A DNA stretch of 64,000 bases from Pirellulales bacterium (GTDB taxonomy: Bacteria > Planctomycetota > Planctomycetia > Pirellulales > PALSA-1355). Within the stretch, counting starts at the first letter, position 1, and each line of letters opens with the position of its first letter. Positions 1 through 64,000 of this stretch are shown here, one piece after another. Location of the stretch: contig JBGSYQ010000371.1 in NCBI GenBank assembly GCA_041750795.1, positions 8,253-72,252 of the forward strand. Direction: 5' to 3'. Below the pieces are notes generated by a model. The model was not told where the DNA came from. It was given only the letters and a program-made list of their open reading frames with translations, and did not search any database. The position numbers were made by a program, and so were the translations under genes.

Positions 1-288
1 CCGTGTCGACGAATTCGTGGCGAGGCTTGGCTGTCTCACACGGGGAGCCGGTGGGATAGACTTGCCGTGATGGGCCCGCCGTAGGGGGCACCCCGGCGGT
101 CGAACTATGGCGTGTGGAAATGCGTACTAGCAGCGGTCGAGCGTTGCAGAATCGCGAGACCACCCGCAAACCGACCCCCAAGTGGGGCCGTCGAGAACCG
201 CGCGCCAAGCGGCGTTGCCGGGGCGTGGGAGCGACGTTAGAATTCCTGTCTGACCCTTAATGCCTTATCTTGTAAGGATATAAGAAGG

Positions 289-2688
289 ATGCCCACCATG
301 CCTCGTCATGTCCGTTGGCTGTGGGCCGCGGTGCTTGTGATCGCGGCCAACGTCGCATGGGCGCAACCGCAGGTCGACGACATTCTCTCCGGCCGTCCGC
401 TCACCGGCCCGATCGATTCCGCTTTCGTTACGCCTGATTCGATCATCTCGGTGCGTGCCGGCTTCACACCGCCCGACGCCTCCGGTCGGTCGTCGTTGGC
501 CGTGACGGTCACGATCCAGGCTGGCTGGCACATTTACTCGCTGACGCAGAAGCCGGTTCTCGCCGTGCCTACGACGATTACGGTGAGCGATTCGCCCGAT
601 TATCGCGTCACAGGTCCCTTCCAGCCGAACCTTCCGCCCGAAGTGGTGCGCAAGGATGGCGACGTGTTCGAACAGTTCGCCGGCGAAGTGACCTGGCAAG
701 CGCCGGTCGAGTTGACCAAAGGGGTGGATCCGCGAAATCTGACGATCGCGGGGCGTGCGCGGATTCAAACGTGCAGTGAGACGAGTTGTTTGCAGCCGAC
801 CGTCTTCGAGTTCGCCGCCACCATGGTGGCAGGCGCGCCGAATGCCGCTGCCGGGGTCGAAGCATATTCCGACCCCAACGACCACGTGACCCTCAGCGGT
901 CGCATCGAGCCGGCCAACGTTGCGCCCGGCGACACGGCGAGACTTATTGTCGAGGCAGCTCCGGCCGCGGGCTGGCACATTTATGAATTGGCCAACGTCG
1001 ATCCGGCCGTGCCGGGCAACAAGCCCACGCTGATCGTGCTGACGAACACTTCGGGGCTGCCGTTCTCTCGCACCACGTCCGACAGCAAAGCGATCGCTGG
1101 CAAGCCGTTGTTGCCGGGCGAACCGGCGCTCGACTATTACGAAGGGCGCGTGGCCTGGACCACGCTGGTCAAGGTCCCCGCCGATGCCAAGCCGGGGACA
1201 TACGGCATCGAGGGCATGATCGGCTATCAGGTGTGCCAGGACGACGCCTGCGACCTGCCACGGGGCGCAGCCTTCGCCGGCAAGCTCAGCGTTGGCACAG
1301 CGGACAAGAGCACCGGCGGCGCGGCATTGCGCTTCGTCGATGGCAAATACGGCCAGGCGGCCAAGCTGGCGCAAACCATCAATACACGCCGCGCCGAAAT
1401 CGAGCCCGACGGCGCGCCGCTGGCCGGGGATAACGATCTGTCGTCGCTGCCCGTGGTGTTATTGTTTGGCTTCATCGGCGGATTCCTGTTGAACTTCATG
1501 CCCTGCGTGCTGCCGGTCATCGGGCTGAAGATTCTTTCGTTCGCCGAGCAGTCCGGACGCCACCGCGCTCAAATCCTGGCGCTGAACGTGTGGTACTCGC
1601 TGGGCCTGATGAGCGTGTTCATGGTGCTGGCGGTGCTGGCCACCGGGGCGAGCCTGGGCCTGAGCGATGAGAACCTGGGCTGGGGGCAGCAGTTCACGTC
1701 GACCACGTTCAACGTCGTGATGGTGGCGCTGGTGTTTGCCATGGCGCTGAGCTTTCTAGGGGTGTGGGAGATTCCCATTCCGGGCTTTGCCGCTTCGAGC
1801 AAGGCCAACGACCTGGCCAGTCGCGAAGGTGCGGTGGGCGCGTTCTCCAAGGGTGCGATGGCCACGGTGCTTTCCACGCCGTGCAGCGGGCCGTTCCTGG
1901 GGCCGGTCTTCGGTTTCACGTTGCGGCAACCGCCCGAAGTGACGTTCCTGATCTTTGCCGCGTTGGGATTGGGCATGGCGTCGCCGTATCTGTTGATCGG
2001 TGCGTTTCCGCGGTTGATCCGCTTCTTGCCCAGGCCGGGCGCGTGGATGGAAGCGTTCAAGCACATCATGGGCTTTGTGCTGTTGGGCACGATCGTGTTT
2101 TTGTTCACGTTCATGGACAAGGACTACATCGTGCCGACGTTCGCCATGATGATCGGCATTTGGGCGGCGTGCTGGTGGATCGGACGAGTGTCGTTCGTCG
2201 AGCCGCTGCCCACGCGGCTGAAAGCCTGGGCGCAAGGTGCGGCCGTGGCGTTGGCGGTTGGTTGGGCGTCGTTTCAATGGTTGACGCCGCAAGAGTCGCT
2301 CATCCCCTGGCAAAGCTTCTCGCAGGCCGAAGTGCAGCGGCTGACGTCGGAAGGCCGCACCGTGATGGTCGATTTTACGGCCGATTGGTGCCTGACCTGC
2401 AAGTGGAACTTAAAGACCGCCATCGAAACCGACGACGTCAAGCATTTGCTCGAAAAGAACCAGGTCGTGCCGCTTTTGGCCGATTGGTCCGAGCCGTCGG
2501 AAGAGATCAAGTCGGCGCTCGAATCGATCAACCGCAACTCGATTCCGCAGTTGGTGATCTATCCGGCCGACCGGCCCAACCATCCGATCGTCTTGAGCGA
2601 CACCATCACCAAGCAGCAGTTGCTCGACGCGATCGCGGCCGCCGGACCGTCGAAAGCCGCCGCCAAGGAACTGGCCTCCATGCCGTAG
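289..2688 (+). CDS. dsbD: Thiol:disulfide interchange protein, DsbD-like (two N-terminal DsbD-alpha-like domains, CcdA/DsbD membrane core, C-terminal thioredoxin domain)
   Basis: 799-aa ORF. N-terminal signal peptide (LWAAVLVIAANVAWA). Two similar modules, each with GWHIY and a Cys pair (TCSETSC, VCQDDAC). Multi-TM core with FMPCVLPV and TPCSGPF motifs. C-terminal thioredoxin motif DFTADWCLTCKWN. Confidence 0.85.
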   Translation: MPTMPRHVRWLWAAVLVIAANVAWAQPQVDDILSGRPLTGPIDSAFVTPDSIISVRAGFTPPDASGRSSLAVTVTIQAGWHIYSLTQKPVLAVPTTITVSDSPDYRVTGPFQPNLPPEVVRKDGDVFEQFAGEVTWQAPVELTKGVDPRNLTIAGRARIQTCSETSCLQPTVFEFAATMVAGAPNAAAGVEAYSDPNDHVTLSGRIEPANVAPGDTARLIVEAAPAAGWHIYELANVDPAVPGNKPTLIVLTNTSGLPFSRTTSDSKAIAGKPLLPGEPALDYYEGRVAWTTLVKVPADAKPGTYGIEGMIGYQVCQDDACDLPRGAAFAGKLSVGTADKSTGGAALRFVDGKYGQAAKLAQTINTRRAEIEPDGAPLAGDNDLSSLPVVLLFGFIGGFLLNFMPCVLPVIGLKILSFAEQSGRHRAQILALNVWYSLGLMSVFMVLAVLATGASLGLSDENLGWGQQFTSTTFNVVMVALVFAMALSFLGVWEIPIPGFAASSKANDLASREGAVGAFSKGAMATVLSTPCSGPFLGPVFGFTLRQPPEVTFLIFAALGLGMASPYLLIGAFPRLIRFLPRPGAWMEAFKHIMGFVLLGTIVFLFTFMDKDYIVPTFAMMIGIWAACWWIGRVSFVEPLPTRLKAWAQGAAVALAVGWASFQWLTPQESLIPWQSFSQAEVQRLTSEGRTVMVDFTADWCLTCKWNLKTAIETDDVKHLLEKNQVVPLLADWSEPSEEIKSALESINRNSIPQLVIYPADRPNHPIVLSDTITKQQLLDAIAAAGPSKAAAKELASMP

Positions 2689-2721
2689 CATGGCGAGTGG
2701 TCGAGCTTCGCCGCGCGCGTG

Positions 2722-3783
2722 TTATTCCCAGGCAACGCCGCGCGGGCCGGCCACGGTGCGGCCGATGGTCCAGCTTTCGATGCCGCCATCGGCCAGTTGA
2801 TGCCGGATCGCGTCGGCATAGTACGAGCTGACGATCATCGCCATGCCGATGCCCATATTGAACACCTGGTCCATTTCGTCGGCATCGACTTCGCCCAACC
2901 GGGCCAACCAGGGGAACACCGGCGGCACGGTCCAACTGCCGCGATCGATCACCGCGCGAATGCCCTCGGGAAGAATACGTTCCAGGTTTTCGTGCAATCC
3001 GCCGCCCGTGATGTGGGCGATGCCGTGGACGACGCGCTTGACCGTGTAATAGTTCAACACGCGGCGCACGGGCCGCACGTACAGGCGGGTGGGCGTGAGC
3101 AGCGCTTGCCCGACCGTTTGGCCCAGCTCTTCCACGCGGTCGTCGGCGTTCAGGCCGGCCAGCTCGAATACGATCTTGCGCACCAGGCTATAGCCGTTGG
3201 AGTGCAAGCCGCTGGCGGCCAGCCCCAGGATCACGTCAGCGGGTGAAATCGAGCGGCCATCGATCAGGCGTGCGCGATCGGCTACCCCCACGCAAAAGCC
3301 GGCCAGGTCGTAGTCGCCGCGGGCGTACAGGTCGGGCATGATCGCGGTCTCGCCCCCCAACAGCGCGCAGTCGGCCTCGGTGCAACCGCTGGAGATGCCT
3401 TCGACGATTTGCTCCAGCAGCTCCGGATCGTCGTGCGACATAGCCACGTAGTCGAGGAAGAACAGCGGCTCGGCGCCGGTACACAGAGCGTCGTTGACGC
3501 TCATAGCCACCAGGTCGATCCCCACGGTGTTGTGTACACCGGCCAGCGTGGCCACCTTGAGCTTCGTGCCCACCCCGTCGGTACAGGAAACCAGCACGGG
3601 GTCTTGATATTTGCGGGCGAACAGCGCGCTGGCGAAGTCGAGCTGGAACAAGCCGGCGAAACCGCCGTCGTTGGGGATCACGCGCGGAGAGTGCGTGCGA
3701 TGCAGCAACCGGGGCAGCCGGGCCATCGACTGCCGATACACGTCGAGGTCGACGCCCGAGTCCTTGTAAGTCGCTTTGGCCAT
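2722..3783 (-). CDS. purM: Phosphoribosylformylglycinamidine cyclo-ligase (AIR synthetase)
   Basis: 353-aa ORF with a typical PurM N-terminus ([14 protein letters not shown]), the DGVGTK motif, and full-length resemblance to the PurM family. Confidence 0.92.
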
Positions 3784-3912
3784 TACGTCTTGCGCGGTTG
3801 CCAGAAGGAGAGCATGGCATTCTACGGAGCGTGCCGAAGAGTTGTCAAACCCGCGAGAGGCGCGTGTTGGGAGGCCGGGCCAGCCGGTGGATTGGCCAAC
3901 GCCGAGCCGATG

Positions 3913-3955
3913 AAAAAAGCCGCGCCGGGCGATCGGAGAAGAACGCCCGGCGCGG
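3913..3955 (-). terminator. Rho-independent terminator downstream of the aldehyde dehydrogenase gene
   Basis: Perfect 12-bp GC-rich inverted repeat: ccgcgccgggcg (3920-3931) and cgcccggcgcgg (3944-3955), with a 12-nt loop. On the minus strand it is followed by CTTTTTT (plus-strand a-run 3913-3918). It lies about 40 nt after the stop at 3996. Confidence 0.8.
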
Positions 3956-3995
3956 CTGGTTGCGCATGCGAGTAACGTCTACATGGTTCGATCGC

Positions 3996-5468
3996 TTAAG
4001 CCATGCTGACCGTAACCGTCTTTGTTTCCAAATAGGGCTTCAGGCCTTCCTCGCCCAGTTCGCGCCCCATGCCGGACATTTTGAATCCGCCGAATGGGGC
4101 GGCCGTGTCGAACACGTCGTAGCAATTGATCCACACGGTGCCGGCCCGAAGCTTCGTGGCCAACGTGGTGGCGCGGCCGATGTCGCGCGTCCAGACGGCG
4201 GCGGCCAGGCCGTAAAACGTCTTGTTGCCGCGATCGACCACTTCGTCGGTGTCCTTGAACTTGAACACCGAGAGCACCGGGCCGAAGATTTCGTCCTTGG
4301 CGATCGACATGTCGTCCTTGGCGTCGGTGAACAGCGTCGGCTCGATGAAGTAGCCGCGGTCGCCGTGCCGCTTGCCGCCGGTGACGCATTGGGCGCCTTC
4401 CTTCTTGCCCAGGTCGATGTAGTGCATGATCTTGTCGAACTGCGCCTTGTCGACCTGCGCGCCTTGCTCGGTCGACGGATCGAGCGGATCGCCGACCTTG
4501 CGCTTCTTGTTCATCGCCACCAGCTTGTCGACGAACTTGTCGTGCACCTTTTCCTCGACAAACAGCCGGCTGCCGGCGCAGCAACACTGTCCCTGGTTCA
4601 AATACAATCCGGCGTGCGCGCCCACGGCGGCGGCGTCGAGATCGGCGTCGGCAAACACGATGTTGGGACTCTTGCCTCCCAACTCGAACGTCAGCCGCTT
4701 GAGCGTCTGGCTGGCATCCTTCATGATGATTTGCGCGGTTTTGTACTCGCCGGTGAAGGCCACCTTGTCGACGCCCGGATGCTTGACGATCGCGGCGCCG
4801 GCGGTGGGTCCGAAGCCGGGCACCACGTTGATCACGCCGTCGGGAATGCCGGCCTTCTGAGCCAGTCGTGCCATGCGCAGACAGCTTAGCGGTGTTTGCT
4901 CGGCGGGCTTCATCACGATGGTGCAGCCCGCGGCCAGCGCCGGTCCCCATTTCCAGGCCGTCATCAGCATGGGGAAGTTCCAAGGAATGATCTGGCCGAC
5001 CACGCCCACCGGCTCGCGGCGCGTGTAACAGAAATACGGTCCGCGAATGGGGATAGTCTGGCCGTGAATCTTGTCGGCCCAGCCGGCATAGTAGCGCAGG
5101 CAGTCGATCGTCAGCGGCAGGTCGGCGGCCTTGGCTTCGCGAATGGGCTTTCCATTGTCGAATGATTCGAGTGCGGCCAATTCCTCCGCCTCGTCTTCGA
5201 TCAGGTCGGCCAGCTTGGCGATCAATCGGCCGCGATCGCGGGCGTCCATCTTCGACCAAGGACCGTTTTCGAACGCGTTGCGTGCTGCCTCGACTGCCAG
5301 GTCGATATCGGCGGCATCGCCCTCGGCCACTTGGGTGATGAGCTCTTCGGTAGCCGGATTGATGGTTTCGAACGTCTTGCCGCTGGCCGCCGGCACCCAT
5401 TGGCCGCCGATGAAACATTGAGTCTGGCGGATTTGCGGCCCGTGCGTTGTCTTCGTGATTGTGGCCAT
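3996..5468 (-). CDS. NAD(P)+-dependent aldehyde dehydrogenase
   Basis: ALDH family motifs [15 protein letters not shown] and the catalytic-Cys region GQCCCAGSR. Start chosen at ATG 5468 (MATITKTT) because AGGGAGG lies 6 nt upstream. The ORF-track start at 5570 would add 34 poorly coding residues. Confidence 0.9.
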
Positions 5469-5633
5469 GGAGACCTCCCTATCGAGAGTGGTAAGTGCGT
5501 GCGTTCGCCAATTGCAGTGGAATGAGAGCCGGTGCGGGCAACCTACTTGCGCCACGACGGCCAATGTCATTTTAGCGCTTCGCCCGTCGGGCCTACAAGC
5601 CGTGGCGCTGTGCGTCGCTATTGCGCAGGAGGC

Positions 5634-6761
5634 TTATTCGTCGTCGCCATCGGATGTCGCGGCGGTTTTCTCGGACGAAGAGTCTGTATCATTCTTCAGG
5701 TCGACCGGGCCGAGTTGCTGCTCCAACAGGCGGCCGAGTTCGGCGCCGCGGGCTAGCGTGCTGAGTACCTTGCCGTCCTTGTCGACCAGGATCACGGTGG
5801 GGATGCCCATAATGCCGTAGTAGGTGGCGAGCTGGTTGTCGCTCCAGCCGCCATCGTACAAGTTGGCCCACGGTTTGGGATCTTTCTCGAGAAACGCTTC
5901 GAGCGCTTCGCGGTCGTTGTCGAGACTGACGGCAACCACGTCGAATCCCTTGTCGTGATACAGTTCGTAGTTGGCCTTTACATTGGGCAACTCGCGCAGG
6001 CACGGCCCACACCACGTGGCCCAAAAGTCCACCAGCACTACCTTGCCGCGATAGCTGCCCCAATCGAAGGTGCTGCCGTCCAGCAGCGTGCCGCTGATTT
6101 CCAGCGGTTGGCCGACTAGCGTCAAACGGCGCGCGGCACCCTGCATAGTCTTGCCGGCGTGCGAGACTTTCGAGTCGTCGCTCTTGGCGAGCACCTCGCC
6201 GAACTCCGCGTAGAGTTGCGCGGCGCGTTCTGGCTGAGCGTATTCGTAGGTTCTCGGCAGCAAGCTCGCGGCGCTGACCAGGTATGGTCCGGGCTGTTCG
6301 GTCGACGCGAGCGCCGCGCGAACGTCCAGCAGAAGCTGCGCTTGCTCGTCTTCGGTGCGGTCACCTCGTTGCATCACTCGCAGCGCCAACAGATGCTCCA
6401 TGGCATCGCGGTAGCCGTCGAGGGACTTGTCGTCGTCCGTCGCGATCGTTTGGATCTGCTCCAACGCCGCGCGGGTTGCGGGCAGTGCCGCACGCTGATG
6501 TTCGATCGCTTCGGAGCGCTTCTCGGGACGATACGCGCGAAGTTCCTTGATGAACTCCAATAGCTGCGGCACAGTTGCATTTTCCGGCGGCGAATAACGA
6601 TCGGCCGCCGCCTTGGCTTGTTCGTCGTTCGCAGGGGCTGCTTCCGACAAATTGGAGTCGCTCGCCGCGGGCGGTTCGTCCGCAATTGTTACGCGGCAGC
6701 AGGTCATCGCAAGGAGGCTCACCGCAAACAACCGCCAGACGACGTTGAAGCTGTACACCAT
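5634..6761 (-). CDS. Secreted TlpA/ResA-like thiol-disulfide oxidoreductase with a helical N-terminal extension
   Basis: 375-aa ORF with a signal peptide (LFAVSLLAMTCC). C-terminal thioredoxin fold with VLVDFWATWCGPC and GIPTVILVDKDG. Confidence 0.8.
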   Translation of the reverse strand: MVYSFNVVWRLFAVSLLAMTCCRVTIADEPPAASDSNLSEAAPANDEQAKAAADRYSPPENATVPQLLEFIKELRAYRPEKRSEAIEHQRAALPATRAALEQIQTIATDDDKSLDGYRDAMEHLLALRVMQRGDRTEDEQAQLLLDVRAALASTEQPGPYLVSAASLLPRTYEYAQPERAAQLYAEFGEVLAKSDDSKVSHAGKTMQGAARRLTLVGQPLEISGTLLDGSTFDWGSYRGKVVLVDFWATWCGPCLRELPNVKANYELYHDKGFDVVAVSLDNDREALEAFLEKDPKPWANLYDGGWSDNQLATYYGIMGIPTVILVDKDGKVLSTLARGAELGRLLEQQLGPVDLKNDTDSSSEKTAATSDGDDE

Positions 6762-6832
6762 GGTCTAGTTCCCTATGCTAGTGGGAAGGATCATCCGGGG
6801 CCTCGACGTTTTATTGTACGGCCAACAGCCTA

Positions 6833-6861
6833 TTGAAAAATGCCGTCGTGGCATTTTTCAA
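6833..6861. repeat. Perfect 12-bp inverted repeat TTGAAAAATGCC-N5-GGCATTTTTCAA
   Basis: Read directly: arms 6833-6844 and 6850-6861, loop gtcgt. Located in the divergent intergenic region between the TlpA-like and NagB-like genes. Confidence 0.9.
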
Positions 6862-6897
6862 CCTCGCCAAGTGCGAATCAAAGCTTCACACGGCTCG

Positions 6898-6925
6898 CAG
6901 AATAACGACTTACGTCGCTATTCTG
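6898..6925. repeat. Inverted repeat CAGAATAACGAC-ttac-GTCGCTATTCTG (one mismatch)
   Basis: Read directly; 11 of 12 arm positions pair, with a 4-nt loop. Confidence 0.85.
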
Positions 6926-6926
6926 T

Positions 6927-6944
6927 CATCGCATCCATGCGATG
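6927..6944. repeat. Palindrome CATCGCAT-cc-ATGCGATG
   Basis: Read directly; perfect 8-nt arms. As RNA it could only form a shorter stem (6 bp with a 6-nt loop). Confidence 0.85.
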
Positions 6945-6946
6945 TC

Positions 6947-6972
6947 GCAGCCTGTCGAATTCTTCAACAGGC
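6947..6972 (+). repeat. GAATTC-centred hairpin element, copy A (gcagcctgtcgaattcttcaacaggc)
   Basis: 24 of 26 nt identical to the minus-strand sequence at 20083-20058. Forms a 9-bp stem with one C/A mismatch around the loop ttc. Confidence 0.85.
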
Positions 6973-7141
6973 CGCTAACGGTTGCAGGAATGCGATCCTC
7001 TTGGCATGTCAGTGGAAGGCGGCCTACTACCCTTTTTGCCCGGCCCTGATGTTCGCCTGGCAATCTGATAGACTGGCGATTGACCGCGAGCGACCGAGCT
7101 TGCGCAGTGTCCGCCAATTGTGACCGTCCGGAGAATCAGGC

Positions 7142-8068
7142 GTGCGACCCTTGAGCAAAGTGGCCCCCGGCTGGTGGGACTATACGACCTTGGACCGCGA
7201 GATCCTGGACGACGCGGCGCGGCTTTCGGCTGACGATCTGCTGGGCTTGTCGCGGCCTGGATTCACAGTGAAGTTCTACGATACGCGCGAGGACTTCTAC
7301 CTGGCCGAGGCGTTGGAGTACATCACCGCCTGGCAACAGGCCAGCGAGGATCGGCCGGCCGGCATCTGCGGGCCGATCGGTCCGACGGAACAGTTGCCGC
7401 TGGTGGCGCGGTTGGTCAATGAGCTGAATCTCAATCTGCGACATTGTCATTTCTGGGGCATGGACGAATGGGCCGTGGATGGCCGGCCGGTGTCCGAGGA
7501 CTTTCCGTTGAGCTTTGCACGGGCCGATCGCGAGCTGTGCTTCAACCGCATTCGGCACGAATTGCGGATGCCGGAGAGCCAACTGCACTTTCCGCTGCTG
7601 CCACTGGAAGATTATTGCCGCAGCTTCGACCAGGCGCGGTGCGTGGTGATGCAGGGAGGGCAGGGGGAAGTGAAGCATTGGGCGTTCAACGATCCGCCGC
7701 GGCGCGAAGGCGCCTATCAGGACCAGCCTCCGACGCCGGCCGAGTATCGCAAGCTGGGCACGCGGCTGGTGGAATTGCACCCCATGACGCTGATTCAGAA
7801 CGCTCGGACGTCCGGCGGCGGCGTGGTCACCGGCGTGCCGACCCAAGCCTTCAGCGTCGGGCCGGTCGAAACCTGGAAGGCCGAAACGGTCTCGATCTGG
7901 CACGCGGGCAATCACGACAATCCGTTCGGCCAGCGGCTCACCACGCTGATGATCGCCAAGCGGCTGCCCGACAGTGCCGTGCCGATGTCGCTGCTGGCGG
8001 ATCACCCGAACGTGCAGTTCAATTTTCTGCGTAGCGGCATCGGCGTGTGCGACGCGGAGATGCACTGA
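7142..8068 (+). CDS. Glucosamine-6-phosphate deaminase / 6-phosphogluconolactonase superfamily protein (NagB-like)
   Basis: 308-aa ORF with a GTG start preceded by GGAGA 7 nt upstream. NagB-like GMDEW motif and a sugar-phosphate isomerase-like region ([15 protein letters not shown]). Confidence 0.6.
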
Positions 8069-8134
8069 CTATTGGCGCACACGGCGTCACCGCGCGAAAA
8101 CCGATTGGATTAGCCTGGAGTACGTTGCTCAATA

Positions 8135-8911
8135 ATGGATACCAAAAAACGCGCCTTTGCCGTGGCGGCGCATCCGGACGATATCGAGTTCGTGATGGCC
8201 GGCACGCTGATGCACCTGGCCGACGCGGGCTATGAAATCCACTACATGAACATCGCCAACGGCTGTTGCGGCTCGACGCAGCATAACGCCTCGGACACGG
8301 CGCGCATTCGCCAGCAGGAGGCGATCAACGCGGCGGAGAGCATCGGGGCCGAGTTTCATCCCAGCCTGGTGAACGACCTGGAGATTTTTTACAACCACGA
8401 GACGCTGGTACGGCTAGCGGCCGTGATGCGCGAGGTGGCGCCTGAGATTCTGTTGGTGCATGCTTCCAGCGACTACATGGAAGACCATATGAACGCCTGC
8501 CGGCTGGCGATCACGGCGGCATTCGCACGCGGAATGCCCAACTATCCGACGCTGCCGCCGCGCCCGCCGGTCGAGCAGCCCGTGACGATCTATCACGCCC
8601 AGCCGCACGGCAATCGCGATCCGCTGGGGCATCCCGTCGTGCCGGCGCTATACGTCGACGTCAGCGGCGTGATCGAGCGCAAGGCGGCAATGCTCGCCTG
8701 CCATAAAAGTCAGAAAGAATGGCTCGATACCAGCCAGGGATTGGATTCCTACGTGGAGACCATGAAGGAGCTGATGCGCGAAGTGGGGCGCATGAGCGGG
8801 CGATTCGAGTATGCGGAAGGATGGCGGCGGCACACGCACCTGGGGCTGTGCGCGGCGGGGGCCGATCCGCTGCGAGCGGCCCTCAAAGACCGCATATTCG
8901 CCGCGACCTGA
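8135..8911 (+). CDS. PIG-L/LmbE family N-acetylglucosaminyl deacetylase
   Basis: N-terminal signature [16 protein letters not shown] (the AHPDD motif of the PIG-L family). Length of 258 aa is typical. Confidence 0.8.
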
Positions 8912-8951
8912 CACCGAGCCGGGCCGAACCGGCAGCGCCAGCACGCGCAAC

Positions 8952-8979
8952 TTGACACTGGTTTGGGTACAGTTAAGAT
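8952..8979 (+). promoter_or_regulatory. Candidate sigma70-type promoter upstream of the STAS gene
   Basis: TTGACA (8952-8957), 16-nt spacer, TAAGAT (8974-8979). Followed by a 9-bp hairpin caggctcgc/gcgagcctg at 8995-9027. Motif match only. Confidence 0.25.
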
Positions 8980-9182
8980 AACAAGCTTGCATAGCAGGCT
9001 CGCCCGAAATCGTATCGTGCGAGCCTGTTAGGCGCAAGCGGCGTGGGTGCCGCAGTGCACGCGCGCAGATCGAACGTTCGACTGGCGCGCCGGGCAGGCG
9101 CCGCGCATCACCGATCGCCCCGGACGCGTTTCCACGAGACGCGCAAGACCTTTAGCTGCGACCTCGCACAGGAGCACGTTTG

Positions 9183-9536
9183 ATGACCGTTCATCGGCGG
9201 TTGCAACTTTCGGAAGTCGGCGACGTGAGCGTGGTGCGCTTTGTCGACCGCAAGATTCTCGACGAAGCCAACATTCAAGAGCTGGGACAAGAGCTGTTCC
9301 AATTGATCGAAGAAGAGAGCCGCAAGAGCTTGCTGCTGAATTTCTCCTCGGTCGAGTTTCTTTCCAGCGCCGCGCTGGGCAAGCTGATCACGCTGGACAA
9401 GAAGGTCAAGGCTCACGGCGGCAAGTTGAAGCTCAGCAATATCCGCCCCGAAATCTACGAAGTCTTCGCGATCACGAAGCTCAATAAACTGTTCGATATC
9501 AAAGACGACGAGGCCGACGCCTTGGCCAGCTTTTAA
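9183..9536 (+). CDS. STAS-domain anti-sigma-factor antagonist (SpoIIAA/RsbV-like)
   Basis: About 117 aa. Typical STAS layout with the conserved phosphorylatable region FSSVEFLSSAALGKLI. AGGAG lies 8 nt upstream of ATG 9183; the ORF track starts one codon earlier at TTG 9180. Confidence 0.8.
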   Translation: MTVHRRLQLSEVGDVSVVRFVDRKILDEANIQELGQELFQLIEEESRKSLLLNFSSVEFLSSAALGKLITLDKKVKAHGGKLKLSNIRPEIYEVFAITKLNKLFDIKDDEADALASF

Positions 9537-9630
9537 GTTGCGAACCACGGCCGACACTCGCGCCGTGCTCGTGGGCGTCCCGACAAATCGCCCGTTGATC
9601 ATGAGTGGCGGATTGACAACGCGGTAAGTC

Positions 9631-10059
9631 ATGTCACAACCTCCAGCAGCCTGGACCATCGATCGCACGATCCCCAGCGAGTTGGCCGCGGGCCACCGCG
9701 TGCTGGAAGAGCTACTGGGCAAGCTCGAGCTGGAAGGCTGGTCGTCTCGCGATTTCTTCGGACTGCGGCTGGCCCTGGAGGAAGCCGTGGTCAACGCCAT
9801 CAAGCACGGCAATCGCCTGGACGCGTCGAAGTGCGTACACGTCGTGTGTCGCTCGACTCGCGAAAAAGTGTGGATTCACGTCAGCGACGAGGGGCCAGGC
9901 TTCGATCCGGAAGCCGTGCCGGATTGCACCGATGCGGAGCACATCGAGGCCCCCAACGGGCGCGGCATCATGCTGATGCGAAACTTCATGAGCCACGTCG
10001 AATACAACGACTGTGGCAATGCCGTCACCATGGAAAAGCTGCGACAATCCGGCAGCTAG
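9631..10059 (+). CDS. Anti-sigma regulatory factor, serine protein kinase (SpoIIAB/RsbW-like HATPase_c)
   Basis: 142 aa. N-box-like EEAVVNAIKHGN and G-box-like DEGPGFDP ... GRGIMLM. Confidence 0.75.
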   Translation: MSQPPAAWTIDRTIPSELAAGHRVLEELLGKLELEGWSSRDFFGLRLALEEAVVNAIKHGNRLDASKCVHVVCRSTREKVWIHVSDEGPGFDPEAVPDCTDAEHIEAPNGRGIMLMRNFMSHVEYNDCGNAVTMEKLRQSGS

Positions 10060-10163
10060 CATCCTCTTCGCTTTCCGTCGCCAGCGATCTGCTCTTGAGC
10101 CAGGCGGCTCGATTGGCTACAAGCCACGGCCCATTTTTTCAGCGTGGGCTGAAGAATCGCTGG

Positions 10164-11366
10164 ATGGCCGACCCCTCCGGACCGCGGGGGGCAGGAGCGA
10201 AACGCATGCGGTGGCGAAGTTCGTGCGTGTTGTTGCTGGCAATCGCAACCGCTGTTGTTGCGCGCGCCGACGAGCTTCCCTATACGGCCTACGTCAACTC
10301 CGACGACGTTTACGTGCGCAGCGGACCGGGACGAAACTACTATCCCACCGAAAAGCTCATGCGAGGCGACACGGTCGAGGTCTATCGTCACGATCCCGGC
10401 GGGTGGCTGGCCATTCGCCCGACGCGGGCCAGCTTTGCCTGGGTCTCGCAGCGGCACCTCGATCCCAGCGGCGACGGACTGGCAACGGTCAACACCGACC
10501 GCGTCGTGGCGCGCGTGGGCAGCACCTTCAGCGACGTGCGCGACGTAATCCAGGTGCGACTCGAACAGGGCGAAAAGGTCGAATTACTTGCGCCGCCCCA
10601 GCCCGATTCCCCCTGGTGCAAGATTGCACCGCCAGCCGGCGAGTTTCGCTGGGTGTTTTCCAAGTACGTCGATCGCAAGGTGCCCGCCGATCTGGCCGGC
10701 CGCGACGACGACGCCAGTCGAGCCGACGGCGACGACGTGCGGCTGGTGAACTCTGAGACCAATGCCGAAACACCGCGCGACTTCGATCCCTTGCAGGCCG
10801 CCGGCGCCAATTCGTCGGCGCCGCTCGATCCGGCGTCCTTTGCCGCACGCGACTTGGCTCGACTGGAGTTGGAATTGTCGGCCGTGGTGTCCGGCGACAT
10901 ATCGGCGTGGACTTTCGGCGATCTTCAGCAGCGGGCCGAAGGCTTGCTGCAACAGGCCCAGACCTCGGCCGAGCGCGGCCACGTACGTATTCTCTTGAGC
11001 AAGCTGCAGCGGTTCGACGAGATTCGCCAGCGCCACGAAAAGCTGCGCCAGTCGACCGCTGAAACGGCCGCGACTGCGCCGGCCGCTGTGGCCACCGGCG
11101 AGTACCGCCGCGCGGACATTTCGCAGTTTGACGGCGTGGGACGGCTCTCGCCGGTCATTTCTGAAAAAGTCGGCGGGCCGCAATACGCGCTGGTCGACAA
11201 CGCCAACGCGGTTATCTCGTTCGTCACGCCTGCGCCCGGCGTCAATCTGCGGCCCTACGTCGACCACTACGTCGGCGTCAACGGTCAGCGCGGCTATTTG
11301 ACGGACCTGCAACGCCAGCACATCAGCGTGCAACGCGTGACCGTGCTGGACGTCGCGCGGCGGTAA
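10164..11366 (+). CDS. Secreted protein with two bacterial SH3 (SH3b) domains and a C-terminal coiled-coil/unknown region
   Basis: SH3b-like segments YVNSDDVYVRSGPGRNYYPTEKLMRGDTVEVY...GWLAIRP and VVARVGSTFSDV...GEKVELL...WCKIAPP. Signal peptide CVLLLAIATAVVARA. Start uncertain (ATG 10164 or ATG 10206); the ORF-track start at 9831 overlaps the kinase gene and is rejected. Confidence 0.6.
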   Translation: MADPSGPRGAGAKRMRWRSSCVLLLAIATAVVARADELPYTAYVNSDDVYVRSGPGRNYYPTEKLMRGDTVEVYRHDPGGWLAIRPTRASFAWVSQRHLDPSGDGLATVNTDRVVARVGSTFSDVRDVIQVRLEQGEKVELLAPPQPDSPWCKIAPPAGEFRWVFSKYVDRKVPADLAGRDDDASRADGDDVRLVNSETNAETPRDFDPLQAAGANSSAPLDPASFAARDLARLELELSAVVSGDISAWTFGDLQQRAEGLLQQAQTSAERGHVRILLSKLQRFDEIRQRHEKLRQSTAETAATAPAAVATGEYRRADISQFDGVGRLSPVISEKVGGPQYALVDNANAVISFVTPAPGVNLRPYVDHYVGVNGQRGYLTDLQRQHISVQRVTVLDVARR

Positions 11367-11600
11367 GGCCGCGATTGCCCAGCGGGCAACCATCTTGGAT
11401 TTCGGCGTGCGCCGACCCATTCACCAGGATTCCCAGGCCCGAGAGCTTCGCCGAGCGTCACATCAGCTAGCTGCTGGCGCGAAATGAGGGGCTGGCCGTC
11501 GAATTTGGCTCGCCTCGGCCGCTTTCCCGAGCCGAAAAACTTCTAACGTCGGCACAATCGGCCGAGCCTGCCGCTGGCGGACCGTGACTTCACGATACGC

Positions 11601-12581
11601 ATGGGGCGGCAGGCAGGGGGGACTTGGCTCTGGGGGGAGACCATGCCAACGGGAGTTTGCCGGCGCGCCTGCGCGCGCCGTTGCGCTGCAGCATCGATTT
11701 CACTCGGCAATCGCGCCAGCCGCCTGCCGATCTTGGCGCTGCTGGCGGCGATGGCCGCCAGTTGCCTTACAACCCGTGCCCTAGGCGGCGGCGAAGCGGT
11801 ACAAGCCAGCTCGAGCCGGCAAGCGCGCGACGAGGCGGTGCGAGCCATTCCGCTCAACAAGCTCACCCCGCAAGACAAACAGCGCGTCGCCGCCACCTTG
11901 AACGCCACGGGTCTCTACCGCCGCTTGCCCGTGCAAGTGACCGAGTGCGATCCGGACATGTACCTGTTCTTGGTGCGTCATCCGGAGGTGGTGGTCAACA
12001 TCTGGGAAGTGATGAAGATCTCGAACGTGGCGCTCAATCGCACGGGCAAGGACACGTTTCAAGCCACGGACGGCGCCGGCACTCTGTGCAACGTCAAGTT
12101 TTGCTATAGCGACCACGAAACGCAGGTCATCTACGCCGAAGGCAGCTACGAGGGCCCGCTGTTCAGAAAGCCAATCAACGCGCGGTGCGTGCTGTTGCTC
12201 AAGAGCGGCTATATCCGAGAGACGAACGGGCGGTACTACGTCACCAGCCGCATGGACACGTTCATGGACATCGATCATGCGGGCGTGGAGATGCTGGCCA
12301 AGACGATGCAACCGCTGGTCAACCGCGCGGCCGATTACAACTTTGTCGAGACGGCGGCCTTTCTCAGCCAGATTTCGCGCACCTCGGAGGCGAATCCGCA
12401 GGGCGTCGGCCGATTGTCGCGCAAGTTAACCAAGCTCGAGCCCGAGGTACGCGAGCGCTTCGCCGAGCTATCGCTGGAGGTGGCGAACAAGGCGCGCCAG
12501 CGCGAGGCGACTGAATTCACCACCAGTAGTGTCGCGCCAGCCGAGTCGGCGGCACAACGCGTATCGCTCGAGCGGCGATAG
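11601..12581 (+). CDS. Hypothetical protein, probably exported
   Basis: 326-aa ORF with gene-like residue composition after about residue 40. Hydrophobic N-terminal segment ([15 protein letters not shown]). No family recognised. Start uncertain (ATG 11601 or ATG 11643). Confidence 0.5.
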
Positions 12582-12632
12582 CTGTTGCACGAATCGAGTG
12601 GAGCGTGCGATCTGGCGGAACGTAGTCAGGGA

Positions 12633-14252
12633 TCAGTGGCTGGCGGTCGATCCGCCGGCGACGCGGTCTTGCGCCATTTCGCGAACGGCCTGTAGATCGA
12701 GCTTACCCGTGCCCAACAGCGGGATTTCGTCCACTTCGAAAAAGCTGTCGTTGCCGGGGATCCACAGGTTGGGAAGGCCTTGGGCCGCCAGGTCCTTGGT
12801 GATCTGAGCCGGCGGCTTGTCGGTGGGCAGGTGGAAGACGATCAACCGTTCGCCCTTGCGTTCGTCGGGCACGGCGGTCACGGCGACGAACACTTTCTCG
12901 TCGTCGTCGGTCAGCATGCGCTGCAGCAACTCTTCGATGCGGATGTGCGGCACCATTTCGCCGCCGATCTTGGAAAAGCGGCTCAAACGCCCTGTAATGT
13001 GGATGAAGCCCTCGGCGTCGAGCATACCCATGTCGCCGGTGACGTACCACTCGCCGCGCATGACCTTGGCGGTTTGCTCGGGCATCTTGAAGTAGCCTTT
13101 CATCACGTTGGGCCCCTTGATGAGCAGCATGCCCGGCTCATCGATGCCCAGGTCCTCGCCGGTGTCGACGTCGACGATCTTGGCACTGACGCCGTGGACG
13201 GGCCGCCCCACCGTGCCGACGCGCTGGTATTCGACCGAACCGCCGGGAGCGCGGTTGGTTGGCACATTCACCGAGACCACGGGCGAAAGCTCGGTCGTGC
13301 CATAACCTTCCATCGGGCGGATGCCGAAGTGCTCCTCGAACGCTTCGAGCAAATCGGTGGGCAGCTTTTCGGCGCCGGTGACCACCAGGTCGAGGCTCTG
13401 GAACTCGTCGCGCGTGCAGCGGCGCATGTACGAACGCAGGAACGTGGGGGTCGACACCAGGATGGTCACGTCGTGATCCACGCACAGCTTGCCGATGATC
13501 TTGGCATCCAAGGGGCTGAAGTGGTAGGCGCCCTTGACGTCGGTACACAGCACGGCCCACAGCGCGATGGTGTAGCCCATCGAGTGAAACAGCGGCAGAA
13601 TGCCGCACACGGTGTCCCCCTCGCCCAATCGCAAGGTGTCCTCGATGGCCGCCACGTTCGAGCCGATGTTGGCGTGCGTGAGCATCACGCCCTTGGGCAG
13701 GCCAGTCGACCCCGAGGTATAGATGATCGTGGACAAGTCGTCCCATTGGTTCTTGTGCAGCCCCAGCCAGCGTTCGAGCAGCACCGGCGGCAACACGTAC
13801 GTTCCCAGCACGCTCGCCAGCTTGTCGGCAGTGCTCACTTGCTCGCGCAGGTCCTCCAGGTAGAGCAGTTCGGCGTTCAACTTGAAGTTGAATCGCTCCA
13901 TGAACTTGCGGCTGGTCACCACGTGGCGGATGCCGCACTGCTCGATGCAATAGTTGAGCGTGTCGGAGGTGACCGTATAGTTGAGATTGACCGGCACCTT
14001 GCGCATCAACGCAATGGCCGTGTTGGCCAGCACGCCGCCGGCCGATGGAGGCACCAGCACGCCGATGAACTGCTCGTCGGGTGCGATGCCGTTGCGCAGC
14101 AGAATGCGCCGGAAGATGAGCGTTCGCATCAACAGGCTGCCGCCCGTCATCTGCACGCCGGTCGAATCGGCGACCTTCTGTTTGAACAGGGATTGGCGGC
14201 ACTTCCGCAGAAAGAGCCGCGGCAACATGATCCGGCGCGGTTGATCGCTCAT
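12633..14252 (-). CDS. AMP-dependent synthetase/ligase (acyl-CoA or acyl-ACP synthetase, Aas C-terminal-domain-like)
   Basis: 539 aa with the AMP-binding signature [16 protein letters not shown], plus GYGTTE and [17 protein letters not shown] motifs. Confidence 0.85.
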
Positions 14253-14459
14253 CGTGGTTCCAGCACTCGAGAGAAAAAGGGGACTCTCCGAACCCGGGTG
14301 TTAGACGCCGCCGGAGCGCGCTTGGTCAGCGGGAGTGCAAACGGGAGTGTTTAGCCTGGGCCCTTGCGGTATATGTGTAAGAATACTTTCTCGGGGGGTG
14401 GTCCGACAAGACGACTATCGCGGCCTTGGTCGGCCGGGGCGCGTCGCTGCGACATCGCG

Positions 14460-15281
14460 TCACACCGGCTCGTCGATGGCCGGCTCGTCGATGACCGGAT
14501 TCGCCAACGTGCCGATCGATTCGATTTCGACGCGAAGCTGATCGCCGTGCTTGAGCCACACCGGCGGCTTGCGAGCCATGCCGACGCCGTGGGGTGTGCC
14601 GGTCAGGATGACTGTGCCGGGCAGCAAAGTTGTGCTGCCACTCAAGAACTCGATCAGGGTGGGTACATCAAAGATCATATCGTCCGTATTCCAGTCCTGC
14701 ATCACTTCGCCGTTGAGCACCGTGCGGATCGCCAGCGAATTGGGATTGGGAATCTCGTCGGCCGTGACCAGGCAGGGGCCCAACGGGCAGAAGGTGTCGA
14801 ACGTCTTGCCGCGGCACCACTGGCTGCCTCCCATCTCCTTTTGCCAGTCGCGGGCGCTGATGTCGTTGCCGCAGGTGTATCCCAGCACGAAGTCGAGCGC
14901 CCGCTCGCGCGAGACGTTCTTCGCACGCTTGCCGATGACCACCGCCAGCTCGCACTCGTAGTCGACTTGCTCGCTCTTCAGGTGGCGCGGCAGCATCACC
15001 GGGTCGCCGGGGTTTTGTACGGCGCTAACGGCCTTCATGAAGAGCACCGGCCACTTGGGAATGGGCGCGTTGCCCTCGGCGGCGTGGCGCCGATAGTTGA
15101 GCCCGATGCACAAGATGCCGGTTGGCGCGATCGGCGCGAGCAGCTTGCGCACGTCGGCCCGTCGCTCGCTCACCTCGTACCGGCCAAAGACATCGCCGTC
15201 GATCTCACGTGCCGAGCCATCGGCACGCTGTGCGGCAAAGTGGACTTGTTGTTGCGCATCTTCATAGCGGATGATCTTCAT
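14460..15281 (-). CDS. Fumarylacetoacetate hydrolase (FAH) family protein
   Basis: 273 aa. FAH-family motifs ILCIGLNYRRHAAE, DYECELAVVIGK and GTPHGVG. Confidence 0.85.
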   Translation of the reverse strand: MKIIRYEDAQQQVHFAAQRADGSAREIDGDVFGRYEVSERRADVRKLLAPIAPTGILCIGLNYRRHAAEGNAPIPKWPVLFMKAVSAVQNPGDPVMLPRHLKSEQVDYECELAVVIGKRAKNVSRERALDFVLGYTCGNDISARDWQKEMGGSQWCRGKTFDTFCPLGPCLVTADEIPNPNSLAIRTVLNGEVMQDWNTDDMIFDVPTLIEFLSGSTTLLPGTVILTGTPHGVGMARKPPVWLKHGDQLRVEIESIGTLANPVIDEPAIDEPV

Positions 15282-15439
15282 TGTTTGCTTGGCGCCTTGT
15301 AACAGGAGGGGGGGTGCAGCGAGGGAGCAAGCAGCGAGCAGGAATGATTATTTTCCGCGCCGGCACGCGCGTCAATGACCAGGCCCGTGTCATCGGCTGG
15401 CAAGATGCAGCTCGACGCGCGAATCGCTATGATGGGTCT

Positions 15440-17434
15440 ATGAGTTGTGCCGATGCTGTGCAAAACAACGTGGAGTTGTCGCTGGGCGCCAGCCATTTTT
15501 TTGTCAGAGAGCCAGGCACGCTGCGCATGGAGCACGCGCGCGACGAGGAGGTCGCCTGGGAGACGTTTCGCGGCCATTTGCTCGATGCGGCGCACTGCAT
15601 CGGGCGGCGGCGCTTTCGTGCCTGGCACGTGTTCGTCGACGATGAGGACACGCACGCGCCGGCGCCGCTCGTGTCGGTGTATTGGGATCGCGAGGCAGGG
15701 CGGATTGCGATCGTGCGGCGCATCCTGACGCACGGCTTCGAAGCGTACGAAGACCCGCCGGGCGTCATTCTCAGCCGTCCGGTTCGGAAGTGGCTTCGCG
15801 AACTGGTGGGCACGATCGACCTGGCGACGATCGGCCCCGGCGAGTTGGCCGGCGAGTTGCGCACCGGCCTGTTTCTGGCCGTGATCGGCGTCAGCCGCTT
15901 GCCGATTACGTCGCTCGAATCACCGCTGCCGTCGTTTTCGCTGGGACTACTTGCCTACTTTCCGAGTCTGGATTTCGGCGGAGAGTCCTGGTGGACCGAC
16001 CCCGTGGCGCTATTGCGGGCGGCGCTGTCGGGGCGGCTGGCCGGCGTGGAATTGGCCAAGGCCCTGGAAACGGCCTTGCGCGCCGCGGCCGACCAAGAGC
16101 AACCGCAGATTGCGCAAGCGTTGGCAGACCATGCCGCGGCGACTGAGGACGGGTTGCGGCGTGTGTGCGAAATGCTTCGCGCTACGTTTCGCTACGTCTC
16201 GCTCTCTCCGTATGGCAGTTTCGTCGACCGCCTGATTGCGCTGCTGGCGGCGCTGGCCGACGGCGATGCGGTGGGTACCGCCGCCGTGACGGACTCGATC
16301 AGCACGATGCTCAGGCAGCTTTGCCGGCACTTGACCGCCTTCGATCTGGCCACGTTTCACAATTCGGGAGCCAACTATCCCGACGCGCTGTTCTTGGACG
16401 CGCTGCTCAAGCAATTCATGCGGCTCGTCGCATCGCAGCCCTCGCTGTTGATCGACGAACCGGGCGATTCCGAGGCGGAGCAACGGGCCCGCCGCATTCG
16501 CCGCCGCGCCTTGCGACAGGCATGCCTGCTGCGCCAGCATTACGAGAGATTGCGCGTGCCCGATGCGCCGACCTCGCAAGGAGAGTTGCTCCGCGTGTTG
16601 CCCGAGCCGCTGGTGCGGGTGCCGGAGGAGCAGATTGCCCAAGCGAGCAAGCGTCGGCGAGTGCTGTTCGCCGATGAACCGCTCGATGGCCTGCTGACGC
16701 CAGTCGCCAGGCAGTCGCTGCAGGCCGGTCTGGCAGACCTCGATCAAGCGACAGAGCTACTCGAACTAGGTCGGGCGTACTTTCTGGATCGGCCGCTGGG
16801 AGTGCTTAAGCAGCCAGGCGAAGTCGATCGCACGCCGCTGGTATCGCACACCGCGGTGAGCCGGACGGTCGTGAAGCGACGATTGGCCGAGTTGCTGGCC
16901 AACGGATGGATTGCGCCCCCACAACACGATCGCTGGCGCGACACGATTGATGCGCTGCCCATCGCCGGCGTGCCGGTCGCCGAGTTGACGTGCGTCGAAC
17001 GCCCGGGCGTAGTTTCGCTTGCCGATACGCTCAAAGTGGCGCCGGATTTTGTCCTGCAACGGAGCCGGCTCGATGAATTGGTCGCCTGCTACGACTGGAC
17101 GATCGACACGCTGAATGCATGCGACGTCTTGGCGAGCATAGAGTGTTTGCGCGGGGGGCTCCTCGTGCATCACGTGACGGACGGCGGACTGCCGACGCTG
17201 CGAATCTACGACTCGCAGTTGCGACTGCGACTCGAGTTAGACTTTGGCCACGAGCCGGGCGACACCGTGCGCTATGTCGAGCGCGACGGAGTCGAATGGG
17301 TCGATCGGCTGCGGGTGCGCGCCGTTTGGGAGGAGAACGGCGGTCCGGAGCTGGTCGAGCGGCGACAAATCGACGTGGAACGCTGGATTGTTCTGCGCGG
17401 TGCTCTCCGTGAAGGCGCCGGCCGCTCGACTTGA
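15440..17434 (+). CDS. Large hypothetical protein, no recognised domain
   Basis: Long ORF (717 aa in the track) divergent from the FAH gene, so the real start must lie after 15281. ATG 15440 is the first in-frame ATG well clear of the FAH start codon. Leu/Ala/Arg-rich, probably helical. Confidence 0.5.
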   Translation: MSCADAVQNNVELSLGASHFFVREPGTLRMEHARDEEVAWETFRGHLLDAAHCIGRRRFRAWHVFVDDEDTHAPAPLVSVYWDREAGRIAIVRRILTHGFEAYEDPPGVILSRPVRKWLRELVGTIDLATIGPGELAGELRTGLFLAVIGVSRLPITSLESPLPSFSLGLLAYFPSLDFGGESWWTDPVALLRAALSGRLAGVELAKALETALRAAADQEQPQIAQALADHAAATEDGLRRVCEMLRATFRYVSLSPYGSFVDRLIALLAALADGDAVGTAAVTDSISTMLRQLCRHLTAFDLATFHNSGANYPDALFLDALLKQFMRLVASQPSLLIDEPGDSEAEQRARRIRRRALRQACLLRQHYERLRVPDAPTSQGELLRVLPEPLVRVPEEQIAQASKRRRVLFADEPLDGLLTPVARQSLQAGLADLDQATELLELGRAYFLDRPLGVLKQPGEVDRTPLVSHTAVSRTVVKRRLAELLANGWIAPPQHDRWRDTIDALPIAGVPVAELTCVERPGVVSLADTLKVAPDFVLQRSRLDELVACYDWTIDTLNACDVLASIECLRGGLLVHHVTDGGLPTLRIYDSQLRLRLELDFGHEPGDTVRYVERDGVEWVDRLRVRAVWEENGGPELVERRQIDVERWIVLRGALREGAGRST

Positions 17435-17500
17435 AACGGTCGACCGGAACGAGCATAGTGAAGCCCTTGCAGTTTGCGCCGCGCGTTCGGAGATCGAGTT

Positions 17501-18904
17501 ATGACGTGGATTCGACTGTTGTTGGTCGTATGTATTGGCAATTGCGCTGGCCAGGTCGTTGAGGCCGCGGCCAAGAACGTGGTGTTGGTCGTGGTGGACG
17601 ATCTTGGCTTTGAGCTGGGTTGTTATGGCGATGCCGCTGCGCGGACGCCCAATCTCGATCGATTGGCCGCAGACGGAGCGTTGTTCACGCACGCGTTTTG
17701 CACGACCGCCAGTTGCAGCGCCAGCCGCTCGGTGATTCTCACCGGTTTGTACAACCATGCCAACGGTCAGTATGGTCACCAGCATGCCGAGCATCACTTC
17801 AGCTCCTTCAATCGAGTAAAGTCGCTAAGCGCTCGACTTTCGGAAGCCGGCTACCGCACGGCTCGCGTGGGAAAATATCACGTAGCGCCCGAAGAGGTGT
17901 ATGCGTTCGACGAGGCCCTTGCGGGCAACGCGCGCAACGGCGTGCAAATGGCCGACAGCAGCCGCGCATTCCTCGAAGCGGACGACGCGCGGCCGTTCTT
18001 TCTCTATTTCTGCACGGCCGATCCGCATCGCGGCGCTCACGATGACGGCGGACCGTTGCGTCCCAATTTGTTTGGCAACGAGGGGCAATACCACGGCGTG
18101 ACGTCCGAGCGATTCGATCCGTCCGCACTGAGCGTCCCGCCGTTCCTGCCGGATACCGCGGCGTGCCGGGCCGAACTGGCCGAGTACTATCAATCGGTAT
18201 CGCGACTCGACCAGGGCGTTGGACGGCTGGTGCAGATGCTCAAGGAAGCGGGCCGTTGGGACGATACGCTGCTGGTGTTTCTGTCCGACAACGGAATCGC
18301 GTTTCAGGGTGCGAAGACCACGGCCTATGAGCCTGGATTGCGGCTCCCCTGCCTCGTGCGCAATCCGTACGTCGAGAAGCGCGGCGTTCAGTGCGGCGCC
18401 ATGATTACGTGGGCCGATCTCGCACCGACGATTTTGGAGTTTGCCGGCGCCAAGTTCCAGCCAAACGAAATGCACGGACGGTCATTCCTGGGCGTGCTCG
18501 AACAGACCGATCCGCCGGGTTTCGACGAAGTTTATGCATCCCACACGTTTCACGAAATCACCATGTACTATCCGATGCGTGTGGTACGCACGCGTCGCCA
18601 CAAGCTGATCTGGAACATCGCGCATCGGCTCGAGTACCCGTCGGCCTCGGATTTGCATCGCTCGTCAACCTGGCAGGAGGCGCTGGCCCACGGCCCGGAG
18701 TCGTTGTACGGCAAGCGCACGGTGGCGGCGTATCTGAATCGACCCCAGTTCGAGCTGTACGACTTAAAGGACGATCCCGACGAGGTCGACAATCTGGCAA
18801 ACGATCCGAAACACGCCGAGTTGCTTGCCAGCTTGAAAGCGAAGGTGCGCGCTTTTCAAGAGCGCACCAACGATCCCTGGATACTGAAGTGGGAGTACGA
18901 GTAG
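17501..18904 (+). CDS. S1 sulfatase (N-sulfoglucosamine sulfohydrolase-like)
   Basis: Signal peptide followed by VVLVVVDDLGFELGCYG...TPNLDRLA. Active-site motif C-S-A-S-R at 17714-17728, followed by SVILTG. Start set to ATG 17501 (MTWIRLLLVV). Confidence 0.88.
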   Translation: MTWIRLLLVVCIGNCAGQVVEAAAKNVVLVVVDDLGFELGCYGDAAARTPNLDRLAADGALFTHAFCTTASCSASRSVILTGLYNHANGQYGHQHAEHHFSSFNRVKSLSARLSEAGYRTARVGKYHVAPEEVYAFDEALAGNARNGVQMADSSRAFLEADDARPFFLYFCTADPHRGAHDDGGPLRPNLFGNEGQYHGVTSERFDPSALSVPPFLPDTAACRAELAEYYQSVSRLDQGVGRLVQMLKEAGRWDDTLLVFLSDNGIAFQGAKTTAYEPGLRLPCLVRNPYVEKRGVQCGAMITWADLAPTILEFAGAKFQPNEMHGRSFLGVLEQTDPPGFDEVYASHTFHEITMYYPMRVVRTRRHKLIWNIAHRLEYPSASDLHRSSTWQEALAHGPESLYGKRTVAAYLNRPQFELYDLKDDPDEVDNLANDPKHAELLASLKAKVRAFQERTNDPWILKWEYE

Positions 18905-18922
18905 CTGACCGGAACGAGCTGC

Positions 18923-19882
18923 TCATGAAGAAAAGAAGAGGCGCTCGGCCGTCTTGCGCAGCAACCATGCGCGATCGTCGTCGGTGAGGAAGTCGAGCCG
19001 GCCGCGCACCAGCTCGATTGAATCGCGATAGGTGTGCCCCGCGTGCACCTGGTAGGGGCAATCAGTGGCCCACATCAGGCGGTTGGCGCCAAAGGCTTCG
19101 ACCAGCCGGCGGATCATTGGCGCCAGGTCCAAGTAAGGCGCTTGCTTCGCGCCCAGCGCGTAAAAGGCCGAGATCTTGACGTGTGTGCGCTGGTGCCGAG
19201 CCAGCCGGCAGAGCGCGTCGACGTCCGCGTCGCGGATCGTCCCGTCGACGCCGATGCGCGCGAAATGGTCGATCACGACCGGCGTCTGTGGAAAGCGCTC
19301 ACACATCCGGTCGAGCGGCGCGAGGGCCTCGGGATTGATCAGCGCGCACATCGCCAGGTTCTCTTCCGCGCCGTGCCGCCAGAAGGCCGCCATCGCATCG
19401 TCCGCCAGCCAGGGTTCGACCGGCTCGCTGCCGGGGTGAATGCGAAAGCCGCGCACGCCCTGCTTCTTGAGGTCGCGCATCGTGTGGCGCACGCCGGTCG
19501 CATGATGGTCGACGACCGCCACGCCGGAAAACGTCTCGGGGGCGTCGTGCATGGCGTCGAGCATGTAGCGGTTGTCGAAGCGATAGTAGCTCATCTGAAT
19601 GAGCACCACGCGGTCGACGCCGCAGGGGCGCGCTTCAGCCAGCAACTCCGCGGGCGTGAAGCTGGCGGGCTGCATTTGCGACTTCGTGAAGCCGTCGGCC
19701 AGCGGATAGCGCTCGACGTCCGGCGTCCAAACGTGCGAATGCGCGTCGATGCAACCGGTCGACAGGTCGCCGGCCGCATGGGTTGAAACATCGGTCATGG
19801 CGACAATGCCAGCCGCAGCGGCAGCAGCTTGCAGGAATTCGCGGCGGGAAACAGAACAGCAGACATCGGCGGAAGGCGCCAT
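18923..19882 (-). CDS. Tat-exported amidohydrolase (amidohydrolase_2 family)
   Basis: N-terminal twin-arginine motif SRREFLQAAAAAAGI. Metal-binding IDAHSHVW motif and a TIM-barrel hydrolase-like remainder. Confidence 0.75.
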   Translation of the reverse strand: MAPSADVCCSVSRREFLQAAAAAAGIVAMTDVSTHAAGDLSTGCIDAHSHVWTPDVERYPLADGFTKSQMQPASFTPAELLAEARPCGVDRVVLIQMSYYRFDNRYMLDAMHDAPETFSGVAVVDHHATGVRHTMRDLKKQGVRGFRIHPGSEPVEPWLADDAMAAFWRHGAEENLAMCALINPEALAPLDRMCERFPQTPVVIDHFARIGVDGTIRDADVDALCRLARHQRTHVKISAFYALGAKQAPYLDLAPMIRRLVEAFGANRLMWATDCPYQVHAGHTYRDSIELVRGRLDFLTDDDRAWLLRKTAERLFFSS

Positions 19883-19888
19883 GGTGTG

Positions 19889-19927
19889 GTCCTGGAAACA
19901 GGATAGGTATACGTCGCGTTCCAGGAC
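19889..19927 (-). promoter_or_regulatory. 5-prime-UTR hairpin sequestering the putative Shine-Dalgarno of the amidohydrolase gene
   Basis: Perfect 9-bp inverted repeat gtcctggaa (19889-19897) and ttccaggac (19919-19927), with a 21-nt loop. On the mRNA the 3-prime arm UUCCAGGAC contains AGGA 7 nt before the AUG at 19882. Confidence 0.45.
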
Positions 19928-20057
19928 GTTTTAACCGCCGCATCGACCGCTCGCAAGCAAAACGCCCGCCGGCGCCACAATCTGCAGCGCCGATGGGCTT
20001 GAGTCGGGTCAAATAGTGGCGAACGGATTCATCCTGCCGAGCGTCGAACGACTGGCA

Positions 20058-20083
20058 GTCTGTTGAAGAATTCAACAGGCTGC
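20058..20083 (-). repeat. GAATTC-centred hairpin element, copy B (minus strand gcagcctgttgaattcttcaacagac)
   Basis: 24 of 26 nt identical to 6947-6972. Perfect 8-bp stem ctgttgaa/ttcaacag with a 3-nt loop. Begins on the last base of the TAG stop of the DUF4139-like gene. Confidence 0.85.
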
Positions 20084-22203
20084 TAGCTGACGCTCAGGTT
20101 CAGCAGGTAGTCGTCCAGCGCTTTGCGCAGCTTGTTTTCTTCGAGCGTGAGCTCGTCGATCTGCTTGCGGCTTTTCTCCACCTGGTCTTCCTGCGTGCCG
20201 AACTTTTCGACGTACCGCTTGTAAAGGTCGGTGTTGCGATCCAACTGGCCCATGTTCTGGCGGATGCGGTTCTGCTCTTGCGTGATGGCGGCCACCTGTT
20301 GCTCCAGCCGGCTACGCTGTTGCACAAGTTGCTGGATGGCTTGCTTGCGCTTGACCACTTCCTGCAGGGCTTCCTTCACCTGCGGGCTGGTTTCCTTGCG
20401 GTTGGTGTAGTAGACGATCATGCCGTCGTCGATGTTCGACAAGGCCAGTTGCTGGCTGATGATCTGCTCTTCCTCGACGTTCAGTGTCACCGGCTTGCCC
20501 GGCTCGGCCTGGACGGCGAACCGATAGCGGTCGCGCGTCTTTTCGGCCGGCTCCTTGGGCGTGACCAGCTTCCAGTTGGCGTCGAAAGGCTGCTCGATCA
20601 GGACGGTCTTGGCCTTGCTGTCGGAGTTCTTCACCGTATAGATCTGCTCGCGCGTAAGCTTGCGGGTGACTTGCATCGTGCCCTTGACGATCTTCACGCT
20701 CACCAGGCTTTCCGGGTGCCCCTTGCTCTCGGGCGCCACTTCGGTCTTCAGGTCGAGCGCATAGCTGATCAGCCGTTCGGCGCCAGGGGCCAGGTCTTCG
20801 ACGATCGCGTCGCCGGCATACGAACCGCCGTCGAACACGGTGATCGGGCCCTGCATCAAGTGCAGGTCGGTCGAATTGACCAGCCGCAGGCCGTTGAGCG
20901 GATGTTCGGCCTGCACGGCCGGGTTATAGATCGAAACTTTCTCGCCTTTGACCGTCTCGTTGACGATTGGCAGCATGGCCGACTTCTGCCGGGCCAGCGT
21001 GACCGGCGTGCCAATGGTGTACTGGAACAGTTCGCCCACTTCGCCGGCCTGAGCCGAGGGCTGGCTACGAATGTACGCGAAGCTATTCTGGGCAGCAGGT
21101 GAGTCTAAATCGACCGTGAAGGCGGGCATATCAGCAGGCGCACCTTCTGCCGCACGACTGCCACGATCGCCCTTTGCCATCGGACGAGCCGCGTCGCCTG
21201 GTACGGCATTTTCCGATCTCGCCAGCAATTGCTCAGCTTCACTCAGATCTTGCCCATAGCGCTGCGCCCGCAGCGATGCAAACAGATTCAGCTTTTCTTC
21301 CGGCCGCTCGACGTACAGTGGCTCATAAAGATCCATGCGATAGGAAATCGGCCGGCCGCTGACCAGCGTTAGCGCCACGTCGTTCCAATCGCCTTCGGTG
21401 GTGTTTTCGACAATGGCCCAGCCTTGCAGGAACGGCGGCTCCTTGTCGTCGAGCACCAGGCGGTAGCTGGTTTTCCAGACGGGCGTCTCTTGGATGTAGC
21501 CCACGCGCACCGGGCGTTTGCCGTTGCCCAGCAGGTTGAGCGTCACGGTTTTTTTGTCGGTGTTGTGGCCGCTGGCCAGTACGGCCAGCGCCTGGCGCAA
21601 TTCCGCGTCGAGTTTTTCGCTGTCCAGCTTGATGCGGCTGATCGATTCCATGGGCACGCTGCGCAATCCGCCGTCGGTCAGCAGGTTAAGAAACTCGACC
21701 TCGACCACCTCATGGTCCTTGCCCACTTCCTTGCGGCGTTTTTCCACTCCCAACAGAATGCCGTCGATGGCATTGGGCGCTTCGACGCTAATACGCTCGC
21801 CGCGCACCTGGTCGAGTATCTGCCCCAGCGTAGGGTTTTCGGTCAGGTCGATGGGGAAGGTTTGCAGCGTCTTGGTGATGGGATCCTTCGAGCCGTAGGT
21901 GACGGTGGAAATGGTGCCGCCGCCGCGGTCTTCCAGAATCATGCTCTTGAGCAGATCGTTGATGTCGTCGACGTTGAATTGCAGCTCGACCTGGGCGTCA
22001 CCGTCGACATCGCCGCGATGCTCGAAATAGCCCACGCCGGAGTTGAACATAATGACGCGATCAAGCGGCAAGGCATCGTTGCCATTGGCGGCCGCCGGCG
22101 CGGCTTCTTGAGCGAATAGCGCCGCCGGTGCGGCCAACAACGTGACCACAGCCAGCGCAACCAGGCCGTGCGATGGTCGGCGCGAGAAATGGTTCGGCTT
22201 CAT
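20083..22203 (-). CDS. DUF4139-like secreted protein with a C-terminal coiled coil
   Basis: Signal peptide LVALAVVTLLAAPAALFA. Beta-rich body resembling the DUF4140/DUF4139 (MuiA-like) family as I remember it. C-terminal heptad-like region (QQLVQQRSRLEQQVAAITQEQNRIRQNMGQL). Start set to ATG 22203, with GGAG 8 nt upstream. Confidence 0.5.
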   Translation of the reverse strand: MKPNHFSRRPSHGLVALAVVTLLAAPAALFAQEAAPAAANGNDALPLDRVIMFNSGVGYFEHRGDVDGDAQVELQFNVDDINDLLKSMILEDRGGGTISTVTYGSKDPITKTLQTFPIDLTENPTLGQILDQVRGERISVEAPNAIDGILLGVEKRRKEVGKDHEVVEVEFLNLLTDGGLRSVPMESISRIKLDSEKLDAELRQALAVLASGHNTDKKTVTLNLLGNGKRPVRVGYIQETPVWKTSYRLVLDDKEPPFLQGWAIVENTTEGDWNDVALTLVSGRPISYRMDLYEPLYVERPEEKLNLFASLRAQRYGQDLSEAEQLLARSENAVPGDAARPMAKGDRGSRAAEGAPADMPAFTVDLDSPAAQNSFAYIRSQPSAQAGEVGELFQYTIGTPVTLARQKSAMLPIVNETVKGEKVSIYNPAVQAEHPLNGLRLVNSTDLHLMQGPITVFDGGSYAGDAIVEDLAPGAERLISYALDLKTEVAPESKGHPESLVSVKIVKGTMQVTRKLTREQIYTVKNSDSKAKTVLIEQPFDANWKLVTPKEPAEKTRDRYRFAVQAEPGKPVTLNVEEEQIISQQLALSNIDDGMIVYYTNRKETSPQVKEALQEVVKRKQAIQQLVQQRSRLEQQVAAITQEQNRIRQNMGQLDRNTDLYKRYVEKFGTQEDQVEKSRKQIDELTLEENKLRKALDDYLLNLSVS

Positions 22204-22463
22204 CGATCTACTCCATAAAGTGTTCCGAGCCACGGCGGGGAAATGGTAGTGGACGTCCCGTGGCGCCTCTTTCGGGTAATTCTAGCTTTTTGGACGCCCC
22301 AGGGGCATGAGAAGTTCCCTCGGGAAAATGCCCCGCGGGCGCCATTCAGGCCGGTCAGCCCATTGAAATCCAGGCTTCAGGCTGTCCGATCTGCATGCCA
22401 GACGTCCGACGGCCGTGTTGACACGCTAAAGCGCGTACTCCCACGGCGTCATGGCAGCCGTTC

Positions 22464-24194
22464 TTACAGGTACCCGCGTACCGTCTCGATGGCCGTGATG
22501 GTGGCCAGCGAGAAGAAGAACACGCCGGACACCAGCAGGCCCGCACGGGCGAACCATCCGGGCCGCAGCGGCTTGGGCAACAGCGTCAGGTTGATGACCA
22601 GCGTGTGCAGGCAGCTAAAGCCCAGGGCAAAGTTCATGATCAGCGTGGCCATCTTCAGCAGTCCCAGCGGCTTGCCGACCGACAAGAGCACCAGCCCCAC
22701 GGCCATGTAGCACAACAGCACCGAGAAATAGACAACTCGAATGCGCTTCGGATCGAGTGCTCGCAGCCGGCGGCTGGACGTCCAAACGACGTCAACCCAG
22801 CGGCGAATGGCGCCGTCGGCCGAGGTGGTCATGCCGGGCCCCAGCACCAGAAAGCCGCACAGCAGCGTCATGTACCAGACGGCCGAGCCGAAGCTCGGCC
22901 CCCAGGCGTCGGAGACGGCCTGGCTCACGCCGTCGGCCGTCATGCCCGCGGCGTACCAGTCGCTGACTTCGGTGCCGCGCGGCAGGAACTGCACGGACAG
23001 CATGCTGGGCAGCGCCATGCCAAGAAAACACGCAGGCATCCAAATGACGAGTTGATCGCGAGCGACGTGGCGCACCCAGCGCCGCCAGCGGACCAGGGAT
23101 TCCTTGGTCACTTTGAACACCATGCCGACGTGTGACAGGCCGATATCGTGGCCGCCGATCATGCTGGGGATCGCGCCCACGTGATGACCCATACCCCAAC
23201 CCTGGTCGCGCGTGTAGTTGCTGATGGGCGTGTTCGACAGGCCGCCGGAACCGGCGATGGCCGTGAACGCGGCCAGCAGCGCAATCGTGCTGAAATCGAT
23301 GTCCGGGAACGGGCGCCCGGTAAACAGGGCCACGAAGATGTTTTCGACTTCGACGACGGGCTTGCCGACAGCGGTGCCTTCGACGGTGAGCGGAAGCCCC
23401 TGGTCCACAACGCCCGATTGGCCGTCGTTGCTGCGGCCCTCGCCGCGATCGAGCACGCGGGCGCCGTTGGCGACTTCGACGCGTTGCACGGGCACGGTGC
23501 CGAACTTGACAAAGCCGGTGAGGATCTCACGCCAGGTGTCGGCCGTGGAAAAGAAGATCGCCAGGAACATGAGGAATCCCAGCACGGTGACGATCTTAAA
23601 GGTCATCAGTGCCTTGAGCGTGTTGTAGATCTTGCCGCCGATGATCATCGGCAGCATCGCCACCAGGAACACGCCGATGCCCAAGCCGCGCACCAGCGGT
23701 TCGTCGCCCACTCCCGAGGGAATTCGACCCAGATAGACCGCCGCCAAGGGCGTGGCCGCATTGGCCGCCAAATAGGGAAACAGGGCGCCAAAGTCGAGCA
23801 GCAAATAGATGAACAGCCAGAAGCGCGGACCCGGCAGCGTGCGAAACTTGCCGGTGAAAATCGGCTCGCCCGTGTAGAGCGCGTAACGGCTGATTTCAAT
23901 GTTGTAGAACACCTGGCCCAGGATGCTGACGGTGGCCAGCCACATCAAGGCGCCGCCGTACTGGGCCGTCACCGCAGGTCCGGCCAGCCACTCTCCGCCG
24001 CCGATGGCCGAGCCGCCCACCAGCAGCCCTGGTCCGAGCATGGCGAACCAGTTTTTCCAGGTGAAGCGCGGCGCATCGACCAGCGCCCCGGCGTTCCACT
24101 GCGGCATCTGGTGCGAGCCGGGCCAGGGGGCCGTAAACGATTCGCTGGTATTCGCGTTGGCTGCGTGCTCGCGCGCAGGTGATGCTTCGGTCAT
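22464..24194 (-). CDS. Nramp-related / LeuT-fold membrane transporter
   Basis: About 11-12 predicted TM segments. The N-terminal motif MLGPGLLVGGSAIGGGEW resembles Nramp-related divalent metal transporters. Start uncertain (ATG 24194 or 24269). Confidence 0.5.
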   Translation of the reverse strand: MTEASPAREHAANANTSESFTAPWPGSHQMPQWNAGALVDAPRFTWKNWFAMLGPGLLVGGSAIGGGEWLAGPAVTAQYGGALMWLATVSILGQVFYNIEISRYALYTGEPIFTGKFRTLPGPRFWLFIYLLLDFGALFPYLAANAATPLAAVYLGRIPSGVGDEPLVRGLGIGVFLVAMLPMIIGGKIYNTLKALMTFKIVTVLGFLMFLAIFFSTADTWREILTGFVKFGTVPVQRVEVANGARVLDRGEGRSNDGQSGVVDQGLPLTVEGTAVGKPVVEVENIFVALFTGRPFPDIDFSTIALLAAFTAIAGSGGLSNTPISNYTRDQGWGMGHHVGAIPSMIGGHDIGLSHVGMVFKVTKESLVRWRRWVRHVARDQLVIWMPACFLGMALPSMLSVQFLPRGTEVSDWYAAGMTADGVSQAVSDAWGPSFGSAVWYMTLLCGFLVLGPGMTTSADGAIRRWVDVVWTSSRRLRALDPKRIRVVYFSVLLCYMAVGLVLLSVGKPLGLLKMATLIMNFALGFSCLHTLVINLTLLPKPLRPGWFARAGLLVSGVFFFSLATITAIETVRGYL

Positions 24195-24535
24195 GGCGGA
24201 TGCCTCTTGCGGGTTTCCACTTCGTGCGGCATCCGTCGCCCCCAGGAGTCTCTCCGTCGTTGGGAGCAAGCCCCCGAGCGAATGGGAAATCGTTTGGGAC
24301 AGTTCCCCGGCTCGCTCACGCCCCTGTCCCGGCGGAACTCACGCGCCCGCGCGGCCAGAAGCACCCGGCGCGATCGCATCCACGCGATGCGCCCCGCTTG
24401 GTGTCTACCTGCCAACCACGTGTATAACCGGCCGTTCAGCCGCCGTCTACCGCCAAAAAGGGCGGCGTTGCCGTAACCGCCTCGGTATAAATCAGCAACG
24501 GGTTCGCAGGCAGGCACCCGGCCGTTGGCCAACGA

Positions 24536-25114
24536 TTACCGGTGCGAGCGTTCCATGCCGAAGTTCAACTGGAGCTGCGGGTCCTTCTCGGCCTCGGGGT
24601 TCAATTCCTTGAACAGCAGGCTGGGCTGGATGTCGCGGTTGTGTTGATACTTCTCACTGGCGTACTCGGTGATCGCGCCGGTGATCTCGTGATAGAAAAT
24701 CTGGCAGATTGGCACGCCCGCATAGATGCGCACCGGCTGCACGGCGAACATCTCCAGCGTCCAGTATCCGCAAAATCCCACGTCGCCAAAGCCGGCGGTG
24801 ACGTGTACGAACAGCCCCAGCCGCCCGACCGATGAGCGCCCTTCGATCATCGGCACCAGGTTGTGCGTCTCGGTGCGCTCGACCGTGCGACCCAGGTATA
24901 GTTGATTAGGGCCCAGGATCAGTCCTTCGGGCGGAATGGTCAGGCGGCGCACGCGATTGGCCTTGGCCATGTCGAGCACCACTTCTTCATACACCATCAG
25001 CTCGTTGTGCAGCGTCAGGTTGTAGCTGTTGGGATTCAGATTCTCGTTGACGAACGGGTCGATGACGATGTTCGCTCCCAGGTGCTCGAGAATCTGGTGG
25101 CCGGAGAGGATCAT
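24536..25114 (-). CDS. dcd: dCTP deaminase
   Basis: 192 aa. Typical Dcd N-terminus MILSGHQILEHLG and the motifs NSYNLTL and EGRSSVGRLGL. Confidence 0.9.
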   Translation of the reverse strand: MILSGHQILEHLGANIVIDPFVNENLNPNSYNLTLHNELMVYEEVVLDMAKANRVRRLTIPPEGLILGPNQLYLGRTVERTETHNLVPMIEGRSSVGRLGLFVHVTAGFGDVGFCGYWTLEMFAVQPVRIYAGVPICQIFYHEITGAITEYASEKYQHNRDIQPSLLFKELNPEAEKDPQLQLNFGMERSHR

Positions 25115-25117
25115 GGG

Positions 25118-25813
25118 TCACCTGGCGGTTGAGGGTTTCGCGGCGCGCCGGCGTGCCGCCGTGCCGTCGAGAACGCCAAACTTCGGACACAGCGCGTCGA
25201 GCGGGCATTGGTCGCACTTTGGCTTGCGCGCCTGGCAAATCTGCCGGCCATGCGCAATCATGCGGTGGGAGAAGTCGATCCACTCGCGCTTGGGCAGCAC
25301 GGCCATCAAGTCGCGTTCGATCTTCACTGCGTCGGTTTGCCGGGTCAGGCCCAGCCGCTTGCTGAGCCGCGCCACGTGCGTATCGACCACCACGCCGGTG
25401 GGAATGCCGTAAGCGGTGCCCAGCACCACGTTGGCCGTCTTGCGGCCCACGCCGGGCAGCTTGACCAGCGTGTCGAGGTCTTGCGGCACCTGGCCGTCGT
25501 GCTCCGCCACCAGCCGCTGGCAGCAGCCGGCAATGCTCTTGGCCTTGTTACGAAAGAAGCCGGTGCTTTGTATGGCCCGTTCCAGTTCGTCCCGCCTGGC
25601 CGTGGCGTAGGCCGCGGGACTCGAAAACCGCCGGAACAGATCCTGGGTGACGATGTTTACCCGTGTGTCGGTGCATTGGGCCGAGAGGATGGTGGCGATC
25701 AGCAGCTCGAAGGGCGAGCTGAAGTTGAGCGCGCAGTTCACGTCGGGATACGCCGCCTTGAGCCGCCTGACGATCCGTGCGGCATGGCGTTTTGCGTCGG
25801 CAGTCGCAACCAT
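25118..25813 (-). CDS. nth: Endonuclease III (DNA-(apurinic/apyrimidinic site) lyase)
   Basis: HhH-GPD motif LPGVGRKTANVVL and the C-terminal 4Fe-4S cluster motif CQARKPKCDQCPLDALC. Only 3 nt before dcd. Confidence 0.92.
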   Translation of the reverse strand: MVATADAKRHAARIVRRLKAAYPDVNCALNFSSPFELLIATILSAQCTDTRVNIVTQDLFRRFSSPAAYATARRDELERAIQSTGFFRNKAKSIAGCCQRLVAEHDGQVPQDLDTLVKLPGVGRKTANVVLGTAYGIPTGVVVDTHVARLSKRLGLTRQTDAVKIERDLMAVLPKREWIDFSHRMIAHGRQICQARKPKCDQCPLDALCPKFGVLDGTAARRRAAKPSTAR

Positions 25814-25986
25814 GCGTGGCCTGGCGGTTGGAGACGAGACGAGAGCGCGCGAAACACTGGCCCGGCAAGACGCATCCGACCGCGCCGAGCGACCTGATTT
25901 TCTCGGATCGCGAGGGTGGGTGTCAAGTATCGGTGAAAGTGGGCGAATTCGCGCGGTTTCGCGCCGTAGTCATTGCGATCACAAGC

Positions 25987-26760
25987 TCATGCCAGCCGAA
26001 ACAGCGCCCTTGCATTGGCCGTTGTCTGCTCGGCGAACTCTGCGGACGATTGCCCGCGAACTGCGGCCAGACAGTGGGCTGTGTGTACTACGTTGGCCGG
26101 CTCGTTGCGCTTGCCGCGCAGCGGATGGGGCGAGAGGTATGGGCTGTCGGTTTCCACCAGGATGCGGTCGGTCGGAATGCTGGCCGCCACGGTGCGCAGC
26201 GCGTCGGACGTCTTGAAGGTCACCATGCCGGCGAAGCTGATGTGCAGGCCCAGGGCGACGCATTCGGCGGCCGTCTCGGCAGTTCCGGTGAAGGAGTGCA
26301 TGATGCCGCGCAAGGGGCCGCGCTGGCGCGCCTCGCGGAGCATGGCCAGCACGTCGGCATCGCTTTCGCGCGTATGCACCACGAACGGCAGATCGCGCTG
26401 TTGCGCCAACCGCAGGTGCCGGTCAAAATAGTCCTGCTGCACCTCGAACGGGGCATAGTCCCAGTGGCGATCGAGCCCCGTTTCGCCGATGCCCACGACC
26501 TTGGGCCGATCGACCAGCGCCATCACGCGGTCCCAATCGCCGGCGGCGATTTGGGCCGTGTAGTTCGGCTGAATGCCAACGGCGGCATACACGCCTTGAT
26601 GCGCAGCGGCCAACGCCGCCACGGCCTCGCTTGAGGGGCCCGTAACGCCGATGGCCACGATGGCTTCGACGCCGGCTGCATGCGCCCGCTCGATCACGGC
26701 CTCGCGATCGGCGTCGAACTCTTCCTGGTCGAGATGCGCGTGCGTGTCGATGAGTCGCAT
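25987..26760 (-). CDS. tatD: TatD family metal-dependent hydrolase/DNase
   Basis: MRLIDTHAHLD N-terminus, plus HTRES and ETDSPYL motifs. Confidence 0.9.
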   Translation of the reverse strand: MRLIDTHAHLDQEEFDADREAVIERAHAAGVEAIVAIGVTGPSSEAVAALAAAHQGVYAAVGIQPNYTAQIAAGDWDRVMALVDRPKVVGIGETGLDRHWDYAPFEVQQDYFDRHLRLAQQRDLPFVVHTRESDADVLAMLREARQRGPLRGIMHSFTGTAETAAECVALGLHISFAGMVTFKTSDALRTVAASIPTDRILVETDSPYLSPHPLRGKRNEPANVVHTAHCLAAVRGQSSAEFAEQTTANARALFRLA

Positions 26761-26834
26761 GGGATGCCGGCGCGCACTGGCGCGATGCCAGCGCCACCCG
26801 GTCGCTAGTGAAAAACTGCCGGCGCGGGAGCGCT

Positions 26835-27287
26835 TTACGGCACCATCCAGGTTACCTTGGACGCGCCCAACTCGTCGGCCAGTTCTTCGAGTGTTTCCAG
26901 TTGGGCGCGCAGCGTGCCCAACGTCTCTTCCGCCAACATGGCGGCCGGGCGATGGGCTTGCAACTGGTCAACGATGCGCTCCACCTTGGCGATGTCGCGC
27001 TGCTGATACTCGACCAGCTTGCGCAGCAGGTAGTCGAGCGCCAGATCGTGCATGTCGTAGTATTCGACCGGATAGTCGCCGACGGTCGTGGGGCCGATTT
27101 CGAGCACTTGCTCGGCGACGCGGTTGGCCAGCGCCTGCTGCTCGTCGACGATGCGCCGCAGGGCGGCCGCGGCCTTGTCATCGCCGTTGCGCGTCCAGGG
27201 CGCTGCGTAGCTCAAGTAGTTCGGCATCGAGCGCTCCAACACCGTCAGCAACTGATTGAGCGCATCGTGTATGGCGCGTCGGTCCAT
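26835..27287 (-). CDS. Hypothetical helical protein (150 aa) immediately downstream of nuoN
   Basis: Clean ORF with gene-like composition, 31 nt after the nuoN stop on the same strand. No family recognised; possibly a DinB/ferritin-like four-helix protein, but that is a guess. Confidence 0.5.
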   Translation of the reverse strand: MDRRAIHDALNQLLTVLERSMPNYLSYAAPWTRNGDDKAAAALRRIVDEQQALANRVAEQVLEIGPTTVGDYPVEYYDMHDLALDYLLRKLVEYQQRDIAKVERIVDQLQAHRPAAMLAEETLGTLRAQLETLEELADELGASKVTWMVP

Positions 27288-27318
27288 GCGTCGTCGGCGA
27301 TCTGTGGAAGGAGCGAAG

Positions 27319-29031
27319 TTAGAAAAGTTGTGCGCTGGCGGCCAAAGTCCATTCGTTCAACTGGTTCCAGGCCAGCCCCAGCAGCACGACCGGCACCGTG
27401 ATGGCCACAATGTACGTGCCCGGGATGAAGGTGATTTCGGCGGGGCGGACCTGCTCGGGTTCGGAGTCGATCGTCATGATCTTCACGACCCGCAGATAAT
27501 AGTACAGGCTGATGGCGGTGTTCAAGCCGGCAACCACGAGCACGGTCCACAGCTTGGCCTGCACCAGCGAATAGAAAATCAATAGCTTGCCCGCGAAACC
27601 GGCCAAGGGGGGCAGGCCGATCAGGCTGATCAGGATAATGGCGAAGCAAATGGTGGTGACCGGCGCACGGCGGATCAGTCCGGCATAATCGGCGATCTCT
27701 TCGCTGTGCAGTTCGTTGCGCAACAGCGCCACGATGGCGAACGCCCCGAGGTTCATGAACAAGTAGACGCCTGCATAGAAGGCCAGCGCCGCCAACGCTT
27801 CGCGCGCGGCCACCGGATCGTGTCCGGCCAGCACCATGGCCGCCGGCACGGGCATCATCATGTAGCCGGCCTGGGCGATCGTCGAATAAGCCAACAGCCG
27901 CTTGATGTTCGTCTGGCCATAGGCCGCCAGGTTGCCGAACGTGCAAGTAATGATCGCGACGAAAGCCAGCAATCTCCAGATGAACTCGCGGGCCGGGGCG
28001 AGCGAAGCGATTCGATCGTCGCGAACCTTTGCGGCCTCCTCGGCTGCGGGCTGCACGGTGGTCTGACTGGCCAGCCTGATCGCGTTTGAGGCCGCGCTGA
28101 TCTGTTCCGCCGGCGCGACGATGGCAACCGCTGGAGGTTCGACGACGGTTTGCGGAATGGTGCCAAAGCCGATCGCCACCCGGGCCAACAGCGCCAATGC
28201 GGCGGCCTTCGATGCGACGCTCAAGAATGCGTTCACTTCGGCCGAGGCCCCTTCGAACACGTCGGGACACCAGAAATGGAACGGCACGGCCGAGAGCTTG
28301 AAAGCGATGCCCACCATCAGCATCATTCCGCCCAGGGCGAGCACCATGTACGAATCGGCGCCGATTTGTTGCTCGCCGCCGGCCGACTGCAGCAGCTCGG
28401 CCAGGCGCACCGCCATCGTGGGAATGTGGAGGCTGCCCAGCAAGCCTGCCAGCAGACTGATGCCATAGAGCATGATGCCCGCGGTTCCCGCACCATAGAC
28501 GGCGTACTTCAGCGCCGCTTCGCTGCTGGTGCGGCGGCCCTTGAGAATGCCCGCCAGCGCGAACGACGGCACGCTGGCCATCTCAACGCCCAGAAAAACC
28601 ATCAGCATCTGGTTGGCCGACGCCATCAGGCACATGCCCAACGTGGCGCCCAGCACCAGGGGGTAAACGTCCGGCGCGGCATCGCGATCTGGAATGCCGG
28701 AGATGCGCGTGAAGATGGTGAACAACACCAGGAAAAAGAACAACAGCGTGCGAAAGTAAACCGTGAACGAATCGTAGACCAGCAAGCCCGTGAAGAGCTC
28801 GGAGGATTGTGCGACTTCGTTCCAGGGTCCGGCCAGATAGAGCGCGGTGGCCGAGCCGGCCAGCGCCAGCCAGAACGCGTCGAGGCGCGCCGTCAAGCCC
28901 GGAATGCGCGTCAGCAGGATCAACACGATCGTGACGCACAGCACCAGCTCGCCTTGAAACCCGGCGGTGCTGCGGATCGTATCGGCGATCAGCGCTTGAA
29001 TCAGTTCGTAAAACGGATGTTCAGTGGGCAC
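27319..29031 (-). CDS. nuoN: NADH-quinone oxidoreductase subunit N (with an internal Ala/Pro-rich insertion)
   Basis: Antiporter-like subunit with a NuoN-type N-terminus and position at the end of the nuo array. At 570 aa it is longer than the roughly 480 aa usual. The extra segment is PQTVVEPPAVAIVAPAEQISAASNAIRLASQTTVQPAAEEAAKVRDD. Confidence 0.85.
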   Translation of the reverse strand: MPTEHPFYELIQALIADTIRSTAGFQGELVLCVTIVLILLTRIPGLTARLDAFWLALAGSATALYLAGPWNEVAQSSELFTGLLVYDSFTVYFRTLLFFFLVLFTIFTRISGIPDRDAAPDVYPLVLGATLGMCLMASANQMLMVFLGVEMASVPSFALAGILKGRRTSSEAALKYAVYGAGTAGIMLYGISLLAGLLGSLHIPTMAVRLAELLQSAGGEQQIGADSYMVLALGGMMLMVGIAFKLSAVPFHFWCPDVFEGASAEVNAFLSVASKAAALALLARVAIGFGTIPQTVVEPPAVAIVAPAEQISAASNAIRLASQTTVQPAAEEAAKVRDDRIASLAPAREFIWRLLAFVAIITCTFGNLAAYGQTNIKRLLAYSTIAQAGYMMMPVPAAMVLAGHDPVAAREALAALAFYAGVYLFMNLGAFAIVALLRNELHSEEIADYAGLIRRAPVTTICFAIILISLIGLPPLAGFAGKLLIFYSLVQAKLWTVLVVAGLNTAISLYYYLRVVKIMTIDSEPEQVRPAEITFIPGTYIVAITVPVVLLGLAWNQLNEWTLAASAQLF

Positions 29032-29040
29032 GTTGGATCG

Positions 29041-30801
29041 TTATTGCTGGGCGACGATGGCCGCCGGAGCAGGCATCGCCGCGGTGGCTTCGTCGTGGAT
29101 GCGGGGCGCCTTGACGTCTTTCGTCCAGGTGGCCAGCTCGTTGACGGTCTGGTCCACGCTGGGGGTCATGTAATTGAAGATCGCTTGCGGGTACACGCCG
29201 AATACGATCGCCAACGCCAACAGCGGCGCGGCGATCAGCACCTCGCGCGAGGTCATGGGCGTGAGCGCCTCGGGATGCGGGCCCTTGTATTCCGGACCCA
29301 GGTACACGCGCTGCAATGTCCACAAGATGTAGGCCGCGGTGATAATCACCACCGAGGCCGACACCACGGCCAGCGCGTGGCTGAAGTTCCAAACCGAGAG
29401 CGTGACGAACACTTCGCCGATGAAGCCGCACAGACCGGGCAAGCCCAGGCCGGCGAAGAAAATGCCGATCGACAAACCGGCGTACAGCGGCATCTTGGCG
29501 AACAGCCCGCCAAACTTGTCCAGGTCGCGGTGGTGTACGCGATCGTAAATCACGCCGACCAGAAAGAACATGCCCGGCGAGCTGATGCCGTGCGCGATCA
29601 TCTGGAACATGGCGCCGTTCATGCCCAGCTTCCAGGCATCGGCGTTGAACTCGTTGCCGGCCACGGCGCTCCATACGCCGATGCCCAACACGACGTAGCC
29701 CATGTGACTCACCGAGCTATAGGCCACCAGCCGCTTGAAGTCCTTCTGGGCCAGCGCGGCAAACGCGCCATACACCATGCTCACCACGCCCAAAGCGCAC
29801 ACGAAGTAGGCCAGGTCGTAGCCCGCGTCGGGGCAGATGGGATAGCAGATTCGTATGATGCCGTAGCCTCCCATTTTCAAAAGCACGCCGGCCAGGATCA
29901 TGGAGATGGGCGTCGGCGCTTCGACGTGCGCGTCGGGCAGCCAGGTATGTACCGGCACGGACGGCACTTTGATGACGAAACCGACGAGCAGCAGCAGGAA
30001 GGCCCACCATTGCAGGCTCTTGCCCCACAGGATCTTGACGTCGAAGGCTTCGGTGTGCTGACCGATTTGCTGCAGCGCCAGGATGTTGAACGTGTGGATC
30101 GGGCCAGCGTGGGCGCGCAGCTCGCCGATCCGGGCGGTCTGTTCTTCCAGGGGCAGGCTGGCGTCGATGACGTGCGCGGCGGCGAGTTGTTCGTCGGAGA
30201 GCAACTTCACGTCGCTAGCGAAGTACAGCATGAGGATGGCGATCAGCATGAACACGCTGCCCAGCAGCGTATAGAGAAAGAACTTGATGGCGGCGTATTC
30301 GCGCCGCGGCCCGCCCCACACGCCGATCAGGAAGTACATCGGCAGCAGCATCACTTCCCAGAACACGTAGAACAGGAAGAAATCGAGCGCCAGGAAAACG
30401 CCCAGCATGCCTGTCTCCAGCAGCAGAAACAGAATGCAGTAGGCGCGCACGTACTTGGTGATGGGCCAACTGGCCGCCATCGACAGCATGCTCACAAACG
30501 CCGTCAGCACGATCAGCGGAAAGCTGATGCCGTCGGTGCCCATGAAGTAGTAGATGTTGAAGCTCTCGATCCACGGCAGCGAGAATGTCTTTTGCATGTC
30601 GCTGACGCCCACTTGAAATTGCCAATCCCCTTTGCCCGGCAACAACATGATGAGCGTGAGCACGAACACCGCGGCCGTGACGACCAGCGAGAACGTCTTC
30701 ATCGCGTCGCCCTTGTCGCGCGGGAAGAACGCCAGCACCAGCGCACCCGCGGCCGGCAAAAACACAATCAGGCTCAACAGCGTTACGTAAGAAGATTCCA
30801 T
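29041..30801 (-). CDS. nuoM: NADH-quinone oxidoreductase subunit M
   Basis: 586 aa. NuoM-type N-terminus (LLSLIVFLPAAGALVLAF) and conserved WLPDAHVEAPT motif. Confidence 0.9.
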   Translation of the reverse strand: MESSYVTLLSLIVFLPAAGALVLAFFPRDKGDAMKTFSLVVTAAVFVLTLIMLLPGKGDWQFQVGVSDMQKTFSLPWIESFNIYYFMGTDGISFPLIVLTAFVSMLSMAASWPITKYVRAYCILFLLLETGMLGVFLALDFFLFYVFWEVMLLPMYFLIGVWGGPRREYAAIKFFLYTLLGSVFMLIAILMLYFASDVKLLSDEQLAAAHVIDASLPLEEQTARIGELRAHAGPIHTFNILALQQIGQHTEAFDVKILWGKSLQWWAFLLLLVGFVIKVPSVPVHTWLPDAHVEAPTPISMILAGVLLKMGGYGIIRICYPICPDAGYDLAYFVCALGVVSMVYGAFAALAQKDFKRLVAYSSVSHMGYVVLGIGVWSAVAGNEFNADAWKLGMNGAMFQMIAHGISSPGMFFLVGVIYDRVHHRDLDKFGGLFAKMPLYAGLSIGIFFAGLGLPGLCGFIGEVFVTLSVWNFSHALAVVSASVVIITAAYILWTLQRVYLGPEYKGPHPEALTPMTSREVLIAAPLLALAIVFGVYPQAIFNYMTPSVDQTVNELATWTKDVKAPRIHDEATAAMPAPAAIVAQQ

Positions 30802-30839
30802 GATCGGCTATTCCGAAGTCTCGTGGGCGTGCGCGTCGA

Positions 30840-33305
30840 TCACCCAGCCAGCGTGGACGTGTAAAGCGAAATCAGAAGAAACAGCGCCACCGTACCGATG
30901 ACGATGAACATGACATACTGCCGTATCTGGCCGGTCTCTGCGCCGCGGAGCCAAACGGCCGTGCGGAAGATCCATCGCGAAGCGCCGTTGACCAGCCCGT
31001 CGACGAAGTAGCGGTCGAAGCGGTCGTCGAGCACCGACACGCCCCGGGTCCAGAGGGCCACGCCATGGATCAGCCCGTCGATCACCACCTGGTCGAACTC
31101 GGCCACGCGTCGCGCGACGAACATCACCGGTGTCACGATAATGGCGTTGTACAACTCGTCGAAGTACCACTTGTGAATCAAAAAGTCGTAGATCGGCCGG
31201 AACTGCGCCCGCACTTCCTCGGGATTCAAAATCCGCAGACCGTAGAACACAATCGCCAGACCCAGCCCCGTCAGGCCGGTCAGCAGCGCCACCAATTCGG
31301 CCCGGGAATGGAACTGATCCAGGTGTGAGTCGTGCTCGTCGGGATGTACAACGTTCATCAACACGCCGTGGACTTCGCCGGATGTGCCCAAGGGGCGCGC
31401 CTGCTCGAGGAGCGGCTCGACGCCGAAGTTGCCCACCAGGCCGTCGATGTTAAACGTGTTGGTGCTCCAGCCCGCAGCCACCGCAAACACGGCCAGGACG
31501 ACCAGCGGCACGTACATGATGCGCGGCGACTCGTGGGCGTGATCGTATACGTGCTTGTTGCGCGGCGCACCGGCAAACGTCATGAACCACAGCCGGAACA
31601 TATAAAAGGCAGTGATTGCCGCGCCGCCGGCAGCCACGAAAAACACCCAGCCGTACATCGGATTGACCGCGCGAAACGAGAGCGCCTGGGCCAGGATCGA
31701 ATCCTTCGAATAGTGTCCGGACAAGCCCAGCGAAAACGGCACGCCGGCGCCCATGATTGCCAGGCAGCCGACCAACATGGTGTAGGCGGTCCAGGGCATT
31801 TTCTTCCGCAGCCCGCCCATCTCGGTCATCTCGTTGGTGTGACAGGCGTGGATCACCGAGCCGGAGCACATGAACAGCAAGCTCTTGAAAAACGCGTGCG
31901 TGATCAGGTGGAACATGCCGGCCGACCAGCCGCCCACGCCCAGGGCGAGCATCATGTAACCGAGTTGGCTGACGGTGGAATAGGCCAGCACGCGCTTGAT
32001 GTCGGTGGCGGTGATGGCGATGGTCGCGGCGATGAACAGCGTGATCGCGCCGATAATGGCAATGGTCAACAACACCTCGGGCACGAACACGGGAAAGAAC
32101 CGGCCCACGAGATACACGCCGGCGGCGACCATCGTGGCCGAGTGGACCAGGGCGCTGACCGGCGTGGGGCCTTCCATCGCGTCGGGCAACCAGACGTGCA
32201 GCGGAAACTGCGCGCTCTTGCCCACGCAACCGCAGAAAATGCCCAGCCCGGCGATGATCATCAGCCAATAGGCCCAGTGTCCGGGGGTGCCGGGCGCCGT
32301 GTCGGCGCGCCAGGCGGCGATTTGTTCGGCGGTGGGCTCGACCCCGGCGGCGATCTGTTCGAACGCGGCGGCTTTGATCATGCCGTCGGGCACGATGAGC
32401 TGGTGATCGGCGCCGGGGCGTACCAGGCTAAAGATGCCCGGCTGGCCGTCGACGTCGCCGAACGAAAACGTGCCCAGCGTGCCGAACAGGACCATCATGC
32501 CGATGATCATGCCGAAGTCGCCCACGCGGTTGACGATGAAGGCTTTGTTGGCCGCGTTCGAGGCGCTTTTTCGCTCGATGTAGAAGCCGATCAGAAAATA
32601 GGAACAGATGCCCACCAGTTCCCAAAAGACGAACACCATCGCCATGTTGCCGGCAATGACGATGCCCAGCATGCTGAAGCAAAACAGCGAAAGATACTGG
32701 AAGAAGCGATGGAAGCGGCCCTTGCGGTGCAGATGATGGCCATCGGCCAGACGCACCTCGTGATCCTCCACGTCGTGCAGCTCGTCGTGCATGTAGCCGA
32801 TGGCGTAGAAGTGGATGCTGGTGGCGATGAACGTCACCATCGCGAACATCAACACCGTCAGCGAATCGATGTAGTAGCCGATAGTGATCTTCAGCTCGCC
32901 GAACTTGCCGAGCGTGTACCAATCGCCGGTGATGGGCCGGACGGCCGATTCGGCGTGTGAAGCGCCGCCGTGGGCTGCCGGGTGCTCCTTGCTTCCCGCG
33001 TGACCGTCCTTTGCGCGATGGTTGTCGTCGGCGTGCTCGCCGGCCGCATGCGCGTCGCCGGTGCGGGACTCGGCCGTGATGTGCGGTTCGACGGGGCCGG
33101 GCAGCTTGTAGTTGGGCAGCCACACGAAGAACAGCGCGAAAAGCGAGAGCAAGCAAGAGGTGAGAATCGCGCCAGTGGCGACCCAGCCGGCCTTGGCGCC
33201 GGCTTTGCCCATGCGCGGTCCGAAGAACACGATCAGCGCGAACGACGCCAGCGGAATCAGCCAGGCGGCTCCCAACAACTTCGGTAAGGCAGTGATTGGA
33301 TCCAT
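30840..33305 (-). CDS. nuoL: NADH-quinone oxidoreductase subunit L (with a His-rich loop insertion and other insertions)
   Basis: 821 aa. NuoL-type N-terminus (AAWLIPLASFALIVFFG), the WLPDAMEGPTPVSALVH motif and a long C-terminal lateral-helix region. Its start overlaps the nuoK stop (TGATG). Confidence 0.9.
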   Translation of the reverse strand: MDPITALPKLLGAAWLIPLASFALIVFFGPRMGKAGAKAGWVATGAILTSCLLSLFALFFVWLPNYKLPGPVEPHITAESRTGDAHAAGEHADDNHRAKDGHAGSKEHPAAHGGASHAESAVRPITGDWYTLGKFGELKITIGYYIDSLTVLMFAMVTFIATSIHFYAIGYMHDELHDVEDHEVRLADGHHLHRKGRFHRFFQYLSLFCFSMLGIVIAGNMAMVFVFWELVGICSYFLIGFYIERKSASNAANKAFIVNRVGDFGMIIGMMVLFGTLGTFSFGDVDGQPGIFSLVRPGADHQLIVPDGMIKAAAFEQIAAGVEPTAEQIAAWRADTAPGTPGHWAYWLMIIAGLGIFCGCVGKSAQFPLHVWLPDAMEGPTPVSALVHSATMVAAGVYLVGRFFPVFVPEVLLTIAIIGAITLFIAATIAITATDIKRVLAYSTVSQLGYMMLALGVGGWSAGMFHLITHAFFKSLLFMCSGSVIHACHTNEMTEMGGLRKKMPWTAYTMLVGCLAIMGAGVPFSLGLSGHYSKDSILAQALSFRAVNPMYGWVFFVAAGGAAITAFYMFRLWFMTFAGAPRNKHVYDHAHESPRIMYVPLVVLAVFAVAAGWSTNTFNIDGLVGNFGVEPLLEQARPLGTSGEVHGVLMNVVHPDEHDSHLDQFHSRAELVALLTGLTGLGLAIVFYGLRILNPEEVRAQFRPIYDFLIHKWYFDELYNAIIVTPVMFVARRVAEFDQVVIDGLIHGVALWTRGVSVLDDRFDRYFVDGLVNGASRWIFRTAVWLRGAETGQIRQYVMFIVIGTVALFLLISLYTSTLAG

Positions 33306-33646
33306 CAGCCGCTGAGCTCGTCCGCCTGGTCAACGTCGACCGTGGAATGGTTGTTGTAGAAGTTGAGAGTGATGGCCAGTGCCACGGCGGCTTCGGCCGC
33401 GGCCAGCACGATGACGAACAAGGCCACCAGTTGCCCGTCGAGTCCGACTCCCATTACGCCCGGCCGCAGGTACTCGCTGCCAAAGGCGACGAAGTTGACG
33501 TTGGCGCCGTTGAGCACCAGCTCGATGCCCATCAGCACGCCCAGCGCGTTGCGCTTGGTGGCCATGCACACGGCGCCGGCGACAAACATGATCGCGCCGA
33601 CCACTAGGTAGTGCGAGATGCCAATCGGTTCGACAAATGGATTCAT
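33305..33646 (-). CDS. nuoK: NADH-quinone oxidoreductase subunit K
   Basis: 113 aa, three TM segments, conserved GIELVLNGANVNFV and AAAEAAV motifs. Confidence 0.9.
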   Translation of the reverse strand: MNPFVEPIGISHYLVVGAIMFVAGAVCMATKRNALGVLMGIELVLNGANVNFVAFGSEYLRPGVMGVGLDGQLVALFVIVLAAAEAAVALAITLNFYNNHSTVDVDQADELSG

Positions 33647-33695
33647 CGTAATGCTTGTAGAAGTTTTTCGAGGTTTGCCGGCGGCGGGGCGCCGA

Positions 33696-34286
33696 CTACT
33701 GGTTTTCGTGGTTGGATGCCCGTCGCTTGGGGCGGGCCAGGTAAGCTGAGCCGATCAGCACCACCAGCAAATGCACCGATATGATTTCGAACGGCAGCAA
33801 GTAGCCCGACATGCCGCCGCGCTGCGTGGCGTCGGACTCTTCCAGCTTGTCGACGCGGGCTCCCATCAGCGCCAATCCCAAGCGCGTGGCGGTGACCTGT
33901 GTCCCGGCAGGGCGCTCGGCCGGCCTTTGCCAGGCTTCGACGCTGGTGGCCGCGGCCAGCAGCACAGTCAGCAACGAACCGCCGACGAACGCCGCCAGAA
34001 TCCACTCGCCGGCCGACGTTTTCATGGTGATGAACGGCCCCTTGACCGTGAGCATCACGCCGAAGATCAACAGCACCAGCGTGCCGCCGACATAGATCAT
34101 CAACTGCATGGCGCCGACGAAATCGGCCCCGGCCAGAAAGAACAAGCCGGAGGTCGCGCCGAGCGAGAGGATCAGGTAGAACGCCATCCGCACGATGTTG
34201 TTGGAAAGCACCACCGCCACGGCAAAGATGCACGCGACCGCTGCGAACAACCAGAAGAGCAACGAGCTGAAATTGATCGCGTCCAC
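33696..34286 (-). CDS. nuoJ: NADH-quinone oxidoreductase subunit J
   Basis: 196 aa from GTG 34286, 2 nt after the nuoH stop, with GGGAGAA upstream. NuoJ-like motifs FWLFAAVACIFAVAVVLSNNIVRMAF and LLPFEIISVHLLVVLIG. Confidence 0.85.
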   Translation of the reverse strand: MDAINFSSLLFWLFAAVACIFAVAVVLSNNIVRMAFYLILSLGATSGLFFLAGADFVGAMQLMIYVGGTLVLLIFGVMLTVKGPFITMKTSAGEWILAAFVGGSLLTVLLAAATSVEAWQRPAERPAGTQVTATRLGLALMGARVDKLEESDATQRGGMSGYLLPFEIISVHLLVVLIGSAYLARPKRRASNHENQ

Positions 34287-34288
34287 GG

Positions 34289-35518
34289 CTATTCTCCCGG
34301 CCCTGCTTGTGCAATCGCCGTTGCGGCGCGCGTCGACGCCGTCTTGTCGGACTCCGCCGGCGCGACCGACGGATACGTGCCAACCGCTGGGATCAACTGC
34401 CCCTCGCGCACCGGCCCGTAGTTGTTCGGGACGACGAGACCGCCGGGAATGAAATAGGTCCAGAGCATGGCACCCAAAAACATCACCGCCGCGATCGGCG
34501 TGCAGTATTTCAAGCACGTGGTCATCACCTGGTCGATGCGCAGCCGCGGCAGCGTCCAGCGGACCCACATCATGAACGTCACGCCGAAGATGCACTTGCC
34601 AACAAAGTTCACCAGGCCAAGAAAATTGCCCAGGTAGTGCAATACCGGGTTGGTGGCGTCGGCCAGTCCCAGCCAGTGCGTGATCGGCAACGGTCCATTC
34701 CAACCGCCGAAGAACAAAATGGCCGCCAGCCCGCTCACGGCGAACATCGAGCCGTATTCGGACAGGAAGAACACGCTCCAGCGAAATCCCGAGTACTCGG
34801 TGTGGAAGCCGGCCACCAACTCGCTTTCGGCTTCGGCCAGATCGAACGGCGCGCGATTGACGCTGGCCGTGGCGCAGGTGAAGTAGACCCCAAAAATGAT
34901 GAACGTGAACGGATCGTGAAAGACGAACCACTGGGTGAACATGCCGGCCTGCATCTGGCCGATCGTCACCAGGTCCATCGTGCCGGCGATCAGCACCGGC
35001 ACCACGACGCACATCCCCAACGGCACTTCGTAGCTGACGACCTGAGCCGCCTCGCGCATGGCGCCGAACAGCGACCACTTCGAGCCGGAGGCGTAACCGG
35101 CCAGAATGACGCCGAACACTTCGAGTCCGAGCACGGCCAGAATGAAGAACACGGCAACGTTGAGCCGAATGGCGACCCAGTTGTCGGCAAAGGGGAGCGC
35201 CATATAGGCGCCGAATGAAGCGATGAAGCCGACGTACGGCGCGATCAAAAACAGCATACGGTCGGCGCCGGCCGGACGTAGATCTTCTTTGGTAACCAGC
35301 TTGATGGCGTCGGCCAGTGTTTGCAGCCAGCCGAACTTGCCGCCGATGCGCGTGGGACCGAGCCGGTCTTGAATGCGGCCCGAGACTTTACGCTCCAGCC
35401 AAATGAACACTAGCGCACTGACGGCCAGCACGTTGACCAGCAAGAAGGCGTGGACCAGCGCGGCGACCAGATAGGCCAGCCACTCGGGAGCGAGAAACTG
35501 TCGTAGGTATTCAGCCAC
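34289..35518 (-). CDS. nuoH: NADH-quinone oxidoreductase subunit H (with a C-terminal extension)
   Basis: 409 aa. NuoH motifs ERKVSGRIQDRLGPTR and APFDLAEAESELVAGFHTEYSG. Confidence 0.92.
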   Translation of the reverse strand: MAEYLRQFLAPEWLAYLVAALVHAFLLVNVLAVSALVFIWLERKVSGRIQDRLGPTRIGGKFGWLQTLADAIKLVTKEDLRPAGADRMLFLIAPYVGFIASFGAYMALPFADNWVAIRLNVAVFFILAVLGLEVFGVILAGYASGSKWSLFGAMREAAQVVSYEVPLGMCVVVPVLIAGTMDLVTIGQMQAGMFTQWFVFHDPFTFIIFGVYFTCATASVNRAPFDLAEAESELVAGFHTEYSGFRWSVFFLSEYGSMFAVSGLAAILFFGGWNGPLPITHWLGLADATNPVLHYLGNFLGLVNFVGKCIFGVTFMMWVRWTLPRLRIDQVMTTCLKYCTPIAAVMFLGAMLWTYFIPGGLVVPNNYGPVREGQLIPAVGTYPSVAPAESDKTASTRAATAIAQAGPGE

Positions 35519-35751
35519 CGCCCACAGGTCCTAAAACAAACGCTCCCTGCACCGACATTTCGCGGTAGCGCGGCACATCTGGTCGCAGGAAGATATTGTT
35601 GATGATGGTTCGAGGCCAGTTTTGCGCCGCATTAAGATCGTGAAATATCGCACAAACTACCCTCGATCGACAAGCCCCTGCCCGCCAAAAGTTTGCACGC
35701 ACGCCACGCGAACGACCTCGGCAATTCGGGATCCGACAGCGCGGCATCGAC

Positions 35752-36960
35752 CTATCGGTCGATTTCTCCCATGACGATGTCGAGCGAGCCGACGATTGCC
35801 GGCACGTCGGCAATCAGGCAGCCGCGGCACAGTTCGTGGGTGACCGACAAATTGCAGAAGGAACTGCTGCGGGCACGGGCTCGCCAGGGAATGGCGCCGC
35901 CGCCGTTGGACACGATGTAGAAGCCCATTTGGCCGCGTGGGGCCTCGGTTTCCATGTAGGCTTCGCCCTTGGGCAGCTTTTCGGTCAGCTTGACCGGCTC
36001 GCCCCAGGAGCCTGTTGACGTGCTATAGCGGTCGATGGCCTGGCGCACCAGATCGATCGACTGCATCACCTCGAGCATGCGCACGTAGAATCGGTGCCAG
36101 CAGTCGCCCAAAACGGTCTGCTTGGGAACCGGCGGATAGTCGTGATCCTTGGGATAGTGGCCGTCCTTCTCGACGATTACCTCGAAGGCATAACCGTCGT
36201 ACATCTCGGTATAGCGCTGTTCGCCATCGCGGCGCAGGTCGTGATCGACGCCACTGCCGCGCAACACGGGTCCGGTGCAGCCGTAGTCGATGGCCATCTC
36301 GGGCGAAAGCATGCCGATGCCCGCGGTGCGCCGCACGAAGATGGCGTTGCTGGTCAACAGCGTGTGATACTCACTGATCACCGGCAGCAGTTGATCGAGA
36401 AACTCTTCACACTTCTGCAGCCAACCGGCCGGCAGATCGGCCGTGGCGCCGCCGACGGTCAAGTAGCTGTAGGTCAGCCGCGCTCCGCAAGCTTCTTCGA
36501 ACAGGTCGAGAATCTTCTCGCGCTCGCGGAAGGCGTACAAGAACGGGCTGAATGTGCCCAGGTCGAGCCCGTAAGCGCCCATCCCCACCAGATGGCTGGC
36601 GATGCGGTTGAGCTCGACGATCAACACGCGCAAGTGCCGGGCTTTTTCCGGCAGTTGCAGATTCATCAGTTTTTCCACCACCAGCGCCCAGCCGAGATTC
36701 ATGTTCATCCCAGCCAGGTAGTCCATTCGATCGGTGTAAGGAATCCACTGCCGCGGCGTCAGGTTCTCACCGATCTTTTCGGCACAACGGTGCAAATAAC
36801 CGATGTGCGGCGTGGTTTCCGAGACGACTTCACCGTCGGTGCGCAACACCAGCCGCAGCACGCCGTGCGTGCTGGGATGCTGCGGACCCATGTTCACCAA
36901 CATCTCGTCGGTGCGAACGTCGAACTCGATGATCCGCGGGTCGTCTAATTGAGTGGACAT
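35752..36960 (-). CDS. nuoD: NADH-quinone oxidoreductase subunit D (49-kDa subunit)
   Basis: 402 aa. NuoD motifs MLVNMGPQHPSTHGVLRL and a C-terminal end DIVMGEIDR. Confidence 0.93.
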   Translation of the reverse strand: MSTQLDDPRIIEFDVRTDEMLVNMGPQHPSTHGVLRLVLRTDGEVVSETTPHIGYLHRCAEKIGENLTPRQWIPYTDRMDYLAGMNMNLGWALVVEKLMNLQLPEKARHLRVLIVELNRIASHLVGMGAYGLDLGTFSPFLYAFREREKILDLFEEACGARLTYSYLTVGGATADLPAGWLQKCEEFLDQLLPVISEYHTLLTSNAIFVRRTAGIGMLSPEMAIDYGCTGPVLRGSGVDHDLRRDGEQRYTEMYDGYAFEVIVEKDGHYPKDHDYPPVPKQTVLGDCWHRFYVRMLEVMQSIDLVRQAIDRYSTSTGSWGEPVKLTEKLPKGEAYMETEAPRGQMGFYIVSNGGGAIPWRARARSSSFCNLSVTHELCRGCLIADVPAIVGSLDIVMGEIDR

Positions 36961-37041
36961 GGTGGAGTTGTGGTCAGCGGCTAGGAGTCAGGGGTATCTG
37001 TCGTTGTTGATCACTGGCCTCTGGCCACTGACCAATATCTC

Positions 37042-37572
37042 TCAGCGGCCTCGGATTCCGTGGTATTCGAGGGGCATCTGGTAGTCCTTGCGCAACGGAT
37101 GGCCGACCCAGTCTTCGGGACAGAGGATGCGGCGCAGGTCGGGATGGCCGGTAAAGGTCACGCCAGATAGATCATAAACTTCGCGCTCGTGCCAATCGGC
37201 GGTGCTCCACACACCGCTGACCGAGGGAACCTCGGGCAATTCGCCCGGCTTGTCGTCCTTCCAGCGCGGCAGGATGACCTTCAGGACCAGCGTGGTCTTG
37301 CTGGGGAGGCTCGACAGATGGTAGACGACCTCGGTGTGCGGTTTCCAGTCGACCTTGACAGCCTTTTTCTCGTCCGGCTCGAAGTAATCGACGCCGCTGA
37401 TGCAGTTGAGCATGTCGAACCGCAGGTCGGGCTCGTCGCGCAGATAAGTGCAAAGTTCGACCAGCCCGTGGGGCGCCACTTCGATCCAGGGATCGATTGC
37501 CGACAGGTTTTCGCCGGTGATCTTGTCGCCGAATTTGCTTTTCAGCCGTTCGAGGAAGGCCGTGCCGCTCAT
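37042..37572 (-). CDS. nuoC: NADH-quinone oxidoreductase subunit C (30-kDa subunit)
   Basis: About 176 aa from ATG 37572. NuoC motifs WHEREVYDLSGVTFTGHPDLRRIL and PLRKDY. Confidence 0.88.
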   Translation of the reverse strand: MSGTAFLERLKSKFGDKITGENLSAIDPWIEVAPHGLVELCTYLRDEPDLRFDMLNCISGVDYFEPDEKKAVKVDWKPHTEVVYHLSSLPSKTTLVLKVILPRWKDDKPGELPEVPSVSGVWSTADWHEREVYDLSGVTFTGHPDLRRILCPEDWVGHPLRKDYQMPLEYHGIRGR

Positions 37573-37652
37573 GGTGTTGTCAATTTCCCGCGTGGGCCGC
37601 TCACAGGCGAGCGGCAAAGGTGGCTTTGGATGGTGTTTTTTCGAGGAACACG

Positions 37653-38294
37653 TCAGGGCGTCAGTGCAGGCTCTTGCTCTTGGGTGCGCGGAGGGCGCGT
37701 CAGTTGCGCGGCGCGCTCACGCGACAGGGTGCGGATCCAATCGAGATCGCCGCGCTTCCAGACATAGGCAAAGCCCACCAACAGCACGGCGAAGAACACG
37801 AGAATGTCGAAGATTGCGATCATCGCGATCGTGCTGGCCAATTGGGTCACGGCCAATTCACCCTGGAGCTGTGTCGAGAGCCCCGCGGCCGATTCGGCCA
37901 GTCCCTCGGGCAGCGGCGGCACGGCGGCGTTGTTGACGCCCATTTCGGTAAACAGTGCCGCGGCCGGTTCGGTGAGCGTGCCTTCGGCGGTGACCTTGGC
38001 CAGATTCGGATCCATCAAGTGCGTGGCCTTACCAAACACCGTGGCCCAGGGAAAGAAGAGTGCTACCTCAACGTCGAAGATGATGAACAGCAGCGCCACC
38101 ACGTAGAACCGCAGATCGAACTGCACGAAGCTGGAACCGATCGTGGGCTCGCCGCACTCGTAGACTTCCAGCTTTTCGGCGTTGGGCAACTTGGGGCGCA
38201 ACAGCCAGCCGACGACCAACGTCAGAAACAAAAACGCGAAACCGACGAAGACGAACAGGGCCAGATAGGCCACGATCGTGGTGGGAGTAGCCAT
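37653..38294 (-). CDS. nuoA: NADH-quinone oxidoreductase subunit A (expanded TM2-TM3 loop and C-terminal tail)
   Basis: 213 aa from ATG 38294. NuoA motifs YECGEP, FDLRFYVVALLFIIFDVEVALFFPWA and WKRGDLDW. There are about 55 extra residues between the second and third TM segments. Confidence 0.85.
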   Translation of the reverse strand: MATPTTIVAYLALFVFVGFAFLFLTLVVGWLLRPKLPNAEKLEVYECGEPTIGSSFVQFDLRFYVVALLFIIFDVEVALFFPWATVFGKATHLMDPNLAKVTAEGTLTEPAAALFTEMGVNNAAVPPLPEGLAESAAGLSTQLQGELAVTQLASTIAMIAIFDILVFFAVLLVGFAYVWKRGDLDWIRTLSRERAAQLTRPPRTQEQEPALTP

Positions 38295-38501
38295 GACTGC
38301 TGGTTGCTTCCGCGCGAAACCGGACTTCAGCCGGCAAAGCTCAAACAATGCGAAGCGTGCATTGTAGGAAAGACGCGTGCGTGCATGCAAGCCGGTTGCT
38401 TGCCAAGGGCGTCGAAGCGCTCCAACGAACCGAAGCCCTCCGACGAAGCGGCGCCCTCCGACGAAGCGGCACAGCGGAGCTTTGAGGCCGGGCAGCGGCC
38501 G

Positions 38502-38975
38502 CTATGGCTGAGAGTCGTCGTCGCTGGCACCGCTGCCGGCATCGCTCAGGCTGCCGGCCACCAAGGATTGCCGCCCACGAAAACCGGCGTCCAGCTCGTG
38601 CCAGTTGGTGACTTCGCTCTCGCCCAGCTTCCAGCAGAGAAACACGATCCGCTCGTCCATCTGCGAGGGAAAATCGACCAGGCCCTCGGGACCGCTCTTG
38701 GGCTCGACGCCCAAGGCGCGCAATTCCTCGACGTACTCGCCCAATTGCGCGCTGTCTTTTTCCAGTTCTTCCTCGATCTGGGCCAGTTCCTCGCTATAGG
38801 GATCGCCGACCGCGGCGTTGCGCCCAGCCGTCAAATGCGCCAATCGCTCGCGCCGCTCCATCACCTCGCGCGACAGCCGCACCAGGTCGGCAGTGATCGA
38901 GCGCACCAACGGCAATGCCGCGTTGGCCTGCTCGACCGTAAATAGCCGCTTGGGGCGATAGGGCTCGGTGGTCAT
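38502..38975 (-). CDS. DUF2203-like protein encoded between nuoI and nuoA
   Basis: 157 aa. The N-terminus KRLFTVEQANAALPLV and a central coiled segment match my recollection of the DUF2203 family. Acidic Ser/Asp tail. Confidence 0.55.
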   Translation of the reverse strand: MTTEPYRPKRLFTVEQANAALPLVRSITADLVRLSREVMERRERLAHLTAGRNAAVGDPYSEELAQIEEELEKDSAQLGEYVEELRALGVEPKSGPEGLVDFPSQMDERIVFLCWKLGESEVTNWHELDAGFRGRQSLVAGSLSDAGSGASDDDSQP

Positions 38976-38984
38976 GGTGTCGTT

Positions 38985-39024
38985 CTCGCGGTTAGTGTCA
39001 CTGGCTCGCGGTCTGTGTCACTGG
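38985..39024 (-). repeat. Tandem 20-nt direct repeat x2 spanning the nuoI stop codon
   Basis: Minus strand reads CCAGTGACACAGACCGCGAG then CCAGTGACACTAACCGCGAG (18 of 20 identical). The first copy contains the nuoI TGA (39018-39020). Confidence 0.9.
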
Positions 39025-39545
39025 TTCGGGCCGCCGTGTACCGGCTCGACGATCGTCTTCGATGCGGCCACGGCCGTGGGATTCAAGGTGGCCCTGCCCC
39101 AGGCCACGTCCACCGGCAGACGCGCGAAATCCACCAGGCAGCCATCGCGGCTATAGCAACTCAAGTCGTGCGTGGCGCCCATGAAAATGCAATCCACCGG
39201 ACAAGGCTCCACGCACAAAGCGCAGAACATGCACTTCGAGTAGTCGATCGTGAAGCCGGTGATCTTGAAGCCCTTGCCGTTGGTCACGCGCTCCTTGCCG
39301 ATGTAAATGCAATCCACCGGGCAGGCCTTGGCGCACTGATCACAGGCAATGCAAGTCGTCAGGTCGTAGCGATGAAAGCCGCGATAACGAGCCGCCACCG
39401 GCACGGGCAACTCGGGATACTCGAAATGTTCCGTAAACGTCTTGCGATCGGAGCGGTACGTGATGAGCCAGTAGCGCATCGTGATGAACATGCCGTAGGC
39501 AACCGTGTAAACGGCTTCCCAGATATCGCGCAACCATCTGCCCAT
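39018..39545 (-). CDS. nuoI: NADH-quinone oxidoreductase subunit I (2x[4Fe-4S] ferredoxin-type)
   Basis: 175 aa from ATG 39545. Two CxxCxxCxxxCP motifs ([15 protein letters not shown] and [15 protein letters not shown]) and a NuoI-like N-terminus. The longer ORF-track version (start 39920) has non-coding-like composition. Confidence 0.88.
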
Positions 39546-39651
39546 CGTGAGATCCCTATGTGCGGCACAAGCCGGAAGCACTTCTCGCCGCGGAAAACGA
39601 ATCGCAGCCATCGCTGCCTGTTGGCACCGACGAAACGGTAGTTCAACAGGT

Positions 39652-39679
39652 ATTATAGGCGCACGACTCATGGCCGCAA
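39652..39679 (-). promoter_or_regulatory. Candidate promoter for nuoI / the nuo array
   Basis: On the minus strand: TTGCGG (39679-39674), 16-nt spacer, perfect TATAAT (39657-39652), about 100 nt upstream of the nuoI ATG. Followed by the hairpin cctgttg/caacagg (39617-39650). Motif match only. Confidence 0.3.
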
Positions 39680-40265
39680 GCGAAGCCGCGGGGCGCTCGC
39701 AGGACGCAAGGCGCTTCCCGCGCAACGCAATCGCGCGAAAAACTCCTATAAGGGTCGCACGGCGCGGAAGAATTCCGCGGGAAATACTCCGTGCCGCGCA
39801 CGCCGATGCGAACAACAAAAGCGCGTCGACCTCGCGAGGCTCGGCAACGGATCGCGGTGGAAATGCCCCACGAGCTTCGCGTTTCGTCGACCATGCAACC
39901 GGATGCGGAACCGGCGGCAAGTAAACGGTTGCGCCAGGCGCGTGTGTCCGGTCACTATTTGGTCTGCTAATAAACCGGCGGCTTGTGATGCGCCGACGAT
40001 GGTCGAACCAACGCGGTCAGCGTAGTGGCCGCAATAGCGCCCGAGCGTATCGCCACGAGGAGCCGGTCCTCATGCTAGCAGCGGGGGCGGCGAAGCGCCT
40101 CAATAACTCTCTGCCGCTTGTGCGGTTACGATCCGCCGGGCGGCCATGCCTGAGTGCCAGAAAAGTCATCGCAGATTGCCTATACGACCTGCTCTCCCTG
40201 CCAGATTGATCCCCTACTCGCTGCCGATTTCTCTAAGAATCTGTGCCGGCGCAGCTTGCGAAACC

Positions 40266-40293
40266 TTGACTCTGTGCATGTGGTACGTAGAGT
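40266..40293 (+). promoter_or_regulatory. Candidate sigma70-type promoter for csrA
   Basis: TTGACT (40266-40271), 16-nt spacer, TAGAGT (40288-40293), about 150 nt upstream of the csrA ATG. Motif match only. Confidence 0.3.
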
Positions 40294-40445
40294 AATTGGT
40301 AGCTAGTGCCATGCCGCGCCAGCGCGGAGTCCCTAGATCGAGGGGGCGGAAATGGCACGTGGGTGCGCCGGCGGCTTATGCGCCGCACGGCGAGGGGTGG
40401 AGGAACCAAAAAAGGAAGCCCCGCGGCAACATCGAAGGAATTGCC

Positions 40446-40664
40446 ATGTTGGTACTATCCCGCAAAAAGAACGAGAGTATTGTCATCAACAATGACATTA
40501 CGATCGTGGTCGTGGAGATTCGCGGCGACAAGGTTCGGCTGGGAGTCGAGGCTCCCAAAGAAGTTCCGGTCCATCGTCAGGAAGTTTACGACGCGATCCA
40601 CCGCAACGTGGGCATTAGCGAACAGAAGGACGGCGATGCCAACGGTTCCGCGGGCGAAGCTTGA
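40446..40664 (+). CDS. csrA: Carbon storage regulator / translational repressor CsrA
   Basis: 72 aa with the near-canonical CsrA sequence [54 protein letters not shown] Shine-Dalgarno 6-7 nt upstream. Confidence 0.93.
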
Positions 40665-40807
40665 TCGTTCACTCTGACTCAACGTGCGATGCGCGCAAGC
40701 ACATCGTTGCCAGGCGCGCGCTTGGGTGTGAAGGCCGAACGTCGCACGGCGCGCTGGTTGTACCTGCGATCACCGCGCTGCCGCCGACCACTCTCGTTCG
40801 GGTCCAC

Positions 40808-40837
40808 TTGACGAACCGGCGCTTGGCCCGGTATACA
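40808..40837 (+). promoter_or_regulatory. Candidate promoter for tRNA-Glu
   Basis: TTGACG (40808-40813), 18-nt spacer, TATACA (40832-40837), about 45 nt upstream of the tRNA 5-prime end. Motif match only. Confidence 0.3.
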
Positions 40838-40881
40838 CCGGTGCGGTCATCGGATGCGGATGAGCGATATCGCTCGTATGC

Positions 40882-40956
40882 GGCCCCGTCGTCTAGCCTG
40901 GTCTAGGACACCGGCCTTTCACGCCGATAACACGGGTTCAAATCCCGTCGGGGTCA
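40882..40956 (+). tRNA. tRNA-Glu (anticodon UUC)
   Basis: Hand-folded cloverleaf. Acceptor GGCCCCG/CGGGGTC (one G-U pair). D-arm GTCTAGCCTGGTCTAGGAC. Anticodon stem CCGGC/GCCGA with loop CTTTCAC (TTC at 40918-40920). T-arm ACGGG-TTCAAAT-CCCGT. Discriminator A; CCA is not encoded. Confidence 0.9.
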
Positions 40957-41047
40957 TTTTCGTTCCAGAGTCGAATGCTGGTCGCGGCCGCGGCGCCAGG
41001 AAATCGCCAGCGCAAGGGAAATAGTCAGCCTTGCGCGCGCCGACGCC

Positions 41048-42097
41048 ATGCGAGCACGGGGTATCTCGGTGACGTCAGCATACGACGCGGTCCTGCTCGT
41101 TTCTTTCGGCGGACCGGAGGGCCCGGCCGACGTGCTGCCGTTTCTCGAAAACGTGCTGCGTGGCAAGAACGTGCCGCGCGAGCGAATGCTGGCCGTGGCC
41201 GAACACTACGAGCATTTCGGCGGCGTCAGTCCGCTCAACGCGCAGAATCGGGCCCTGGTTTCGGCGCTCGAGGCCGAATTGCAAGCAAGCGGTCCGAACC
41301 TGCCGGTCTACTGGGGCAATCGCAATTGGCAGCCGTTGTTGGCCGACACGCTGGCCCAAATGGCGCGCGACGGAGTGCGCCGGGCGCTGGGGTTCTTTAC
41401 CTCGGCCTATAGTTCATACTCGTCGTGCCGTCAGTATCGCGAGGACATCCAGCGTGCTGCCGCCGTCGTCGGCGCCGATGCGCCCCAGGTCGACAAGCTG
41501 CGTGCGTATTTCAACCATCCGGGCTTTATCGGCCCGTTGGTCGAGCGCGTGCGCGAAGCGCTGCAGGTCGTGCCCGCGGAGCGGCGCGCTGGTGCGCACG
41601 TCGTGTTCACTGCGCATAGCATTCCGTTGGTCATGGCTGAAACTAGCCAGTACGTGGCGCAACTGGCGGAAGCCAGTCGCCTGGTGTGCGAGTCGCTGGG
41701 CATCGTCAACCGAGAGCTGGCCTATCAAAGTCGCAGCGGGCCGCCGCAGCAACCGTGGCTCGAGCCGGACGTCCTCGACGTATTGCGGCGGCTGAGCCGC
41801 GAAGGCCGCACGCGCGACGTGGTGGTCGTGCCGATCGGCTTCCTTTCCGATCACATCGAGATTCTCTGGGATCTGGATACCGAGGCGCAGCAACTGGCTC
41901 AGCAGTTGGGGTTGAACATGGTGCGTGCGGCGACCGTGGGCAGCCATCCCGACTTTGTCGGGATGGTTCGCGAGCTCATTGAGGAACGCACTGTCGGCGC
42001 TCCGCAGCGGGCGTTGGGAACATTGGGCCCAAGCCACGACGTGTGCCCAGCCGATTGTTGCCCGCCGATGCCGAGCACGCGCCGCAGCGCCCGGTGA
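41048..42097 (+). CDS. hemH: Ferrochelatase
   Basis: 349 aa. Ferrochelatase motifs AVLLVSFGGPEG, VVFTAHSIP and PIGFLSDHIEILWDLD. C-terminal Cys cluster CPADCC. Confidence 0.9.
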   Translation: MRARGISVTSAYDAVLLVSFGGPEGPADVLPFLENVLRGKNVPRERMLAVAEHYEHFGGVSPLNAQNRALVSALEAELQASGPNLPVYWGNRNWQPLLADTLAQMARDGVRRALGFFTSAYSSYSSCRQYREDIQRAAAVVGADAPQVDKLRAYFNHPGFIGPLVERVREALQVVPAERRAGAHVVFTAHSIPLVMAETSQYVAQLAEASRLVCESLGIVNRELAYQSRSGPPQQPWLEPDVLDVLRRLSREGRTRDVVVVPIGFLSDHIEILWDLDTEAQQLAQQLGLNMVRAATVGSHPDFVGMVRELIEERTVGAPQRALGTLGPSHDVCPADCCPPMPSTRRSAR

Positions 42098-42490
42098 CCC
42101 CAGTGCAGTGCTGGACGACCCCGCATTGTGGGCAGGCCTCCTCCACTAGCGGTAGCCGGGCCGGCCTATTGGATGCAAAACGACTGTTTCGGCCGAGTAT
42201 TTCCCCAATTTCGGCCCTCATGTAGCTGGTAAGGGCATATCCTTGACTAGCAGCACATTCACAACAGGCGGGCACCGCCCGTAGGGTGTGGGAGAAAAAT
42301 GGGACTGACCCCCTCTCCGAGCCGGTTTTGAAACTGCTCCTGGCAGATTCGGCGTCATTGGTGCGTTGGTTAGCGGGGCGCAGTGCAAACCGCTGGCCGC
42401 TGCCGGCGACCGCCTGAGCGGCGCGCGCCGAAGCCGAAATCAACAGAGTGGAAGGCAATTGACTTGTCGGAATCAAGCAACTGGGAAGCC

Positions 42491-43618
42491 ATGAGCTCGA
42501 CGCCAGTGTCCACTGCGTCGCAAGATCAGCGCGCGGCGTTTCGCTGCGCCAGCGACGATCGCTTCGGGCTTCTGCGATTCGGCAGTCGCACCGTCGAAGT
42601 GGCGATTGTTGACGAATCGGCGAACGGATTCGGGGTTGTCGCGCTGGATCGACCGGCATGCGAAGTTGGAGAAACAGTTCACTTGCGGACGGAAGCAGGC
42701 TGGCTCGAAGCTCGCGTGATGAACATGCGTCCTTGCGAGGTTGCCACTTCACACGACGCGGATACGTCGACCACTGTCGAAATGATGCGGCTGGGGCTGT
42801 TGCGCTTGGGCGAGGCGCGGCGGGAGAACGAGAAGGGCGCCGGCTGGCTCGAACGCATCGATTTCAAGTCGCTCAGGGTATCACTGGCGTCGATCGGCCT
42901 GTCGGCCGGCGGTGCGTTGGCGATGACTCTGGCAATTGTTGCCGGAGGGCTGTTTGTGATCTGGGCGCTCGAAGACCCCAATCGCCTGATAACGTCGAGG
43001 GACGAGTTTCCCATTGTCGCGCCCAAGGCCCCCCGCAAGCACTCGAGAATTGTCCTGGAAAATATCGTAGCGCCCCAAGTCGAATTGGGACACCCGGATC
43101 CCACGCCGCCGTCATTGCCATCGTCACGGCCTGCAACGAGGCCACCGCGCGATCCGTTGCCGGCTGCCGACGCGTCCCGTGACCTGCTGCCCGCCGGCGA
43201 GTCACGTGATCTGCTGCCCGCCGACGAGTCGCGCGATCTGCTTGTGGAAGACGCTCTTTCACAGGATGTCGTAAGTGCGCCGCGGCCGGAAGCTTTGCTC
43301 GAACCGGAGGTGGCACGCTTACTGGCGCTCGAGCCGGAACAGCTCACACAACTGCATCGTTTGGCCGAAGAACACCAGGCGTTGGACCGGCTAAACCAGC
43401 AAGAATCAGTCGAACTGGCAGCGCAGCCGCCCGAAGGCAACGTGGCTGCTGTCGCATTGGGCGACGCGGCGGTGGATCCGGAAATCGGAGCACGCGCGCT
43501 GGCCGTACTGGACGACCGGCAGCGCAATCTTTGGTTGACGATGCTACGGGACGCGGAAGACGCTACGACGAAAACCGGTTCGCACGAACCGAGCCACGAT
43601 TCCCCGCGAGTTGAGTAA
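42491..43618 (+). CDS. PilZ-domain membrane protein with tandem 9-aa repeats
   Basis: N-terminal RxxxR (RAAFR), then DxSxxG (DESANG) 23 residues later, as in c-di-GMP-binding PilZ domains. One TM segment (LSAGGALAMTLAIVAGGLFVIWAL). Pro/Asp/Leu-rich C-terminal half. Start set to ATG 42491. Confidence 0.6.
   Translation: MSSTPVSTASQDQRAAFRCASDDRFGLLRFGSRTVEVAIVDESANGFGVVALDRPACEVGETVHLRTEAGWLEARVMNMRPCEVATSHDADTSTTVEMMRLGLLRLGEARRENEKGAGWLERIDFKSLRVSLASIGLSAGGALAMTLAIVAGGLFVIWALEDPNRLITSRDEFPIVAPKAPRKHSRIVLENIVAPQVELGHPDPTPPSLPSSRPATRPPRDPLPAADASRDLLPAGESRDLLPADESRDLLVEDALSQDVVSAPRPEALLEPEVARLLALEPEQLTQLHRLAEEHQALDRLNQQESVELAAQPPEGNVAAVALGDAAVDPEIGARALAVLDDRQRNLWLTMLRDAEDATTKTGSHEPSHDSPRVE
43169..43249 (+). 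repeat. 3 x 27-nt in-frame tandem repeat (DASRDLLPA / GESRDLLPA / DESRDLLVE)
   Basis: Read directly: units at 43169-43195, 43196-43222 and 43223-43249. Differences within the conserved SRDLL core are third-position synonymous changes (tcc/tca/tcg, cgt/cgt/cgc, gac/gat/gat). Confidence 0.9.
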
Positions 43619-43621
43619 AAT

Positions 43622-43635
43622 CAACCCGCGGGTTG
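43622..43635. terminator. Short palindrome between convergent genes (possible bidirectional terminator stem)
   Basis: CAACCCGCGGGTTG lies between the PilZ-gene stop (43618) and the thiolase stop (43653). No clear U-tract. Confidence 0.3.
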
Positions 43636-43652
43636 CTCCTGCCGTCGGGCGG

Positions 43653-44825
43653 TCACTCGCGCTCGACGATCATCGCCACGGCATTTCCGCCCCCCAGGCA
43701 GAGCGAAGCCAGCCCGCGTTTGAGTCCGCGTTCGGCCAGTGCATAAAGCAGCGTGACGAGTACTCGCGCCCCGCTGGCGCCGATCGGATGCCCCAGCGCG
43801 ATGGCGCCGCCGTGGACGTTGGTCTTGGACGGATCGGCGTCCAACGGGCGCATGCACGCCAGGCACTGCGCCGCAAAGGCCTCGTTCAGCTCGATCAGGT
43901 CAATGTCGGCGAGCGTCATGCCGGCCTTGGCGAGCACCTTTTGCACGGCGCTGACCGGGGCATAAAAGATCTCCTTGGGCGCCACGCCGCTGGTGGCGCT
44001 GGCCACAATGCGCGCTTTGGTCGGCGAGTTAGTTTCACGGGCGATTTTCTCTGAAACCACCGCGACCGCGGCCGCACCGTCGCTGATTTGCGAAGCGTTG
44101 CCCGCGGTGACGGTTCCTTCGGCGCCGAAAGAGGGGCGCAGCTTGGCGAGGATCTCCAGCGACGTATCGGGCCGCGGGCCTTCGTCCTGGTTGACCAGCG
44201 AGTCGCCCTTGCGCCCCGGCACGGCGACCGGCACGATTTCCTCGAGCGGCTTGCCGGCCCGAGCGGCGGCCCGGCGATGGCTCTCGACGGCAAAGGCGGC
44301 CTGGTCGGCGCGCGAGACGCCGCGGCTGGCCGCGATATAGTCGGCCTCGGCCCCCATGGCCATGTCCTCGAATGCACACCACAGCCCGTCGTAGAGCATG
44401 GAGTCGCGAACTTTCTGATTGCCGAATTTCCAGCCCTGCCGTGCTCCGTCGATCAAAAACGGCGCGCGGCTCATGCTTTCCATGCCGCCGGCAATGATCA
44501 CGTCGGCGTCGCCGGCGCGGATAACTTGATCGGCCAGCATGGCGGCCTTCAAGCCCGAGCCGCACATCTTGTTGATCGTCAAAGCCGCGATTCTGTCGGG
44601 CAGGCCGGCGAACAGGGCCGCCTGGCGTGCGGGCGCCTGTCCCAGGCCGGCGGCCAGCACGTTGCCCATGATGACTTCGTCGACTGCGTCGACGGGCAAG
44701 CCGGCGCGGCGCAGCGTTTCGGCAATGGCGATGGCCCCCAGCTTTGGAGCCGGCACGCCGGACAACGCGCCGGACAGTCGGCCGATGGGTGTTCGACAAC
44801 CGGCGATGAGATAAGACGCGCTCAT
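43653..44825 (-). CDS. Acetyl-CoA C-acetyltransferase (thiolase II)
   Basis: About 390 aa from ATG 44825. Thiolase motifs LTINKMCGSGLKA (active-site Cys), NEAFAAQ, and C-terminal GHPIGASG ... LCLGGGNAVAMIVE. Confidence 0.92.
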   Translation of the reverse strand: MSASYLIAGCRTPIGRLSGALSGVPAPKLGAIAIAETLRRAGLPVDAVDEVIMGNVLAAGLGQAPARQAALFAGLPDRIAALTINKMCGSGLKAAMLADQVIRAGDADVIIAGGMESMSRAPFLIDGARQGWKFGNQKVRDSMLYDGLWCAFEDMAMGAEADYIAASRGVSRADQAAFAVESHRRAAARAGKPLEEIVPVAVPGRKGDSLVNQDEGPRPDTSLEILAKLRPSFGAEGTVTAGNASQISDGAAAVAVVSEKIARETNSPTKARIVASATSGVAPKEIFYAPVSAVQKVLAKAGMTLADIDLIELNEAFAAQCLACMRPLDADPSKTNVHGGAIALGHPIGASGARVLVTLLYALAERGLKRGLASLCLGGGNAVAMIVERE

Positions 44826-45087
44826 GGTGGTGGTTCGCAAACGAGACTTGAGACGGGTGATCGGGCGCGCCGCCGTGGTCGCAAGCAATGCCCATCAGGC
44901 AGTTTACCGTGCCGTCGTGCAACTGGCCAGTCGCCTCGAGGCGGCGAGGCACGCGGCGGTTGGCGCGCGGGACGATTGCCTTTGACGCTTCAAGCAGTAC
45001 GATAGCGTCGATGGCCGGGGGCAGCATCGTGTGCAGACACTGTTTGCACCTTCGTCCTCCCATGTTGCAACAGACTGTCACCTGACC

Positions 45088-45693
45088 ATGAACCCCGAGC
45101 GACTGATGGAACCGCAGGAAATCAAGAAGGCGATTCGCGAGCAGGCCCACGCCAATCGCAAAGCGCAAGAGAACAAGGACGAGTTGAGCCAGGTCATCTG
45201 CGAGAAGTTTGCCGCACTGCCCGAGTATGACGTGGCCGCGTGCGTGCTGGCCTATATCGACGTGCGCACCGAGGTTCGCACGCGCCACAACCTGCCCGCG
45301 CTGTTGGCCAGCGGCAAGCGGGTGGCCGTGCCCTATTGCGTCGACGACATTTTGCAGTTGTTTCACTTGGAGAGCATGGAGGAACTGTCGATCGGGATGT
45401 ACAAGATCCTGGAGCCAAAGCCCGAGCTGCGCGAGCTGCCGGCAAAGCGCGTGGACGTGCGCGAGGTGGACTTGATCATGGTGCCCGGCGTGGCCTTCGA
45501 CCGCAACGGAGCGCGCATGGGCCACGGCTTCGGATATTACGACAAGTTGCTGGAGCATGCACGGCCCGAGACGCCGCTGGTGGCGCTAGCCTTCGAGTGC
45601 CAGTTGTTTCCGGAGATTCCCACGCAGCCGCACGACATCTTCATGGACAAGATCATCACCGAGCAGGCGATTTACGAAGGGAAGGGGCGGTAA
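45088..45693 (+). CDS. 5-formyltetrahydrofolate cyclo-ligase family protein
   Basis: About 201 aa from ATG 45088. Family motifs DLIMVPGVAFDRNGARMGHGFGYYDK and HDIFMDKIITE. Confidence 0.85.
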   Translation: MNPERLMEPQEIKKAIREQAHANRKAQENKDELSQVICEKFAALPEYDVAACVLAYIDVRTEVRTRHNLPALLASGKRVAVPYCVDDILQLFHLESMEELSIGMYKILEPKPELRELPAKRVDVREVDLIMVPGVAFDRNGARMGHGFGYYDKLLEHARPETPLVALAFECQLFPEIPTQPHDIFMDKIITEQAIYEGKGR

Positions 45694-45697
45694 TCGC

Positions 45698-46630
45698 GTG
45701 GCAAACACCACTGGCGCCGAGGTGGAGGATACCTATGCCGAAGCCTTCCGCAGCATCTATGCCGAATTCCTGATCACGGCCCGAGACCGCACCTGGCTCG
45801 ACCACGCCGTGGCGGCCGCCACCGGCAACGCCTCCAGCACGATCATGTGCGATTGCGAGGCCGGACTCGACCGCTACGTGGGCCCGGGCGGCGACGAGTC
45901 GATCGCCACGCCCGACGGCCGTCCCGGGGCGATCGTCCAGTTGCACGTGCCGCGATTTCGCAAGGACCGCCGCGAAGCGCTCGAGCGCGCGCTGTTGGTG
46001 CGCATCAGCCAGAACGTGCTGACGTGTCCGACAACGGCCTGCTTCAACTTGCTGGATACTGCGGACTATTTCAAGCTGGGGCGCAAGCTGGCCTTCTTTG
46101 GCGACGGCCATCAGTTTCGCGATCAACGCTGCGGTCGAGCGATGTGGGTTGTGCCCATCCTGGCGGGCGAGTTTGCGATCGATCGCCGTTTCGGCTTTCG
46201 CGATGGCTTGATGGGAGGCAACTTGTGGTTCATGGGGCGCGATGAAAATGCGGCGCTACTGGCCGCCGAGCGCGGTCGCGACGCCGCGGGCAGCGTGCCA
46301 GGTGTTATCATGCCCTTTCCCGGCGGCGTGGCTGCCAGCGGATCGAAGGCCGGCAGCCGCTACAAGTTCGCCATCGCCAGCACGTATGCCGAATTTTGTC
46401 CCACGCTGCGCGACAAGCTGGGCGAACAAAGCCGGCTGCCACAGGGCGTGGGCAGCGTCATGGAAATCATCATCAACGGCAGCGATTTGGAGAGCATCAC
46501 TCGCGCCACACATCGGGCGATCGAAGCGGCTGTCACTACACCGGGCCTGGTGCGTATTTCGGCCGGCAACTATGGCGGCCGGCTGGGCAAGAGCTTCATC
46601 TACTTGCACCCGCACCGACGCCCGCAATAG
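45698..46630 (+). CDS. ftr: Formylmethanofuran--tetrahydromethanopterin N-formyltransferase (Ftr/FhcD-like)
   Basis: 310 aa with a GTG start 4 nt after the preceding stop. Colinear with archaeal Ftr as I remember it: VEDTYAEAF, TPDGRPG, FFGDG, PFPGGVAASGSKAGS, ISAGNYGGRLGK. Confidence 0.88.
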   Translation: MANTTGAEVEDTYAEAFRSIYAEFLITARDRTWLDHAVAAATGNASSTIMCDCEAGLDRYVGPGGDESIATPDGRPGAIVQLHVPRFRKDRREALERALLVRISQNVLTCPTTACFNLLDTADYFKLGRKLAFFGDGHQFRDQRCGRAMWVVPILAGEFAIDRRFGFRDGLMGGNLWFMGRDENAALLAAERGRDAAGSVPGVIMPFPGGVAASGSKAGSRYKFAIASTYAEFCPTLRDKLGEQSRLPQGVGSVMEIIINGSDLESITRATHRAIEAAVTTPGLVRISAGNYGGRLGKSFIYLHPHRRPQ

Positions 46631-46660
46631 TCTTCGACCTGCTCGACCTGGAGTCGATTC

Positions 46661-47392
46661 GTGATTCAAGTCGTCGACTTTCACAAGACCTATCGCGATC
46701 TGGCGGCGGTGGCAGGGTTGTCGTTCGAAGTTGCCGCAGGGTCGGTACTCGGCCTGGTCGGTCCGAACGGAGCGGGAAAAACCACGACGCTGCGCACGCT
46801 TTCGGGCATCATTCCGCCCACGCGCGGGCGGCTGATCGTGGCCGGCTTCGACGTCGTGGCCGAGCCGGTGCCGGCCAAGCGCCGGCTGGCTTATGTGCCC
46901 GACGATCCGCGGCTGTTCGACGCTTTGACCGTGTGGGAACATCTCGAGTTCGTCGCGTCGGCCTACGACGTGGGGGATTTCGAAGGAAAAGCCGAAGCGT
47001 CGCTCGAGCTGTTCGAGTTGACGGAAAAGCGAGACACGATCGCGCAGGAACTGTCGCGCGGCATGCGGCAAAAGGTGGCCGTGGCCTGCGCTTATTTGCA
47101 CGATCCGCAAGTGATCTTGTTCGACGAGCCGTTGACCGGCTTGGATCCGCACGGCATTCGCACGCTCAAGGCTTCGATCCGCCAGCGCGCGGCGGCAGGA
47201 GCGGCGATCATCGTCAGCTCGCACTTGCTCTCGTTGGTGGAGGATTTGTGCAGCGACCTGCTCATTCTTCGCAAAGGCCAGTCGCTGTTCCTGGGGCCAG
47301 TGGCCGAAGCTCGTGCCAGGTTCTCGGCGCTGGGACAAGACGCGACTTTGGAGGAAGTGTTCTTTCGGGCGCTCGAGGAGCAAGGGCCGTGA
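46661..47392 (+). CDS. ABC transporter ATP-binding protein
   Basis: 243 aa. Walker A GPNGAGKTT, signature LSRGMRQK and Walker B VILFDEP. GTG start. Confidence 0.92.
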   Translation: MIQVVDFHKTYRDLAAVAGLSFEVAAGSVLGLVGPNGAGKTTTLRTLSGIIPPTRGRLIVAGFDVVAEPVPAKRRLAYVPDDPRLFDALTVWEHLEFVASAYDVGDFEGKAEASLELFELTEKRDTIAQELSRGMRQKVAVACAYLHDPQVILFDEPLTGLDPHGIRTLKASIRQRAAAGAAIIVSSHLLSLVEDLCSDLLILRKGQSLFLGPVAEARARFSALGQDATLEEVFFRALEEQGP

Positions 47393-47420
47393 GGCCGCAG
47401 GGCCATATTGGACGCTTCTC

Positions 47421-49043
47421 ATGAACCGGGCATTGCTCACGCTAATGAAGCTGCGCCTCCGCGGTGCGGGGCGCAAGGTCGTACGAACGATGAAGCGTCC
47501 CAAGGGGGCGCTGTTGGTGCTGTTGAGCGTCGGCCTGCTTACGCTATTGGTGCTGCCCAGCGTGCTGGTGCGCGGACGAGCCGAGTTGCAGGTCGAGAAT
47601 GCCTGGTTTCTCGACGCGGAGGCCCTGTTCGGCCTGTGGCTGTTGATGGTGGTCATCGGGCGTGGCGCCAACGCGATGGTGTTCACGCTGCCCGAAGTGG
47701 AGTTCTTGTTTCCCGGGCCGTTCTCGCGCCGCGAGTTGTTGGCATACAAGCTGGCGCTGGGCACGCTGGCGCCGCTGGGAACGGCGGCCATGATGGTGCT
47801 GTTCCTGGGACGATTCTCGTTGTGGTGGCCGGCGCTGGCGTTGGGCGTGTGGATGGCGTTTGCCTTCATGCAGAATACGTCGCTGTTGCTGCGGTTGATC
47901 GGAAGCTGGATCGTGAATTTGCCGGCCGGCTGGCGCCGATGGCTCGTGGCCGCGGCGGTGGGACTGCTCGCCGTGGCGCTTTGGCAAGCCCGGCCGGCAT
48001 TTGCGCCCGAACTGACATGGACAGACCGCTTGGCGATCGTGGAATCGACCTGGCCGGCACGAGCCGCATTGGCGCCGTTCGAGGTCTTCAGCCGTTTGCT
48101 GCAGACCCATGCCGGCGCCGAGCTGGCGACGTGGTTTGCGGTGGCGCTGGCCATGAATGCAGCGGTCGTCGTGTTGATTCTGTGGAGCGACGCCAATTTT
48201 CTCGAAGCCAGCCTGGCTGCCAGCCAGAAGCGTTACGAACTGCTGCAGCGTGCGCGCCGCGGCGGAGGCATGCCGTCGATCGGCCTGCGCAGCAAGCCTC
48301 GCCTCAGCTTGCCGCGGTTTCCACGATTGGGCGGAGCGGGACCGGTCGCCTGGCGGCAGGCGCTCGACCTGTTGCGCAATTCGGCGCGGTTGCTCTTCGT
48401 GCTGCCAGCGGTGATCGCCATGGGAGCGCCGGCGGTCATGGCCGGGCCGCATGGGCTGACCGTGTCGGTCATCGTGTTGACCTTCTTCGTGTCGTTCTTG
48501 ATTTCGACCGTGATGCCGCTCGGACTGCGCGCCGATTTACACCACGTCGAAGCGTTGAAGGCTTTGCCCGTTCGGCCTGCATTGGTTGTGTGTGGGTCGA
48601 TCGCCGCGGCCGTGCTCTATCCGACCATCGTGCAAATCGCCGTCTTGCTGCTGCTGACGGCGATCTCCGGGCAGTGGCCGTTGGCAAGCACGCTGTCGGC
48701 TTGCTTCGTGCTGCCGTTGAACCTGCTGCTGGTGTCGATCGACAGCGTGTTGGTGCTGTTGTATCCGTCGACACGGCACGTCACGGCCGGCGATCCGCTG
48801 GCGGGCGCACGCATGATGCTGGTCTATATGGTCAAGTATCTGTACCTGTTGCTGGCCGCGATCGTGCCGGGACTTTGGATCGTGGCGGTCAACCTTGCAA
48901 TGGGCGATTCGAGTGACGCGATCGGCGTGATGGCCGCCGGCGCTTGGATGGCCATGTTCGTCGAAGGCGCGCTAACGGTCTGGCTGGCAAGCTGGTTATT
49001 CGCGCGCTTCGACCCCAGCCTGGAGGACGCGGTGGAGCGCTAA
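47421..49043 (+). CDS. Multi-pass membrane protein, putative ABC exporter permease partner
   Basis: About 540 aa from ATG 47421 with about 10-12 hydrophobic segments. It lies 28 nt downstream of the ABC ATPase. It resembles the 'putative ABC exporter' family, but I could not verify that. Confidence 0.6.
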   Translation: MNRALLTLMKLRLRGAGRKVVRTMKRPKGALLVLLSVGLLTLLVLPSVLVRGRAELQVENAWFLDAEALFGLWLLMVVIGRGANAMVFTLPEVEFLFPGPFSRRELLAYKLALGTLAPLGTAAMMVLFLGRFSLWWPALALGVWMAFAFMQNTSLLLRLIGSWIVNLPAGWRRWLVAAAVGLLAVALWQARPAFAPELTWTDRLAIVESTWPARAALAPFEVFSRLLQTHAGAELATWFAVALAMNAAVVVLILWSDANFLEASLAASQKRYELLQRARRGGGMPSIGLRSKPRLSLPRFPRLGGAGPVAWRQALDLLRNSARLLFVLPAVIAMGAPAVMAGPHGLTVSVIVLTFFVSFLISTVMPLGLRADLHHVEALKALPVRPALVVCGSIAAAVLYPTIVQIAVLLLLTAISGQWPLASTLSACFVLPLNLLLVSIDSVLVLLYPSTRHVTAGDPLAGARMMLVYMVKYLYLLLAAIVPGLWIVAVNLAMGDSSDAIGVMAAGAWMAMFVEGALTVWLASWLFARFDPSLEDAVER

Positions 49044-49144
49044 CCAGAGGTTGACGGCGCTGGTGGCGAATGCGCCTGCCTCGGGTTAGCATAGAGGTTC
49101 CCCTCCTGCGGCTGGATTGCGGAACCGGTGAAAGGCCCCTCGTC

Positions 49145-50104
49145 ATGGCGGAAGTTGCCACCACGGCCAAGAAGATCATCGCCAACGTGGAGACGGCGAT
49201 CGTCGGCAAGCGATCGCAAATCGTGTTGTCGCTGGTTTCCTGGTTTTGCGAAGGGCACATCCTGCTGGAAGACGTGCCGGGCGTCGCCAAAACGATGCTG
49301 GCCAGAGCGTTGGCGGCCAGCGTGGGGTGCTCGTTCCGCCGCATTCAGTGTACCCCCGATCTGCTGCCCACCGACGTCACCGGGGCGTCGATCTTCAATC
49401 CCAAGACGACCGCCTTCGAGTTTCGCGCCGGGCCGATCTTCGCGCAAATTGTGCTGGCCGACGAAATCAACCGCGCTACGCCCCGCACGCAGGCGGCGCT
49501 GCTGGAAGCGATGGCCGAGGCGCGCGTCACCGTCGACGGCACGACGCACGTGCTGGAGCGGCCGTTCCTGGTGATTGGCACGCAGAACCCCGTCGATCAC
49601 GAGGGCACGTTTCCGCTGCCCGAGGCGCAGTTGGACCGCTTTCTGGTGCGATTCAGCCTGGGTTATCCGACGATGGACCAGGAACTGAAGATGCTGGAGA
49701 TGCTGGAGCAGGCGCATCCGTTGGACAAATTGGCGCCAGTGGTGTCCGCGGCCGATCTGATCGCTGCGCAGCAATCCGTGCGGCAGGTCCACGTCGATGA
49801 CAAGGTGCGCCGCTATCTGATGCAATTGGTACACGAGACGCGCGAGCACGACGAGCTGAGCCTGGGCGCCAGCCCTCGCGCTTCGCTGGCCTTGTTTCGC
49901 ACGGGCCAGGCGATGGCGGCCATCCTGGGGCGCAATTTCGTGCTGCCCGATGACGTAAAGCGTGTGGCACCGGCCGTGCTGACCCACCGACTGATCGTGC
50001 GGCCCGAAAGCCGACTGCGGAAGGTGACGGCCGCGGCCATCGTCGAGGAGATTCTGAGTGAGGTTCCCGTTCCCACCATGCCGGCCGAGTCGCGAGCCTC
50101 ATGA
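49145..50104 (+). CDS. MoxR-family AAA+ ATPase
   Basis: About 319 aa from ATG 49145. Motifs HILLEDVPGVAKT (Walker A variant), VLADEINRATPRTQAALLEAM (Walker B) and LDRFL. Confidence 0.92.
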   Translation: MAEVATTAKKIIANVETAIVGKRSQIVLSLVSWFCEGHILLEDVPGVAKTMLARALAASVGCSFRRIQCTPDLLPTDVTGASIFNPKTTAFEFRAGPIFAQIVLADEINRATPRTQAALLEAMAEARVTVDGTTHVLERPFLVIGTQNPVDHEGTFPLPEAQLDRFLVRFSLGYPTMDQELKMLEMLEQAHPLDKLAPVVSAADLIAAQQSVRQVHVDDKVRRYLMQLVHETREHDELSLGASPRASLALFRTGQAMAAILGRNFVLPDDVKRVAPAVLTHRLIVRPESRLRKVTAAAIVEEILSEVPVPTMPAESRAS

Positions 50105-51408
50105 AGTGGTTTCTTGGCGCCGTATTGCTGCTGGTCGTGGCCCTGGTGTTCAACCTGGGACTGCTGGCCTACGCCATGTATGCGTTGTTGGGCGTGATGC
50201 TGGTGAGCCGCTTTCTGTCCCGGGCCTGGTCCGACAACCTGGACGCCACGCGCGAGTGCAATCGGTTGACGGCCAACGTGGGCGAAGACGTGGCCGTGGT
50301 GATCACGGTGGAGAACAAGGGCGCGCTGCCGGTCGCCTGGCTGTTGTTGGAGGACTTGTTGCCCCGGCACGCGGTGATCTACGATCCGCCCAGTTTGAAG
50401 GTCTCCGGCCGGCGGCTGCAATTGGCCATGTTTGCCCGGCGCGGCCGCAAAACGCTGTACTATCAACTGCAGTGCAACCGGCGCGGGTACTATCAAATCG
50501 GCCCGCTGGTGCTCGAGACGGGCGACGTCTTCGGGCTGCACCGTCGTTATCGCGTGGCCACCGAGCCGCACTTCCTGCTGGTCTATCCGCAGGTGCAGCC
50601 GCTGGCAGGCTACGACGTTTCTTCGCGTCGACCGATCGGCGAAGTGCGCATGAGCTATCGCCTGTTCGAAGATCCCACGCGTGTGGCCGGCGTGCGGCGC
50701 TACGAATCGGGCGACGCCATGAATCGCATTCACTGGCACGCTACGGCCCGCACGGGCATCCTGCACAGCAAGGTGTACGAACCGTCGACCGTGGCGGGCG
50801 CCACGATCCTGCTCGACTTTCATCAGCAGAGCTTTGATGCGCGGCACGAGCCGTATCGCTCGGAACTGGCAGTGACCGTAGCGGCATCGCTGGCTAACGC
50901 CGTTTATCTGATGGGGCAGCAGGTGGGACTGGTCAGCAACGGGCGCGACGCGGCCGATCGCATTCGGCAGGAAGGCTGGCAGTTTGACATCCGCTCGCGC
51001 AGCGCCGCGCAACAGGCCGCCGGCATGAAAGTGGTCAGCGACCGGCTGACGCCCCTGGTGGTCGACACCCGCCGCGGAGAGGACCAGTTGATGCGCATCC
51101 TGGAGACGCTCGCACGGGTAGAATTGACCGACGGGCTGAACGTCGCCCAACTAGTGTCCGAAACGGGCAGCCGGCTGCCGCGAGACGCCACGATCGTGGC
51201 GATCGTCACCAGCGTTAGCGAAGAGACGGCCGTGGCATTGGGCAACTTGCGGCGGCGCGGATTCGCCGTGACGGCCATTGTCAACGTATACGAAGACCGC
51301 GACTATGCCGAGGCGGCCGGCAAGCTGCTGGCCGAGCGCATCGAGACGCGACACCTGAAGGACGAAGCAGCGGTAAGCGAGATCTGCCGGATGCATGTGT
51401 TGCGATGA
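50101..51408 (+). CDS. DUF58 domain protein (MoxR partner)
   Basis: 435 aa. Its start overlaps the MoxR stop (ATGA). Two N-terminal TM segments and the DUF58 core VRRYESGDAMNRIHWHATARTGILHSKVYE. Confidence 0.85.
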   Translation: MKWFLGAVLLLVVALVFNLGLLAYAMYALLGVMLVSRFLSRAWSDNLDATRECNRLTANVGEDVAVVITVENKGALPVAWLLLEDLLPRHAVIYDPPSLKVSGRRLQLAMFARRGRKTLYYQLQCNRRGYYQIGPLVLETGDVFGLHRRYRVATEPHFLLVYPQVQPLAGYDVSSRRPIGEVRMSYRLFEDPTRVAGVRRYESGDAMNRIHWHATARTGILHSKVYEPSTVAGATILLDFHQQSFDARHEPYRSELAVTVAASLANAVYLMGQQVGLVSNGRDAADRIRQEGWQFDIRSRSAAQQAAGMKVVSDRLTPLVVDTRRGEDQLMRILETLARVELTDGLNVAQLVSETGSRLPRDATIVAIVTSVSEETAVALGNLRRRGFAVTAIVNVYEDRDYAEAAGKLLAERIETRHLKDEAAVSEICRMHVLR

Positions 51409-51503
51409 AATGACCATAATGTATTGAGTAATCGCATGAGCCACTGGCGGCGCACGCCACCGGTGGCACATTGAAAGTTTTCGCTGAAGCAGCACCAATA
51501 CCC

Positions 51504-53630
51504 ATGGCACGTCGACTGCATCATACGGCCTACGACTACGTGGTGATCGCGCTGAGTCCGGCGTTGATCATGACGCTGGTCGGCAGTCTGGTGTTTTTTT
51601 TGATCACGGTGTTTTACCAAGGGGCCTTTCCCGCGCGATTGCACTGGGTGATGGCCTGCTTCGTGTTTGCGGCCGTGTTGATCGGGCGGATCTCGATCGA
51701 AGAGGGGCTCGAGCGCGCCATGCCCTTTGGCGCGGCGCTGGCCATCGTGGTGGGCATCGCCGCCAATCGATTCGTGGAGTATCAGGGGAGCTGGGTCGAC
51801 CATTTTGGCTGGCTCATCAACTGGACACTGATCGGCGTGGTCTGGTGGTGTGCCCACAAGTTGACTTGGGACTGCACAGTGATCGACGATGCGCAGGACG
51901 CATCGGGCGAAGGCTTGATGCAGATCGTCGGGCTCGAAGGGCCTCAGGACGCCGAGGCGGCGACTGCACCAAACCCCGATCCGCTGGCGGTCGAGGGCAC
52001 CACGTCGCGCGACGTGCCCGCCGGCTGGTGGCAGCGCTATGTCGAGCACCAGCACCGACCGCACGCACCGGGGGTGTGGGTCGTCTACTTTTCGTTGGCC
52101 GCACTGCCGCTGTTCGGCATCGGCCAGTGGTTCATTCCCGCGACGGCCACCGGCGCGCGGCGCTATGTGTTTTGGCTGTTGTGCGTGTATGTCGCCAGCG
52201 GGCTAGGACTGCTGGTGACCACCAGCTTCCTGGGTCTGCGGCGCTATTTGCGGCAGCGGCGCATCGAGATGCCGGCGACCATGTCGAACTTGTGGCTGGG
52301 GACCGGCGCGGTGCTGATCGGGGTGCTGCTGCTGTTGGCCACGTTGCTCCCCAGGCCGAGCGCCGAATATGCGATTTCACAATTGCCGATTACTGTTGGC
52401 TCGCCCGGCAGCCGGCAGAGCTCGCCCTTTGCGCCCGATCCGAGCGAAGCACCCGACGATGGCCGCACCGGCCAGGGACAAGCGGCCGATGCGGCCGATG
52501 ACCGCGGCAGCGATGACGCGGATCAGGCAGAGCAGTCAGGCAGCATTCGCGAAGGCGCTGCCGCCAGCCAGTCGCCCGAGCAAGCCCAAGGCCAACCGGC
52601 CGGCGCAACGGACACCACGCCGCCTGCTGATGGTACCGGCAGCAGCAACCCGTCAGCAGACGACAGTCCTGGCGCGGACGGTGGAAAAACTGACACAGCA
52701 GCGTCGTCATCCGGACAAGCGGGTGACAGCCAGGGCGAATCTGCCGGCGGAGATCGCCAAGGCAGCCAGGACCAGGATCAGCAAGGACAGGGCAGCAGCG
52801 AACCGGCCGATCCCGACTCACGCAAGTCACGCTACGAGAAATTCCAAGAGGCGGTGGCCGCCCGGCAAAAAGCGCAGCGAGAGCGGCGGGAAACGCAGCG
52901 CAGCGACGACGCGCAGTCGGACGATTCATCGAAGCAAGCGGGCGATTCGAGCACCAAAGCGGGCGACGGCGACCAGCAACCGCCCGACGAGGAGCAGACG
53001 GAGGAGAAGCAAGCGTCCGGCGCAGGTCCCGCTGCAAAGCAGGACCATTCAAACGGCAAGTCAGGGGAGACGGCCCAGCCCGACGCGACGTTTCAACCGC
53101 CGTCGATTCGAAGTCCACCGCTCGGATTTCTGGCCGTTCTTTTCAAATGGGCCTTCTACGTGGCGTTCGCGCTGGCGGTCGGCTATTTCGTGTGGCGCTA
53201 TTGGGAAGACGTGCTGAGGGCGATTCGCGATTTTTGGGCGGGCCTGTGGGGTCGCACGACAGCGGGCAACGCGTCGGCGGACGATCCGGTGGCCGTCAAA
53301 GTCCCGCCTGCGGCGTTTTCGACGTATGCCGATCCATTCGCCACGGGCGTGGCAGCTCGCTATCCGCTGGAAGAGCTGGTTCGCTACAGCTTCGAGGCGT
53401 TCGAAGCCTGGTCGCGCGAGCACGGCTGCAAGCGCCAGCCGGAACAAACGCCGCACGAACTGGCGCGCGACGTCGCCAGGCTGAACGCACCGATGGCAGT
53501 CGATGCCCGTAATCTGGCCGAGCTTTACTCCCGCGCCGCCTTCGCCCGTGGCGAGCTACCCGACACCACGCGCCAGCAGTTGCAGCATGCCTGGCAAACG
53601 ATGCGGCAGACCAGCGACGCGCCGTTGTAG
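51504..53630 (+). CDS. Membrane protein with a long acidic low-complexity region and a DUF4129-like C-terminus
   Basis: Several N-terminal TM segments, then a roughly 250-aa Asp/Gln/Ser/Gly-rich disordered stretch, a further TM segment, and a C-terminal region (ELARDV...LYSRAAFARGE) recalling DUF4129. Start uncertain (ATG 51504 or TTG 51471). Confidence 0.6.
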   Translation: MARRLHHTAYDYVVIALSPALIMTLVGSLVFFLITVFYQGAFPARLHWVMACFVFAAVLIGRISIEEGLERAMPFGAALAIVVGIAANRFVEYQGSWVDHFGWLINWTLIGVVWWCAHKLTWDCTVIDDAQDASGEGLMQIVGLEGPQDAEAATAPNPDPLAVEGTTSRDVPAGWWQRYVEHQHRPHAPGVWVVYFSLAALPLFGIGQWFIPATATGARRYVFWLLCVYVASGLGLLVTTSFLGLRRYLRQRRIEMPATMSNLWLGTGAVLIGVLLLLATLLPRPSAEYAISQLPITVGSPGSRQSSPFAPDPSEAPDDGRTGQGQAADAADDRGSDDADQAEQSGSIREGAAASQSPEQAQGQPAGATDTTPPADGTGSSNPSADDSPGADGGKTDTAASSSGQAGDSQGESAGGDRQGSQDQDQQGQGSSEPADPDSRKSRYEKFQEAVAARQKAQRERRETQRSDDAQSDDSSKQAGDSSTKAGDGDQQPPDEEQTEEKQASGAGPAAKQDHSNGKSGETAQPDATFQPPSIRSPPLGFLAVLFKWAFYVAFALAVGYFVWRYWEDVLRAIRDFWAGLWGRTTAGNASADDPVAVKVPPAAFSTYADPFATGVAARYPLEELVRYSFEAFEAWSREHGCKRQPEQTPHELARDVARLNAPMAVDARNLAELYSRAAFARGELPDTTRQQLQHAWQTMRQTSDAPL

Positions 53631-53679
53631 CGGTCCGGATACAGACGGCAGCAAGGATCGCCGAGCACCGTGGGATGCG

Positions 53680-55077
53680 TCATTTCGCCGCATCGCGTAG
53701 CGACTGCCACTTGGCCCGCATTTCCGCCAGAGTCGCAGTGTGCTGTTCGTCGCGAGCCAGATTGAATTCTTCCAGCGGATCGGCTGCAAGGTCGTATATC
53801 TCTTCGTAGAGCGGCTCAGACTCCGTGAATCGCATGTACTTCCAACGCGTGGTGCGCACGCCTTCGCTCGGCGGAATGCGTGGGTGCGCAAAAAGGTGTT
53901 CGTAGAAGAACTCCTGCGTCCAGGCTGGCGACTGGCCGGCAACCAACGGCCCCAGGTCCTTGCCCTGCATACGCTGGGGAGCCGCGACGCCGGCCATGGC
54001 CAGCATGGTCGGCGCCATGTCGATGTTCAGCGCCGTTTCGCTGCGCCGCGTGCCGGCTCGCGTGCCGGCTAGTCGCGGATCGACCACGATCAGCGGAATG
54101 CGGATCGAAACGTCGTGTGCGTACCACTTGCCGGCAAAGCCGTACTCGCCCAGATAGAACCCATGATCCGAGGTGAAGATGATGACCGTGTTGTCCGCCA
54201 ACCGGCGTTTTTCCAGCTCGGCGACGATGCGTCCCACTTCGTCGTCGACTTCGGTGATCAACCGGTAGTATCCTTTCACGCATTCCTGATAGCGTGCCGG
54301 ACCCCAGAACCGTGCGGCCCAGCGCGCTCGATTCTCGGAGTTTTTCAGAAACTCTGGCAGCCGGTCGTAGTATTCGCTGGCCGCCAGCTTCGGCGCGGGA
54401 ATGGCCACACCGTTGTACCAGGCCTCGTGCGCCGGATCGTAGCGGAATGGCTGCTCGTTGACGCTGGGAGAGTCCTGCACGTGCGGCGCCTTGAAGCTGA
54501 TCGACAGCGCAAATGGCCGATCGGCCGGGGCACCAGCCAGGAACTCCAGTGCCTGGTCGCCCATCAACCGCGTCAGGTGGACCTGCTTGCCGTCGCGCTT
54601 GACGAAGTATCGTCCCTGTCCGGGAAACGTGCGGTCGTAGTCGAACGCGCCTACGGGTGGATCGCCTACGCCCCATTTGCCAATAAATCCGACGTGATAG
54701 CCAGCCGACTTGAGCAGCGCGGGATACGTGGCAGCCAGTTGCTCGGAAGTGAACGGCGTGCGAAAGTCCCAAATCCCGTGTCGCGCGGCATATTGCCCGG
54801 AGAGGATCGACGCGCGGCTGGTCATGCAAATTGCGGTGGTCACGAAGGCATTGTCGAACGTCACGCCGCGCCGCGACAGGGCATCGATATGCGGTGTGCG
54901 AATCAGCGTGTTGCCCATGCAGCCCAAGGTGTCCGCACGCTGGTCGTCGGTGAGCAGAAAAATGATGTTCGGCCGCTGGGGTTCATCGGCGCAAACGGCA
55001 CCAGGCAACCCCAAGCAAGCTGCAAGGATGACCGATAGCACGAACCGGCGGCGGTAAAGACGCGATGACGATGGCAT
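53680..55077 (-). CDS. S1 sulfatase with a variant active-site motif C-M-T-S-R
   Basis: Signal peptide, NIIFLLTDDQRADTLGCMG...RTPHIDAL, active-site pentapeptide CMTSR (54814-54828) followed by ASILSG, and HGFYLGE later. Confidence 0.85.
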   Translation of the reverse strand: MPSSSRLYRRRFVLSVILAACLGLPGAVCADEPQRPNIIFLLTDDQRADTLGCMGNTLIRTPHIDALSRRGVTFDNAFVTTAICMTSRASILSGQYAARHGIWDFRTPFTSEQLAATYPALLKSAGYHVGFIGKWGVGDPPVGAFDYDRTFPGQGRYFVKRDGKQVHLTRLMGDQALEFLAGAPADRPFALSISFKAPHVQDSPSVNEQPFRYDPAHEAWYNGVAIPAPKLAASEYYDRLPEFLKNSENRARWAARFWGPARYQECVKGYYRLITEVDDEVGRIVAELEKRRLADNTVIIFTSDHGFYLGEYGFAGKWYAHDVSIRIPLIVVDPRLAGTRAGTRRSETALNIDMAPTMLAMAGVAAPQRMQGKDLGPLVAGQSPAWTQEFFYEHLFAHPRIPPSEGVRTTRWKYMRFTESEPLYEEIYDLAADPLEEFNLARDEQHTATLAEMRAKWQSLRDAAK

Positions 55078-55292
55078 GAGGGGGTCCCGTAGCGGTGTTC
55101 AGGGGGGCCGATGTCTGGATCTAACCACGCGGCGCCTAAGGCCGCAAGCAGCATGCCCATGGTAACCACCCCGAAACCTGGCGACAGACGGGCGGCAGTT
55201 GACAGCCGCGGTGTGCCGTTCGGAGAATGGACTCGGAGCGATTGGGTGTGGAAAACGCCGGAACGGAGATTCCGGTCAACGGGAGGCGAAGC

Positions 55293-56627
55293 GTGCGTGC
55301 CGCTGCGCTGTTTTTCTTGATGGGTTGCCTGGCATTGATCGCGGGGCCGACGTCGGCGCCGGGGGCCGACACGCTCGAGCAGTTCAAGCAGGCCAAGTCG
55401 GACCTTATGCCGCTGCTGCGGAGCAAGGATCCGCAGGACCGCATCGAGGCCCTCAAGCGGCTGCAAAACTTTCCGGTTGAGGATGCCGTGCGGATGATCC
55501 GCACGCGGGTGAACGACGAAGATCCAGGCGTGAGCCGCCAGGCGGTCGAAATCCTGCGTGCGATGAACGACAATCACGAGGTTTGCGAGACGCTGCTGGT
55601 GGCGGCCAGACGCGCCCTGCGCGCTGGCAGCAGCGGGGCGTCGGCCGATATCTCGATCCTGCTCTCGTCGCGATTGCACAGCACCCAGCGCGCGGTCGAT
55701 GCGTTGCTGACCGAAGTCGCCGCTTCACGGAACGGCGCCGAGGCGATTATCAACTTGCTTGACGAAATGGCGGCCCGGCGCGATCCGCGCGACGTGATCG
55801 CCTTGGAGCATCTTGCCAGCACGCACGTCTTCGACAGCCATTTTGGCGTTCGCCGCACGATCGTCTTTGCGCTGACCATGATTCCCAGCAAGGAGTCGGT
55901 GGGCGTGCTGATCGGCCTGTTGGATCGCGTGGGGGGCGAAGCGCGGGCAGACGGCGTCGAGCACCTGGTGCAGGTCACCGGCGAGAACTTTGGACTCGAC
56001 AGTGCGCGCTGGCAAGACTGGTGGCGCCAGCAGAAAGACGCATATGCGTATCCCAACGTGATGGTTCGGGCCGGCTATCGCGGCACGCTCTCCGAGGGAG
56101 AATCGGGATCGTACTACGAGATGCCCATCTTTGCCGAGAAGATGGTGTTCGTGCTCGACATTTCCGGCAGCATGGGTGGGCCGCGGATCGTGGCCGCCAA
56201 GCGTGAACTGCTGGCCGCCATCGGCGGGCTGAGAGAATCGTCGCAGTTCGGCATCGTGGTGTTCAACGATCGGGCCAACTGCTGGCAGCGGCAACTGGTG
56301 CCGGCCAACGATCGCAACAAGCAAGCCGCCAAGGTCTACGTCGACGGGCTCGGCGTGGGCGGCTCGACCGCCTCGTACAGCGCCTTGGACCTGGCGTTCA
56401 CGTTCGATACCGAGGCGATCTATTTTCTCTCTGACGGAGCGCCCACCACTGGCACGCTGATAGCGCCGGTCGACATCGTGGCGGCAGTCACCGCCAACAA
56501 CAAGCTGCGCCGCATCAGTCTGTACACCATCGGCGTTGGCGCGGGTTTTCCCGGCAGCCCATTGGACGTGTTTCTGAAGACCCTGGCCGAGCAAAACCTG
56601 GGTGTTTACCGCCGCGTCGACCGATAG
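55293..56627 (+). CDS. Secreted HEAT-repeat + von Willebrand factor A (VWA) domain protein
   Basis: GTG 55293 lies 6 nt after GGGAGG and gives a signal peptide (AALFFLMGCLALIAG). HEAT-like repeats (DPQDRIEALKRL..., DPGVSRQAVEIL...). VWA MIDAS motif VFVLDISGSMGG and later FLSDGAPT. Confidence 0.75.
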   Translation: MRAAALFFLMGCLALIAGPTSAPGADTLEQFKQAKSDLMPLLRSKDPQDRIEALKRLQNFPVEDAVRMIRTRVNDEDPGVSRQAVEILRAMNDNHEVCETLLVAARRALRAGSSGASADISILLSSRLHSTQRAVDALLTEVAASRNGAEAIINLLDEMAARRDPRDVIALEHLASTHVFDSHFGVRRTIVFALTMIPSKESVGVLIGLLDRVGGEARADGVEHLVQVTGENFGLDSARWQDWWRQQKDAYAYPNVMVRAGYRGTLSEGESGSYYEMPIFAEKMVFVLDISGSMGGPRIVAAKRELLAAIGGLRESSQFGIVVFNDRANCWQRQLVPANDRNKQAAKVYVDGLGVGGSTASYSALDLAFTFDTEAIYFLSDGAPTTGTLIAPVDIVAAVTANNKLRRISLYTIGVGAGFPGSPLDVFLKTLAEQNLGVYRRVDR

Positions 56628-56742
56628 CCGGCGGCACGCTCGCACACTCGTCCTTGCCAGGGGCGATAGGCGTCCACTATCATCGGACTTCCCCACCCCA
56701 TGAACCTTCCCGATCCTTCTGCCCGAGGGCCGAATCAATTCC

Positions 56743-58149
56743 ATGAACGATATACCCAGCGGCCCGAAGCGGTTGACCGGAACCCAGTGGCTGATCGTTT
56801 CGCTGGCGGCCATCGGCTTTGCCTTTGATATCTACGAGCTGCTGATGGCGCAGGTCGTGTTGCCGCCGGCCATCGCCGACCTGACCGGGGCGCAGCGCGG
56901 CACGCCCGAGTTTCACATGTGGATCGGGCGCCTGTTCTATGTGCCGGCGTTTGCCGGCGGAATTTTTGGGCTGTTGGGCGGATACTTGACCGACCGGCTG
57001 GGCCGTCGGCGCGTGCTGACGTGGAGCATTTTGCTCTATGCGTTTTCGGCGTTCGGCGCCGGCTATTCGACGTCAATCGAGATGCTGCTCATTCTGCGCT
57101 GCGCGACGTTTGTCGGCGTGTGCGTCGAATTCGTGGCGGCCGTGGCCTGGCTGGCCGAGCTGTTCAGCGACCCGAAGCAGCGCGAGCGCGTGCTGGGATA
57201 TACGCAGGCCTTCTCGTCGCTGGGGGGCTTCATGGTCGCCGTGGCCTACTGGTTTTGCACGACGTACGCCGACCGCTTTCCCGCCATTGTCATTCCCGAG
57301 TGGGCGTCGTTCCTGGGAGGCGGCATCAGCGACCCGCACGCGCCCTGGCGCTATACGTTGATGTCGGGGCTAATCCCGGCGATCCCGCTGATTATCATTC
57401 GGCCGTTCCTGCCCGAGTCGCCCGTCTGGTCACAACGGCGTGCCGCGGGGACGCTACGGCGACCGAGTCTGTTCGAATTGTTTGCGCCGAAGTTGCGACG
57501 GACGACCGTCGTCACCACGATCATGTTCGCCTGCAGCTATGGCGCGGCGTTCGGGGCCATCCAGCAGTTGCCGCAGATCGTTCCCGGAGTTTCGGACGTC
57601 AAGGCCGAGACCGCGGGCAAGACCGTGCCGGAGCAGAAGAAAATCGAACAGCAGCACGTTGCCCGCGTGACCACCTTGCAGGAGACGGGCGGTTTGGTGG
57701 GGCGCTTCCTGCTGGCTTTGTTGGCTGTGCGCATCGTCAGCCGGCGCTCGCTGCTGCGCGTGTTTCAGTTGCCGGGACTTTTCGTCGTGCCGCTGGTGTT
57801 TGCGTTGGCGCCGCTGTTGTCGCTCAATGCGCTCATGTTCGGCGTGTTCCTGGCCGGACTATTCACCGTGGCGCAGTTTAGCTTTTGGGGCAATTATCTG
57901 CCACGCGTTTATCCGATGCACTTGCGCGGCACGGGGGAGGGATTCGCGGCCAATATCGGCGGGCGCATGATCGGCACGTCGTTCGCCTGGGTGAGCAATT
58001 TCATCGCCGCCAACTTTTATGCCGACACGGTGTCGCCGGCCACGCGAATGGCCTACACCGCCGCGGGCGTCGCCTTGTTCGTGTACCTGGTCGGCACGAT
58101 TTCCTGTTTCTTCCTGCCCGAACCCGCGGCCGAAGAATTGCCCGAATAG
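56743..58149 (+). CDS. MFS transporter
   Basis: 468 aa with about 12 TM segments and the MFS loop motif GYLTDRLGRRRVL. Confidence 0.85.
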   Translation: MNDIPSGPKRLTGTQWLIVSLAAIGFAFDIYELLMAQVVLPPAIADLTGAQRGTPEFHMWIGRLFYVPAFAGGIFGLLGGYLTDRLGRRRVLTWSILLYAFSAFGAGYSTSIEMLLILRCATFVGVCVEFVAAVAWLAELFSDPKQRERVLGYTQAFSSLGGFMVAVAYWFCTTYADRFPAIVIPEWASFLGGGISDPHAPWRYTLMSGLIPAIPLIIIRPFLPESPVWSQRRAAGTLRRPSLFELFAPKLRRTTVVTTIMFACSYGAAFGAIQQLPQIVPGVSDVKAETAGKTVPEQKKIEQQHVARVTTLQETGGLVGRFLLALLAVRIVSRRSLLRVFQLPGLFVVPLVFALAPLLSLNALMFGVFLAGLFTVAQFSFWGNYLPRVYPMHLRGTGEGFAANIGGRMIGTSFAWVSNFIAANFYADTVSPATRMAYTAAGVALFVYLVGTISCFFLPEPAAEELPE

Positions 58150-58157
58150 CGGCGACG

Positions 58158-59243
58158 CTACGACAACCGCCCACGTGCATCGATCGGCAATTCGACCAGT
58201 TGTCCGTCCTCGTCGCGCCACCAGACGGTATCCTGCAGATTGACGCACGGACAGACGTGATTCGGAATCACCGTGACGCGCTCGCCAAGCTGCGGCGCGG
58301 TGTTGCACTGGCGCACGTCGACCTGGCCGTGCTCCTCGGTCAATCGCGCGATGACTGCCGCGGGATACTCCAGGATGTATCCGTGGCCGCTGTCCGGGGC
58401 CGGACCGCAGCGGTCGCTGGTTAGCGTCTTGGTGCCGGCGTCGATCACCACCTGGCCCGGCACGGCGGTGCTGACCACGGTGCAGACGATGCGCGCCGCG
58501 CAGTCGTCGATCGTGCAGTACCCGGCCCGCACGGTGTTCATGTCGTTGTAGACGTACGTGCCGGGACGGATTTCGGTGTATTCGGCCACCAGGTGCGATC
58601 GGAAAGCCGTGGGCGTCGAGCCGCCGGAGACAATGCGCGCTTGCAGCCCGTGGTCCTCCCACAGACGCAACGTTGCATCGAGCTTGTCCGAGACGTCGTG
58701 CAGGGCTGCTTCTTGCTCGTGGGCCGGCCCGCCGATATGGCCGGGATAGCAAAACAGCCCGTCGAGCCGCAGTCCTGGCGTGGCGTCGATGTACTGTGCC
58801 ATCTTGAGCGTTTCCGAGGGGGTCTGCAGGCCGGTGCGCCCCATGCCCACGTCGAGGTCGACCAGGATGCCGATGGTGGATGAGACTCGATTGGCGGCCT
58901 CGCCCAGCCAGCGAGCTCCCAACAGCGAGTCGACGGCCACGCGCACCGTGGCGTGCTTCGCCAGCTTGGCCAGACGCTTGGTGCGGACCGGGTCGATGGC
59001 AGGATAGGCCACCAGGATGTCGTCGGCCGCTTCGGCCATCAATTCTGCTTCGCCCACCTTGGCGGTCGTCAGCCCAAGTGCGCCGGCCGATAGCTGCAGG
59101 GCCGCGATCTGCAGCGATTTGTGCGTCTTGATGTGCGGGCGGACGTCCAGATCGTGCTCGTTGGCATACGCCGCCAGACGCTCCACGTTGCGAATCACGG
59201 TCACGGCGTCAACGATCATCGCGGGCGTGGCCGACGGATCCAT
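58158..59243 (-). CDS. PLP-dependent D-serine dehydratase-like / D-threonine aldolase family enzyme (alanine racemase N-terminal fold)
   Basis: 361 aa with the PLP-lysine region RPHIKTHK and a C-terminal D-Ser-dehydratase-like domain. Strong Shine-Dalgarno AAGGAGAGG upstream of ATG 59243. Confidence 0.75.
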   Translation of the reverse strand: MDPSATPAMIVDAVTVIRNVERLAAYANEHDLDVRPHIKTHKSLQIAALQLSAGALGLTTAKVGEAELMAEAADDILVAYPAIDPVRTKRLAKLAKHATVRVAVDSLLGARWLGEAANRVSSTIGILVDLDVGMGRTGLQTPSETLKMAQYIDATPGLRLDGLFCYPGHIGGPAHEQEAALHDVSDKLDATLRLWEDHGLQARIVSGGSTPTAFRSHLVAEYTEIRPGTYVYNDMNTVRAGYCTIDDCAARIVCTVVSTAVPGQVVIDAGTKTLTSDRCGPAPDSGHGYILEYPAAVIARLTEEHGQVDVRQCNTAPQLGERVTVIPNHVCPCVNLQDTVWWRDEDGQLVELPIDARGRLS

Positions 59244-59322
59244 GCAAGTCCTCTCCTTAAGCGATTGCGATCGTATTGCGCACAGTTTACCTGGCGACGT
59301 GCCGTCCGACAGCCCCTGAATC

Positions 59323-60249
59323 TCAACGATGACGTGCTGAATTAAATGGCTGCGAGTGTGAGCCGCCGAACGCCGTGATTAGTTCCAGTGCCCACTTGTA
59401 CGCGGCTCGATTGCCACTGATGACTGCCTCTTGCCATAGAGTCGTTGACCCCGGGTCCATTAAGACAGTCTTTGCGCCGTTGACATTCGTCCATTTGGCA
59501 CGTTCCAAAAAGGAGAAACAACGACCATGCATCGGATCTGGCGTTAGCGATGCAGGTAAGCACCAAACGGACTTGCGGGTCGATTCGGAAGCCGAAAGTT
59601 GAAGCCGTGGATCGAATCGCTCAAAGACGCCAGCTCCTGGGACATCAATCTCCTTGCGTCCGCGGGGACGATTTGTCTGAAGTTTCCTTCGCCCAATGAA
59701 TAATAAGTTCGTTTGTCCCCACCAATTGCCTCTTGTATGTGGATGGTTGCGAGCCCATCGGTTCTCCTGTCTCTGAGCCCACTCGACCGGATTGGTGATC
59801 ACCTCTTCGACCTGCAGCCAACCATGAATAACGTGCAGCATCGGTGCGTTTCTGGCGAATCGTTTCCAACCCTCAGACTTCCTAAAAAGTCCAAAAAAGA
59901 GAAAAACGTCACCTTCTCCGACGTTTTGCTTTTGCAAGTGACTGGCAGCTGCACCTGCTTGTCCGAACAGTGGGCGCCAACTTCGATGGCGCATCCGAGC
60001 CGGCAAACTACTTAACCGTAAGTCCGGATCATGGTGACAGAATTCGTCGCGAAATCGTTTCCTCGGGTACAACTGCTCGATCAGTTTGCCCAGGTTTTGC
60101 CCCCGCCATCTCAAGTCGTCGAATCGCCGGAATTGTTCCTTATGACCATAGACAATCGGCAGCGAAACGAGCCACTCACCGTCCACAATTGGGCTCGGTC
60201 CGCCGCCAAACTTAGAGTCGAATCCTTTGCGTGAAATAATCACCTTCAT
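59323..60249 (-). CDS. AT-richer orphan protein (308 aa), function unknown; possibly Nmad3-like
   Basis: ATG 60249 gives MKVIISRKGFDSKFGGGPSPIVDGEWLVSLPI... Base composition is visibly lower in G+C than the flanks (hand counts 24/60 and 28/60 G+C for lines 59881 and 59701, against 39/60 for line 58561). The ORF-track extension to 60639 overlaps the ceramidase-like gene and is rejected. Confidence 0.65.
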   Translation of the reverse strand: MKVIISRKGFDSKFGGGPSPIVDGEWLVSLPIVYGHKEQFRRFDDLRWRGQNLGKLIEQLYPRKRFRDEFCHHDPDLRLSSLPARMRHRSWRPLFGQAGAAASHLQKQNVGEGDVFLFFGLFRKSEGWKRFARNAPMLHVIHGWLQVEEVITNPVEWAQRQENRWARNHPHTRGNWWGQTNLLFIGRRKLQTNRPRGRKEIDVPGAGVFERFDPRLQLSASESTRKSVWCLPASLTPDPMHGRCFSFLERAKWTNVNGAKTVLMDPGSTTLWQEAVISGNRAAYKWALELITAFGGSHSQPFNSARHR

Positions 60250-60296
60250 ATGCGGAGCGCCTTGTCGTACAAACTTACTTCCTCTCGTGCTGCAAG

Positions 60297-61688
60297 TTAA
60301 TTGCGTTGCATTTCGTCGTAGTCCAGCAGCTTGAAGTCCTGTTTGCGCGGGACGTCGTGAAGCTGGTCGCACATTTTGTAGAGCGCGATGAGCGCCTCGT
60401 TGGTCAGCCGTTCGCCAGCGCCCGGTTCGACGTAAGTGGCCGTCTTGCCGCCGTAGCCGCCGGCCGCCGCGTCGCGAATCGTGGGGAAATAGGCGTGATA
60501 GCCGTTCGTGTAGCCGACCAAGAGCGTCGTGGGCACGGGGGACTCTTGCTTGAGGTGCGACTGGAACTGCACGAAGATCTCGCCCGGCATGCCCACCAGC
60601 GCCAGCTTGCCGTCGATCACCAACGTGGTCAGCGCGCACGGAATCGTATTGTCCTTGATGATCTTGCTCAGATAATTGTCGAACCGCGGGCCGTACGCGG
60701 CGCTCAGCACGCCACGAACCTCGGGATCATCCAAGTCCCAGCGCGTGCGGATCGGAACCGTCTGTTCTTGGAACTGCAACGACGGCTTGGCGTCTGCCGT
60801 AGGTTTGGTTGCGGCGGCGGTCTTGGACACCAGCGCCCCGAGCTCGCGGCCCATGGCGCGCATCGCCTCGACGCCGCCCTGGTCGAGCGGCGTCTTGTCC
60901 ATGTACGGGTTGATGTTGCCGCAGGCGCCTTGCAGAAACAGGCACTTCGTCTGAAGCTGATTCTCGACCGCGGCGCAGGCCGTGCCCACGTAGTCGGCGC
61001 TGTACTCGTAGTTGTCGCCCCCCATCACCACCGGGTGGCAGGCATAGTGAAACAGCACAGCCAGCGGCGTGCCGTCGGCGCGATCGAGGCGCACCACGAC
61101 GTACTCGCGATCGACCGGCGCGGTCGGTTCGCGCTCGGCGTTGCGCCATTGCATGGCCACGCGGCCGTCGGGCAGAAAGTGGCGGCGGTTGTGCGCCAGG
61201 TCGGCTTCTCCGCGTCCAACGCCGATCGTCACCGGCTCGGTGCGGGCAGCGGCTTCGCAGACAATCCGTGCGATGGCGTCGCCAACTTTGTCCGCATATG
61301 GATTCGGGTCGCCCGGCACGTTGTCCAGCGCCGGTGCGTGGTGTGTGTGGCTGGCGGTGATGAACAAGTCGGTGATGCCGCAGCCAGCCTTGGTTTGCGC
61401 GCGGACGTTTTCGAGCACCGCTGGTTCGGGCACGCGGCCCAAATCGAGCGTCACGATGGCCACGGCATGGTCGCCTGTGCGCAGCACCACCGCTTTGGCC
61501 ATCAGCGGATCGAGCGTGCCGGTGGCGCCGTGCGTGCGATTGCTATAGCCCCACAGTCGTAAGCCGGGCTCGGGAGTGATGTCGGCCGTGGCGACGCCGG
61601 CCGACATCGTCTCGGAGGCGTGACAGGGTAGGGCAGCGAGCAAAGTCAGCAACGCAACCAACAGCGATTGGCCAATGAGACGAGCCAT
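60297..61688 (-). CDS. Neutral/alkaline ceramidase-like hydrolase, secreted
   Basis: About 463 aa from ATG 61688. Signal peptide LLVALLTLLAALPCHA. N-terminal motif AGVATADITPEPGLRLWGY...GTLDPLMAKAVVL, typical of the neutral ceramidase N-terminal domain. Confidence 0.7.
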   Translation of the reverse strand: MARLIGQSLLVALLTLLAALPCHASETMSAGVATADITPEPGLRLWGYSNRTHGATGTLDPLMAKAVVLRTGDHAVAIVTLDLGRVPEPAVLENVRAQTKAGCGITDLFITASHTHHAPALDNVPGDPNPYADKVGDAIARIVCEAAARTEPVTIGVGRGEADLAHNRRHFLPDGRVAMQWRNAEREPTAPVDREYVVVRLDRADGTPLAVLFHYACHPVVMGGDNYEYSADYVGTACAAVENQLQTKCLFLQGACGNINPYMDKTPLDQGGVEAMRAMGRELGALVSKTAAATKPTADAKPSLQFQEQTVPIRTRWDLDDPEVRGVLSAAYGPRFDNYLSKIIKDNTIPCALTTLVIDGKLALVGMPGEIFVQFQSHLKQESPVPTTLLVGYTNGYHAYFPTIRDAAAGGYGGKTATYVEPGAGERLTNEALIALYKMCDQLHDVPRKQDFKLLDYDEMQRN

Positions 61689-61787
61689 GGGATGCTCCGC
61701 GAAATGGAGTTTCTGTTTCGCCCCATAGTGTGAGGGACGCAGCACGCCATTTCAATCGGTGCCGGCGAAAGCTGTCGCCTGGCGCAA

Positions 61788-61825
61788 CGAAAACCGGGAC
61801 GGCCCATGGAGGTGAGCCGTCCCGG
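61788..61825 (-). terminator. Rho-independent terminator after the multidomain redoxin gene
   Basis: Perfect 10-bp GC-rich inverted repeat ccgggacggc (61794-61803) and gccgtcccgg (61816-61825), with a 12-nt loop. Followed on the minus strand by TTTTCGTT. About 30 nt after the stop at 61858. Confidence 0.75.
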
Positions 61826-61857
61826 TTGAGTTGCGGTTGGTGAACTGGCTCAGACCG

Positions 61858-64000
61858 CTACTTGGCGGCGGCCTGGGCGTTGTCCTTCGGCGCGGTCATG
61901 ATCTGGGCCACGCCGGTGAGCAGGGCCTCGGCCAAGGGCGGGAAGGCGTTCTCGTCGCGGCTCCAGAAATTGATCGAGACGCGCTGGCCTTGAACTTCGG
62001 CCGGGATGTGCAAGCTTGACTTCGCGCCGCGCTCGACCATCCGCTCGAGCAACTTGCCCTTGGCCTTGCTCAGGTCGTTGTTGACCACCGGCTTGGTGCT
62101 GGTGGTGTAAGCGGCCAGGTCTTCGCCATCGGCGTCCGTAGGCGGCAACGGAGACAGGATGCTCTCGGGCATCTTGTGGCCGTGTTTTTTGCGGGCTTCG
62201 GCGATGGCCTTCTCGACTTCCTCCTCGCCCGCCTCGGCGTGGTCGTGGCCGCCGTGGCGACCGCTGAACGGTCCCATTACCTCAACCACTTTGCCGTCCT
62301 TGACCGTGGTGATGCACACGCGGTCGACTTGCGGCACCATGGTGCGGAGAATGAAGCCGAACTGCCGGAAAATGTCCGGGCTGCTCAGCGCCATGTATGC
62401 TCCGACTTGAATGTTGTCGTCAGGCTGGCCCTCGGTGGCTGCCATGATCACGTTGAACTTGTCCATGCGCGACAGCGGCGTGGCCTTGTGATTCGGATCC
62501 TGGCGATCCTCGTGCGCCGGCGCCACTTCGAAGAACCCAATCATCATTTCCTCGAACGTCTGGTCGCCGAAGCGGACCGCGGCGGTCGGGTCGGGATTGT
62601 TCAGGTTGTCGTCCGAATTGTCGAACTTGGCGAAGCAGTCCATCCGCGTGCCACGGGGCATGAATTTCGGCTCGGCCAGGCGATAGTTCGTCTGCCAACC
62701 AAAGTCATAGCGAGGCACGTCCAGCAACACTTCTTTCTTGCCGTCCGGATAGGTCGCCTCATAGCGGAACGCCTTGCCGCGCAAATGCATGTGCGGCATG
62801 AACGTCAACAGCAGGCTGTCGTCGGTGAAGATATAGCGGGCGGCGACCGGAAAATCGCTGTTGCCCGGCGGAATCTCGAACACCGCGTTGACGGCGCTGG
62901 TGACGCGAACTTCCTTCTTCACCGACTCGGGGTCGGCGAAGACAAACCCACAGTAGCTGCGGTCTTGCTGCGCCGAGCCATTGGGCGTGTAGTGCATCTG
63001 GAAGATCAACTTCGATCCGGCCGGCACGTACCGCGCGAGGCCGCTTTCCAACGGCTCCGGACGCAGGCCCGGGGCATAGGCACCCAAAAAATCATTGCCG
63101 CCGCCCAACCCGCCATTGATGTTGCCATCGGGCGGAATTACGAACAGCAGGATGTGGTGCACGACCGACGGATTGCCCGGCCGGGGCTCAATGGCCGTGA
63201 TCCACTTGTCTTCCGTCCAGCCCGGGTCAATGACGAACATCTGGTAGTCGACCACGCCGGTGGCCGGCACGTCAAACGGCTCGTCGCTCATGTAGAGCAC
63301 TTGCTCCGGCTCGGGAATCATCCAGCCTTCGGCGAACTGCGGCGGCTCGGGCAAATCCTTGGAATCGCCCTCGGGAGCGCCGTTGGCTACCCATTTGGCG
63401 ATGAGCGCCTTTTCCTCGTCGCTCATGCGTGCGTCGTTCTTGAAGTGGCCATACTGCTCATTGGCGTGCCAGGGGGGCATGCGCTGCTGCTGGACGACTT
63501 CCTCGATCATGCTGGCCCAGCCGGCGACGTCGTCGTAGCTGGTGAGCGTGAACGGCGCGATCTGCCCCTCGCGATGACAGAATACGCAGTTGTCGTTCAT
63601 GATCCGCGAGATTTGCTTTGAGTACGTCACGTCGCTGCCGACGACCGGTTCGAGATCGCGGCCGATCAGGCAACCGGCCGCGGCCACTTCCGCCTGGGCC
63701 ACCGGCTTGCCAGCCAGCACGGCGTCGAGGGCCGTCGCCAGGTCGCGCTGCTTCGGCTCGGTCAACTGATAATTCATGTTCTGCATGAAGCCGTACTGAT
63801 CGTCGATGCGGCCGCGATAGCGGATTGTGCGGTTCTTGTCGAGCACGACCACTTCCGGAGTACGCGTGACGCCGACCAGGTCGGCCAATCCTTGCTTGAG
63901 ATCCTTGAGAATCGGAAACTCGATGTCGTGGATCCGCGCGTACGCGGCAATTTCCGTCACGGCGTCTTGCCGGTTGGGATCGATGCCCAGGAACACGACG
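61858..64000 (-). CDS. Multidomain redoxin (AhpC/TSA-like) - cytochrome c (CxxCH) - copper-monooxygenase-like protein; 5-prime end lies outside the window
   Basis: The ORF runs off the window edge. Redoxin-like FPILKD...TPEVVVLD. Heme site CVFCHREGQIAPFTL (planctomycete cytochrome c style). The HHILLF and HMHLRG histidine motifs recall DBH/PHM-like copper domains. Confidence 0.7.
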   Translation of the reverse strand, partial: VVFLGIDPNRQDAVTEIAAYARIHDIEFPILKDLKQGLADLVGVTRTPEVVVLDKNRTIRYRGRIDDQYGFMQNMNYQLTEPKQRDLATALDAVLAGKPVAQAEVAAAGCLIGRDLEPVVGSDVTYSKQISRIMNDNCVFCHREGQIAPFTLTSYDDVAGWASMIEEVVQQQRMPPWHANEQYGHFKNDARMSDEEKALIAKWVANGAPEGDSKDLPEPPQFAEGWMIPEPEQVLYMSDEPFDVPATGVVDYQMFVIDPGWTEDKWITAIEPRPGNPSVVHHILLFVIPPDGNINGGLGGGNDFLGAYAPGLRPEPLESGLARYVPAGSKLIFQMHYTPNGSAQQDRSYCGFVFADPESVKKEVRVTSAVNAVFEIPPGNSDFPVAARYIFTDDSLLLTFMPHMHLRGKAFRYEATYPDGKKEVLLDVPRYDFGWQTNYRLAEPKFMPRGTRMDCFAKFDNSDDNLNNPDPTAAVRFGDQTFEEMMIGFFEVAPAHEDRQDPNHKATPLSRMDKFNVIMAATEGQPDDNIQVGAYMALSSPDIFRQFGFILRTMVPQVDRVCITTVKDGKVVEVMGPFSGRHGGHDHAEAGEEEVEKAIAEARKKHGHKMPESILSPLPPTDADGEDLAAYTTSTKPVVNNDLSKAKGKLLERMVERGAKSSLHIPAEVQGQRVSINFWSRDENAFPPLAEALLTGVAQIMTAPKDNAQAAAK

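Follow-up and report, generated by a model that had tools for sequence, protein, structure and literature searches.

A probable fragmented, EFG-less complex-I-like gene set typical of the Pirellulales

[quoted passage not shown] Gene identities from Pfam and NCBIfam give the minus-strand order nuoI, DUF2203, nuoA, nuoC, nuoD, a 233-nt spacer and nuoH-J-K-L-M-N, and the cluster reaches position 26835 once a conserved 150-aa ORF 3' of nuoN (orf150) is counted in. In reading direction the features are:

39649-39683, minus strand: promoter-like element P1 (TTGCGG, 17 nt, TATAAT), about 105 nt 5' of the nuoI ATG
39018-39545, minus strand: nuoI, 175 aa, 2x[4Fe-4S] subunit at the head of the cluster, ATG start
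38502-38975, minus strand: DUF2203 gene, 157 aa, PF09969 (E 6e-36), 42 nt 3' of nuoI
38355-38393, minus strand: promoter-like element P_A (TTGCAT, 18 nt, TACAAT), 5' of nuoA
37653-38294, minus strand: nuoA, 213 aa, PF00507
37042-37572, minus strand: nuoC, 176 aa, PF00329, TIGR01961 above cut-off
35752-36960, minus strand: nuoD, 402 aa, PF00346, NF004739 above cut-off
35519-35751, minus strand: D-H spacer, inter-unit region of 233 nt, read directly from the sequence
35635-35678, minus strand: P2, 44-nt block (-35 TTGTCG, 18 nt, extended -10 TGcGATATT)
34289-35518, minus strand: nuoH, 409 aa, GTG start after an AGGA motif, PF00146 (E 8e-105), NF004741 above cut-off
33696-34286, minus strand: nuoJ, 196 aa, GTG start 2 nt past the nuoH stop, NCBIfam NuoJ families (E 4e-22, below cut-offs)
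33305-33646, minus strand: nuoK, 113 aa, PF00420 (E 3e-25)
30840-33305, minus strand: nuoL, 821 aa, PF00361 and PF00662, NF005141 above cut-off
29041-30801, minus strand: nuoM, 586 aa, TIGR01972 (532 bits, above cut-off)
27319-29031, minus strand: nuoN, 570 aa, TIGR01770 (E 7e-94, slightly below cut-off)
26835-27287, minus strand: orf150, 150 aa, helical, 31 nt 3' of nuoN

The subunit identities and gene order proposed in the initial annotation, with nuoI at the head and nuoJ directly 3' of nuoH without nuoI between them, are borne out by these assignments. The ORF list has a 246-aa ORF at 33643-34383, but this is the wrong frame, the true nuoJ being 33696-34286; the 213-aa length of NuoA is also that of the Logan gene call. 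Compared with three relatives, all eleven genes (the ten nuo genes and DUF2203) show dN/dS values of 0.02-0.23 (nuoI 0.03-0.05, DUF2203 0.07-0.11, nuoN 0.14-0.23), i.e., strong purifying selection, and a degenerate paralogue is rejected on these values. NuoI, NuoA, NuoJ and NuoN fall below NCBIfam equivalog cut-offs, which points to a divergent lineage.

The locus had been described as rearranged, as if special to this genome; its order is instead standard across the Pirellulales, odd beside E. coli and ordinary for this group. The same layout occurs in about 170 related Pirellulales/Planctomycetota loci, and the order also recurs in 80 metagenome loci and among more distantly related planctomycetes. 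Of the loci in 80 species-representative Pirellulales genomes, 33 have DUF2203 between nuoI and nuoA, 29 have nuoI directly 5' of nuoA and 15 have nuoA-C-D without an upstream nuoI, i.e., nuoI lies 5' of nuoA in 62 of 77 informative loci and nuoB is present in none. In the same genomes nuoD and nuoH are adjacent in 31 loci, separated by inserts of 0.5-6 kb in nine, and apart in 22, which have no nuoH for at least 3 kb. A Thermoguttaceae MAG carries a B-less, I-less cluster, nuoA-C-D-H-J-x-K-L-M. The nearest canonical relative found (L198) is an 11-gene nuoABCDHIJKLMN operon without EFG, in which nuoD abuts nuoH; outside the planctomycetes, the closest NuoC representatives of named source belong to Bacteroidota. 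Split and EFG-less complex-I variants are common (PMC12361115), and 11-subunit complex-I-like enzymes are widespread, their donor being unresolved (PMC11238625).

In the genomes of relatives nuoI-DUF2203, nuoA-C-D and nuoH-N are placed independently. NuoI carries two CxxCxxCxxxCP motifs and matches Fer4 Pfam families; its best NCBIfam models are the NuoI families TIGR01971 and NF004537, below their cut-offs (84 versus 113 bits), and among solved structures chloroplast NdhI and E. coli NuoI match it best, with residues 18-147 aligned. The DUF2203 gene, also found in two distant lineages (L087 and L197), keeps adjoining nuoI where nuoI is apart from nuoA-C-D, as in the MAG GCA_035547915.1, which has nuoI-DUF2203 on one contig (L199) and nuoA-C-D on another (L024). 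The AF2 model of its product (pLDDT 82) is a helical hairpin with a small beta domain, for which no solved relative was found. P1 is the sole conserved block in the otherwise unalignable nuoI upstream regions of 13 relatives, and the same element also precedes stand-alone nuoI-DUF2203 pairs (L199 and L201). Similarly, P_A is a conserved block within the DUF2203-nuoA gap: TTGnnn-N16-19-TAnAAT (mostly TTGCAA) lies 5' of nuoA in most loci with DUF2203 or without nuoI, and in one of 29 loci with nuoI directly 5' of nuoA, the exception (L048) having a 308-nt gap. Within this unit, NuoD can be aligned with cyanobacterial NdhH at the motifs HPSTHG and RMDYLAGM, which we take to be the sites of the His and Tyr that ligate the quinone. 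By these motifs NuoD is identified as a complex-I-type quinone-site subunit; a hydrogenase large subunit is rejected, as neither RxCGxC nor DPCxxC Ni-Fe motifs are present.

The D-H spacer measures 233 nt, as noted initially, but the accompanying idea that it marks the site of E-F-G loss does not hold, because it contains the nuoH-specific P2 and because D abuts H in the L198 operon. A gap of at least 150 nt separates D and H in every relative, and the spacer is a recurrent breakpoint among them. P2 is its only conserved portion and overlaps an imperfect inverted repeat, TGTGC-N6-TCACG. In 30 loci P2 is present as a single copy on the sense strand, 60-270 nt 5' of nuoH, and it stays with nuoH where extra genes separate D and H. 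A 21-mer of P2, with a chance expectation of 0.00 in the window, has 103 exact matches in JGI metagenomes. Eighty of these were retrieved: nuoH lies 51-358 nt downstream in 74, and the other six are mostly truncated by contig ends. A simple consensus scan reports no promoter site in the spacer, and it reports none of P1, P_A and P2; the three elements may act as promoters.

In the unit downstream of P2, nuoJ homologues follow nuoH in all relatives, and an orf150 homologue lies 16-123 nt 3' of nuoN on the same strand in all eight loci with enough sequence, so that the nuoH-N unit probably ends with orf150. This ORF shows only a weak Ferritin match (E 0.0017) and no NCBIfam family; AF2, run on the single sequence, predicts a four-helix bundle (pLDDT 69.5) without a significant PDB match. 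The longer subunits and the insertions seen initially in NuoA, NuoL, NuoN and possibly NuoM were confirmed by measurement against the canonical 11-gene operon L198. The TM2-TM3 loop of NuoA is enlarged by about 70 aa (88-158) and the protein has a C-terminal tail (segments 88-115, 121-158 and 192-210, also in relatives and poorly conserved), NuoL has four insertions (59-114, a His-rich N-terminal loop; 176-195; 299-342; 646-664), NuoM one (198-234) plus a C-terminal tail, NuoN two (293-325 and 335-352), and NuoH ends in a tail of about 48 poorly conserved residues. These loop insertions in A, H, L, M and N are lineage-wide; NuoL, aligned to NdhF1 (6hum_F) and Paracoccus NuoL, has a median length of 823 aa in relatives.

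The absence of nuoB and of nuoE/F/G in cis, claimed at the outset, is upheld by HMM, six-frame motif and Pfam searches. NuoB motifs are absent in all six frames of the window, the NuoB/E/F/G Pfam families have no match among about 45 window ORFs, and the NuoB HMM has no match in the window (best E 0.36 among window and loci), against E 3e-62 and 3e-70 for real NuoB in control loci. Across about 180 planctomycete loci (about 1.9 Mb including the window), the same HMM detects no NuoB at a distance of up to 10 kb from any unit. As regards the suggestion that this might be a standard arrangement with nuoB immediately outside the window, the arrangement is standard but nuoB is not directly outside. 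The nuoA-nuoC gap, 80 nt here as read from the sequence and 9-338 nt across 80 relatives, leaves no room for it. The absence of NuoE/F/G holds for the window and the flanks of relatives. NuoB or a homologue occurs in every known member of the complex I/group-4 hydrogenase superfamily. A Stieleria (Pirellulales) genome is annotated with a single set of chains A, B, C, D, H, I, L, M and N, without E/F/G (PMC11588811 supplement). Given this one genome annotation and the presence of NuoB throughout the family, nuoB is probably unlinked in this organism and located elsewhere in its genome.

These data suggest the following scheme. An ancestral nuoABCDHIJKLMN-type operon would have been broken into independent transcription units: nuoI-DUF2203 downstream of P1, nuoA-nuoC-nuoD downstream of P_A, nuoH-J-K-L-M-N-orf150 downstream of P2, and a fourth unit with nuoB, the cluster N2 subunit, at another genomic site. 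The view that an enzyme without EFG requires another electron input is maintained. Electrons would enter at NuoI from a non-NADH donor, for such enzymes usually proposed to be reduced ferredoxin or a comparable carrier of low potential, and reach quinone at the NuoD/NuoH site by way of the clusters in NuoI and NuoB, with proton pumping by NuoH/A/J/K and the three antiporter-like subunits. DUF2203 and orf150 may have roles in the enzyme.

A single transcript, for which the initial annotation proposed a test between about 39650 and 27319, is unlikely, because three conserved promoter-like elements are present and the units occupy separate sites in relatives. A broader version, very unlikely in our assessment, has one operon running from the nuoI promoter to 26835, with the spacer as a site of RNA processing or attenuation and P2 as an RNA element. 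All genes indeed share one strand with short gaps, P2 is always on the sense strand, and a simple scan reports no terminator-like site in the spacer. However, P2 is kept with nuoH in loci without an upstream nuoD, i.e., where there is no nuo transcript to process, and its -35 and extended -10 hexamers are correctly spaced, while the sequence 3' of it is unconserved and without covariation and the spacer has no Rfam match.

Two further readings concern the missing NuoB. The locus could encode a functional second isoform beside a canonical 14-gene nuo operon, borrowing its NuoB and perhaps its NuoEFG. Such an operon is present in Thermogutta terrifontis, of the same order (nuoA-N, THTE_0767-0782; PMC5673643 supplement), the Thermoguttaceae MAG has its B-less, I-less cluster, and Syntrophobacter reportedly has nuoEFG once and the remaining genes twice (PMC4453560). 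This is nevertheless unlikely, given that no other nuo locus occurs in the window or any fetched flank, that the Stieleria set is single and EFG-less, and that the nearest canonical relative of the subunits is the EFG-less L198 operon. A lineage without NuoB, i.e., a complex-I relative with cluster N2 lacking or replaced, would fit the failure to find NuoB near any unit and the fact that no Pirellulales NuoB sequence was retrieved, yet it is highly improbable: the searches covered only the window and planctomycete loci, chain B is annotated in a Stieleria genome, all known superfamily members have NuoB or a homologue, NuoD retains the motifs of the quinone site facing N2, and cluster binding is ruled out for DUF2203 (one invariant Cys) and orf150 (no Cys).

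Among known systems, the 11-subunit EFG-less enzyme of the L198 operon is a close counterpart to the proposed enzyme, with the same ten subunit families, no NuoE/F/G, a quinone-reducing type of NuoD, three antiporter-like subunits and a donor that is probably not NADH. Here, in contrast, nuoI comes first, nuoB is probably unlinked, and the single operon would be replaced by at least three transcription units, which are accompanied by DUF2203 and orf150 as two additional conserved genes; insertions in A, H, L, M and N are found throughout the lineage. NuoEFG is also lacking in the NDH-1 of cyanobacteria and chloroplasts, a ferredoxin:plastoquinone oxidoreductase with genes dispersed over several small units, for example ndhC-K-J and ndhA-I-G-E. 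It provides the best solved relative for four of five subunits tested (NuoD, NuoH, where it is cyanobacterial NdhA, NuoI and NuoL), at only moderate identity. However, cyanobacterial ndhK, the NuoB equivalent, lies between ndhC and ndhJ, whereas A and C are adjacent here without B, and the host is a non-photosynthetic planctomycete. NDH-1 has lineage-specific extra subunits for donor docking (PMC11238625); no homologues of NdhS/V/O/M/N were detected among the ORFs scanned. Campylobacterota complex I, encoded in two operons with NuoE/F replaced and flavodoxin or ferredoxin as donor (PMC11238625), resembles the present proposal in its split cluster and non-NADH donor, but there nuoB and nuoG are in cis and replacement genes occupy the E/F positions, for which the D-H spacer has no equivalent. 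Finally, the canonical 13/14-gene operons of E. coli, Thermus thermophilus and Thermogutta terrifontis share a homologous core of Q-module and membrane subunits; they differ in the NADH-oxidising NuoEFG module, in nuoB between A and C and nuoI between H and J, in their single-operon organisation, and in having shorter A, L, M and N than those described here.

Open reading frames together with Pfam and NCBIfam searches confirm the eleven genes of the nuo/DUF2203 neighbourhood that the initial annotation had named, all on the minus strand, at the following positions.

Features of the nuo region, in the direction of reading
39649-39683, minus strand: sigma70-like element (TTGCGG, 17 nt, TATAAT), about 105 nt before nuoI
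39018-39545, minus strand: nuoI, two CxxCxxCxxxCP motifs
38502-38975, minus strand: DUF2203 gene (PF09969)
38355-38393, minus strand: sigma70-like element (TTGCAT, 18 nt, TACAAT) in the gap between the DUF2203 gene and nuoA
37653-38294, minus strand: nuoA, 213 aa
37042-37572, minus strand: nuoC
35752-36960, minus strand: nuoD, PF00346 and NF004739 above cut-off
35519-35751, minus strand: spacer between nuoD and nuoH, 233 nt
35635-35678, minus strand: P2 block, 44 nt within this spacer, almost unchanged throughout the order, the remainder of the spacer being random
34289-35518, minus strand: nuoH, above curated cut-off
33696-34286, minus strand: nuoJ, GTG start 2 nt past the nuoH stop, detected by NCBIfam only
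33305-33646, minus strand: nuoK
30840-33305, minus strand: nuoL, 821 aa, above curated cut-off
29041-30801, minus strand: nuoM, 586 aa, above curated cut-off
27319-29031, minus strand: nuoN, 570 aa
26835-27287, minus strand: orf150, a 150-aa helical ORF, 31 nt past nuoN

The order is thus I-DUF2203-A-C-D followed by H-J-K-L-M-N-orf150, and not the one-operon order A-B-C-D-H-I-J-K-L-M-N. The membrane set is complete by Pfam and NCBIfam (A, H, J and K plus the three antiporter-like subunits L, M and N). NuoI carries its two [4Fe-4S] motifs and matches NuoI families best, with scores under the NCBIfam cut-offs; of the solved structures, chloroplast NdhI and E. coli NuoI match it best. In NuoD, the motifs HPSTHG and RMDYLAGM, which we take to hold the quinone-site His and Tyr, align with NdhH, and the Ni-Fe ligand motifs RxCGxC and DPCxxC are absent from the sequence, indicating a complex-I-type enzyme rather than a hydrogenase. 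A relative of the group 4 membrane-bound [NiFe] hydrogenases, Mbx or Fpo was rejected on this ground and because Fpo families score below Nuo families for every subunit. The remaining window content is ordinary for a planctomycete (sulfatases, a MoxR/DUF58/VWA set, DsbD, ferrochelatase). A MoxR-type cluster on the plus strand (49070-56627; MoxR AAA ATPase, DUF58 protein, DUF4129 protein, VWA/HEAT protein) is broken up by an opposite-strand sulfatase gene (53680-55077), and a second sulfatase lies at 17474-18904.

A scan with NuoC, using one genome per species, recovered 80 loci, all from Pirellulales or Planctomycetota, the best being 94-95% identical. The usual order among them is nuoI-(DUF2203)-nuoA-nuoC-nuoD, then nuoH-J-K-L-M-N: I-DUF2203-A occurs in 33 loci, I stands directly before A in 29, and 15 have A-C-D with nuoI missing from at least the 3 kb upstream. 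nuoD and nuoH are neighbours in 31 loci, nine have 0.5-6 kb of inserted genes between the two, and 22 lack nuoH over at least 3 kb downstream. I-DUF2203-A-C-D is also found on two other Planctomycetota contigs whose NuoC is only 61-62% identical, and the cluster of a Thermoguttaceae MAG reads A-C-D-H-J-x-K-L-M, B and I being absent from it. The ORF between nuoJ and nuoK in this MAG (contigs L083-L085; 784-817 aa, approximately 14099-16453 in L083) has no Pfam match. The same layout being the rule across the order, the rearrangement that the initial annotation had read as peculiar to this genome is no such thing. The possibility it had raised, that this is simply the standard arrangement with nuoB lying just outside, stands for the arrangement but not for nuoB. 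Nor is the locus a decaying paralogue, against which dN/dS values of 0.02-0.23 in every gene, measured against three relatives, argue; the recurrent order and the low dN/dS together identify the layout as a conserved, selected trait of the order.

Outside the planctomycetes, the nearest NuoC cluster representatives with a named source belong to the Bacteroidota. One 4.2-Mb contig (L198) carries a compact nuoA-B-C-D-H-I-J-K-L-M-N operon without E, F or G, whose subunits are 30-47% identical to those of the window. Because D abuts H in this operon, the 233-nt spacer, noted initially as the place where E-F-G would lie, is not a scar of E-F-G loss. Most likely, the operon was EFG-less with 11 genes already in the ancestor, and I and B left it later.

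The upstream regions of the relatives cannot be aligned apart from short blocks, which correspond to three elements. The nuoI element also precedes nuoI where the nuoI-DUF2203 pair stands alone. An equivalent of the nuoA element is found in most loci with DUF2203 or without nuoI, and in only one of the 29 in which nuoI directly precedes nuoA, that locus having a 308-nt gap; this is the distribution expected of a promoter that would be needed only where nuoA starts a unit. The core of P2, TTGTGC[G/C]ATATTTCAC[G/A]ATCT, is present as a single sense-strand copy in each locus, 60-270 nt ahead of nuoH, and remains with nuoH despite genes inserted between D and H. Its 21-nt core, TTGTGCSATATTTCACRATCT, is expected by chance zero times in the window; the exact 21-mer occurs 103 times in JGI metagenomes, and in 74 of the 80 matches fetched a nuoH start follows 51-358 nt downstream. 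Of the six remaining contigs, five break off within 31-221 nt of the motif; the last, L098, of low coverage, has 748 nt downstream with no nuoH match. As the metagenome scan placed the motif only before nuoH, a regulon-wide operator, possibly also marking nuoB, was discarded. P2 can be read as a -35 TTGTCG, an 18-nt spacer and an extended -10 TGcGATATT, and contains an imperfect inverted repeat, TGTGC-N6-TCAC(G/A), overlapping the putative -10 hexamer; the geometry of this repeat presumably resembles that of CRP/FNR-type regulator sites, which we treat as a lead only. No Rfam family matches the D-H spacer. From their sequence and distribution, we infer a putative promoter function for the nuoI, nuoA and P2 elements.

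The cluster most probably consists of three units rather than one operon, and the independent placement of the units is shown directly in relatives. In the MAG GCA_035547915.1, nuoA-C-D and nuoI-DUF2203 are on different contigs (L024 and L199, the latter being DASZTS010000023.1, with the pair at 9383-10507), each amid unrelated genes; a further stand-alone pair (L201/L202, 9418-10498) sits in a context different from that of L199, and the pairs each lie behind TTGCGG-N16/17-TATAAT. Divergent from nuoI and upstream of it in the window are, on the plus strand, a CsrA-like gene (approximately 40446-40664), a tRNA (40882-40956) and ferrochelatase (41048-42097); CsrA and ferrochelatase hold the same position in many relatives, also beside stand-alone nuoI-DUF2203 pairs.

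Motif, HMM and family searches bear out the absence of nuoB, nuoE, nuoF and nuoG from the 64-kb window: none of the four families matches any of its approximately 45 ORFs, the NuoB signature is found in no frame, the NuoB HMM is likewise negative (as positive controls, two loci with NuoB gave E 3e-62 and 3e-70), and PF01257, PF01512, NuoG-type families and the GxGGAGF motif are lacking. Gene calls of the fetched loci place no NuoE/F/G beside the related units either. A second, NADH-linked complex encoded elsewhere in the source genome is less likely, though conceivable given the canonical 14-gene nuo operon of Thermogutta (PMC5673643 supplement).

As for NuoB (PF01058), the HMM found no match in approximately 1.9 Mb of related loci, no nuoB was found there, none lies within 10 kb of nuoC, nuoH or nuoI in approximately 180 planctomycete loci, and none adjoins the stand-alone nuoI-DUF2203 pairs. 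For a Stieleria strain from the Pirellulales, the RAST annotation does include a chain B, its list being A, B, C, D, H, I, L, M and N and no E/F/G (PMC11588811 supplement). The A-C gap is 9-338 nt in all relatives' loci and never holds nuoB. C-D gaps of 450-850 nt in some relatives hold small ORFs (L011, L016, L077; L020, L033, L051, L057, L071), in which a divergent nuoB might hide; judged by eye, these resemble the 23S-rRNA-IVS-type four-helix-bundle family or Uma2-type endonucleases, and the intergenic gaps of the cluster seem to be landing sites for such genes. Among contigs of NuoC cluster representatives, NuoB was found only in a Bacteroidota-like one (L086) and in the 11-gene operon of L198. 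A protein search with an approximate Thermus Nqo6 sequence gave only Deinococcota NuoB among the best 120 matches listed, and viral contigs scanned with a NuoB alignment gave six loci, none planctomycete. To our knowledge, NuoB or a homologue is universal in the complex-I enzyme superfamily. This universality, the quinone-site motifs of NuoD and the chain B of Stieleria point to a nuoB present as an unlinked unit elsewhere in the genome, and make an enzyme truly devoid of NuoB exceedingly improbable. A fourth unit would be unsurprising, given a fragmentation that has already yielded three movable ones. Another case of unlinked nuoB is seen in four low-G+C (36-38%) IMG/VR contigs filed as viral (L088, L089, L090 and L093), where a solitary nuoB directly adjoins the gene of endonuclease III, though in an unrelated organism.

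The extra length that had been noticed in several subunits is real, and was mapped against the L198 operon, whose subunits are of ordinary size. Insertions lie at 88-158 in NuoA (the TM2-TM3 loop, together with a longer C-terminus), at 59-114 (His-rich), 176-195, 299-342 and 646-664 in NuoL, at 198-234 in NuoM and at 293-352 in NuoN, and the extra length of NuoH is at its C-terminus. They occur in all relatives, most being poorly conserved (identity 0.15-0.4, versus 0.7-0.86 in the cores). The N-terminal loop insertion of NuoL (59-114; …GDAHAAGEHADDNHRAKDGHAGSKEHPAAHGG…) has many His, Asp and Glu residues and differs between relatives in both length and sequence; it could bind metal or be low-complexity filler. 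In the Thermoguttaceae MAG, NuoA has 251 aa, NuoL 861 aa and NuoM approximately 870 aa.

Two further genes travel with the cluster. The DUF2203 gene matches PF09969 over profile positions 1-122 of 122 (124 bits, cut-off 24). It starts 42 nt after nuoI, ahead of the nuoA promoter-like element, a position that makes it a member of the nuoI unit. Purifying selection acts on it (dN/dS 0.07-0.11); it keeps its position in the lineages with NuoC just 61-62% identical, and still adjoins nuoI where the pair is apart from all other nuo genes. It is missing in the 29 of 80 loci of Lacipirellulaceae/Bythopirellula/Adhaeretor-like type and is therefore not indispensable. A structural model (pLDDT 82) predicts a helical hairpin and a small beta domain, and a DFP...CWK...WH patch is invariant; searches for PDB sequence matches and with Foldseek gave none, and a Gre/DksA-like coiled-coil factor was rejected (hhalign probability of 0.1 against E. 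coli GreA). For orf150, a homologue stands in the same place after nuoN in all eight relatives with enough sequence, family and fold searches gave nothing significant, and a ferritin was dismissed, the Pfam match being sub-threshold and the fold matches non-significant. Any role for the two proteins is speculative. A conserved two-gene unit with its own promoter-like element, persisting in distant lineages and when separated, suggests that DUF2203 might be an accessory subunit peculiar to the lineage, or a dedicated factor for assembly, acting with NuoI, for example by providing the docking site of the electron donor. orf150 is perhaps a second accessory protein, belonging to the membrane-arm unit. 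We put this forward as a long shot rather than as a probable assignment.

Both EFG-less complex-I-like enzymes and split nuo clusters have been described before and are common (PMC12361115), and assembly in E. coli does not need gene order, at least as Oppermann et al. 2022 are cited there. The distinctive feature of this locus is a combination seen across the order, for which no description was found in the searchable literature: nuoI in first place, an unlinked nuoB, three units with conserved elements, loop insertions shared by the lineage and two genes of unknown function that travel along. A locus that seems reduced and scrambled beside that of E. coli thus has an arrangement that is normal and well conserved throughout a bacterial order, is no one-off, and is a clear case of an ancestral respiratory operon split into independently placed units, each with its own conserved upstream element, in which the upkeep of stoichiometric expression after operon fragmentation can be studied. 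The most interesting loose ends are the nuoH-specific 21-nt element, very strongly conserved and a candidate promoter or operator, and the nuoI-DUF2203 pair, a tie that provides the first functional lead for this domain.

By homology, NuoI, NuoB, NuoC and NuoD would conduct electrons to quinone where NuoD and NuoH meet, and NuoH/A/J/K and NuoL/M/N would translocate protons. The 14-subunit NADH:quinone oxidoreductase has the NuoE/F/G N-module, with FMN and the NADH site, which the window lacks, and without NuoEFG, NADH oxidation by the known route is impossible. With the 11-subunit NuoEFG-less class the cluster shares the NuoD type, the NuoI motifs and the membrane subunits, but not the single-operon order. 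For the electron donor of such enzymes, ferredoxin or several docking partners have been proposed in a literature that leaves the matter open (PMC11238625); should DUF2203 turn out to dock the donor, planctomycetes would offer a way to test it. No Pfam family of the oxygenic-phototroph subunits NdhL-NdhS and NdhV was found among the scanned ORFs of at least 90 aa. The best solved relative is cyanobacterial/chloroplast NDH-1 for four of the five subunits tested, the exception being NuoC, and since NDH-1 is ferredoxin-dependent, this may be taken as a mild hint to the type of donor. In cyanobacterial NDH-1, NdhS and NdhV act next to NdhI, and the role proposed for DUF2203 beside NuoI would parallel theirs.
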